A stretch of DNA of 58,330 nt from Octopus bimaculoides (Eukaryota): positions 63,345,821 to 63,404,150 of the forward strand of contig NC_068992.1 of the NCBI RefSeq assembly GCF_001194135.2, read 5' to 3'. Below, in pieces: positions 1-58,330 of the stretch. Under the pieces are notes generated by a model that ran no database searches, had not been told where the DNA came from, and was given only the letters and a program-made list of their open reading frames with translations. Made by a program: the position numbers and the translations under genes. Within the stretch, counting starts at the first letter, position 1. Each line of letters opens with the position of its first letter.

Positions 1-350
1 ACACACACACACACACATGTGTATATATACACACACACACGTGTATATATACATATATATATATATATACACACATATATACACACACACACACATGTAT
101 ATACACACACACACACACACATGTGTATATACACACACACATGTGTATATATACACACACACATGTGTATATATACACACACACATGTGTATATATACAT
201 ATATATATATATATACACACATATATATACACACACACATGTATATATACACACACACATGTATATATACACACACACACACACATGTGTATATATACAC
301 ACACACACACACATGTGTATATATACACACACACACACATGTGTATATAT

Positions 351-381
<31 letters not shown>

Positions 382-410
382 CATATATATACATACATAC
401 ACACACACAA
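1..410. repeat. Compound (CA)n/(TA)n microsatellite with a higher-order unit
   Basis: Reiterated units such as acacacacacatgtgtatatat. Explains the HTHT/YIYI ORFs. Confidence 0.97.
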
Positions 411-630
411 AACATATCTATTGTGTATGTGAGTATTGGGTTGTGGTGCTCATAGGTTCCTACCCATGTGAATTAGAATTAACCAAAAACAAAACGCACT
501 CAATACTATTGGGATGAGATGAAATCTGGTGTGTCATTCCTGCAGACCCAGTTTTGAATAATGTTGTGTGTGTTTTGTACAGCCTGCAATTCCTTGTAAG
601 TGCAGCTGATTGCAGGTGCTTTGTACTTAC

Positions 631-743
631 CCAGGTGTCTGGTGTGCCATTCTGGATCAATGTGAGTGTAGTTCTGATAGAAGACAATCATCATTGGGGG
701 CTGAGATCCACCACCTCCTTTCTCATTCCCGTACACTTCCTCC
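631..743 (-). CDS. GLT8D1: GLT8D1-like coding exon 8 (EEVYGNEKGGGGSQPPMMIVFYQNYTHIDPEWHTRHLG)
   Basis: Acceptor gttgatag and donor gtaagt; phase 2 to 1. Resembles human PPLLIVFYQQHSTIDPMWNVRHLG. Confidence 0.92.
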
Positions 744-2551
744 CTATCAACAACAACAACAGAAAAAATAACAATAAAATACAATAATAACTATAATAAT
801 GTTTTCTAACATTCCATTTCTTATTTTAGCACAAAGTCGGTAATTTTTTCTTTTGTTGGGCAGAATAAAGAAATCAACCTCAAAATTGTTTGTTCTCCCA
901 CCATCGCTTGACACCCGATGTTGGTGTGTCTACATCCCTGTATATTAGCAGCTCAGCGAAAGTGGCCGATAGAAGTACAATGCTTACAAAGAATAAGTCT
1001 TGGGGTCAATTTGTTTGACTAAAGGCGGTGCTCCAGCATGGCTGCAGTCAAATGACTGAAATAAGTAAAGGAATAAAAGAATACAATTGAATGGCACTAT
1101 ATTTCATTGACCTTGAAGAGATGAAAGGCAAAAATGACTTTAGTAGGATTTGAAAACAGAACATGAAGAACTGGAACAAATACTGCTGCACAGCATTTGC
1201 TCAAACTCCCAGGATCACACTAACATGTCCTTTTTTTTTTTTTTTCAAGGCAGCCGATTCAAGGGAGATTCAGCTGGTACTTCTAGCATATTGAGTGATC
1301 ACACAGAAGCCTTCTCTTTGCTTCGATGTGAAGAGGTGCAGAATGAGGACGACAAAGAGCTGTTTATTAAAAGTTCTAGAAATTTCTCATTGAGTTCTAT
1401 AAAATCAATTCCTGTATGTGGGTAGGTTCTATGTCTGTCACATACATTTGTGTCAAGGGAACAGCTGTGACAGTCCACAGGTTGCTGTGATCCATCAATC
1501 TGTCTTCCAATCAACAGGACAGCTGTGACAGAGAATATACAGAAGGCAAAAACTATCTCGCACACATACATACACACCCAGGCTCACTTTACAACGTCCA
1601 ACTGTAGAACTTCTCAATGTTCTTTCATCTTTATTTCTTTTCTCTAATCATTGGATTAGTATTTTATAGTTTTGGGCATTGTTGCTTATCAGTTTGGTAG
1701 GTGCCAATACACGAAACAATCGGCCCTTGAGCCACTCTGTTAATTCTGCTAAATATTCATAAAAGAAATATACATACACTCATTACTTGAGTTCCATTTT
1801 TCTTGTCTGCACTCACCATACTTAATTTACATTATATATAGATCAAATCAAAATCGCTGATGTGCTGATTAGCACTCGTGCCAGTCGAACGTTAAAAGTA
1901 CATTCAAGCATGATCGTTGCCAGGGTCACAGATTGGCTGTGCTGGTGGCGCGTAAAAAGCACCAATTGAGTGTGATCATTGCCAGCGTCGCCTTACCGGC
2001 ACATGAAAAACAACATTCGAGTGTGGTCGTTGCCAATGTCACCAGACTGGCTCCCGTGCACATAGCACGTAGAAAACACCTTTTTGAGCATGGTCGTTGC
2101 CAGAACCACCTGACTGGCCCTCATGCCGGTGGCACATAAAAGCACCTGCTACACTCTTGGAGTGGTTGGCATTAGGAAGGCATCCAGCTGTAGAAACTTT
2201 GCCAGATCAGATTGGAGTGTGGTGCAGCCTTGTGGCTCACCAACCCTCAGTCAAACCATCCAACCCATGCCATCATGGAAAGCTTATTTAACAATGCCAC
2301 TGCAAAAATCAACAACCAAATCCTTGAAATCTCAAAGCTGCAAGATAATGCACGATTAATTCAAATCAATATGAATGAATACATGATACATTTGACAAAA
2401 TAATCCAAATACTGAAGGGTTAAAATATTCCCATGATGCCATTTCTCCCAAACTACTCCAGATGCATCTACCACATTCTCAGAGATACAATCTCTTCTAC
2501 ATATTCCAAATCTCTCTCTCACACACACACACACTCTCCAAATGTACCTAC

Positions 2552-2718
2552 TTAGTGTTGAGGGTCATCCAGTACACTAGCCGTGAAGTAATGTTGTTCT
2601 TCTTCCAAAGCCCCAGTTCTGTCACCATTAGTCCAGTGTTGAACGAACAGGCTTTAGGGTTTAGGTGAAGCTTCTGTACATGTTTGTTCTTGAAGTCAAT
2701 GTATTCAGCATAATTGTT
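2552..2718 (-). CDS. GLT8D1: GLT8D1-like coding exon 7 (NNYAEYIDFKNKHVQKLHLNPKACSFNTGLMVTELGLWKKNNITSRLVYWMTLNTK)
   Basis: Acceptor ttttgcag and donor gtaggt; phase 0 to 2. Carries the GT8 (C)SFN-G motif. Confidence 0.93.
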
Positions 2719-2763
2719 CTGCAAAAAGACAAAAAATATTAATGGTAGTAGTAGTAATAGTAA

Positions 2764-2810
<47 letters not shown>

Positions 2811-2811
<1 letters not shown>

Positions 2812-3185
2812 CTCCACCTTAGCGAAGCAGAGGTATTGTTCTTAGTCATATTTGTTTGTTTGTCTGTGGACAAGATAACTCAAGAACCGCTGGATGGATT
2901 CGGATGAAACTTTCAGGGATTTTTGGCCCCATGACTGGCACGAACTGATTAGATTTTGGGATTGATCTGGTACTGGACAAGGATTCTGGATTATTTTGTT
3001 CTGTTTTTTTTTTTACTTAATTTTTGGGAGCGGTCAGGTTCATTTCTAGAATTCTTGTTTGTGAGAGCAGTCAAGTTTATTTCAGATATTCTCATTTTAA
3101 AAATCATCTCCGGCTAATCGTTGAGAGGACGTTGGAGAGGACGTTGGTGTTGCCTTGGCAGAGGTTTGTGCTCTCTGAGTGCTCT
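2811..3185 (+). mobile_element. Non-autonomous Helentron/DINE-1-like element (partial inverted copy at about 45550-45737)
   Basis: 5' hairpin (ctccacctt..gcagaggt), internal (gttt)n and a repeated ggcagaggt near the 3' end. A homologous segment occurs on the opposite strand at 45550-45737. Class assignment is by architecture only. Confidence 0.5.
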
Positions 3186-4372
3186 AATATTAATAATATT
3201 ATAATTAATATTATTATCATTATTATTTAGGAGCAAGCAGGAAGAAACATTAGGATGCCAGGCAAAATGCTTAGAGACATTTCATCCATCTTTATGTTCT
3301 AAGTTCACATGCTGTCAACATTGATTTTGCCTTTCATCCTTTTGGGGTTCAATAAAATAAGTACCAGTCATGCACTGGAGTTGATGTAATTGTCTTACCC
3401 CTCCCCAAAACTGCTGGCCTTGTACCAAAATTTGAAATCATTATTATTATTATTAGGTGGTGAGCTGGTAGAATCGTTAGCACACTGGATAAAATATTTA
3501 GCAGTATTTCATCTGCCGCTACGTTCTGAGTTCAAATTCCACCAAGGTCGACTTTGCCTTTCATCCTTTCAGGGTCAATTAAATAAGTACCAGTTACGCA
3601 TTGGGGTAATGTAATCGGCTTAATCCCCTCCCCCAAGCTGCCCATGTGGAAAAAATTTGCGATCATTATTATTATTAAACAGTGCATACATGACGTGTTT
3701 CTTCCATTTTAGCCCTTATAAAGACCTCAATCAGACTCAATAAATAGGTTCTCTACTTGACAACTAACAGTATTTTCTCACACACACATCCCCCCACCAT
3801 TCCCCACACACAGCCTTAACCACATCTGTAGACACAAAAATCAAGATGACACTAAAAATAATCAGACGGCATCACAAGNNNNNNNNNNNNNNNNNNNNNN
3901 NNNNNNNNNNNNNNNNNNNNGTTACTATCAGACATACCTCTCACCTCTATTACTCACCCAGGATCAAAGAAATACTTCCTTCATTATCATCATCAGCATC
4001 TTTATTATATTACTAGGAGTACCCGGCGTTGTTCAGGTATTAAATACTCGGCAATGGTCTTAATAGGTTCTACCATTTTTTTCGTTGTATATCTCTTTGA
4101 ATATTTTTTGCATTATGTAGCAAACATTGACATTGAGGAAGAAGTGATTTTCCCATAGACCATAAATAAAGTAGTAACAACAGGGTGAAAAGCCCTGGAG
4201 AAGCTACAAGAGCATCTCAGGGGGTGCAACAATTGAATGTAAAGTGGCCCTGAAAAGGGCCGTGTTATTCTCACAATAGCCCTGAAAAGGATTGTTAACT
4301 GTTCACAAGTATAAACGTCCTTTTTTTGTTCATATGAAAAGCAATGGGTGCAGTGATGCCAAAACTCAAGCC

Positions 4373-5125
4373 ACCTACATCAAAGAATTGAAGAAAACTA
4401 CAGCTTGACCTGTAGAAGATATACAGAGGACACGTGGAAAAGATATCTCAATGACTGTTCCCAAATTTGGACCAATTCCCAACAAAATCTGGAAGAATTT
4501 GGCACCCTCCTCAATAATTTGCACCCTAGTCTCAAATTCACAAGAGAAATGAGCAACACACAATTACCATTTCTTATGGTAATTAAAAGCAACACCACAA
4601 TCACAACTGATATTTATTACAAAAGCACAGATACACACCAGTTCCTAAACTTCAAATCATGCCACCCGACACACAAAACGCAACATCCCATACTGTCTAG
4701 CCAAGAAAATTTGTACTACAGGAACAATATGACTTACAAAACTCAAAGGATTTCTGCTCAAGCAAAAATACCCTCTCCTACTTGTAAAAAATAGCATATA
4801 ACAAGCAAAAGAGATACCTGTGGAACAACTTAAGGTAACACAAGAAAGATGAACCCATCAACGGAACACAATACCATTCCTAGTAACACATTGTATCACC
4901 AAAACATTTTTAACATCATCAAAACAAATTTGCCAATCAAGAAACAAAGTGAAAAATTAAAAAAACATTAATAATTAATCAAACACTTAAGCAAAAGGCA
5001 ACCACATAACCTAAAGAAACTATTAAGAAAGGCAAAATTCAACATGAACAAACAGGATAAAACATTCACAATATGCAAGTGTTATGATAACAGATGTGGA
5101 ATGTGTTAATACATGCATACAGGTA
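4373..5125 (+). mobile_element. Penelope-like retroelement remnant (RT C-terminus toward GIY-YIG linker), disrupted
   Basis: WKRYLNDC..LNNLHPSLKFT..LPFL..TTDIYYKSTDTHQFLNFKSCHP is typical of the PLE RT thumb region. A later C-x4-RC-x2-C motif (KCYDNRCGMC) follows. Stops and frameshifts are present. Confidence 0.85.
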
Positions 5126-5283
5126 GATCCATTAGAACATTTCTTGTTCTTCCCAACCTGGAGGCCCTGTATACAGGAGCGAGAGGGAGGGGGATGCACC
5201 TTCATTCTCTGACTAATCCCTAAAGTAATAAATTTCAATGGCCCAAATTTGTTCACAAAAGTTGATATTAAATGGCAACAAAC

Positions 5284-5384
5284 CTTTAGCAAAGTAAGTC
5301 TCTTTGAAACACCTGTGCAATCCTCAGAGAAAGCAGCAATATGGCCTGGTTTTAACTTCATAGAATACAGCTGATGAATATCGC
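5284..5384 (-). CDS. GLT8D1: GLT8D1-like coding exon 6 (GDIHQLYSMKLKPGHIAAFSEDCTGVSKRLTLLK)
   Basis: Acceptor ttttcag; the donor gtttgt is weak but gives the required phase 1 to 0. Resembles human LKPGHAAAFSEDC. Confidence 0.88.
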
Positions 5385-5566
5385 CTGAAAATATAGAATA
5401 CAATTTAAATACAAGTGTGTGTGTGTGTGTGTGTGTGTGCGTGCACATGCGAATATGTGTATGTGTGTCACCATATCCTTGTCTTGACTTCTTCCCCCAA
5501 AAATATCACACCTTGTGCTTATAGTAGAAAGGATTATTATTATTATTATTATTATCATTATTATAA

Positions 5567-6010
5567 AGGTGGTGAGCTGGCAGAATTGTTAGCACGCCAG
5601 AGAAACTGCTTAGCAGTACTTCGTCTGTCTTGACGTTTTGAGTTCAAATTCTACCAAAGTCAACTTTGCTTTTCATCCTTTCAGGGTCAATAAATTACGT
5701 ACCAGTGAAACAATGGGGTTGATACAATCAACTGGTCTCCTCCTGCCGAATTTCAGGCCTTGTGACTTTAGTAGAAAGGATTATTATTATAAAGGAAACG
5801 AGCTGGCAGAATCGTTAGCATGCCAGGCAAGATGCTTAGCCATATTTCACCTGTCACTACATTCTGAGTTCAAATTCCAACAAGGCCGACCTTGCCATCT
5901 ATCCTTTCAGAGTTAATAAACTAAGTACCAGTAAAACACTGGAGTCAATGTGTTCAACTAGTCCCCTTCCCCCCTAATTTCAGGACTTGTGCCTTTAGAA
6001 GAAAGGATAA
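5567..6010 (+). repeat. SINE-like family A, two head-to-tail copies
   Basis: Unit GGTGAGCTGGCAGAATCGTTAGC..GTTCAAATTC..CCTTTCATCCTTT..AGAAAGG(ATT)n. Other copies at about 3458, 11737(-), 12960(-), 17877, 26390(-), 40325 and 49236-50125. Confidence 0.85.
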
Positions 6011-6470
6011 TTATTAATATTATAATCATTAATATTATTATTATTATAGAAGAACATAATGATGTTGCTTTTGGGTGTGGAGAGTAATAGCAGGAAAAGT
6101 AGTGCGAAAATATACGAGTTCAAATAAAAAAAATAAAAAAATCTGCAGCCGAGAATATTGCTAAAGGAGGCGGGTGAGAGGGGAAGAGGTTTCAGATTTT
6201 CTCCATAAGTGCAAGGGAGATAATCAGGGTAGTTTCTTGAAGAGAGCAAAAGCGCAGTATTTGGGAAGGAAACAAGAAAGCAAATGTGGAAAAGGCAAGA
6301 GAGAGAAAAAGGAGAAAGAAAACGAAAATGAATGAAGAAGGAATTTATGGATGAGAAATGGAAGAGAAATGAAGACGTATGAATGAATAATGGAATGAAT
6401 AAAAGTACAAGAAAACAAGAAATCAGCTACTCATAGCTACAGAAGATAGTTTTCTGAGATCACACATATA

Positions 6471-6501
<31 letters not shown>

Positions 6502-6671
6502 CAGCATTGGTTATATTACAAACATCAAATTCGAGTCAGTGACTTTATATAACACCATGCTCCCATACATTTGATCCTATATAAATATTACCATGGCCTT
6601 TAACATAAAAGAATACATATATTAAAAGAACACAAAAGGTAAAAAATATAAATGCAAATAAAAATACAAAT

Positions 6672-7073
6672 ATGGTTCCGGGTTCAGTCCCACTGCGTGG
6701 CACCTTGATCAAGTGTCTTCTACTATAGCCTCGGGCCGACCAAAGCCTTGTGAGTGGATTTGGTAGACGGAAACTGAAAGAAGCCCGTCGTATACATGTG
6801 TGTGTGCGTGTGTGTGTGTGTGNNNNNNNNNNNNNNNNNNNNNNNNNNNNNNNNNNNNNNNNNNNNNNNNNNNNNNNNNNNNNNNNNNNNNNNNNNNNNN
6901 NNNNNNNNNNNNNNNNNNNNNNNNNNNNNNNNNNNNNNNNNNNNNNNNNNNNNNNNNNNNNNNNNNNNNNNNNNNNNNNNNNNNNNNNNNNNNNNNNNNN
7001 NNNNNNNNNNNNGCTCGACTAAAGGCGGAGCTCCAGCATGGCCGCAGTCAAATGACTGAAACAAGTAAAAGAG
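6672..7073 (+). repeat. SINE-like family B (tRNA-like head, internal microsatellite)
   Basis: GGTTCCGGGTTCAGTCCCACTGCGTGGCACCTTG..GGAAACTGAAAGAAGCCCGTCG..GCAGTCAAATGACTGAAACAAG. Other copies at about 9411, 29510(-), 34610(-), 38208, 40500 and 56115. Confidence 0.85.
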
Positions 7074-7246
7074 TATATATAGAACAGCCTATCAAGAGGG
7101 TAAATACAATCGACTAAAAATTCTAAAGTGTGTCATGTGACTAAAAACCTAAATGAAATAATTGACTAAAAATTTTTTAATTTTTCTTTTTTACTCCCCT
7201 CAATTAAAAATATGTCAAAAAAGTCCAGGAGTGTAAGAGAATTCCA

Positions 7247-7299
<53 letters not shown>

Positions 7300-7708
7300 T
7301 ATATATACGAACTGCTGGTGGGAAGTCTATGGCCAGCTTCTGGCCTCGCTCTAATTGCTCTTGGGTTGTTAGAATGCCCTCAGCTGGTGGGATGCTAGTG
7401 TATATGGATTGTAGGAGGAGCACTCCATCAGTTACAACAACGAGGGACCCAGCTGATACGATCAACGGAACAGCCTGCTCGTGAAATTAATATGCAACTG
7501 GCCGAGCACTCCACAGACGCGTGTACCCTTAACGTAGTTCTAGTAGAGATTCAGCGTGACACAGAGTGTGATAAGGCTGGCCTTTTGAAATACAGGTACT
7601 GCTCATTTTTGCCAGCTGAGTGGACTGGAGCAACGTGAAATAAAGTGTCTTGCTCAAGGACACAGCGAGAGTGAAAGAGAGAGAGAGAGAGAGAGAGAGA
7701 TATCTTAC

Positions 7709-7796
7709 CTTGTACAATACAATCACTATCTATATAAATAACACGCTTCTTCAAATTCGGAAACAGTTTTGGCAGGTAGTACCGGGCATAATTGAG
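7709..7796 (-). CDS. GLT8D1: GLT8D1-like coding exon 5 (LNYARYYLPKLFPNLKKRVIYIDSDCIVQ)
   Basis: Acceptor ttttcag and donor gtaaga; phase 0 to 1. Contains the DxD motif. Confidence 0.93.
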
Positions 7797-8289
7797 CTGA
7801 AAATTTTAAAGTGATAAAAACAGTCAATCACTGGACAAATGCATTTGTATCAAACTGACAAAGATCAGAGAAAATGTTTACCAAAAATCACAAACTATCA
7901 ATTGGAATCACAAGTAATTAATAATTAAATTCAATATTCATTTATAAATATCTATCAAGTGATTCAGTTGGTTATATAACCAAATAGGTTCACATTATAT
8001 TACAATACTTTGGGATATTAATGACTTGTAGGGACACTGTATTTCATTATGAAACTGTAATATACTACAGAGTACATTAAATGTTCATATAAGTCAAAAT
8101 TGTATTCTACTGTGTTAGCAGTGCTCTTACATCACTCATTCAGATTTTCTATAGAAATTATAGCCAGTACTGATTTCGTTACGCTTCATATCTGAGACGC
8201 CAGATGTAGTAAACAAGATCAAAGATGGAAAATGGATAATAGGCGTATACTCCATATCTCAGGAGTTTTTGCTCCTTCACATTGTTTAA

Positions 8290-8509
8290 CCCTTTTGTTA
8301 CTATATTTATTTTGAGATGCTCTGTGTTTCTTTCAATTACTTTAAATATAACAAAGAATTTAGTAAAATAACTTAGTTATCATTCAGCTAGTGTTGGGAA
8401 CATAAATTGTGACTAAGGTTGGGTGGAAGATTTTAAGTCAAAACTTATGAAAACAAGACATTTGTACTCAGAGCCAGAGCCAGTCTCAGCCGGGTCGGTA
8501 ACGAAAAGG
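8290..8509. mobile_element. TTAA-flanked (piggyBac-like) MITE
   Basis: TTAA|CCCTTTTGTTAC ... GTAACGAAAAGG|TTAA gives terminal inverted repeats with a TTAA duplication. A related element lies at about 14320-14547. Confidence 0.7.
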
Positions 8510-9258
8510 TTAAACAAGCCACTGAATATAGCGGTGTAACATTATTGAATATGGTTATAATCTCTACAGAAAATCTGTAGAGATAACAAGTGACAATACT
8601 TTGGGTAAGAATCTTGGATTAATTAATGCAGTCTAGGATAGCAATTGTCAACATTTTTTGCACCATGGACTGATCTCAAGCCAGACAATTTTCCCACAGA
8701 AGACAGGATCACATGCGTAACAAATCACAATGAAGTACATAATATATATATTTTAACTATTACATATATAATACAGAAAAATTCAGAGGTAAGCCTTTCT
8801 TGGTGGTATAGGGGTATTTTTGAGTAAAATTCCCAAATAAGATTTTTCCAGTGTCAAAAGACTATTGGCTGTTAGAACTCTTCTGGGTGTAATACATACA
8901 TATAGACTGCATGTACACTACATGTTTAATGCAAAAACAACCTGTAGAGTGTGACAGTTAATAAAATGGAAATGAAATTTTGAAATTTATTCTTTCTGAG
9001 TGGCCTGGTACCAAATGATTCACTGCCTGGTACTGGTCTGTTGCTAGGTATTTGGAGACATCTCAACTCATGTTTTGGGAATGGCATTTAGTAGAGTGAA
9101 ACTGTGCAGCAGACCATCAAACGTGTGTGCGTATGTGTGTGTGTGTGTATTAAGATAATTTGAATAGAATAAACAAAAAAATTCCCTCAAAAATCCAAAA
9201 CAAAGTCATTTTTTTTAAATATCAGAAAATCAAAAAACAAAACGTTTTTAATACTCAC

Positions 9259-9376
9259 TGGGTTAGAAAGTTCCTTTCTCCCCGAATGTATTTTGATTTT
9301 GCCTTTTACCCATTCTTTGCGGAATGGTTTCACTTCATAGTTTGTTAATTGCAGTTTACTTTTTGTTAACCAAACA
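9259..9376 (-). CDS. GLT8D1: GLT8D1-like coding exon 4 (VWLTKSKLQLTNYEVKPFRKEWVKGKIKIHSGRKELSNP)
   Basis: Acceptor cttttcag and donor gtgagt; phase 2 to 0, which bridges the flanking exons exactly. Confidence 0.88.
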
Positions 9377-9959
9377 CTGAAAAGAAAAATACATAGGTAT
9401 ATGCATAGGTGCACGAGTGGCTGTGAGGTAAGAAGCTTGCTTTCCAACCATCTGGTTTCAGGTTCAGGCCCACTTCATGGTACCTTGGACAAGTGTCTTC
9501 AACCATAACCTTGTGAGTGGATTTGGTAGACAGAAACTGAAAGAAGCCTGTCATATATATTTGTATGTGTGTGTCCCACCAATGCTTGACAACTGGTATT
9601 GGTGTGTTTATGTCCTTATAACTTAGCAGTTTGGCAAAAGAGTCTGACAGAATAAGTACCAGGCTTTAAAAAATAAATCCTGGGGTCGATTTGTTCGACT
9701 GAAATACTTCAAGGCAATGCCCTAGCATGGCCGCAATCAAATGACTGAAACAAGTAAAAGGTAAAAGATATAGATCATCATTATCAATAACATCAATTTA
9801 GCATCCACTTTTCCATGCTGGCATGGGTTGGGTGGAGTACACTGAGGCAGATTTTCTATGTGAGTGTGATCACATCTGGGCTCACTTATTTGAGTGATGT
9901 TGGACTAAGCACTTCTGTCAACGACTTACTCCATGGCATTGAAACCTTGTGGAATAAGA

Positions 9960-10140
9960 GATCCATCCATCCATTTACTCCAGCCATTATTCCTAGGAGG
10001 GTTGAGGTGGGTAGAGTCTCCAGGTGCTTCCTCCAGAGGACCTTATCAGAAGCAACTGCCATTATACTTTCCAGTTGGATAGTATCCAACCATCTCGTTC
10101 TCCCCTTGGGACTCTTCCCTCTTGTGACTTTTTTTAGCAC
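9960..10140 (-). mobile_element. RTE-clade LINE 3' end fragment
   Basis: Translation GKSPKGRTRWLDTI..ASDKVLWRKHL matches the G-R-x-G-R..RW..D..WR C-terminal signature of RTE ORFs. Confidence 0.6.
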
Positions 10141-13100
10141 CCATGCCGGTGACACACAAAAGGTACCCACTACACTCTTGGAGTGGTTGGCATTAGAAAG
10201 GGCATCCAGTGGTAGAAAACAGGCCAAGATTAGATTGAAACCCAATTCGGATCTCCGGCTTAACAGTTCCATTTAACCAATGCCAGCAAGGACACTAAAT
10301 GATGATGCTGTCTGTAGTACTAGGGGTATGACCTGGAGAGATCCCTTATGTGACAAACAGGTGAAGGTTGGTGACAGGAAGGCAATACAACAGTAAAACA
10401 ATGCCTCAGTAAAATATTTGTCTAACCCATGCTGGCATGGAAAAATAAAAGTAGAAAAGAATGGATGTAAAAGTAAATGAACGAATTTGAAGGTAAAAGA
10501 AATGTTTTTTTGAAGTAATCACAGAACAAATAGATCATAATCCAAGATAAATTATGTACGTGGTGGTACAACATGCTAGAAATAGCAGTTCAGCTATTCT
10601 CAAATTACATCTTGCAAGGTTGCAAAAAAAAAAAAAAAAAAAAAAGACAGAAAAGAAAAATGTTGTTCAGTTGGAAATAGAGAAAACTGAGAAAAATATA
10701 AGATGCCGTCACACACACACACACACACACACGTGTGTGTGTGTGTGTAACTTATATTTATCTGATAAAGGATTTGCTCCGAGATCGTGTGTTGAAACTA
10801 AAGTAATTACAGAATAGAAGACACACACTCGCCATTCAAAAACACACAGAGCAGTTAACTTCATTTAATCATTTATTATTTGGAGTCAAAATTTTACTCG
10901 CNNNNNNNNNNNNNNNNNNNNNNNNNNNNNNNNNNNNNNNNNNNNNNNNNNNNNNNNNNNNNNNNNNNNNNNNNNNNNNNNNNNNNNNNNNNNNNNNNNN
11001 NNNNNNNNNNNNNNNNNNNNNNNNNNNNNNNNNNNNNNNNNNNNNNNNNNNNNNNNNNNNNNNNNNNNNNNNNNNNNNNNNNNNNNNNNNNNNNNNNNNN
11101 NNNNNNNNNNNNNNNNNNNNNNNNNNNNNNNNNNNNNNNNNNNNNNNNNNNNNNNNNNNNNNNNNNNNNNNNNNNNNNNNNNNNNNNNNNNNNNNNNNNN
11201 NNNNNNNNNNNNNNNNNNNNNNNNNNNNNNNNNNNNNNNNNNNNNNNNNNNNNNNNNNNNNNNNNNNNNNNNNNNNNNNNNNNNNNNNNNNNNNNNNNNN
11301 NNNNNNNNNNNNNNNNNNNNNNNNNNNNNNNNNNNNNNNNNNNNNNNNNNNNNNNNNNNNNNNNNNNNNNNNNNNNNNNNNNNNNNNNNNNNNNNNNNNN
11401 NNNNNNNNNNNNNNNNNNNNNNNNNNNNNNNNNNNNNNNNNNNNNNNNNNNNNNNNNNNNNNNNNNNNNNNNNNNNNNNNNNNNNNNNNNNNNNNNNNNN
11501 NNNNNNNNNNNNNNNNNNNNNNNNNNNNNNNNNNNNNNNNNNNNNNNNNNNNNNNNNNNNNNNNNNNNNNNNNNNNNNNNNNNNNNNNNNTATTAGTCAC
11601 CTGGAGCGATAGCTAAATAGTTGAATGATCTCCCTTGCAAGAAAGATCATAGAGTAACCTCCCTTCTCTAAGTTTCTTGAAGCATCTGTGCCATGAGACG
11701 CGATTCTTAATTATTTTTTTTTTTTGCCCACAGGGGGGCTAAACATAGAGGGAACAAACAAGGACAGACAAAGGGATTAAATCAATTACATCAACCCCAG
11801 TGCGTGCCCCCCCCCGCCCCAAAAGGATGAAAGGCAAAGTCAACCTCGGCGGAATTTGAACTCAGAACGTAACGGCAGACAAAATACCGCTAAGCGTTTC
11901 GCTCAGTGCACTAACGTTTCTGCCAGCTCACCGTGGTTCTTAATTATTCAAGAAGATTAGCGTTTCTTGTGGAAGTTTCATTCCATTCATAAAAACAGTT
12001 TGCTAACCCAGCACTTCGCTTCTTAGTCGATTAGACTTAGAGCCATTCATGTCATTGCTATGCCCGTCTATTTCTCTATGCCACATGACAGAAAACAACC
12101 ACTAAGCTGTTATTTCTACATTTTCTATCTCTGAACTTTCTTGCCTAGATTATTTCATTCAACTAGATTCTACATTTTGATTCTATGTATCATCAACCAG
12201 TGAATAAAATATATTTTTATGTAGTAAATACATAGACCTTTATTTATTCTTTCATCTCTTTTATGAACTCTTGTAATAACATACACGCAGCCACATCAAC
12301 ACCTTGTACTGACTATATATTCCCACTATAACTTTATCAAATGTAATCCTTATTTATTCACATTATTTTGAATTAATCATGTATTATCTCGATTAGAAAT
12401 TTTGATGATGTGACTTTTTTTATTGTTAGAATGACATTGTAAGGTAAGTGTAAGATGTCAGATCTGGTTGATTTGAACATAAAACAGGTAGGACATTTGT
12501 ACCAGATATAGCTAATTTAAATGCTAAATGGTTAAAGCTATTACAAGAGTGACCAACCCATATTTTTCTCAGTTGTCTATTTCCAGCTGAACAGGTTTTG
12601 TCTTTGCAACATGGTAAGTTGTAATTTGAGAAAGATTTAACTACTATCTCTGTTAAATGTAACACTTACTTATTAACACTATTCTCAATTAATCGTGCGT
12701 GCTCTCACAGCTTTACGATTTCAATGAAGTGATTGTTTAGTTTTTAGAATGACATTGCAAGGTAGGTGTGAGAGGCCAGAACTGGCCTGTCTTAAAAAGC
12801 CGATAGAATATTTGAGCCAGATATGTCTAATTTAAATGCTTATTGGTTAGGTGGTGCCCCAGCATGGTCACAGCCTTTGGGGTGGAACCTGGCATGGGTT
12901 AGACAGAAGCTGGCAAGACAGAGGCTTACACCGAGCTCCAATTGTCTGGGGTTTTTTTGGGTTTTTTTGCCCACAAGGGGGCTAGATATAGAGGGGACAA
13001 ACAAGGATAGACAAACGGATTAAGTCGATTATATCGACCCCAGTGTGTAACTGGTACTTATCTAATCGACCCCGAAAGGATGAAAGGCAAAATTGACCTC

Positions 13101-13364
13101 GGCGGATTTTTAACTCAGAACCTGAAGACAGACGAAATACCACTAAGCATTTCGCCCGGCGTGCTAACGTTTCTCCCAGCTCGCCGCCTTCGCCAAGCTC
13201 CAATTGTCTGTTTTGGCATGGTTTCTACAGTTGGATGCCCTTCCTAACATCAGCTACTTTACAGAGTGTACTGTGTGCCTTTTACATGGTGCCAGCATGG
13301 ATGCCTTTTTATGTGGTACAAGCCATAAAAGAGTAGAGGAGGTGAGGTAAGAGGTGATACTTAC

Positions 13365-13545
13365 ACTAAGTGATCAACACTGTCTTCGTCAACAACAAGG
13401 TGAAACATAACATTGTGTTTGGTGTTGGAGTAAATACTGTTCATAGCAGCAATCATTCCGCCCATAGTGTTCTCATCAGATGCCAATACCACATGAACAG
13501 CATTAGTTAAGTTGGGGTACAATTTTATTTTAGAGCTCTTGAGAC
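13365..13545 (-). CDS. GLT8D1: GLT8D1-like coding exon 3 (LKSSKIKLYPNLTNAVHVVLASDENTMGGMIAAMNSIYSNTKHNVMFHLVVDEDSVDHL)
   Basis: Acceptor ttttatag and donor gtaagt; phase 1 to 2. Encodes the first GT8 beta strand and helix. Absent from the supplied ORF track. Confidence 0.93.
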
Positions 13546-15142
13546 CTATAAAATGAATGGAAATTGCAACGTATGAACAAAGAATGAAAAAGGTTTGCTT
13601 TCAAAGTTTGTTCTTTTAGCCTTCGGATACCAACCTGCCTGAGACACACTACAAACTTCCTGTTTTAACCCTTCAGAATTAAAGTTTCTGTATCAAATGT
13701 AATACGTTTTTATCCACATTGTTGTCAATTGATCATGTATTATATTGTAGCTTCACTCCGAGAGTGTAGTGGGTGCTGCCGGTGGCACGTAAAAGCACCC
13801 ACTACACTCTCGGAGTGGTTGGCGTTAGGAAGGGCATCCAGCTGTAGAAAATTTGCCAAATCAGATTGGAGCTTGGTGTAGCCATCTGGTTCACCAGTCC
13901 TCAGTCAAATCGTCCAACCCATGCCAGCATGGAAAGCGGACGTTAAACGATGATGATGAACGATGATATTTCAATTGTGTGTTTGTATATTTTTGAATGA
14001 CATTATAGGGTAGGCGTAAGAGGTTGGATCAGGTCAGTTTTAACATAAAACAGGTAGAATATTCTGGCTGGATTAAATGCTAAAGGGTGAAAGAGACCAC
14101 AGTATTTTCTGGTATACAAGTCGAATTTTGCAGACCAGTCAAGAGCTTTTAGTGAGATGTTAGTTATCTCTTGTCTCAACAATGAACCAATCCTTAGGAG
14201 AGGCTTCTATGTTGTAACTCAACCTGCTAAAAATAGCAGCCAAATTTCCTTCAAATTACATCCTACCAACATAAAAAGGAGGAAACGTAACAATAGATAG
14301 TATAGATCTAGATATCTCTTAACCCTTTTCTTACCATATTTCTGTTGAAATATGTTACTCGTTTCAATTAATTTTGAAAACAATGAAAAATTTAGTGAAA
14401 ATAACTTTGTCATTATCAAGGTGGTGTTTGAAAGATAAATTAACATGAAATTTTGATTGGAAGTTTTAATATAGTTCCATTTGAAATAGGAACGCTGTGT
14501 CACAGGACCATGGAGCAGTCTCATGTGCATTGGTACCAAAAGGGCTAAGGAAAGGTCACCGATGGAATGCTTCTGATCAGAGCTCTACTTGATCAAGGTT
14601 AGCCCAGGGCTAAACAAATAAAATGTCTTTTTAAAAAAAAGTTTCCCAAGACACTCAGGGAGGCCTTTATGTGGTCATTGACTTGCTGAAAATAGCAATC
14701 GAATTTCACTTTATGATTTTAAAAGAGAAGGGACAAATTGTATCAGAAACTAAGATGAGATGGTCATGGCAGGAAGGCCTTTGATCATAAGTCTGTCCAT
14801 CCTCGTGGCTGAGCTTAGACTCAATAACAACTTTTACAGATGATTTGCCTTCAGTCAGTTTTAGAAAGATGGAAGACACTCAAAGACAATGGAAGGCTTT
14901 CTCTCTTTCTCTCCCTATTTCTTTTGCCCTCTCTCTCTCTCTCTCTGTGACAAACACACCCACATTCATAAGTACATTCTCCACACACACACACAAGCCA
15001 CCCAAAGGAGGTTTCACACAGATCCACACAACCATCAAAAATAACAAACAGCAGCTATGTTGCCCTTGTATCACCACCACCACCATCACACAGACAATAT
15101 ATTGTTACACCAGAAGACATTTATAAAGAGAATCCAGGTTAC

Positions 15143-15241
15143 CTTTCTGGCTGATCCAAGGCCATCTTTTAGTAACTTTTATTGCTGGGAACCACAGATA
15201 CAGCAGAGTCAGCAACCACACCAAAAAGATACCAAAGCCAA
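15143..15241 (-). CDS. GLT8D1: GLT8D1-like coding exon 2 (signal-anchor; GFGIFLVWLLTLLYLWFPAIKVTKRWPWISQK)
   Basis: Acceptor ttttgtacag and donor gtaacc; phase 1 to 1. The only open frame is a hydrophobic helix, as expected for a Golgi type II enzyme. Confidence 0.85.
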
Positions 15242-15681
15242 CTGTACAAAATAAATAAATAAATATATAGTTACCATTGTTATTATTTCAAATTTTGGCA
15301 CAAGGCCAGCAATTTTGAAGGAGGGGGTTAGTCAATTACATCATCTGACTGTTCTGCAAAGGACCAACAACATGGTCACCAGCAAGTTGTAGGTTTAACA
15401 GTAGGGAGGCCTTCTAAATGAATTGCCTCACAGGGCTGGAGAACTCCACCTAGCCTAGCACTGTCAGAAGAGCATCAAAGAAAGCACTGAGCTTCCTGGG
15501 GGAAACCACTTCAAGAGTGACTCCCCAAGCCTTTCCTGTCCCAAGGTACTCTCACAAAGCAATGAAGTATCAGTGGCATAGAGACAGGAGATTTACCTCC
15601 CCCCCCCCCACCACCATACTTCTTTGAACAACTGCCAGTCTTCTCCAAAAAAAAAAATCTAGCCCAGGTGAGATGTAAATA

Positions 15682-15900
15682 TCATCATCATCGTTTAACG
15701 TCCGCTTTCCATGCTAGCATGGGTTGGACGATTTGACTGAGGATTGGTGAAACCGGATGGCTACACCAGGCTCCAATCTGATTTGGCAGAGTTTCTACAG
15801 CTGGATGCCCTTCCTAATGCCAATCACTCAGAGAGTGTAGTGGGTGCTTTTACGTGCCACCCGAACGAGGCCAGTCAGGCGGTACTGGCAACGGCCACGC
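15682..15900 (+). repeat. Dispersed repeat family C ((CAT)n-tailed, SINE/RTE-tail-like)
   Basis: catcatcatcgtttaacgtccgctttccatgctagcatgggttgg..gctggatgcccttcctaa..gtgggtgcttttacgtgccacc. Copies at about 2100(-), 13755(-), 16120(-), 28500(-), 38040(-), 43840 and 52720. Confidence 0.85.
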
Positions 15901-18762
15901 TCACACACACAAATAATAAGGGTGGCTTGTTGTAACTTTTTCCACTGAAAGGCAAAAATATATGCGTCACTAAAGCCACTAGTCAGCACCAGTATTGCTA
16001 GAAATAAGAGTCAACACAACTCATAGCCACGATAAGCAATAATTTAATGACTGACAAGGGAGGTATTATATATATGTAAATGACATCCGTGAAATCGTAG
16101 TCGAGGACGTTGCTGGTGTCAAGTAAATGGAACGTAAAAAGCAACCATTACACTCCTGGAGTTGTTGGCATTAGGAAGGTCATCCAGCCATAGAAACCAT
16201 GCCAAATCAGACTGGAACCTGGTGCAGCTTTTCGGCTTACCAGTTGCAGTCGCACCATCTAACCCATGCCAGCATGGAAAGTAGACGTTAAATGATGATG
16301 ATGGTATATAAACAGATATATAATCAATTTTGAGCCATAGGAACTCAATGTCAGACGTGGACATTGTAGATGTAAACCACAAGGCCCCCCTCCTATTGGA
16401 TTACATCAAACCCCCAGTTCTCAATTGGTATTTATTTTATCCACCCTGAATGAATGAATGAATGACAATGTCGACGTCGGCAACACTTGAACTCGCTAAA
16501 CACATAATAGCATCAGCATTAACGACTCCCGTCAAGACATTGTTAGGTTTCCTATAGAGACAAACAGGAGTCTCAGAAAATATCGTTTCGCTCATTGTTT
16601 TTCTTTTTTCTTTTTTATGTTCATTTTCAAACACAAGATTGTATCTGGCTTTCCTCCTCCCCTTTAATGAAAGAAAAACTTAGTATACAGCTGGAGAGGC
16701 TTTAATCATAAGCCTGCTTAATAATCAATAATAATAATGAGCCAATGTGGGAACCAACCGCTGTGTGGTCGCTTGACTTGCTAAAAATAGCAGCCATATC
16801 TAACCTCAATGTCACTCTACCATATTAAAAGATAACATACTGGATAATGTAGTCAAAGGGGGTTGGAAAAGGATGTTATGGTCACGACCGGATCGCATTT
16901 GATCATGAAAATTGACGAGGTTAAACAACGACGACAAAACAAAAGACCGCTTTGAAAGAGAGGAATAATGAGAATATGTGAGAGTTCGTTAATTACTCAG
17001 TGACGACACAGTTTAAATACTGGCAGCAAGGGGTGGGAGAGGTGGAGGAGGAAACATCAAAAGAAAATTTCCGTCATGGCTTCTTTTTATTTTCTTTGTT
17101 ATTGCAACTATTTCCTGCCGTCTTCAGAGACGACGACAAGAAGAGTTAAAGAAATTCTGGCAACTGTGAAAAATTACGTCGTAAATTCTAAGAAATGAGG
17201 AATCTATAAAAACTATCACAGTTTATTTGAAATACCGAAACGAAAATGAAATGTTTATTATTGGTGCGAGAAAAATTAATTAAAAACAACGTTTAAAAAA
17301 GTCATATCAAATCTAAGATGTAATGGTGTATAAGAGAGGAATCAACCGAAATTACGGACTTTATATGATGTTAACAATCATTGCAATAACACATCTATAA
17401 TAAACATTATTTTGTTTTCGTTGTTGGGGGTGTGTAAAAAAAAAAAGTACTGGGGGGTGGGGAGTCGCGTCACTGTCCCTCGTTTCTTCCAAATTACGCC
17501 GTGTAATTCTGCACATTTACCGAAATATTCTGACACGGCGATGGAAGACTAAACTTAGACAAACCACAGCGAGAAAAATTTGGTGAGAGAGAGAGAACAT
17601 TTTCTAGAATAACGGTGGTTTTGGTATGGTACCTCCTGCCAGCTCTAAGACATGTGTCACGGAAAGAAGCTGAGTCAACAAATTAGTGGTGGGAATTCCA
17701 AACGAGGGACTCTCCATGTGTCAAGATTTCTGACAAATGGTCCTTATTTAAAACTCGGTGGGAAATTGCTAGGCTAAGCATATGGACTCAGTTTGTAGAA
17801 TCAGCACCTTTGTCAAATATAATGCTTATTTACTCATATTGTTGTGGATTCAACATGCATTATCTCGTAATTTTAAGGTGGCGAACTGGTAAAATCGTTT
17901 GCACACCGGAAAAATACCTAGCGGCATTTCGTCCGTCTTATGTTCTGAGTTCAAATTCCGCTGGGGTCAAATTTGCTTTTCATCCTTTTAGGATCGGTAA
18001 TTAGGTACCAGTTGAGCAGTATGGTCGATATAATTGACTTAACCCTCCCCAAAAGAATTTCAGGCCTTGTGCTCGGAGTAGAAAGGATTATTTCGTAGCG
18101 TTGAGATTTCGATTAATGCGATTGTTTATTTTTATAATGAGTTGCAGGATATGTGTTAGAGGCTAGATTTGGCCAGTTTGAATATAAAACAGAGAGACTA
18201 TATGGGACGGACATGGTCGGTTTGAAAGCTAAAGAGTAGGGGTAAAGTTTAACATAAGTTTTTGTGTTTATCTATGGGAGTAGTGAATGAGTGAGTAACA
18301 GAAATTTGTATGTTCTGACGGCAGAAAAGTAACAACTCCGAATTATAAACATTATTAAAGTTGTCTGTATGCTACGTCTAGGAATACATGTGTGTGTGTG
18401 AAAAGAGAGAGATAAACGTGAGAACTGTGACGGAACGTGCTGATTATAGTAAACAAAGATAAGTGATAAAGGAAGAACGAAAGTACAAGGAACAAAGAGA
18501 AATGTAAAGTGTTATATATATATATGTGTGTGTGTGTGTTCTAGTGAGTGTTTAACGAAAATGGCATTCAATACATTTGGTACAAGTTAGAAATATAATT
18601 TAACAAAAGTTTGACTCAGCTCCATAAAAAGTTTCGCAGGTTCGTGGAACGAACATATTTTGTCAAGCATCAAGAAGATAAATAAAGTGAACAGCTGATT
18701 AAAAAGATTTATACAAGTGAAAAGCCTTTTTTTTTAAAAAAATGATTTGTTTATCAACTTAC

Positions 18763-18787
18763 CTCGTCTGACAGTCAAAACACCCAT
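18763..18787 (-). CDS. GLT8D1: GLT8D1-like coding exon 1 (MGVLTVRR)
   Basis: aaaATGG start, gtaagt donor, and phase 1 matching exon 2. Gives a short basic cytoplasmic tail. No homology support at this length. Confidence 0.65.
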
Positions 18788-19023
18788 TTTATGACAGTTT
18801 ATGAGTAGAAAACAACTATAGAGTCAATGTATTGTTTACTGGGCTCATGTCAACAACACCAAGAGCATGAGACGAACACGTAGGCACATGTCAGCAAATG
18901 GGAAGAAGAAATAATAATATTTAAATAAAACAAAATTTGGAGAAAATCAACAACAAAAAACGTGTCACTGGATCCGGAAACGGTGTAAGCAATAAACTTG
19001 TTCCGTCTGTATATAATAACTCA

Positions 19024-19300
19024 CCTTGGCAAACATTCGATATAAATACCCTTTTATAGTGAGTGAATGTGTGAATGATTGACAGAAAAAAAAGAGGCGG
19101 GGTATGTATGTATCTATACATGTAAATTTGACATGGGCGATTCTTTCTTGTCTTGGGATTCACGATCAAACGGCTGGGTGGAATTACGCGAAAAATTACA
19201 CAGATGTGTAGAATGATCCGATGGTGATGCTGGGCTTTGTATTTTTTCATAGCTCCCATGGTTACCGAGGTAATCTGCTATAATAATACTCTTGTGTTTA
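19024..19300 (-). other. Possible 5' non-coding exon of the GLT8D1-like gene (5' boundary approximate)
   Basis: Strong donor CAAG|gtgagt at 19023 in a non-repetitive, CpG-containing segment, with a candidate acceptor at 18816 just upstream of the ATG. Inference only. Confidence 0.35.
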
Positions 19301-21664
19301 CGAATGAGAAAGGTTGGGGGTGATGTCATGGTCGGTAGTGGGATGATGAAAATTGTACGCTGAAAAATAAATCAAACAGCGTTTCAACTCTGTGTGAATA
19401 TATATGTGTGCATGTAAAGGAGGGGGTATGTGAATGTGTGTGTGTGTGCTTGTGTGTGCGTATGCGTGTGCGAGCGCAATGGAAGTGGGATGGTACATCT
19501 TTATTTGCTTCGTATTTGGGTTTATTTTTTGATTTGGTTGAATCTTGGCTTGTTTTTTTTATGTTGGTCAGATATTTTTAGCGTTTTGGAATGGAACTAT
19601 ACTCCAAGTACTTTTTCTTCTTTGTTTTTTCTTCTCTGGATCGCTCTCATTTCTTACTGCAAATCTCCTCATACAGATTTAATAATCCTTAACTTCTACT
19701 ATTACCATCTCCGATGAAGGGATACATCGAATTTTCCCTGAAACAGCTGTAAGACATTCTACATAAAATATAAATTTATTTATGGCATTGGTCTCTTTAT
19801 CTCATTCTTATTTTTTTGTTATATATATATATATATATATNNNNNNNNNNNNNNNNNNNNNNNNNNNNNNNNNNNNNNNNNNNNNNNNNNNNNNNNNNNN
19901 NNNNNNNNNNNNNNNNNNNNNNNNNNNNNNNNNNNNNNNNNNNNNNNNNNNNNNNNNNNNNNNNNNNNNNNNNNNNNNNNNNNNNNNNNNNNNNNNNNNN
20001 NNNNNNNNNNNNNNNNNNNNNNNNNNNNNNNNNNNNNNNNNNNNNNNNNNNNNNNNNNNNNNNNNNNNNNNNNNNNNNNNNNNNNNNNNNNNNNNNNNNN
20101 NNNNNNNNNNNNNNNNNNNNNNNNNNNNNNNNNNNNNNNNNNNNNNNNNNNNNNNNNNNNNNNNNNNNNNNNNNNNNNNNNNNNNNNNNNNNNNNNNNNN
20201 NNNNNNNNNNNNNNNNNNNNNNNNNNNNNNNNNNNNNNNNNNNNNNNNNNNNNNNNNNNNNNNNNNNNNNNNNNNNNNNNNNNNNNNNNNNNNNNNNNNN
20301 NNNNNNNNNNNNNNNNNNNNNNNNNNNNNNNNNNNNNNNNNNNNNNNNNNNNNNNNNNNNNNNNNNNNNNNNNNNNNNNNNNNNNNNNNNNNNNNNNNNN
20401 NNNNNNNNNNNNNNNNNNNNNNNNNNNNNNNNNNNNNNNNNNNNNNNNNNNNNNNNNNNNNNNNNNNNNNNNNNNNNNNNNNNNNNNNNNNNNNNNNNNN
20501 NNNNNNNNNNNNNNNNNNNNNNNNNNNNNNNNNNNNNNNNNNNNNNNNNNNNNNNNNNNNNNNNNNNNNNNNNNNNNNNNNNNNNNNNNNNNNNNNNNNN
20601 NNNNNNNNNNNNNNNNNNNNNNNNNNNNNNNNNNNNNNNNNNNNNNNNNNNNNNNNNNNNNNNNNNNNNNNNNNNNNNNNNNNNNNNNNNNNNNNNNNNN
20701 NNNNNNNNNNNNNNNNNNNNNNNNNNNNNNNNNNNNNNNNNNNNNNNNNNNNNNNNNNNNNNNNNNNNNNNNTATATATATATATATATATATGTATATT
20801 ACAAATTTTCACTACCTTACAAAAACTATACCAGCGAAGCAAATGACGTTCTCTAATTGCATTAAAAACATTATAACATGATCTGATCAGTATTTCAGAA
20901 AATAATCGCCGCTCTCTTTGAGTATATAAAAGGCAAATTTAGCTGGGACAAAACGAGTAAGCCAAGATAAAGTAAATTTGCCAATCCAATTCTCCAGGAT
21001 CACATTCGAAAACAGACCCATATACATCAATATCCATTCCTATACGTCAGAATGGGGGAAAGAAAATTAAATATCTAGGTTAATTGAAAGAAGATCACGG
21101 GGAAATTGAATATGATATGAAATTAACGAAACTCGACTAAATAAAACAGACTAAAGATAAAATATTCTCTGTAGCTTTTCCGCTATCTGCTGGAGTGTCT
21201 TCGCGATATATTTACACGCGACGCAGTTAAAGGGAAGTAATTATTGAAATTTAAACTACTCATTTTCCATATTTTAGACATCATTCCTTGAAACGTGAAA
21301 ATTATTAAATTAGACATTAGTGTGAGAAACAGTTGAGTTGGAATCCAACAGAGAAAAAAATATTGTTAAACACTAAAAACTATCCAGACATTTTATTAGC
21401 AACTTCAGTTACAATCCTGCTAAAGTTGAGCAAAAATTTCTTGAAAAAAAAGAAGTAGTGGTCATTTGACTATGTACCTGGCTCTTCCAGCTTCAACAAC
21501 TACGGAGACCAATTTTTTACTCCTAAAGATGGTGTAGCGATACAAAGTGAAGGATGCAATACTTGCAATGTAATAATTTCAAAGAAATAAAGAAAAAATA
21601 ACAGAAGAATAAGAAATTACTCATTTTGCCCCACCTCATATCTTAGACTATATTTTAAAAAAAA

Positions 21665-21830
21665 GATCAAGTTCTGCTGGGGTGGGCTGGACTTGTCGCA
21701 AGGCTCACAGACAACAGATGGGATCCGTGCACTTTCCGAGTGCATCGGAAAAGACTACTCGGAAAGCTTCCACAACAATGGGAAGACGATTTAGTTAAAC
21801 GATTTTGGTCAATATGGAAAACAGTAGGGT
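21665..21830 (+). mobile_element. RTE-clade LINE 3' fragment in the intergenic region
   Basis: With frameshifts it reads WAGLVARLTDNRW..RAL..GK..LGKLPQQWEDDLVKRF, resembling the RTE consensus WAGHVAR..D.RW..RGRP..RW.DD. Confidence 0.7.
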
Positions 21831-22139
21831 AACGAGGGAAGAGTTGGAAGCGCATTGTGACCAGTGGTGTACAACAACTTGTAAAAAGCCTGGTCGATGC
21901 AGTAATATATTAACAAATGTGAACTGCACTCTTCAAAAACAGCAGAATATAATTTGAGGAGAAATGTGCTATTTCTAGCCTGTCGATCAACCATGTAAAG
22001 CAGGTATGGGCAACCTTTCCCGAGAAGCGGGTAGAACTACGAAGAAAATAACAGATTTTTCGTTCGGCGTGCCATTCATAAAGCGATTGAAGCCTCAGGC
22101 ATCGCAAACCCGATTTAAAGGTCCCCAAGGTTTGGTTCG

Positions 22140-22225
22140 TCTAAGGGAAGTAACCCCCCTTGTGATATCCGGCTTCACTAGGAAGTAACTCTTCAATCTC
22201 AACACGTCTCTACACGTGTTGATCA
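22140..22225 (+). promoter_or_regulatory. Putative NOP2 proximal promoter motifs
   Basis: GGAAGTAAC twice (22146, 22181; ETS-like core) and an E-box CACGTG (22213-22218) in a CpG-containing non-repeat segment within 160 nt of the ATG. Confidence 0.3.
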
Positions 22226-22301
22226 CTAGTAGTTAATCGTAACGATTATTTTATTTATTTTATTCCATTTTTAAATCAAATTAATTAAAACACACACAGA
22301 C

Positions 22302-22395
22302 ATGGGACGGAAAAGAGATTTGGAACGGCCCAAATCAGGACCTGGCAGAAAAACTAAAAAACAATCAGAGCCAAAACTTCCGAAATCTTTACAAG
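22302..22395 (+). CDS. NOP2: NOP2 exon 1 (MGRKRDLERPKSGPGRKTKKQSEPKLPKSLQ)
   Basis: N-terminus resembles human MGRKLDPTKEKRGPGRKARKQ; donor gtaaga; phase 1. Confidence 0.93.
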
Positions 22396-24055
22396 GTAAG
22401 AATTAAACACTGACCCAAGGTGCTTGTCGCATTTCACCACGTGTTTCTGTTTAAAAGTCTCGAGATCATCCTTAAGATATCATCTTCGTACATTATTCTT
22501 ATTTTACACCAATTATTATTTATTCTTCTACTCTAGAATTACTTTTAACTGTCTATTTTTAATTGTCATGGTTTTAAATTGGTGTTTTATTCGATATGAA
22601 GAAAAAGCACAAAATCATTGCAAAGTTAAGTCTTACATTGCCTGGCGCTTGTTTTAAATCGTTTTATCTCATTCATATAATTGGTACTTAAAATTTCTTT
22701 TCTGGTTTTAATTTGGATTGTGACCATGCTGAAGCATCAGCATTCTCAGGTTTATAATTGACCCGTTTATTCATTTCGGTCTAGTACTGATTTTACCCAT
22801 ATTTGGATCGTTTAGTTATGGGACACGCAATCCAAAGGGTTCAATATGTATCCATTTTACCGAAAGTTATGACGGAAAAATCGGATCTTGTAAATTTTCC
22901 TAAAGTCCCCTCGGCGGAGACGGACTATATGTAATCTGAACCTTCCCCCCCCCCCCTTATTTATTAATTTTTTTTACGGAATCCCACGTTTTAGGCTATG
23001 GAGATTCCGATTCTGAAAAAAAATTGTTTGAAAAATTTCAATCCCCCACCCCACCAAGCAGGCTATTTACATGCTAGAAATAACAGTCAAATCTCACAAA
23101 ACTAGGGTTAGGGTTAGGTTTACCCTGTGGATCTATATAAAAACGGGGGGGGGGGGGGTCGAAATTTTGAAATTTTTTTTTCAGAATCGGAATCTCTATA
23201 GCCTAAAACGTCTGATTTGGCATGGTTCCCACAGCTGGATGCCCTTCCTAACACCAACCACTCCAAGAGTGTAATGAATGCTTTTACATACCAGCAGCAT
23301 GAGTGTCAGTTGCATGACACCAGTATCTACCATGACTATCATTTCACTTGGCTTCGTGGGTCTTCTTCTCAAGCACAACATTTTGCCAAAGGTCATGGTC
23401 ACCACCATGAGGCCCAATGCTTGAAAGGTGCTTCATACTTGACCACCAGCACAAGTGCTAGTCACATGACCCCAGCATCAGCCACATTGCTTCCAGGAGG
23501 CCCAACACTCAGAAGCTGCTCTGTACATGCCACCGGCACAGGTGCTAGTTTTGTGTATAAAATAGCGCCGTTTACCTGGTGCAAAGTAAAAGGGATTAAA
23601 AAGAGGTTATACTAATAAATACACAAATAGAGTAAAAGGATTTCTTCATTTGATTCTCTCATAAATTTTGACTAAATGGGCATCCTCCAAAGATGCTGTC
23701 TACCTACACAGTCCTGTGATATCTCCTAACTGCACAACACTGGTACTAACTCATGTCTCAGTGGATTGTATTTCACGTTAGTATCTCCTTACAGTGTAAC
23801 AGAGTGGACTCTTAAAAGCACCCAGGGGCCAAGTCATGGAATTCACCCATCTTAGGGAGTAAGTGTGCTATTCAAGAACAGGAATGGTCATCATCATTTA
23901 ACATCCGCTTTCCATGCTGGCATGAGTTAAATGGTTTGCCTGGAACTGGTAAGCCGGAGAGCTGCACCAGGTTGCAGTGTGACTTGGCATGGTTTCTATG
24001 GCTGGATGCCTTTTCTAATGTTAACCACTCTGAGAGTATAATGGGTGCTTTTTAC

Positions 24056-24404
24056 TTGGAGGGATCGTTGTCAATCATGGCCTGGATCTCACCAACAAAT
24101 TCAAGAGTTCTTTTCTTCGTATCTTTGTAATCACCATTAGACTCATTCAACTCTTTCTGAATCCTCTGCACTGTCCTTAGAATGACACTCATTCTGAAAT
24201 GTTCGTATTGGAGCTTCCAGTGAAAATGCCTGCAGTACAACATGTTGTTTCCAAGTTTCTGGCAGAGTGAATTGCATCATGGTATTTTTCTCACAGACAG
24301 TGCCCAACTGACCCTAATATTCTGTGTCGTTGACAAAATCAAAAGCAATGAGCATGCACAAAATTAAAAATATAGAATGACAATGATGTACCTATAACAC
24401 CCTG
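24056..24404 (-). mobile_element. Tc1/mariner 5' fragment with terminal inverted repeat
   Basis: TA|CAGGGTGT end at 24404. Decayed ORF ..RTVQRIQKELNES..TLEFVGEIQAMIDNDPSK resembles the HTH region of a mariner-like transposase. Confidence 0.7.
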
Positions 24405-24445
<41 letters not shown>

Positions 24446-24636
24446 ATATATATATTATATATATACATACACACCCACATGCAGAATGGGCTGAAGCTAA
24501 AATCATATGTTAGAGAGGTGAACATCTTAACCATGCAGCTTTGTTTCTTGTCTATGCACACACACACACACACACACATTTTTCAAAAGCTTCTGTATTT
24601 GATGTACAACTTGTTTTGTTTTCTGTAATTTTCCAG

Positions 24637-24679
24637 AGAAAAAAGACTTCAATGAATTAAGTCATCGTCAGAAACAGAG
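24637..24679 (+). CDS. NOP2: NOP2 exon 2 (EKKDFNELSHRQKQR)
   Basis: Acceptor ttttccag and donor gtaagc; phase 1 to 2. Confidence 0.85.
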
Positions 24680-24799
24680 GTAAGCAGACAATGTTGTTTT
24701 GTATGTGTGTCTGTTTTATGGGTTTTTTCTTCTTTTTTAATATCTGCCATCATAATTCAATGTCTAACAATTCTGCTGCTTATGTTATGATTATGTGCA

Positions 24800-25935
24800 T
24801 GTTAATCCCTTAACATTCAGATTTACTCTATCATATCTAATCCTTATTAATTCACATTGTTTTGAATTAATCATGCATTATCCTGAAGCTCCAATATTTT
24901 GATCGATGATGTGATTGTTTTCATTTTAGAATGACATTGTAGGACAGGTGTGAGAGGCCAGATTTGGCTGGTTTAAACATAAGACTGGTAGAATATTTGA
25001 GCCAAATATGGCCAGTTTAAATGCTTAAAAGTTTATCAACTAATTAATTATCAAGCGGCTATGTGTAGTATTTATGGTGTAAAAAAGGGTAAAGACCCTC
25101 TTTGGTTATGAATGACCATGGGATTGCACCTAGAAATTTCCTGTCTGAGGTACAAGTCCAGGCAAGGTTGTTTTAGGGAAGACCAGCAGTCACCCATACG
25201 TACCAGCCTCCCCTCTTCACACCACTGATGTTATCCAAGGGAAAGGCAAAGGGGCCGATACAGCTTGGCACCAGTGACATCACAACTTATTTCTCCAGCT
25301 GAGTGAACTGGAGAGTGTCTTGCTCAAGAACACAACACACAGCCCGGTCTGGGAATCGAACTCATTACCTCAAAATTGTGAGCCCGATGCTCTAACCACT
25401 GAGCCATGTGTCTTGGTTCACAGCAAGCATTTTTCTCTTTTATGACATAAAAAAACAATCCCTTAATCTCATGTATGGAAACTGAATAAAACAAGTATTT
25501 ATATTCAGATCACAGAACAAAAGAAAGACAACACATCTCTCTGGACCTCTTTCACTCACATTGTCAAAACACTTGAGAAAAATCATTCTCCGTTTCCTCA
25601 TATCTAATGCACCTCTTAACTTTTAGCGTTCAGATTACTTTGTCAAATGTAATGCTTGTTTATTTACATTGTTGTGAATTAATCATGCATTATCTCATAT
25701 TTTTGAGATTTCAGTGATGTGATTGTGTATTTTCAGAATGACATTGTAGAATAGGTGTGAGAGGCCAGATCTGGCTGGTTTAATAATAAGACTGGTAGAA
25801 TATTTGAGCTGGATATGGCCAATTTAACCCTTTAGCATTCAGATTACTCTGTCAAATATAATGCTTGTTTATTCACATTATTTTGAATTAACCAAGCATC
25901 ATCTCATAGCGTCAAGATTTCAGTGTTGTGATTGC
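24800..25935. mobile_element. Cluster of TTAA-type MITE copies (family D)
   Basis: Unit aaccctttagcattcagattac...tttaaatgctaaagggtt (TIR-like ends), at about 24805-25030 and in tandem at 25615-25935. Further copies at about 12310, 13670, 31285(-), 34075(-), 36730(-) and 43355(-). Confidence 0.7.
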
Positions 25936-26948
25936 TGTTTATTAGAGTGAGTTAAATCATTTGTGGCCAGTGCTGATGACATATATATATATATATAAGA
26001 ATAAGAAAGAGAGATGACAAAAGAATAAATGATTATTTTATGGGCTTCATTAGCTTACAGCTGTTTCTGCTGTAAGATGTAGTGAACTCGTAGTTGAGTG
26101 CCTAAATAACACCTTGTAGCTTCATTGGTGCCTTGAATATGAAGTTCAATTTATTTGGGAATGATTTACAGGGCCTAAGGAAATACATAGGGAGCAGTAA
26201 TGATACTTAGCCTATATGAATTAGAACCACATATCATTTAACATCCGCCTTCTATGCTGGCATGGGTGGGACTGTTTGGCAAGAGCCTGCAAGGGACTTC
26301 TGTAACTGTTTTGGCAGGTTTTTACTGCTGGATGCCCTTCCTAACAACAACCATTCTGCAGATTGGTTTCAAATTTTGACACAAGGACAGCAACCTCTGG
26401 GGAAGAGGCAAATCAACCACATCAACCCCAGTATGCAACTGGTACTTATTTTATCGACCCCAAAAAGATGAATGGCAAAGTCAACTTTGGTGGCATTTGA
26501 ACTCAGAAAGTAAAGACAATCAAAATGCTGCTAAGCATTTTGCCCAGTATGGTAATGATTCCACCAGCTCGCAGTCTTTAGAATTATATATATTGATATG
26601 TAGGATATTTACACTAGAACCATATATAGTTTATAGAACTGCATATTCATATATAGTTCTACATACCATATTTTCTGGCATACAAAGTCATATTTTTCAG
26701 ACCAAAATTTACCATCAAAAAAGGGTAGGTCGACTTAGATACCAACATGACTTTGGAGAACCAAAAATTCCACATGAAAATGCTTTCAAATTTGCACAGA
26801 TAGAAATGATGTTTGAATGTTCACACTACATATTTACACTGGATACTAATGTTGACTTGTATGACAGAAAATCTAGTATTCTAATATACATGCATACCTA
26901 TTTGCTCTGTGATGTGTTTAACATAATTTGTCATTTATTATGTTTAAG

Positions 26949-27066
26949 ATTGAAGAAAAGAATTGAAAAAAAGAGAATTCGTGAAGAAAAATCAACTCTA
27001 AAAGAAGAAGCTAAACAGAAGCTTAAAGAAAAGAAGAAAGTGAAGAAAAGCTCCAGCAAATCTGAT
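26949..27066 (+). CDS. NOP2: NOP2 exon 3 (LKKRIEKKRIREEKSTLKEEAKQKLKEKKKVKKSSSKSD)
   Basis: Acceptor gtttaag and donor gtaagt; phase 2 to 0. Lysine-rich. Confidence 0.88.
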
Positions 27067-27675
27067 GTAAGTTCTGGATTTGTTGTTTAATTGGTTATTA
27101 TCGGTGCAGTCATGCATATTTGTCCTAAATTGGACTTGTGGGACGTCAGTAAGTCTGCAACAAACATGGATGTCTTCTCTCTATAAATCTTTGCTTGCAA
27201 AGCCAAGGCAAGAGGGAGATCTGTGGTTCTCGGGTTTCTTGATTTCATGGTTCACTGAAGATCAAGCATGGCTGTGTGACTAAGAATTTTGCTCCCTAAT
27301 TAGTCCCACTAGAAAGCAGTGTCTTGGGCAAATGTCTTCCACTCTAATAGCCCCCAAAGCTGACCACAAAGGCTTGTGAGTGGATTTGATGGACAGAGAC
27401 TGAAAGAGGCGTAGCAAAATCATGATGGTCACTGAGAAGAAAAATTGTAAAAGATTAGCTCCATGAAGACACTGTTATCAACTGTCTACCTAGTGCCATA
27501 CTTATGGTTTTGCTACATTCTGGATATAAGTATGTGTGTATATATGTATACATATATATATAAGTGTGTATATGTATATATATATATATGTATTTTTATG
27601 TAGAAGGTTGAAAAATAACACAGGAGTTTATATATATATATATATAGAAAAAAGTCAAGGTAGAAAATGCTAAAG

Positions 27676-28493
27676 TAATTTTATAAAAAACATTTCAGTA
27701 CCGGTTTCGGTCATTGAGACTTTTTCAACTGTAAGTATGGAAAACAATTGAATTTTGGAAAAATTAAAAGAAAAGTTTTTTAAAAGAATATTTGCATAGT
27801 ATTCAAATACAGGGGGCATTTTCCTTGTTTCTGCCTGTCTCTGTCTCTCTTGTTTACTCTTGTGTGTTCGAGGTCATTGTAAATTCTTGGCAGAGAAGAA
27901 GAAGAACACAGATGCAAATATTAAAAATGATACATTCAAGAGATACCCAAGAATTCATTAAAAAGACAGTTCCAATCACTACTATAATCCGCAATGAGCC
28001 ACTTTTAGGTCGCTTGACCATTTAACATCCCACTACTATCATACCACCTGCATTCCCTTATTATTCTCTCTTCTCTTTCTCCTTCATCTTCTTCCTCTCC
28101 ACCACCACCTTCCTTACTTTGCTACCATTGCTGTTTAGAATAACACTTACGCAAATATTATAAACAATACATTCAAAAGAGATGTCTCATGAATTCAATC
28201 CCTACTACCATCCACAACAAGTCACTTTCAGGGCACTTGACCATTTAACATCCTACTACTATCATACCACTCCTGCATTCTCCTCCTCCTCCCTCTTCTC
28301 TGCCAAGAATTCACAACGACCTCGAATCCACAAGAGAGACAGAGACAGGCAGAAACAAGGAAAATGCCCCCTGTATTTGAATACTATGCAAATATTCTTG
28401 TAAAAAACTTTTCTTTTAATTGTTTTCCATGCTTACAGTTGAAAGAGACTCAATGACTGAAACCGGTACTGAAATGTTTTTTTTATAAAATTA
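27676..28493. repeat. Long inverted repeat in NOP2 intron 3 (arms about 27676-27899 and 28294-28493)
   Basis: The arms are clear reverse complements, e.g. gcatagtattcaaatacagggggcattttccttgtttctgcctgtctctgtctctc versus gagagacagagacaggcagaaacaaggaaaatgccccctgtatttgaatactatgc. Confidence 0.92.
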
Positions 28494-29009
28494 TATACTT
28501 GTGTGGCTGGCCCTTGTGCCGGTGGCATGTAAAAGCACCCACTACACTCTCGGAGTGGTTGGCGTTAGGAAGGGTAGCCTTCTGGCTTACCAGTCCTCAG
28601 TCAAATCGTCCAACCCATGCTAGCATGGAAAGCGGACATTAAACGATGATGATGATATATATATATATATATATATGTACATATATAGATAAAACTTACT
28701 TGGAAATAATAATATAGATATATATGCATATATATACATACATATGTGCATACTTAATCTTTTCTAATAAATTCTTCTGAATTATCCTTATTTTTAATTT
28801 TTCAAATTGTAAAGGTAATTTATGGACACCCTGTATATGTGTGTGTACATGTAGATATGTGTGTGCTTATATATATATATATGTATGTATGTATGTGTGT
28901 GTGTGTGTGTGTGTAATCAGAGAAATATCTTTTTTCTTTTAATGTAGATGAGGCAATGTTTTTCTTTGTCTTCCTTTCTTTATTTGTCTTATTTTATTCT
29001 GTAATACAG

Positions 29010-29291
29010 GAGGAATCCCCTTCAGTAAACAAGGCTGAGGAAACCCTTAGTCCCGAGCCTAAGCGCAAACCCCTTTTTGATGCTGACAGTGATGACAGTG
29101 AACTCCCAGATGACGAGATTCCTGGTATCAGCAGTGGTGATGAGGAAGAAGAAGAAGAAGAAGAAAAAGGTGGAGATACGGAAGATGATGATGATGATGA
29201 TGGGGAAGACGATGGTGATGCAGAAGAGGCTGATGGTACCAGTGATGAAGACGATGATGATACTGGTGATGATGATGATGATGATGATGAT
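29010..29291 (+). CDS. NOP2: NOP2 exon 4 (acidic D/E-rich region)
   Basis: Acceptor taatacag and donor gtaagt; phase 0 to 0. KRKPLFD followed by poly-E and poly-D. Confidence 0.9.
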
Positions 29292-32200
29292 GTAAGTTTG
29301 AATTTAAAGTCTCTGCTACTTTATTTTGTTTTTGTTGTAATCTGATGAGGGAGAGTTGATATATATGTAGTCCACTCTGCTGGGTGGTTGGTGTTAGGAA
29401 GGGCATCCAGCTGTAAAAACCCTGCCAAAACACACACAGTAGCTTGGGGGAGTCTTCTGCCTAACCCATGCCTGCATGAAAGGCAGACGGTAAATGATGA
29501 TGATGATATTTATGTATACTCTTTTACTTGTTTCAGTCATTTGACTGCAGCCATACTGGAGCACTGCCTTTAGTCAAACAAATCGACCCCAGGACTTATT
29601 CACTGTAAGCCTAATACTTAATCTATTGGCCTCTTTTGCTGAACCACTAAGTTACAGGGACGTAAACACACCGGCATCAGTTGCCAAGTGATGGTGGGGG
29701 GACAAACACACATATATATATGATGGGCTTCTTTCTGTTTCCATTGACCAAATCCACTCACAAGGCTTTGGTCAGCCTGAGGCATAGTAGAAGACACTTG
29801 CCCAAGGTGCCACACAGTGGGACTGAACCATGGACCAGGTGGTTGGTAAGCAAGCTACTTATCACACAGCCACTCTTGCACCTACGTTATATATATACAT
29901 ATATATAAAAACAATTGCAGCTTGAAAGGTGTTTATAAGCCATTTAAAAGCACACAAAAACCATTAGATTCACTTCAACATTTAAATTTAATTTGTCAAA
30001 ATATTTTCATTGCTTTGAGACCACAACCTATTCACTGAGAAAATTCAGTGCTGCAATTGTTTNNNNNNNNNNNNNNNNNNNNNNNNNNNNNNNNNNNNNN
30101 NNNNNNNNNNNNNNNNNNNNNNNNNNNNNNNNNNNNNNNNNNNNNNNNNNNNNNNNNNNNNNNNNNNNNNNNNNNNNNNNNNNNNNNNNNNNNNNNNNNN
30201 NNNNNNNNNNNNNNNNNNNNNNNNNNNNNNNNNNNNNNNNNNNNNNNNNNNNNNNNNNNNNNNNNNNNNNNNNNNNNNNNNNNNNNNNNNNNNNNNNNNN
30301 NNNNNNNNNNNNNNNNNNNNNNNNNNNNNNNNNNNNNNNNNNNNNNNNNNNNNNNNNNNNNNNNNNNNNNNNNNNNNNNNNNNNNNNNNNNNNNNNNNNN
30401 NNNNNNNNNNNNNNNNNNNNNNNNNNNNNNNNNNNNNNNNNNNNNNNNNNNNNNNNNNNNNNNNNNNNNNNNNNNNNNNNNNNNNNNNNNNNNNNNNNNN
30501 NNNNNNNNNNNNNNNNNNNNNNNNNNNNNNNNNNNNNNNNNNNNNNNNNNNNNNNNNNNNNNNNNNNNNNNNNNNNNNNNNNNNNNNGGGAGATAGAGAA
30601 CGGGAGCAATGTGTATGTTGTTACAGATTATGTATGTGTGGTCGTGTGTGTTTTTACGTATCAATGTTATGAAAAATAGGTAAAGAATACTGAGAAGAAA
30701 GTTTAATCTATGACGTTGTATGTATCACTTTCTCTCTCTGTTGAGCGCGTGTGTAAGAACGCTGTCCCAGGTAGAAGGGAAGAAATATAAAAGTTGCTAG
30801 AAACAACAGCCAAATCTCCCTTAAATCACACAAAGTAAACGGTATTTTAAAAATCTAATTACTGCACTGGAAAGTTCAGATCGAGAAAATTCCATTGATG
30901 TAAAAATGTTAACGAAAAAGTGGAAAATGTGGATTTATATAAACTTTTAAAAAGGCTTCACACAGACACACAACTTCTGCTTTATATATTAAGATATATA
31001 TATATATATTATATATACATTCTCCTTAACTTTATAGAACTCAGTCCACTTATAAACAGATGTGTTTCCTTGCAATCAAAATGCCCTTAAATCACACCTA
31101 TAGTATTTTCCATCTTCCTTGAATATCATCTGTCTCACATTCACCTCATGCTTTATGTCTGCCTCTTTCATCATCTCTCGTACACCATTTACTAAATATC
31201 TAATAGAGGAAACAATTCCGAATGATTCTGAAGAACTTTTTAATCAATCAGCCTTGCTGGTGCTTTTGTTAATATAGCTTACCCTTTAGCTTGTAAACTG
31301 GCCAAATCTGGCCCAAATATTCTACCTTTCTGTCATGTTCAGGCTGATCAGATCCAACCTCTTACACCTATCCTACAATGTCATTAAAAAAATAATCAGT
31401 CCCAACATTGGAATCTCAAAGTTACAAGATAATGCATGATTAATTCAAAACAATACATATACATTAGATTTGACAGAGTAATGTGAATGCTCTAAGGTTA
31501 ATCTGTGTTAATCTGTGTTAATCTTAGTTGTCAATAGCAGCTGGTGATTATGTATTTCTCTCTGCAAGGTGACCAGCCATAAAAGAAAGCTATATACCAT
31601 ATAGAATGAGCTGATTCATCACAGCTGTTTGGATTCAGATGGTTTGTCACTGCTGACTGGACAGTGAACCTATTTTGGCAACAATAGTTATTGACTGCAC
31701 ACATACAGAGAAATATGCACATACAGATTGGGAGATAGAAACATTACAATTTATTGATTGGACATGACTAATACAAACACTCTGTCTCTTCATGAAGAGA
31801 AATATAACCTTGTTACCAGTTCAAATATGCTTGGAGCATATTCAAACCCATAAAAAATCTGCTGTATTTTGTCATGGAGAAAATGTTTTGCTGTATGTAA
31901 ATATGCTAAGTCAGTTTGAAGCGCCCCCTAACCAGACTGATGGATGTATGCATTTCAGGGCAGTTATCTTCTCTTCGGTATCAGTTACTGAGAAGGGGAA
32001 CACTACAAAGTGACAAGATACTATGGATATCTCTTATTGTATTCCCATCATTGTGCTGTAACTGGTTGTGCTAATCGGTGGCTCACCATGAGTAAACTAT
32101 GGTGTTGATGTGCTAAGCATTGAGGTGTATAAATACAGGCTTGTTCTTAGTTTGTGTTGATCTGCTCACACACATAACCAAAGAGGGAGAGAATGAGAAA

Positions 32201-32555
32201 AGCATATAATGTCTGATGTCAAATAAATTAGCATCAAACGAGTAATGCCAGTTAAGCAATGCCAAAACAGCTCTGCCAAAATGTTTCAGACTCCCATATT
32301 AAAATGATTTGATGTTGTATGCAGGCCCTAGGGATGTACTGGCAACTTTACTAGTGCTTCAGACCTTAATGTGCATTCAGTACATGTTGTAAAGAGGCTG
32401 GCATTAGGAAGGGCATCCAGCTATAGAAACTATTAGAATGATCTGATGGTGTATGCAAGTGCGTAGCATTTCACTTTTTTGACCTAACATCTAACAAATC
32501 GTACATTTACTTAATTGTTCATTTTTGTTTATTTATTTGTTATTTAAAACACCAG

Positions 32556-32611
32556 TTGCTTCCCATAGAGAAGAAATCTGCAAAAATACGGAAGAAAGAA
32601 AAACGAGATGC
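32556..32611 (+). CDS. NOP2: NOP2 exon 5 (LLPIEKKSAKIRKKEKRDA)
   Basis: Conserved LLPIE motif; acceptor accag and donor gtaagt; phase 0 to 2. Confidence 0.92.
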
Positions 32612-33738
32612 GTAAGTTTATTTGCTATTGTCATGTGGTTCTTTGTTTATTATATGTGGTGAGGGGAGAATTCTTGAAATATTGAGTGGAGAGATGTAAA
32701 ACAAAATCTTTTCCCTTTTCGTTTTTCCATTTTCCAAGTGGGCATGGGTTGGACAGCTTAACAAGAGCTAGCAAGGCCAGGGGATGCCCCAGGTTCTATG
32801 GGCTGTTTTGGCAGCGTTTCTGCAGCTGGATGCCCTTCCTAACGCTGCCAACCATTTTACTGAGTTTACTCGGTGCTTTTTATGTGGCACCATTACCAAT
32901 GCGTTTTTACATGGCACAATTACCAGTGCGTTTTATGTGGCACCATCACCAGTGCTTTTTATGCAGCACCATCGCCACTATTTATCTCTCCGCACCCACA
33001 ACTGATTCTTTCATACTCTCTTCCCTAAATGTGAGTAGCCATGTTGCTCCTAATGCAAGAACCTGCTCTGCCCCACCCTCTTGTCCCTTACTTCAACCCT
33101 CATTTTCAAGCATACAGCTGCTTCCATCTCACCCCAGTTTTAGAAGTCTTACTAGTTACATAGCAACTTTACTAGTGTCTGTGACCGTAAGGAGCCCCCA
33201 GTGCATGTTGTAAAGAGGTTGGCATTAGGAAGGGCATCCAGCCATAGTAAAAAAAATGAGGTAAAGACACCCCCCCTTTGGTCATGGATGACCATCAGAT
33301 TGCACCTAGAAAGTTGCTCTCTGAGGCACAAGTCTAGGCAAGGTTGTTTATGGAAGACCAGCAGTCATCCATGCATACCAGCCTCCCATCTCCACGCCAC
33401 TGATGTTATCCAAAGGAAAAGTAAAGGTCAATAAAGTTTGGCACCAGTGACATGGCAACTCAATTCTACAGCTGAATGAATCGGAACGTGAAAATAAAGT
33501 GTCTTGCTCAAGAACACTTGATCCAGGAATTGAACTCACGACCTTATGATTGTGAGCCTTAGGCTCTAACCACTGAGGCATCTAGCCATAGAAACCATCC
33601 CAAAGTAGACATCAGTGCACAATGCCATCCTTTGGCCCATCAGATCCTGTCAAACCCTTCCAACCCATGCCAGCATGGAAGAAGGACGTTAATGTCAATG
33701 CTTAGATTTCTTATCTTGTATACGTATTTTCTTTTCAG

Positions 33739-33824
33739 TGAACTTGGTGAAGAGGAATTGATGTCCAGCATCAAAAAAACTGAAAAGTTTGTTCTGCCCT
33801 CTGGTCAAGAAATAGAAGCTGAAG
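33739..33824 (+). CDS. NOP2: NOP2 exon 6 (ELGEEELMSSIKKTEKFVLPSGQEIEAE)
   Basis: Conserved FVLP motif; acceptor cttttcag; ends at the U12 donor ATATCCTTT; phase 2 to 1. Confidence 0.92.
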
Positions 33825-36800
33825 ATATCCTTTTTTTGTCTATGTTCATATTTTCATTTCTCATATACTGATTTTATTAGTATACTTCATTTCAAAAGCA
33901 TGACAGATTAATTGTTTGTTTTCTCTGACCACCCATAGTCATTATACACTTCTGATGCGTCTAAAGTACCATTAACAGTTCTACATTATCTTGAATCAAT
34001 GTGTTGATGTTCATGTTTGGCAAAACCACTAGTGCTCTCAGTTCTGTGACCTGTAGTAACTATAGATAAAGGTAAACATTTAGCATTTTAACCAGCTACA
34101 TGCGGCCAAAATATTCTAGTTGTTTTTATGTTCAAATTGGCCAAGTCCAGCTTTGTACACCTACACTACAAATCATCCAAATCTCAAAGCTATGAGGTAA
34201 TGCATGATTAATTCAAAACTATGTGAATAAATAAGCTTTACATTTGACAGAAGAATTTGAATGCTAAAGATAACTGTAAGCTAAATAAACAAGGGATCTC
34301 TTAAAATTTTGGTATTGCTGCTAACAAGTGCAGCATAACGAATTCATGAAAACACAGTACATTATACCACCATTGGTCATGCATTGGATTAGACTAGTAG
34401 TCAGAGGAATTACAAGTTCCTGTTCATAATTTATTTTGATTTAAGGAAGTGCCAAGCTATCAGTTGCTGGAAAACCAGTGGTGCACCTGTATTTGTGTTA
34501 ATACTTTTGATGCCAACCTGCCAGAAATTGTCTCTAGTTCTGCGATGCAAAAACTTGCTCTTTTAAAGGAATTTTAATGAAAATTTTCCATTGAATTTGA
34601 TGTCTTTTATCTTTTACTTGTGTCAGTCATTGGACTGCAGCCATGCTGGGTCACTGCCTTGAAGAATTTTAGTCGAATAAATTGACTCTAGAACATACTT
34701 TTCAAGCCTGGTACTTATTCCATCATTCTATTTTGCTGAACCGCTAAGTTATGGGAACATAAACACACCAATACAAGTAGCCACAAGCAGTAGTGGTGGA
34801 CAAACACAAAGACACACATATGTACGACAGGCTTCTTTCAGTTTCCAGAACGATGTAGTTGGTAAGCAAGCTTTTTACCACACGGCCAACGCGCCTTGTT
34901 ATTTTTTCTCCCGCACCTAAGCTTAATAATGTCACAGTTTATTAAATTCCTTATTTTCAAAATTAAAACAGATGCATTGTATTCCACCAGAAATAATGTT
35001 TCTGAGAGTAAGGCTGTGCTGAGTAGCCTTCCTTGTTTTCTTATTACTTCCCTTTTTAATGTAATTGCGAGAAACGTCTATCGCCCACTCCGACTTCACT
35101 TACCTCTCCATTTGGTAGCCATGAGTGAAGGCGCGTAGCTTGGTGGTTAGGGTATTAGGCTGACGATCGTAAGATTCTGAGTTCAATTCCCGGCGGCAAG
35201 TTGTATCCTTGAGCAAGACAGTTTATTTCTGTATTTGAAAGGATCAGCCTTGTCACATTCTGTGTCACGCTAAATCTCCCTGAGAACTACATTAAGGGTA
35301 CGTGCGTCTGTGGAGTACTCATCCACTTGCACATTAATTTCACGAGCTGGCTGTTCTGTTGACCGCATCCACTGGAACTCTCTTGTTGTCATAACCGATG
35401 GAATGCCAGTTTTAGTAGTCGTGCCCACTCTCAGCCATTTTGTACCATCGTCAATTGACAGAATAATATGAATGCTAAAGAGTTAAAGCAGGAATTTGTA
35501 TCATGGAACTAAGGATCAGTCTTAAGTGGGCCCTTAAAAAGGGTTAATTGATCTCTGTCCAAAATTTTTTTTTTCAGTTTTTAATATTTTAATAGAAGTG
35601 CCTAATGCTGAAAGGGTTAACACTAATTGACCTATTAATATATAGGGTTCCTTACACCTGTTTTACCCCTTACTACCATGACAGTGTCTGAACATAAACA
35701 GTGGATATCTTCCTCTTTATCTGAAAGCAGCTCTGCACCCATCTGTCATGTCATTCTTATTGCAGTTCGTCTTAGTTTCTCTGCTCCTTTCCCTGCACTG
35801 CAGCGGCTGCTCTAGCCCTTTCTCTGATAGAGGAGGGTAGGTAAATGATGACCAATGCCAATTCAGTCATTTCTCTCTGACAGACTTGGGTTAATGGTTG
35901 AGCATAAATTCAACATTTTAAACCATGTTGTTAATTAGTCTCAAGTCAACTCTGATTAATAAGCAAGCTTTTGAGCCAAACGATTTCAGTTATGACCATC
36001 CAGTCTACTTTTTGCCCACAAGTACAGTGTACCTTGGAGTACATAGTTCATTATATTCATTAATAGAGTGTAGATTGAGGGAGATTTGACTGCTATTTCT
36101 AGCAGACCCATGACGACCGTTGTTCCTCTCTCATTGGTTTGTTTTGTATTTTCTCATTTTTATGTAGCCCCAAGTCAGCACTGATCGAGCTGACTTTGGA
36201 TCAAAGGTTTCCTAGCTGTGACCAACCAGTGGATTATCATCATTGTTTAACATCTGCTTTCCATACTGGCATGGGTTGGATGGTTTGACATGGAGCTGGC
36301 TAGCAGGGCAGTGTCTGGACTCCGACTGTCTGTTGTTGTATGGTTTCTATGGTTGGATGCCCTTCCCCAACACCATCCGCTTAACAGTGCGCTGGGCACA
36401 TTGTATATGCCACCGGCATGAGTGCATTTATGTAGCAGTGGCACGGGTGCTTTTTAAGTGGCACTAACACCTGAAGGGACAAGTCTGTATGTATGGCAGA
36501 CAGCGATTTTACTTAGCTTGACATGTCTTACCAAGTATAGCAAATCGCCACATCTTCTGATCTCTTGCCTTTTCTTCAATGAAGCCCAGCATCCACAGAT
36601 TCTTTCTTACCATTTAATCCCGCGTCTTTCTGAATCTAAGCAATATTCTTGAAGCCTATTATATTTGATAAGATGCTTCAGATATTGATAATGTGTATAT
36701 AAGTGATTACATTGGCCAATGTAGACTTTATTTAAACCAGCCATATCTGACCAAAATATTCTACCTGTTTGATGTTCAAACTAACCGTGTCTGGCCCCTC

Positions 36801-37090
36801 ACACCAATCCTACAATATTGTTCTAGAAATTAACAGTTATCTCACCAAAATCTCAAATCCATAAGTTAATGCATGATTAATTTAAAACAGTGTGAATAAA
36901 TAAGTGTTGCATTTAACAAAATAATTTGAATGCTAAAGAGTTAAGATGTGTGGTGTTTGAGGGACATTTGGCTACTATTTCTCTGAGGCCTAGCATAGAA
37001 GTTTCCTTGTTGACTCATCTTCTGTTTTGTGTTCTGTGACTGTGTAGACATCAGTTCTAAATTTTGGTTACTTTCCATAACTTTGCACAC
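33825..37090 (+). other. U12-type (minor spliceosome) AT-AC intron, NOP2 intron 6, 3266 nt
   Basis: 5' site ATATCCTTT at 33825, branch-site-like TTCCATAAC at 37073-37081 and terminal AC at 37089-37090. This junction restores the frame (GAA G|AA AAA TTA GTG CCA GAC CTG); the alternative AC at 37087-37088 gives a stop. Confidence 0.95.
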
Positions 37091-37184
37091 AAAAATTAGT
37101 GCCAGACCTGGTACTTATTCAGCACAGAATACGAGAAGTTATTCATGTTTTGGCAAATTTCAAAGAGAGACGACAGGAAGATAC
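37091..37184 (+). CDS. NOP2: NOP2 exon 7 (KLVPDLVLIQHRIREVIHVLANFKERRQED)
   Basis: Resembles human PDLQRVHKRIQDIVGILRDF; preceded by an AC acceptor; donor gtaagt; phase 1 to 2. Confidence 0.93.
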
Positions 37185-37500
37185 GTAAGTAAAGAATATT
37201 TTCTTTGTTTATTTTTTTACTTTTGTTGTATAGTGAAACTACACTCCTCCTGGTAAGAAGTGGTAGTAGCCACCCATTATAAATAGCCCAGTTGCAGGTC
37301 AGAAGGTTGAGAGTACGTGTCGACTGTTGATAGTTGTGTTTGTGTTGATATAGTAATTATACCGTGATACTGAGTGGATGTTATACTCTATTTGTGTCAT
37401 CATTCACCCTTTGTCTCTGTCATCATTCACCCTTTGTCATCACTCATCACTGTCCATATTCAAGTTACTAACCTACTTTATTCATTCTCTTTCTTTTCAG

Positions 37501-37603
37501 GCCTCGATGTGAATATATGGCAAGATTGAGGAAAGACTTATGTAAATATTATAATTATAATGAATATCTTATGATGAAATTGATGGAGATCTTCCCATAT
37601 CAG
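37501..37603 (+). CDS. NOP2: NOP2 exon 8 (PRCEYMARLRKDLCKYYNYNEYLMMKLMEIFPYQ)
   Basis: Acceptor cttttcag and donor gtaact; phase 2 to 0. Confidence 0.95.
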
Positions 37604-38787
37604 GTAACTCTCTCTCTCTCTCTCCCTCCCTCTCTCTCCCCCTCTCTCTCTCTCTCTCCCTCTCCCTCCCCCTATCTCTCTCTCTCTCTCTCTCTCTCGC
37701 ATTCTCTGATATATATCTCTGTACATGTGTGTGTGTGTGCAAAAATAAGGCACAGATGTGGCTGTGTGGTAAAATAGTTTGCTTCCCAACCACATGGTTC
37801 CAGGTTCAATGTCACTATGTGATACCTAGGGCAAGTGTCCCCTATTATAGCCATGGCCAATCAAAACTTTGTGAACGCATTTGGTAGATAGAAACTGAAA
37901 GAAGCCCTCTCATATATAATACATATATGTATGACATCACATAAAAGCACCCGTAGGGTGCCATGGGGTAAGTGCCTGTGCAGTGCCACATAAAAGGACC
38001 TGTGTGACGTCATGTAAAAGCTTTCATGTGGCACCATGTAAAAGCACCCAGCACACTCTATAAAGTGGTTGGCATTAGGAAGGGCATCCTGCCATAGAAA
38101 CCATGCCAAACCAGACAACTGGAGCCTGGTGCAGCTGGCCAGCCCTGGTCAACCTGTCCAACCCATGCCAGCATGAAAAGCACGTTAAATGATGATAATA
38201 TATGCAGGAGTGGCTGTGTGGTAAGTAGCTTGCTTACCAACCACATGGTTCCGGGTTCAGTCCCACTGCATGGCACATTGGGCAAGTGTCTTCTACTATA
38301 GCCTCGGGCTGACCAAAGCCTTGTGAGTGGGTTTGGTAGATGGAAACTGAAAGAAGACTTGTATATATATAAATATATATATGTTTGTGTGTCTGTGTTT
38401 GTCCTCCCAACATCGCTTGACAACTGATGCTGTAACTTAGCAGTTCGATGAAAGAGACTGATAGAATAAGTGCTAGACTTACAAAGAATAAGTCCAGGAG
38501 TCAATTTGCTTGACTAAAGTTGGTACCCCAGCATGGCTGCAGTCAAATGACTGAAACAAGTAAAAGAGTAAAAGAATATATATATATTTGTATGTGTGTG
38601 TGTGTCTTTATGTCTGTTTGTCCCCCACCACCACTTGACAACCAGTGTTGCTGTGTTTACATTCCTGAAACTTGACAGTTCAGCAAAAGAGACCAGGCTT
38701 AAAAAACAAGTCCTAGGGTTGATTTGTTGAACTAAAATTCTTCAAGATGCCCCAACCATGTTTCAATACTGAAATCTTTCTTTGTAG

Positions 38788-38877
38788 ATCATTGAATTTT
38801 TGGAAGCCAGCGAGGTGGAGCGTCCAGTTACCATTCGGGTCAACACTCTAAAAACACGCAGAAGGAATTTGGCGCAG
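38788..38877 (+). CDS. NOP2: NOP2 exon 9 (IIEFLEASEVERPVTIRVNTLKTRRRNLAQ)
   Basis: RPVTxRxNTLKTRRR motif; acceptor ttgtag and donor gtcagc. Confidence 0.96.
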
Positions 38878-38959
38878 GTCAGCATTAATCTTTGTACCAC
38901 ATTTAATCTGAATTTTTTATAAAACAGGCATTTTTGCAAACTGGGAATCAGTGCTTTGG

Positions 38960-39235
38960 AAAGAGAATAATTTCCCGCTATGGCAATGTCAACTGGCCTT
39001 CATGTTCTGCAGACTTGACTAGCCTGGAATTTTTCTTGTGGGGATACCTGAAAGAGAGGGTTTACATCAACAAACCGGAGACCCTAGTGTAACTGAAGGA
39101 GTACTTCAATAGAGAAATCAGAGAAGTGGGGTTTGAAACTCTTGAGGGTGTTATGGTGCAAGTTTTGGAAAGAGCACAGGTGTGCGAAGCCGAAAATGGT
39201 TTCCATTTAAGCGATGTCGTTTTTTTATATGTGAT
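38960..39235 (+). mobile_element. Tc1/mariner transposase C-terminal remnant
   Basis: RIISRYGNVNWPSCSADLTSLEFFLWGYLKERVYINKPETLV*LKE..R..C..ENG.HL resembles the WPPRSPDL..DFFLWGYLK motif; contains an internal stop. Confidence 0.88.
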
Positions 39236-40187
39236 GTAGAGGTGTTGCAAAATTTGACTTGTGCATATTAATTTCCATTATGTCCTTTATATTGTATCAA
39301 TCCTGACCATCATCATAAAAGTCTTTACATCTACTTTGCCATGTTTCCATGGGTCAGACATGACCATGTTGATGGGTGGAGGTTCTGCTGCCAATTTCCT
39401 ACCCTGATTTTAATTCTTGTTCCTAAGTATTGTAATAATGCCTTAGTCTGTCGGACAACAAAGGGCCTGGACAGAATAATGCAGAGAACTGGAAACAAAT
39501 GAAGGAGTCTTTTGTTTACAGTCAGCAAATGCACGCAGGTATGGATAAAGTTACCATCTCGAGTCTCCCCACCTGGATAGGACGCCAGTCCATCACAAGT
39601 TTACTCCTTTTTGCCAGCTGAGTGAACTGGAGCAACATGAAATGAAGATCTTGCTCAAGAGTGCAATGCATCGTCTGGTCCAAGAATTGAAACCACAATC
39701 TTACGACCGAGAGTCCAACACCGTAACCGCTCAGCCACATGCCTCCACAAACACACATGAAGATAAGGGGCAATAAGCACACTTTCACACAAATACATTT
39801 AGGTGTGGCTTTGTGGTTAAGAAGCTGGCTCCTTGTGGTTTCGAGTTCAGTCTCACTGCATGACATTTTGGGCAAAAGACTTCTTGTCTAATTATCCCAT
39901 TCAGCTAAATTGTTTAACCCCAGGTCAACCTTGATCATGCAGACTTACAATCAAAGGTAATCCAACCATGTCTACTTGGTTGTTTTATAAGTAAGTCTAA
40001 GACTTCCTTATCCATTGGTGTGCTTCCCTTATTAAAGAAATTTGGTTGCCATTTTGTATTGTGCTCAGTATTCAAAATTTAGACTTTCAAAAGGCAATTT
40101 CTTCTTTACAGTAGAATAAAGAAGGAATCCTTTTTTTTTTTTTTTTTTTGAAACTTACTGATTCTTTGTTGTTTTTACCTCTTTTAG

Positions 40188-40275
40188 GCATTAATCAATC
40201 GTGGCGTTAATTTGGATCCATTGGGAAAGTGGACAAAAGTTGGTTTAGTTGTTTATGATTCCCAAGTCCCTATTG
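40188..40275 (+). CDS. NOP2: NOP2 exon 10 ([30 protein letters not shown])
   Basis: Near-identical to the recalled vertebrate NOP2 segment; acceptor ttttag and donor gtaagt. Confidence 0.97.
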
Positions 40276-41038
40276 GTAAGTGATGCAATATTTATACTTT
40301 TGGAAAATTTATTATTATTATTAAGGCAGCTAATTAGCAGAATCGTTAGTATGTCAGACAAGACGCTTAGCAACATTTTTTTGTGGTTCTTTTACATTCT
40401 GAGTTCAAATTCTGTCAAAGTTGACTTTGCTTTTCATTCTTTCACGGTCGATAACATAAGTACCACTAGAATTAGGGGCATTGTGTTAAAATGTGAAATT
40501 TAGTGTAATGAAGAAGCTTGCTTCTTAACCATGAGGTTTCTGTTTCAGCCTCATTGCACAAGTGTCTTCTATAGCCTTGAGCTGAGCTAAGTCTTGCTAG
40601 TGGATTTGGCAGATGGAAACTGAAAGAAGCCCATCATGTGTGTGTGTGACCACTGCTTGACTATTACTGATGTTGGTTTTTTTTTTACATCCCCCATGAC
40701 ATAACAGTTCAGCAAAAGAGACTGATGGAATAAGCACCAGGCTTAGCAAAAAAATAAGTAGCTGGGTCGATTTGTTCAACTGAACCTGTCGAGACATTTG
40801 CCCCAGCATGACTGCAGTCCAATGACTGAAACAAGTAAAAGATGTTATGATGAGTTCTTTCTTTATATAAGACAATAACAGTGTAGTTTGAAAGAGATTT
40901 GGCTGTTATTTCTAGCAGATTAAATAACAACATAGATGTTCAATCATTAACTCATGGCCAGTAAGGTTGATACAGGGTGGCGAGGTGATAAAACACCTGT
41001 AATTTTTGCATAAACGTTCTTCTTTGGTGGTTTTCCAG

Positions 41039-41179
41039 GTGCCACCCCGGAGTACTTGTCAGGTCAGTACTTATTACAAGGTGGATCAAGTTTGTTACCA
41101 GTCATGGCACTGGGGCCACAAGAGAATGAGTTTGTTTTAGACATGGCTGCAGCCCCAGGAGGAAAGACTACACATATTG
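41039..41179 (+). CDS. NOP2: NOP2 exon 11 (ATPEYLSGQYLLQGGSSLLPVMALGPQENEFVLDMAAAPGGKTTHI)
   Basis: Contains SAM-binding motif I; acceptor ttccag and donor gtatgg; phase 1 to 1. Confidence 0.97.
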
Positions 41180-41614
41180 GTATGGTATTATGTATTTTTA
41201 TTATTTCTATATGATGATATTTCATCATCATCATCGCCACCATCATTGTTTTCATGTCTACTTTTCCATGCTTGCATGAGTCAGAATTTCTAGAGGTACA
41301 TTTCTGAATGGATGGATGCCCTTCCTCTCACCAACCCTTACTCATTTCATCATCACCATCGTCATTTAACATTCGCTTTTCCAAGGGTGTATGTATCAGA
41401 TGGAGTTTGTTTCACAGATTTTCTACGGTTGGATGCTCTTCCTGTCACCAACCCTCACCTGTTTCCCAGTAAGGTAATATTTTGCCCCTGGCCTGATGTG
41501 TTTTTCCATGGAGCACTGGAAAGGACCAGTATTGCATGTATGATAGTGATGCTCATTTATAAACAGCACATGATGTCAAGAGCAAAGTATACGCATGCAC
41601 ATGCATGCACACAG

Positions 41615-42185
41615 CATCGACAAAACCAGCGTCAAGATCAGATTTAGGACTGATGACAAACTCTTCAACATGTGGAGACTACAGAGCAAGACCAAGGTGA
41701 AAAAGGACTCAATATGTGACTTCCTGTTTGCAGACGACTGCATGCTCAATGCTACCACAGAGGCTCAGATGCAACGGAGCATGAACTGTTTTACCTCTAT
41801 CTGCAATAACTTAGGCCTCACAATCAATACACAGAAGGCAAAGGTTATGTACCAACCTGCCCCACCTCACAAAAGCTGCACGTGTAACCAATTATCACTG
41901 CCGATGGGGAAACCCTGAAGGTTGTTAATAAGTTCACATACCTCGGCATTGCATTCTCCAGTTCTGTGAACATTGATGACAGAGTCAACACACATACACA
42001 TTGCGAAGGGAAGCTCAGCGTTTGGGCAGCTGCATGAATCAGTATGGGGGAGGAGAGGTATTAGGCTGGCCACCAAGTTGAAGGTGTACCAAGCAATTGT
42101 ACTGGCTACACTACCGTGTGCTTGTGAGAGCCGCACAGTTTACGAACACCACCACACCAAATGGCTTAACCGCTCCCACATTTGA
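41615..42185 (+). mobile_element. RTE (BovB-like) LINE reverse transcriptase remnant
   Basis: IRFRTDDKLFN..RLQSKTKV..DFLFADDC..GLTIN..KAKVMYQP..KFTYLG..AKGSSAFGQL..VW.RRGIRLATKLKVYQAIVL; frameshifted. Confidence 0.92.
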
Positions 42186-42870
42186 AACGGGATTTCTTAC
42201 TTGAAAAAGCAGTGAATGTGAACAACAGGAAAGACATCTGGCTATTATAATCACTGCCAACCCATTGCAGTTTGGGTGCATGCGCTGTTACATAGTGTTG
42301 TTGCATCCATCATTTATCAGTGATATCTTTGCACCACTCGAGTGATGGACCTCTGAGCCATGGGTTCATTTGGGTAGTCGTTTTAGTCACCTTTTATGGC
42401 TTAGAGAGGCAGCGTTGGGTTTATTCTTTGACATGCCAGTCCCCACACAATGTAAGATACTGCTTCAATAATATATTAGTCTACCCATTACTAACATAGA
42501 AAAGGGACATTAACCGATGATGATGACATATATATATGTATAAAATATAAAGAATATAAAAATATTTCATCATTTGCCATGTTAAATGGTGAAATAGATA
42601 TTCCTCTATATTTTATACATTCCTAAGAAAACAATTATTACCAACTGGATTTATTGGATTTCAACTGCATCAGACTATACATCCGATCCCTTTGTTTTGT
42701 TTTGGTTTTCTATGCAGTTAGTAGCATAATCCATTAAAGGAACTTTTTTTTTATGAATACCACCAGATTAGTTAAATCCGTATACTGTGTATTAAATGCA
42801 TATATATATATATATATATATGTAGGGATGTATGTATTTTCTTATGCCATTTTTTGCTTTTCTTGTGCAG

Positions 42871-43010
42871 CTGCTCTGATGAAAAACACAGGTATATTAT
42901 TTGCCAATGATAGCAACAAGACTCGATTAAATGCAGTTATTGCTAACCTTCATCGTATGGGGATAATGAATGTCGTTGTATCCAACTATGATGGTCGCAA
43001 TATGAGCAAA
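42871..43010 (+). CDS. NOP2: NOP2 exon 12 (ALMKNTGILFANDSNKTRLNAVIANLHRMGIMNVVVSNYDGRNMSK)
   Basis: Acceptor gtgcag and donor gtaagt; phase 1 to 0. Confidence 0.97.
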
Positions 43011-43551
43011 GTAAGTCCCTTGTTTCAGTAGTTAGTTCTTATTTGTGTGTGTGTATATGTATACATTGTGTGTAATCTATATATATGTTTGTATGTGAGT
43101 GTCTGTATATACGTTTGTATGTTCATAAAGAAATACTGTATTTTCCAGCATACGAGTTGACACAGTACATATGTAAACATTGAAACACTGTGTCTATCTT
43201 TCCAAATCCTACTGCATTTCCCATGGAATTTTGGGTCCTCCAAAATCGTCTTGGTGTATGAGTCGACCTACCTTTCTTGACTGTAAATACAAAACAACAA
43301 CCAATGAGTGTTATTACTCTTCCGAAATATAACAATATAGATTTACTAACTTTAACCCTTTAGTATTTTCAACCAGCCCGGTCCTGCCTCTCACTTTTCT
43401 GCTACAATGTCTTTAGAAAAATAAACACTCACACCATTGAAATCTCAAAGCTGAAAGATAGTATATGATTAATTCAAAATAATGTGAATAAATAAGGATT
43501 AGATTTGACAGTAATCTGAATGCTAAAGAGTTTTTGTTTTTATTTGTGCAG

Positions 43552-43641
43552 ATAGTGAATACATTCGACCGTGTGTTACTAGATGCTCCCTGCAGTGGCA
43601 CTGGGGTTATCTGTAAGGACCCTACTGTGAAAAACACCAAA
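43552..43641 (+). CDS. NOP2: NOP2 exon 13 (IVNTFDRVLLDAPCSGTGVICKDPTVKNTK)
   Basis: Contains motif IV (PC); acceptor gtgcag and donor gtgagt. Confidence 0.97.
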
Positions 43642-44322
43642 GTGAGTATTAAGTTTGTTTCTTAGCAACTCCACCTTTCATTCTATTAGGGCACATTGAC
43701 TAATTTAGTCTTAGATATCTTATGCTTGCAATAGGGGGTTTTTGAAAAAGTGATAGCAAAAAGAAAAAAGACATTTGTTAAAAACAAATATGAGGAACAT
43801 TGATGAAGGTTATGTATGGGCAACCTTTTTTTTGAGAAGTGGGGCCATGCTAGCACAGGTTGGACGGTTTGACTGGGGACGGGCAAGCCAGGAGGCTGCA
43901 CCAGGCTCCAATCTGATCCGACAATGTTTCTACAGCTGGATGCCCTTCCTAATGTCAACCACTCCGAATGTAGTGGGTGCTTTTTATGTGCCACCAGCAC
44001 AGGAGCCAACCAGGCACCACTGGCATTGGCCACATTTGGATAGTGCTTTTAACATTCCACCGCCATGGGGAACCAGTCAGGTGGCACTGGCAACAACACA
44101 TGCATGAATGGTGCTTATTGCATTCCACCAACACAAAAGCCAGTCAAGCAGCACTGGCATCGGCCACAGCTACAATTTCCATTTAATTGTGATTTGATTT
44201 TTGATTTTACTTGACTCAATAGGTCTCCTCCAGCACATATCTATACACACATATATATATGTATATTATTTCATAGAATTTACCATTAAATAGTATTGTA
44301 TACCATGTCTTTTATATTTTAG

Positions 44323-44445
44323 GACCAAGACCAAATTAACCGATGTTCCAATATGCAAAGAGAATTGTTATTATCTGCTATTGACTGTTGCAATGCCAAG
44401 TCTAAAACTGGTTCCTATATTGTCTACTCAACTTGTTCAGTTTTG
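44323..44445 (+). CDS. NOP2: NOP2 exon 14 (DQDQINRCSNMQRELLLSAIDCCNAKSKTGSYIVYSTCSVL)
   Basis: Contains motif VI (TC) with the catalytic cysteine; acceptor ttttag and donor gtaaag. Confidence 0.97.
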
Positions 44446-45734
44446 GTAAAGTTCCTTTCCTCTTCCATCTTCAATTCTTCTTTCACCTTGTTTGTATATT
44501 TTACTTATATGTTATGTTTTGTTTTGTTGAATAGACTGATGTTTTGCTTTGTGTGTGTGTGTGTGTGTGTGTGTAAGTGATAATACTTGTATGAATGCAT
44601 CTGCCTATGTATTTATGCAGCTATGCACATATGTCTGGATATGATACATGTGCACTCACATCACAGAAACAGACTTGACACTACCTGAGCCCTATTTTGT
44701 TCAGCTTACTTAAGTTTCGCTTTGATTTACATTAATATCTAAAACAATACACACAGACACACACACACACACACACAGATACACTCACTCACACACGCAC
44801 ACACTGTCCCTCTCTCCATAATTCAAATTGTTTTAAAACAAAAAAACACCTCTGTAGATACATACAACCTTCATAGATGAAACTCTCTTCTCACTAGATT
44901 ATTGTCAGCTGTATCCTTCAGAAAGCAGTCAATTGGTGGAGGGAGTGGGGTCATTAGAGATTAGAGCAATGGATAATATACCACATGGTGTATATTCCAG
45001 ATCACAGCACTTAGAGTTCAAATCCAGCTGAAGTCATCTTTGCATTTGATCATTTCATACCCAATAAATAAAGTGCCATTTCAGGCTGGTACTTTATTTA
45101 TCAACCATGAAATGAAAGGGAAAAAATTGTGATTTGATGGGATTTTTGGAGCATTAGATAAGATGCTTGGTAACAACTGTTCAGGCTCTTTGCTTTCTGA
45201 GTTCAATCCCAGCTGAAGTCAACTTTGTTATTCATTAAGAATAAAAAGTTTTGAATGGTACAACAATGCACTATAATACAAAAAATGGACTATAGACCTG
45301 TTGTAATTTAGTTATCTATTCTCCGATGATTTTTCGGAATACAATTCCTTCTTCAGATATACTTAGATGGAGTCTCTACTATAAACTGTTTTCCAACGGC
45401 TTTTCCGTTGAGGTGAGGTCGGCTATGTTTCAATCTCGTGTGTGTTGGTACATCTGTAGTGCTGCTTCTAAGTTATGTGTTAAACCATGTGCGTGCGTGC
45501 TTTCAAGGGAGATAATCAGAGATCGTAATACTTTATGTAAAGTAAATATAAATAATCCAGAATCCTTGTATGGTACCGGATTGATCTCAAAATCTAATCA
45601 GTTTGTGCCAGTCACAAGGCCAAACATCCCTGAAAGTTTCATCTGAATCCATCCAGCAGTTCTTGAGATATCTCGTCCACGGACAAACAAACAAACACGA
45701 CTGAAAACAATACCTCTGCCTTAGTGAAGGCGGA

Positions 45735-45767
<33 letters not shown>

Positions 45768-46067
45768 CCTTTTTTCTGTAAAAGGATAAGGCCTGGAATT
45801 TGTGGGGAGGGGACTAGTTGATTACATTGACCCCAGTGCTCAACTGGTACTTATTTTATCAACTCCAGAATGATGAAAGGCAAAGTTGACCTCAGAATAA
45901 TAATAATAATAATAATAATATAATAGGATATTTTCCAACTTTGGATGACTATGAGGGTCCACGCATGCCAAATAGGAAACAAGGGGTCCACAGGTAATAA
46001 AAAAAAATGGTTGAGAACCATTGAACTCTCTTTATATTTAATTTCTGTTCTTGTTTAATCTTTGCAG

Positions 46068-46165
46068 GTTGAAGAAAATGAATGTATTATTGATTATGCT
46101 CTGAAGAGACGCCATGTAAAACTGGTTCCAACAGGACTGGATTTTGGTGAGCAAGGATTTCCAAA
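46068..46165 (+). CDS. NOP2: NOP2 exon 15 ([32 protein letters not shown])
   Basis: EENE motif; acceptor ttgcag and donor gtaagt; phase 0 to 2. Confidence 0.97.
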
Positions 46166-46290
46166 GTAAGTCTTTGCTTTTATTGATTTCTTCTTTTTTC
46201 TGTTTTTGTTGCTAGTTGAACCTGTTTATCCTTTCAATCCTTCCCTCTTGTTATAGAAACTAGTCTTACTCTGTTTTCCCTCTTCAACAG

Positions 46291-46415
46291 ATTCCAAAGA
46301 CATCGGTTTCACCCGAGTATGAATTTGACGCGGCGCTACTACCCACATACCCATAACTTGGATGGTTTCTTTGTGGCAAAGCTGAAAAAATATTCCAATG
46401 AAAACCCTAATGCGG
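46291..46415 (+). CDS. NOP2: NOP2 exon 16 ([41 protein letters not shown])
   Basis: PH..DGFF motif; acceptor caacag and donor gtatgt; phase 2 to 1. Confidence 0.97.
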
Positions 46416-47421
46416 GTATGTCAATGTATTTATTTTATCATCATCATCATCATCCTCCTCGTCTTAACTTCCACTTTTCCATCCTTTCATTGGTTGGAGA
46501 ATTTGTTGAGAGGGATTTTGTTTGGCCAGATGCCCTTCCTCATACCCCCACCACCTATCTACTACATACGCGCATTCCTTTCTACCCACTAGACCTTTTA
46601 ACCTCATCTCCTCCCCTTCCCTCCTCTATATATGCTCACCCCCCTCTATCCTGTAAGATCAACTGACCATTAAAATATACCGCTACCATCCTTCACCTCT
46701 ATCTCTCCTCCATCCCCTTTCACATTCTGTCTTCATGGCTTGACCTAATTACCGCTCATCCTTCACTTGACTTGGCCATTCTTCAAATAAACAAGCTAAA
46801 ATCCATCGCAGTATGGCATATATTCACCTCTGCTATCTATGCTATATCAGCCTTCGTTCCAACATCTATTTCCGGATTATCCCCATATGGATTACTTTAC
46901 ACGGATTTCTACACGGATATTTACTACTGGAATGAAACTACACTTCAAGTACTGNNNNNNNNNNNNNNNNNNNNNNNNNNNNNNNNNNNNNNNNNNNNNN
47001 NNNNNNNNNNNNNNNNNNNNNNNNNNNNNNNNNNNNNNNNTATATATATATAGATAGATAGATAGATAGATAGATGTGAATGTCAAGGCACATGGCTTAG
47101 TGGTTAGAGTGTTTGGCTCATGATCATAAAGTAGTGAGTTCAGTTCCTGGTAGTGCTTTATGTCCTTGAGCAAGACACTTTGTTTCATATTGCTCCCATC
47201 CACTCAGCTGGTGAAAATGAATAGTACCTGTATTCTAAAAGGGCCAGCCATGTCACATTCTGTGTCATGCTGAATCTCCCTGAGGACTCTGCTAAGTGCA
47301 TGCATGTCTGTGGAGTGCTCAGCCACTTGCATGTTAATTTCACAAGCTGGCTGTTGATCCCTTGTTTGGGTCAACTGAACCCCTTGTTGTTGTAACCAAT
47401 AGAGTGTCAGTTATCTAAGCT

Positions 47422-47508
<87 letters not shown>

Positions 47509-48476
47509 TGTGTGTGTATGTGTATATGTATATATATATATACACATATATATATATAAACATGCACACACATAGATACACACAGGTGTATGTACTTTTG
47601 TCATTTAAGTTGCATGTAATCATCTTTTGGTGCTAAAGGGAATCTACAGTGATTTTGGTCATTGCCTCCCCTCCACCGTACTTCTGCCATTGTTCACCAT
47701 CACCACCACCACTGCCACCACCACCATCGCCACTGTCAAAACTATCGCACACCTCCATCCTCTGCTCACACCACCACCACCACCACCATCACACCATGTA
47801 ACACTATCCCCCTCACCCAACCCCCAAACCTGCAAATGTCCTTCTCTTGTTCTTAATTATTCAACAATAGTCAAGATTCCATCAGCATCGATGTGGAAAC
47901 TACCATGGAATTGAAGAAAAGAGACCACAAGATTGCAATTGTCCGTTTTAGCATTCTCCAAGACACAAGACACAAGCTGACAATGCTCTTTATTTACAGC
48001 ATGCTTGGTCAGTTCCTTTGGGCAGTGAGCGAGTGGTCAGTTTAGAACCAGCTGGGAGATGGCTGCAAGTAACGACTACATGACAAAACGTGATGGAGAC
48101 ACTGACAAACTGAAGTAATTAGTTAGTTTTCAAAGTGACCTTCGTTTCTCCTTCTGACAATTCGTTTCACTTAGGGCTTAACTCCTTCCTTTCCTACCAA
48201 GATGTCTACCTATAAGATTTACCTTACCTATCTACTGACCTACCTGCTTAAATATATACAGACATAGCTACAGGCCAGCCTATCTATCTACCTACATATC
48301 TATCTCTCTCTCTCTATCTTTCTGTGTATATATATATATATATACATACATATAATGTCCCACCCATGCTAGCATGGAAAGCAGGCGTTAAACAATGATG
48401 ATGGTATATATATATATATATATAATAGAGCACTTAATATAAGCTCAATAAAATATTCCTTTTGAATATTCTTTAT

Positions 48477-48516
<40 letters not shown>

Positions 48517-49235
48517 CATATATATATATACATACACATCTTTCTTTGCTTCTTTCTTTTTTTTCCTTTTTTCTTTACTTCTTACCTTCTTTGCTTTTCC
48601 TTTCTATTTGTCTTTACTCACCTTTCTTCCCTTTCTGTCTTTTTTTTTTCTTTTTCCATCTCTTGCTTTGCTTGCTTTTTCTGGCCTAGGGTCAGTGATG
48701 GAGATGAGGAGGCAGCTGGTCATCTGAACCTCACTCTCTGCAAGGATGATGATGGCGGCAGCAGTGGTGGCAGCACTCGTCGCTGTTGTCATCCTCACCA
48801 TGGTGGTGATGGTGGCAGAACAGCAGGAGTGCATTGTCAGTGCCCCTCCCCCCTCACACACACGCGCACACACCCCACCGACCTTTGCCACTGCCGCTGA
48901 CCCCCTCCCCTTATTATTCACCAATCCCCACCGACCGCCACCACCACAAAACACACATACATGGATATTACATTGCTTTAGTCATCATTTGAAACATGTC
49001 CTACCTTCCACCCCCTTTCCCTCTCTCCTCCCTCCCCTCTCTCTCTCCCTTCCTCTTTCTCTCTCCCAGAAGTTTCCATTAGCACTGTGGTTATTGTTGC
49101 TGTTGTTGTGATAGTAATTTATTACAAGAGGTAGCTACCTTATTTTACAGTCCATTAACTCTCTACTCACCTGCTTTGCTTTGTGTATGGTGTGGACATG
49201 TAAGCCTATATGTTGTTGTTGTTGTTGTTGTTGAC

Positions 49236-50121
49236 AAGCTAATGAAATTGTTGGCATGCTGGACAAAATGCTTAGCAACTGTTCGTTTGTCTTTACATTC
49301 TGAGTTCAAATTCCGCGGAGGTCAACTTTTCCTCTCATTCTTTCAGAGTCAATAAAATAAGGACCAGTGAGACACTGGGGTTGATGTAATCGACTTGTCC
49401 CCTCCCCTCAAAATTTCAGGCCTTGTGCCTTTAGTAGAAAGGATTATTATTATTATTAAGGTGGTGAGCTAGCAGAATTGTTAGCATGCCAGGCGAAATG
49501 CTTAGTGGTATTTCGCCTGTTGTTATGTTCTGAGTTCAAATTCCACCAAGGTTGACTTTACCTTTCATCCTTTCAGGGTCGATAAATTAAGTACCAGTGA
49601 AACACTGGGGTCGATGTAATCAATTAGTCCCCTCCCCACAGATTTGAGACCTTGTGCCTTCATTAGAAAGGATCATCATCATCATCATCATCATCATTAT
49701 TAAGGTGGCGAGCTGGCAGAATCGTTAGCACACCTGGTGAAATGCTTAGTGGCATTTTGCCTGTCACTACGTCCTGAGTTCAAATTCCANNNNNNNNNNC
49801 AGTGAAACACTGGGGTCGATGTAATCAATTAGTCCCCTCCCCACAGATTTGAGACCTTGTGCCTTCATTAGAAAGGATCATCATCATCATCATCATCATC
49901 ATTATTAAGGTGGCGAGCTGGCAGAATCGTTAGCACACCTGGTGAAATGCTTAGTGGCATTTTGCCTGTCACTACGTCCTGAGTTCAAATTCCACTGAGG
50001 TCATCTTTGCCTTTCATCCTTTCGGAGTTGATAAATTAAGTACCAGTGAAACACTGGGGTCGATGTGATCGACTGGTCCCAACCCCAGCAAATTTCAACC
50101 CTTGTGCCTTTAATAGAAAGG

Positions 50122-50125
<4 letters not shown>
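49236..50125 (+). repeat. Head-to-tail array of family A SINE-like units (one copy duplicated across a gap)
   Basis: Roughly 210-240 nt units separated by (ATT)n or (CAT)n. The copy at 49800-49990 duplicates the sequence before the 10-N gap. Confidence 0.85.
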
Positions 50126-50159
<34 letters not shown>

Positions 50160-50739
50160 CATTGTTATTAAGGCAGCAAGCTGGTGGAATCATTACCATC
50201 CCAGACAAAATGCTCAGCAGCAGTGCCAAGTACAATGGTTTATTCTTAGCCAAAAGCTTCTGCTGTTGTCTGACCATAATGGGAGTAGTGCTTCTTCCCA
50301 GCACAAACCCAAACTGCATTTCATCTAATCTGATTCTGTTCCTAATTACTGTATTTTAATGTGTATAAGGAACCCTTTTTTGTCGAAAATTAGGTTAAAA
50401 AAATTTGGCAGTTTCTTATACATGGATAGTATTACAGCCCCTTACAAAACCTTTTTCCAAATTTTAAGCCCCCAGAATTAGGGAGTTCCTTATACACATT
50501 AAAATATGGTAATTGGCTATAGTTCTTTCCATAACCATCATGACCAGGTCCAGCAATTTGATGCCTCTGTAGGAACATGTCTGGCCATGGGGAAATATTA
50601 TCTTGCTGAGAAACGGATAGGGGTTGGCAACAAGAAGGGCATCTGGCCTAGAATATCTGCCTCAATAATCTCTGTCCAACCCATTTAAGCATAGGAAAAT
50701 AGACATCAAAATGATGATGATGATTGGTATATATATATA

Positions 50740-50793
<54 letters not shown>

Positions 50794-51720
50794 TATATAT
50801 ATATATATAGTGAGAATTTACAAAAAACAAAAGACGAAGATGGGCATGTAAACAACAAACAGATGTATTAGTTTAGCGCTCAGGCAGTGAGAAAGACTTT
50901 TACATTTCGAGCCTGCGCTCTTTGACAGAAAGTAACACAGAAAAAAATAGGGAGAGAAAATAGGAAAAGGTATAGTGGCTAGCAATCCATCATGGCAAAT
51001 GCCGGACAGAGGGGTCACACAGGAGAGCTAGGAAGAAGGAGAGATAATAAAGTAGTGGTGATCCCAAAACGAAGGTGCAGGTGTGTGGATGATGGTGTAG
51101 GTGCTAGGAAGTGGTCAGTACTAGTGTGGGTGCTGGGTGGTAGTCAGTGCTAGTGTGTGCAGGGTGGGATGGGGTGAGATGTATAGGGATGGTGGGTTTG
51201 GAATACGTAGGGATGGGGTATGTATGTATAGAGTTCTGTTCCATTATTGCAAGGATCAACAAAAAAGTACTCCATTCAGCAAGAGATAATTATTATTTAA
51301 TATGCTGGTATTCGCATGTGAGCTACTGTAAGTTTTATGGTTGGTTAATGTAGTAGTTGAACTGGCTTGCATGGCATACGATGTCCTACCTTGGAATCAT
51401 TCAAGCTCCAATATATAATAAGTGCAAGCATGGTAACCAGCAGGCTGTAGGGCTGGTTTGAGCTCCAGTATCATTTTGGCATGATTTCTGTGGCTGGATG
51501 TCCTTCCCAATGCTAACCACATCTGGTCATGGAGAGATATTACCTTACTTGGAAACAGGTGATGGTTGGTGACAGGAAGGGCATCCAGTCATAGAAAGTG
51601 TGCCTCAACAAATTCTGTCTGACCCATGCAAGCATGGATAAAGAGGATGACAATGATGATTGTGTGTGTGTGTGGTTTTGTGTATTTATCTATATGTAAA
51701 TAACTTGTTTATTCTTACAG

Positions 51721-52010
51721 CAAAGAATGAGGAACAGTCTACGGAAAAACCGAAATCTAATGATGCCAAACCAAATGCCACCACCAAACCTGTGAATAAC
51801 ACCCCCAACAACAAACAAATAAACAAAAGCAACCACGCAAAACCTAAATCGAATCCTGCCAAGGCTCGAGGGACAAAGCGTAAACATGAAGAAAGTGACG
51901 ACAAAAACAAGAACAACAACAGAAACAAATGGAAGAAAAAGAAGGTTGGTCAAGTAAAGAAATTCAAGACTCCTAGGAAGAAATTCATCCGAAAAACACC
52001 GCAGAAATAA
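51721..52010 (+). CDS. NOP2: NOP2 exon 17 (K/N-rich basic C-terminal tail to TAA)
   Basis: Acceptor cttacag; phase 1 continues into the 51660-52010 ORF (RGTKRKH, WKKKK). Poorly conserved, as expected for the NOP2 tail. Confidence 0.88.
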
Positions 52011-52119
52011 CAAAATATTAGGAACATTTATTCACATTCTTCATCTAAAAATATCCAGAACATGAACTTGTATTATGGCTCCTCAACAGAAAATGGAATT
52101 TTTTTTTTTCTTGCTGCAA

Positions 52120-52125
52120 AATAAA
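52120..52125 (+). terminator. Candidate polyadenylation signal for NOP2
   Basis: AATAAA about 110 nt after the stop codon. The sequence is AT-rich, so this may be chance. Confidence 0.3.
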
Positions 52126-52138
52126 TTTTGTAAAATTG

Positions 52139-52141
<3 letters not shown>

Positions 52142-52231
<90 letters not shown>

Positions 52232-52250
52232 TATGTACATATATATATGT
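52142..52250. repeat. (TA)n microsatellite downstream of the NOP2 stop
   Basis: Long TA run. Many similar TA, CA, GA and trinucleotide tracts occur across the window. Confidence 0.97.
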
Positions 52251-54938
52251 ATATTCCCATAATTACAGAGTAAACAAAGAAAATTACATGGAAAATTGTT
52301 TATGGAATTTATTCTTTTATGAGTTTTTCAATTTTAGTGCTGGCCATGGGTCTTGATTGGTTTTCCAAAACCCCCTCTCCCTAGGTATAGCTGTGTGGTT
52401 AAGAAGCTTGGTTTCCTGCCATGTAGTTTTGGGTTCAACCCCAATGTCAAACCAAGGGCAAAGTGTCTGGTGTGTAGAAACTGAAAGAAGGGCATCTCAC
52501 GTACACATGTATGTGTGTGTGTATTCTTGTATGTTTGTATTTTCTTGCAATTGTTGTCATTCATTTTGAATATTCGACAAAATCATGGTTGTCCATGGTA
52601 GGCAATATTAACATACTTGGAAACAGGTAAGATTTGGTGGTAGGTGGGTTAGTTGTCTCAACTCAATCTGATGCAAGCAAGCATGGAATAGTGAACATTA
52701 CAACAATGGTGATAATTATCATCATCATCATTTAACGTCTGTTGCCCATGCTGGCATGGGTTGGATGGTTTGACTAGGGCTGGAAGGCTGCACCAGACTC
52801 CAGTCTGATTTGGCATGGTTTTCTACAACTGGATGCCCTTCCTAAAGCCAACCACTCTGAGAGTGTAATGGGTGCTTTTATGTGCCACCGGCACAGGTGC
52901 CATTTGCGCAACACCATGACTGTGATTTTGCTTGGTTTGGTGAGTCATCTTCTCAAGCACAACATAATGCCAATGGTTTTGATCTACGAAAAACTGTTTT
53001 TGCAAACTTTGGTGTAAATATTTTTAACATCAAACGTGTCAACTTGGTAAACGCATGCAACAATGTATTCTTCAATATGCTGAAAAAACCAGCCTAACAC
53101 TATAAAATAATGGCCATGTTTGAACAATCTAGTTCCTGATATACAAACATTGATTTTATCTTGAGTGGCCCTCATCCACAGTAGTTTCTCTCTCACAAGT
53201 GATCTGCCAACTTAACTGCAACAACAAAGTTTTCTCTTGCCAACCATGGAAGGCTTCTGTTGGTCACACGACTTATTAGCTATAGCAGTTGAGTTTGTGG
53301 CTGTGTGGTAAGAAGCTTGGTTCTGAGTTCAATGCCACTGCGTGACGTCTTGGGTTATTGTCTCAGGTTGACCAAAACCTTGTGAGTGGATTTGGTCCAT
53401 GGAAACTGAAAGAAGCCTGCCATGTATATATATATATATATCTGGAACAGTGGATTGAGAAGCAAGGAAGGCTATAAATAATAGCCTGTAAATACAGGAT
53501 TAAAAACCTTTGGATAGAAAAAGTTGAAGGCTGTCTGTGGGACACGAACCCACAGTTTATTTATTTATCCGTTTTCTCTTTTCTATTTGACTTCTATATC
53601 TCTCACTCTCATCTATCTTGTTTCTCTTTTTCATTTCTTTCTCTGCCAATTGCTTTCCTGTTTTCCTATCAAAATGCCATCTGCCTGTCTTTGGAAATTA
53701 GTTCTCTAACTTAATGTAATGCGTTTCCTTGATGATCCTTTTTGGTTAAGCATCCAAATGCACTTGGAACATCAAATGCAGGATTACAAGCTACCTGAAA
53801 CGTACGTAGGAACTAATAACATAAACTTGTGTTTATCTTAATCTCTCCTACATTTGTTGTGTATTTCATAACTAATCATACTACATAATATCGTTGCTAT
53901 TATGTTAAACTGTCGTATGTCCAAATTTGGCCAAATGCGTTTTTTTCAATATTTATTTTTGCTTGCAATAGCCAGTTCTCTTGGTCAAACTATCGTAAAC
54001 CCCAGCTGCTTCAGATGTCAAAGCGTAATACAACGGTTTTGCTATGGATTGGTGGAACTACTTTTTCGTTTTCTGAAAAAAAAAGAAAAAAAAGCAACGT
54101 TTTGGACTTAGGACACTTTTGCATAATAGCAATAATATATACTGGAACATGAAAGTCTACGTGGAACTCCAAAGATAACAGAAGTAGTACATCTGTTTGT
54201 ACACACAGGATATGATGTGTGTGTGTTTCATAATAAGCTTGTGTTGCGCTACAGACCCTGCATCAGCTGTCATATAAAAATCTCAACGATTTCAGCATCT
54301 TTCAACAGAACCGTTCCTTCGAGTGCTACGGTTAGTGTGGTGTACTGTTGTCTTCCTTGTGTATAAGAACGCTAGGAGAAAGGTATTCTTTCTCTCTCTC
54401 ACAGTCTTTCTGTCTCACTCTCTCATGTCTGTCTGTCTGTCTCTCTCTCTATATGTATATGCGTGTGTGTCTATATATAGCTTGTATTGTGAAACACTCT
54501 CATCAAAAGGTTACAATGGCTTCGAAATCTTCCGACAGAACCGCTCCTCCTACCGGCACCAAGAAGCATTGATGCTACCAAAAAAAAAAAAAAAAAAAAT
54601 AGTCTGAGTTATATGGGTCTACACTAATGCAATTTCTCCCTTGTCATCGATGCAGCCCTAGCAGTAATCTTGAGTACAGCTGCAACCATCCCGACCATGT
54701 AGGGATTATTTTGTCCACTAAGGAATTGTTCTTTGCTCTGAGCTTTTTGCCTTCTCAGACCAACACATGCCACATCCACGCTGAAGCATTTTCCATTTCC
54801 TTCTCTAACATGCATGGTTCGAACTTTTGCTTCCTTAGACTTTATATTCTAAAATAAACTAAAGCCAAAATTGCCAACAATTTCTTTGCAATACTTCATA
54901 AAGGATGACCTGACATCTAATGCATCATTGATATAGAC

Positions 54939-55351
54939 CAGTGTTTCCCAACGTTTTTTTTTTTTTTTCCCCGGTGCCCATCAACATTTTTTTTTAATAT
55001 AGAAACANNNNNNNNNNCCGGTGCCCATCAACATTTTTTTTTAATATAGAAACACAATCTTCAATTACCCAAGTGACGGATACCTTTTATAAACGCTGGA
55101 CACTGGACAATAGATATTGAAGCAGAGAAACAAATGCAGATACCTCACTCAGTGTGCTGATTGGTCATAGCTACATCGATCCCCATGGTTTAAGTATGAA
55201 TATTGCATGACAATTTTTTTTTTTCATTTCAATGTACAAAGATAGGCTTAGGGTGAACGAGTGTACGCTCAAGTCACTTGCAAAATTTTCACAACCTACA
55301 CTAACGCATGTCCCACTCCAGTTTTCCCACACCCCACGTTGGGAAGCACTG
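54939..55351. mobile_element. hAT-type MITE with a perfect 8-bp target-site duplication
   Basis: ATATAGAC|CAGTGTTTCCCAAC ... GTTGGGAAGCACTG|ATATAGAC gives 14-bp imperfect TIRs and an identical 8-bp TSD (54931-54938 and 55352-55359). Confidence 0.9.
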
Positions 55352-55359
55352 ATATAGAC

Positions 55360-55941
55360 AGTTGTTCATTGGTATACTGTCTGGTACCCTTATAGGGGAC
55401 TTCATCCAATTTTGGAATCCCTCTTGTATGCTGAAACCACTCAACTTTCCACCTTAGGTATTTATTTCCTTTTTATCTCGTTCATATTATCAGATACCAT
55501 CGTATATATACCTCTTAAAGTTTAAGTCACTTCTTAATCGTAACTCATGCCCTAATATCATTAGATTTTACTTGTTACAAATGACAAAATTCCCCTCAAC
55601 CTTATCCACCAGAACTATAATGCATTTATCTCGCAATGCACTGATATATCCTTTATAGGGGAAAATAAGAAAGCTTCTGACAAGGCGGGAAGTTATACAA
55701 AAACCGTTATATTTCAGGCACAAAGGCTCATCTTCAGAAGGAAACAGTCTGGCAATTGTCCAATTACACAACCTCTGTTATCCTACTTAAACTCGTCGGC
55801 GTTATGTTAGCAGCAGTAGTAAACATAATGCTGTGTAACTGGACATTCCCCCAGACTGTTTCCTTCTGAGGATGCGACTTTATGTCTGAAACAAAGGATT
55901 CTGTAAGACTTCACATTGTCAGAAACTTTCTTATTTCCCCC
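55360..55941 (-). mobile_element. Penelope-like element remnant with inverted pseudo-LTR-like repeats
   Basis: Minus-strand ALRDKCIIVLVDKVEGNFVICNK and GIPKLDEVPYK resemble PLE RT N-terminal motifs (I..DK..N....K; IPK.HK.P.K). It is flanked by a diverging inverted pair at 55657-55752 and 55851-55941. Confidence 0.6.
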
Positions 55942-56081
55942 TTTCCTCTCCCTTCCTCGGTACTGCAATGTTTCAAGCGAACTGCAACGTTTTTATATTT
56001 AAGTTCTTGTTCACTATCCTCCTGTTCATCTTTCTAATACGTTCCAGTGACAACGCGGTTACACTTTTTCTCTAGTTTTCA

Positions 56082-56114
<33 letters not shown>

Positions 56115-57663
56115 GGTATAAGAAGTTTGCTTCCCAACCTATTGGTTCCGGGTTCAGTGAGCCACCTTGGGCAAGTGTCTTCTATAGCCACGAGCCGACC
56201 AAAGCCTTATGAGTGGATTCGGTAGACGGAAACTGAAAGAGGCCCGTCGTATATATGTGTGTGTTTGAGTCTATGCTTATCTCCCACCACCGCTTGGCAA
56301 CCGGTGTTGTTGGTTCACCTCCCCGTAAGTTTGAAGTTCGGCAAAAGAGACCGATAGAATAAGTACCAGGCTTAAAAAAGAACTGGTGTCCATTCGTTCG
56401 GCTAAACTTCTTCAAGGAGGCGTCCTCAGCATGACTGCAACCAGTAATATATACATACATACATGAAAACTCCGAATGACCCGTCCTTGTTTTCATTGTA
56501 TCGTCTATCTGGATGTTTTGTTGTCCCTACAGCGGCGTACGTACACTTTGGTCTCTTATATTTCTGTCTATCAGCCCTTTCACGCTTATTCATTCATTCC
56601 ACTCTTCGTTCTTTCGTTCCCCCTCTCTCACATTTCCCTGTCTTCTCTTCCTGCTCACTTTCCCTCCACTTTTCACTTCACTGTGACCTTGTCATTTTTT
56701 CTCTCCCCTCCTTAATCTTCTGTCCCTCTACCTCTACCTCTCTCTCTTCTCTCCCCACGTGACCAGTGTTCAGTCAAGACTGATCTTTCTTGGTTCAGCC
56801 GTCGTCCGTGCAACATCTATATTCCTCCCTGTGCCTGTGAAATCTTGTATCCCTGCCCTAAGGCTTTATTTCCACACGCACTAGCTTAATTTAATTCGTC
56901 CTTAGTCGAAAGACACATGTTGTTATGTCCTGNNNNNNNNNNAATGACCCGTCCTTGTTTTCATTGTATCGTCTATCTGGATGTTTTGTTGTCCCTACAG
57001 CGGCGTACGTACACTTTGGTCTCTTATATTTCTGTCTATCAGCCCTTTCACGCTTATTCATTCATTCCACTCTTCGTTCTTTCGTTCCCCCTCTCTCACA
57101 TTTCCCTGTCTTCTCTTCCTGCTCACTTTCCCTCCACTTTTCACTTCACTGTGACCTTGTCATTTTTNNNNNNNNNNNNNNNNNNNNNNNNNNNNNNNNN
57201 NNNNNNNNNNNNNNNNNNNNNNNNNNNNNNNNNNNNNNNNNNNNNNNNNNNNNNNNNNNNNNNNNNNNNNNNNNNNNNNNNNNNNNNNNNNNNNNNNNNN
57301 NNNNNNNNNNNNNNNNNNNNNNNNNNNNNNNNNNNNNNNNNNNNNNNNNNNNNNNNNNNNNNNNNNNNNNNNNNNNNNNNNNNNNNNNNNNNNNNNNNNN
57401 NNNNNNNNNNNNNNNNNNNNNNNNNNNNNNNNNNNNNNNNNNNNNNNNNNNNNNNNNNNNNNNNNNNNNNNNNNNNNNNNNNNNNNNNNNNNNNNNNNNN
57501 NNNNNNNNNNNNNNNNNNNNNNNNNNNNNNNNNNNNNNNNNNNNNNNNNNNNNNNNNNNNNNNNNNNNNNNNNNNNNNNNNNNNNNNNNNNNNNNNNNNN
57601 NNNNNNNNNNNNNNNNNNNNNNNNNNNNNNNNNNNNNNNNNNNNNNNNNNNNNNNNNNNNNNN

Positions 57664-57695
<32 letters not shown>

Positions 57696-58090
57696 GGATA
57701 TGTGTGTGTATTTGTGTATGTATATGTATTGTAATAGAGTGGGATCTCGACAAATGTCATTGTTGGATTTTTTGGGGGTTTTTGGGGGTTTTTTTGCTTT
57801 TTTAATCCGATATAGATAATTTCGTGTCATCTATCCAGCTCGATTGGGTGCTCGGAATTGACATTATAGCAGTTCGAATTTCAGTTAACTTTTCGTACAA
57901 TTTGTTCCAGTCACCATGAAGAATGTTGTAGGCATTTTTCGTGATATCGTGCTGTGCCTTCTCGCTCTTCACCTGATCTTGAAGTTCATCTATCTACAAA
58001 AAGAAAACCACGAAACGTTTACAAATGTTATCGATCATTTTTACTGTACTTTCCGCCATACAAGTCAACATATTATTTAGTATAAACATA

Positions 58091-58275
58091 TACGAAAGGG
58101 TCCTGAAAAGTTCCTGGCTTTAGATAAAAGAAAATACAGGTGGATCAGTTGATCATGATTTTATTGAACATATTCCCTTCTCAGATTCATACACTTATTG
58201 CAGCGATCCTTCAGTTTTTCTAAGCCCTGTAAAAGAACCCTGGATGTTGGGCCTCCAACCAGCCATTTCGTATTT
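58091..58275 (+). mobile_element. mariner-like left-end fragment
   Basis: TA-CGAAAGGGTCCTGAAAAGTTCCTGGCT resembles mariner TIRs (TACGAGGG..TGAAAAGTTC). Truncated, with no transposase ORF. Confidence 0.55.
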
Positions 58276-58286
58276 TGGCACCCTCT

Positions 58287-58330
<44 letters not shown>

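Follow-up and report, generated by a model that had tools for sequence, protein, structure and literature searches.

Intron 6 of octopus NOP2 is very probably a U12-dependent AT-AC intron orthologous to intron F of human P120

Among the closest described systems is the minor intron of human NOP2, which is intron 6, or F, of that gene and lies between exons 6 and 7 (PMC3201867; PMC8283771); positions 84/85 of this intron hold the branch site (PMC3201867). Minor introns are also on record for octopus and its relatives. Molluscs are relatively rich in minor introns, and Octopus sinensis has such introns and is included in tables of pairwise conservation with human (PMC10639083). For human minor introns, most orthologues in molluscs are minor as well (PMC11347168). 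Going by this literature, the minor splicing machinery is presumably present in octopus. Here we describe intron 6 of the NOP2 gene contained in a stretch of octopus DNA of 58,330 nucleotides, which we refer to as the window. With high confidence, we regard this intron as a U12-dependent AT-AC intron and as the orthologue of human P120 intron F in position, phase and class. The features on which this assignment is based are collected in Table 1.

Table 1. Coordinates of NOP2 features in the window and of the intron at the orthologous site in other species. A slash marks an exon-intron boundary.
Feature	Sequence	Position	Strand	Size and type	Remarks
NOP2 coding region	window	22302..52010	+	17 coding exons, 16 introns, 686 aa	modelled against the O. 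sinensis protein
Coding exon 6	window	33739..33824	+	86 nt	encodes ..ELGEEELMSSIKKTEKFVLPSGQEIEAE + G
Intron 6	window	33825..37090	+	3266 nt, U12-type, AT-AC, phase 1	
U12-type 5' splice site	window	33825..33833	+	ATATCCTTT	preceded by exon-final G
Interspersed repeat copy	window	34162..34270			family of 36730-36951; 8 other window copies; inside unaligned block 33855-34440
Interspersed repeat copy	window	34588..34888		~250-300 nt	~8 other window copies, 68-86% identity
Interspersed repeat copy	window	35125..35411			weak tRNA-like segment 35134-35195
Interspersed repeat copy	window	36233..36465			~10 other window copies; inside unaligned block 35234-36468
Interspersed repeat copy	window	36730..36951		~220 nt	7 other window copies
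U12-type branch-site motif	window	37073..37081	+	TTCCATAAC	ends 9 nt before the 3' splice site
3' splice site	window	37088..37090	+	CAC (YAC)	terminal AC 37089-37090
Coding exon 7	window	37091..37184	+	94 nt	encodes AA + KLVPDLVLIQHRIREVIHVLANFKERRQED..
NOP2 intron 6	Octopus sinensis	L001 13322-15390		2069 nt, AT-AC	RefSeq XP_029643554.1
Intron at orthologous site	Gekko japonicus	L002 13627-15794		2168 nt, AT-AC	G/ATATCCTTCC...CTCCTTAAC(12 nt, ending CCAC)/; QEIEKE-A-AQP-PDL
Intron at orthologous site	Parasteatoda tepidariorum (spider)	L005 9019-9502		484 nt, AT-AA	A/ATATCCTTTT...TCTTAACAATTATAA/; QELEKE-S-VTP-PDL
Intron at orthologous site	Potamilus streckersoni (mussel)	L006 37612-38637		1026 nt, U12-type GT-AG	A/GTATCCTTGC...TCCTTGAC(12 nt, ending CCAG)/; QEIEKD-T-QT-PDL
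Intron at orthologous site	Nematostella vectensis	L008 6276-6498		223 nt, U2-type	GTGAGA donor, long polypyrimidine tract, TAG acceptor
Intron at orthologous site	Suncus etruscus (shrew)	L009 6095-6397		303 nt, AT-AC	G/ATATCCTTCC...TTCCTTAACTGGCCCAC/AT; ENEQ-D-AQA-PDL

The gene in the window is NOP2 (NSUN1/P120/NOL1) of Octopus bimaculoides. A homologue search together with a motif scan led to NOP2, which has orthologues across Metazoa. The top homologue of a crudely stitched 387-amino acid product was Octopus sinensis XP_029643554.1, at 97% identity, and this protein carries the exact peptide that results from the AT-AC join. Translation of the coding sequence with the AT-AC join gave 686 amino acids that are letter-identical to XP_014790014.1 (UniProt A0A0L8FGK5) of Octopus bimaculoides. 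This identity assigns the window to O. bimaculoides and indicates that the public annotation already contains the AT-AC junction. On the product, Pfam identified Methyltr_RsmB-F, RsmF-B_ferredox and Methyltr_RsmF_N, the RsmB/F methyltransferase architecture expected of NOP2, and the best PDB match was human NOP2 (8fkt_SY, E=1e-166, residues 1-605 aligned). Most of the long intronic open reading frames contained no domain according to Pfam. Permissive splice enumeration yielded "AT-AC" solutions at intron 4, which we rejected as artefacts of a GAT repeat; the true sites of intron 4 are GAT/GTAAGT...CCAG.

Of the 16 introns of the gene, intron 6 is alone in having a U12-type 5' site together with a branch motif of the same type and termini other than GT-AG. 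The remaining 15 are all GT-AG introns with GTRAG-like donors, and a search of these 15 for a U12-type branch motif returned none. The 3' end of exon 6 reads ...GAAGCTGAAG (also given as ...CAAGAAATAGAAGCTGAAG) at 33824 and is followed by ATATCCTTTTTTTG from 33825. Directly at this exon end, the 5' site ATATCCTTT fits the U12 consensus /[AG]TATCCTT at nine of nine positions, and it starts on the first base after the last codon supported by homology. At the other end, the intron closes with ...TTTGCACAC at 37090 and exon 7 opens with AAAAATTAGTGCCAGACCTG at 37091, so that the sequence across the 3' junction is ...GGTTACTTTCCATAACTTTGCACAC/AAAAATTAGTGCCAGACCTGG. The branch motif TTCCATAAC is TCCTTAAC-like and placed within the usual ~8-20 nt upstream of the 3' site; compared to the consensus TTCCTTAAC, it has one mismatch, A for T at the fifth position. 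The termini are AT at 33825-33826 and AC at 37089-37090. The AT-AC motifs that a preliminary description of this DNA had reported at the boundaries of exons 6 and 7 were thus read directly, at 33825, 37073-37081 and 37090. Joining 33824 to 37091 encodes ELGEEELMSSIKKTEKFVLPSGQEIEAE-E-KLVPDLVLIQHRIREVIHVLANFKERRQED, with the Glu codon split G/AA in phase 1, in the peptide context ...LPSGQEIEAE-E-KLVPDLVLIQHRIREV..., that is, ...LPSGQEIEAE-E-KLVPDL...

Each of the two 9-mers, ATATCCTTT and TTCCATAAC, occurs twice in the 58 kb window when both strands are counted, where about one occurrence is expected, which is about the level in shuffled sequence. Since this is near the chance frequency, neither motif is remarkable alone, and it is their exact placement at exon edges defined by homology that constitutes the signal. 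From the hit rates in the window, we estimate the joint chance of both placements at ~1e-9. Upstream of the 3' site of intron 6, the pyrimidine fraction is 0.70 and no pyrimidine run exceeds 6; the U2-type introns of the gene span these values. A search of the whole window with Rfam at the gathering threshold gave no match, hence no minor snRNA gene is located there, and a search of intron 6 at E<=1 gave no intronic snoRNA.

To place the corresponding introns of other species, we used an exact protein-to-genome junction finder and took PDL as the reference for position, replaced by QEIE in cases of an intervening one-residue indel. Wherever the intron is present among the sampled species, it is in phase 1 and, so counted, at one common codon position. 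The order of split codon, three codons and PDL is common to octopus (E, KLV), shrew (D, AQA), gecko (A, AQP) and spider. With QEIE as the upstream anchor, the interrupted codon is the third one downstream in octopus, gecko, spider, mussel and Nematostella. The 5' motif ATATCCTTT is found at the orthologous site in shrew, gecko and spider, and the mussel has GTATCCTT. In the shrew, ATATCCTTCC is combined with the branch motif TTCCTTAAC and the end CCAC, and the D codon is split G/AT in phase 1; the spider intron has a TCTTAAC branch motif and a TAA end. This protein-anchored comparison, which the preliminary description had suggested for lophotrochozoan and arthropod NOP2, thus placed a U12-type intron at the same codon and in the same phase in both mussel and spider. 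The states encountered at this one orthologous site are AT-AC (vertebrates, cephalopods), AT-AA (spider), U12-type GT-AG (mussel) and U2-type (Nematostella). Further states are a precise loss in Priapulus, in which the region is within one exon and there is no intron at the site, and an intronless gene copy in Gigantopelta, of which the sampled NOP2 gene is intronless in its entirety.

Human NOP2 can be connected to this series through its protein, which reads EMEQDAQAPDL and is shrew-like. The human junction is expected to be ...GAGCAGG/ATATCCTT...CCAC/ATGCCCAGGC..., with the codon split G/AT in phase 1. According to the preliminary description, the human intron is in phase 1, four codons before PDL, and is about 100 nt long. 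The placement is borne out by the shrew as a proxy (G/AT, AQA, PDL), and the length fits the position of the branch site at 84/85 (PMC3201867). Taken together, the shrew and gecko DNA, the human protein and the published work support the orthology of octopus intron 6 and human P120 intron F. Inheritance of the intron from at least the last bilaterian common ancestor is likewise supported by these sequence comparisons. The earlier proposal that the intron predates the protostome-deuterostome split agrees with the presence of U12-type introns at the same site in shrew, gecko, spider, mussel and the octopuses. The position itself is older than the bilaterian ancestor because it is common to a cnidarian.

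A different history would be the independent gain of the octopus and vertebrate introns by parallel insertion at the same proto-splice site. This would fit the observations that sequence outside the splice signals is not alignable between phyla, that lengths vary from 303 to 3266 nt, and that the intron is absent in Priapulus and in the sampled Gigantopelta gene. We nevertheless consider parallel gain very unlikely, given that introns of U12 class occur at one position and in phase 1 in cephalopods, a mussel, a spider, a reptile and a mammal, and that the cnidarian gene is interrupted there in the same phase. Retention combined with few losses takes far fewer events, and the gain of U12 introns is very rare in animals (PMC10639083).

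The junction itself was weighed against conventional alternatives, in which a GT-AG junction is processed by the major spliceosome and the AT-AC signals are coincidental. The preliminary description had held that there is no usable GT and that only the AT-AC join keeps the frame. As worded, this was too strict, because enumeration found several GT/GC-AG pairs that preserve the frame; it is true of these pairs, however, that the sites are weak and that the conserved GQEIE is lost. For example, the donor CTG/GTCAAG at 33804 combined with the acceptor TTAG/TG at 37099 yields ...FVLPS-VPDL..., losing GQEIEAEEKL, and this pair has a weak donor, GTCAAG, and a weak A-rich acceptor context. More generally, the GT/GC-AG alternatives remove or replace GQEIE..., a stretch kept across animals from Nematostella to mammals. 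Full U12 signals are conserved at the NOP2 site in four phyla. The product of the AT-AC join is present in RefSeq models of two Octopus species, in a Sepia protein and in one Logan protein. Sepia pharaonis NOP2 and eleven Logan proteins form one cluster at 90% identity, and the Logan proteins listed in this cluster derive from contigs of 2.1-2.6 kb, which we read as mRNA-sized. The junction was read in the S. pharaonis protein and in one Logan member of the cluster only, and both contain EIEAESKLPPDL, the homologous joined peptide.

Among the cephalopod proteins examined, the rival GT/GC-AG junctions are absent with one exception, O. vulgaris CAI9731367.1, for which the annotation pipeline chose a pair of this kind. 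This model reads EAEDILFFLLYLVLIQ at the intron 6 junction. Its peptide was reproduced exactly from O. sinensis DNA with the GT-AG pair TTCTAT/GTTCAT and TTCCAG/ACCTGG, of which, in O. sinensis DNA, the donor is located 21 nt into the intron and the acceptor 15 nt into exon 7. As a result of the forced GT-AG pair, the six conserved residues EKLVPD were replaced by eight spurious residues, DILFFLLY, in O. vulgaris NOP2. The prediction that gene finders restricted to GT-AG would mis-model NOP2 is therefore correct for O. vulgaris, but not for O. bimaculoides, of which the RefSeq model is right. Overall, a conventional GT-AG junction is scarcely credible at this site. Based on annotation and on the conserved peptide that it encodes, the junction 33824/37091 is probably the one used in mature mRNA.

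AT-AC termini by themselves do not settle spliceosome class, and U2-type AT-AC introns have ATAAGT-like 5' sites. Although the termini alone are indeed not decisive for intron 6 and its 3'-end pyrimidine content resembles that of the U2-type introns of the gene, it is exceedingly improbable that this intron belongs to the rare U2-dependent kind of AT-AC intron removed by the major spliceosome, because its 5' site fits ATATCCTTT at nine of nine positions, unlike ATAAGT-like U2 AT-AC sites, its TCCATAAC branch motif keeps the short spacing to the 3' end that is characteristic of the U12 class, and its human orthologue serves as the prototype in the biochemistry of U12-dependent splicing (PMC3201867).

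For U12-dependent splicing of octopus intron 6, a mechanism can be proposed by analogy with the human orthologue, whose biochemistry is well established. The U11/U12 di-snRNP would bind the 5' site ATATCCTTT (U11) and the branch motif TTCCATAAC (U12) jointly, and U6atac would later take the place of U11 at the 5' site. The 3' site would be set by the short distance of ~10 nt from the branch to the intron end plus the terminal AC, and a strong polypyrimidine tract would not be required. Splicing would then fuse the G at 33824 with the AA from 37091, restoring the Glu codon. If octopus U12 has the vertebrate sequence (GUAAGGAA), it would leave one mispair with the branch site UUCCAUAAC. The one-base departure of the branch motif is small and is common to both Octopus species.

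At least 36% of intron 6 matches sequence elsewhere in the same 58 kb window, with 68-89% identity and on both strands, and these matches comprise at least five families. The tRNA-like segment at 35134-35195 is sub-threshold, with 20.6 bits compared to a gathering score of 29, and it is the only hint of a SINE; ARAGORN found no tRNA. Inverted repeats were sought in intron 6 and none were found, so that a MITE label is unsupported. Of the SINE/MITE insertions suggested in the preliminary description, the interspersed repeats are thus confirmed and a SINE is weakly indicated, but MITEs are without support. The large size of the octopus intron probably reflects an interspersed-repeat content typical of the genome, and ~1.8 kb of blocks differ between the two Octopus species. 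Since the blocks that do not align contain repeat copies, part of the length difference between these species results from recent insertion or deletion. By eye, the shrew intron (303 nt) holds an apparent SINE insertion.

Lengths at the orthologous site range from 223 to 3266 nt across the sample, and the gecko intron is 2.2 kb long. Consequently, the human length of 100 nt need not be ancestral. A roughly 30-fold expansion in the octopus lineage, as proposed earlier, presumes that it is, and the length may have changed in either direction.

Octopus NOP2 intron 6 is a real and ordinary feature that was already known and annotated. Given the correct RefSeq model and two genome-wide surveys, what we present is a correct reading of a known feature. 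It opens no new question, as the RefSeq junction is correct and the retention of minor introns in molluscs has been published. The intron illustrates the stability of minor introns, with the human P120 prototype at the same codon in octopus, spider and mussel. The practical consequence concerns annotation, as seen in the O. vulgaris NOP2 model that was distorted by a forced GT-AG pair. More ambitious readings would take NOP2 intron 6 as a natural series of the fates of one ancient minor intron and would add ideas on the octopus branch site TTCCATAAC; taken jointly, we regard these as unlikely. According to one such idea, the non-consensus TTCCATAAC in a repeat-laden intron of 2-3 kb might make minor splicing rate-limiting for NOP2, and this, if true, would amount to a control on ribosome biogenesis. 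The non-consensus TTCCATAAC might also be matched by a compensating change in the U12 snRNA of cephalopods.

Among the known systems, the O. sinensis intron has the same 5' site, branch motif, 3' site, phase and junction peptide as intron 6 of the window. The two species do not differ in either splice signal or in the 47 nt that precede the 3' site, and the aligned interior is 88-90% identical. The O. sinensis intron differs in its length of 2069 nt, in lacking alignment to the window blocks 33855-34440 and 35234-36468, and in having blocks of its own. In Nematostella, the same codon position is interrupted, also in phase 1, but by an intron of the major-spliceosome type; on this sample, a conversion of class within one lineage may account for the difference. 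Switching between terminal-dinucleotide subtypes is known for U12 introns. In the mussel and spider introns, position and phase agree with octopus, the 5' site is likewise U12-type (G/ATATCCTT) and the branch motif is TCCTTGAC or TCTTAAC, but the termini differ, being GT-AG in the mussel and AT-AA in the spider. Human intron F differs from the octopus intron in its length of ~100 nt compared to 3266 nt, and the octopus intron has the branch motif TTCCATAAC instead of TTCCTTAAC and a repeat content of at least 36%. By contrast, the two introns agree in the gene, in the intron number given in the published papers and in AT-AC termini. Judging from shrew and gecko DNA, the human protein and published work, they also have in common phase 1, PDL after the split codon and three further codons, the 5' site ATATCCTT, and a branch motif 8-12 nt from the 3' end.

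The O. vulgaris NOP2 model CAI9731367.1 is mis-annotated at the junction between exons 6 and 7, where it reads EAE-DILFFLLY-LVLIQ as opposed to EAE-EKLVPD-LVLIQ (alignment A1, columns 240-255). This reading is accounted for exactly by a GT-AG pair whose donor lies 21 nt inside intron 6 and whose acceptor lies 15 nt inside exon 7, and the DILFFLLY variant was regenerated from O. sinensis DNA by joining 13343 to 15405 of the NOP2 locus of that species (L001). In O. bimaculoides, a GAT (Asp) repeat (window 29268-29291) terminates in the intron 4 donor. The only difference between RefSeq isoforms X1 and X2, the latter of 682 aa, is four Asp at this repeat, which suggests the use of alternative donors inside it.

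Two adjacent O. sinensis exons, encoding residues 400-447 and 446-476, are each present twice at a spacing of approximately 1.64 kb, and the duplicate copies are equally identical to the NOP2 protein; O. bimaculoides has one copy of each. Either the exons were duplicated in tandem or the doubling arose in assembly. In Nematostella, one NOP2 exon (residues 339-371) occurs in two copies of 100% identity, out of order (L003 2187-2285 and 6568-6666), and may reflect local duplication or misassembly. The octopus window itself derives from a gapped, repeat-rich scaffold.

Among the introns of the window, intron 11 contains a decayed retroelement, recognized by a fragment matching Pfam RVT_1 (E=4.4e-7); the adjoining ORF at 41970-42182 had no Pfam match. 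Two short ORFs in intron 9, with the stretch DLTSLEFFLWGYLKERVY, had no Pfam match; they may resemble the C terminus of a mariner/Tc1-type transposase.

Features of the O. bimaculoides window and the O. sinensis NOP2 locus (N-run and microsatellite coordinates are approximate, taken from X runs in ORF translations)
Feature	Sequence	Coordinates	Strand
Reverse-transcriptase fragment, intron 11	Window	41574-41915	+
Two short ORFs, intron 9	Window	38907-39236	+
N runs (assembly gaps) and long TA/CA-type microsatellites	Window	~3870-3920, 6800-7020, 10900-11600, 56930-56945, 57160-57760	
Long TA/CA-type microsatellites, examples	Window	1-430, 47400-47570, 52140-52260	
Exon, residues 400-447, both copies	L001	21938-22081, 23579-23722	
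Exon, residues 446-476, both copies	L001	22862-22954, 24505-24597	

The annotated NOP2 of the deep-sea snail Gigantopelta aegis is one unbroken ORF of 667 codons without introns (L004 501-2504). It may be a retrocopy that either replaced the parental gene or coexists with an unsampled one. In the shrew Suncus etruscus, the AT-AC intron of NOP2 measures 303 nt (L009 6095-6397) rather than about 100 nt, and contains a T-run followed by approximately 200 nt of GC-rich sequence resembling a SINE insertion. Priapulus caudatus has lost the intron at the site of octopus intron 6: residues 15-93, including QEIEKESVQPADL, are encoded within a single exon (L007 2108-2344). This loss contrasts with the literature description of P. 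caudatus as rich in minor introns (n=330).
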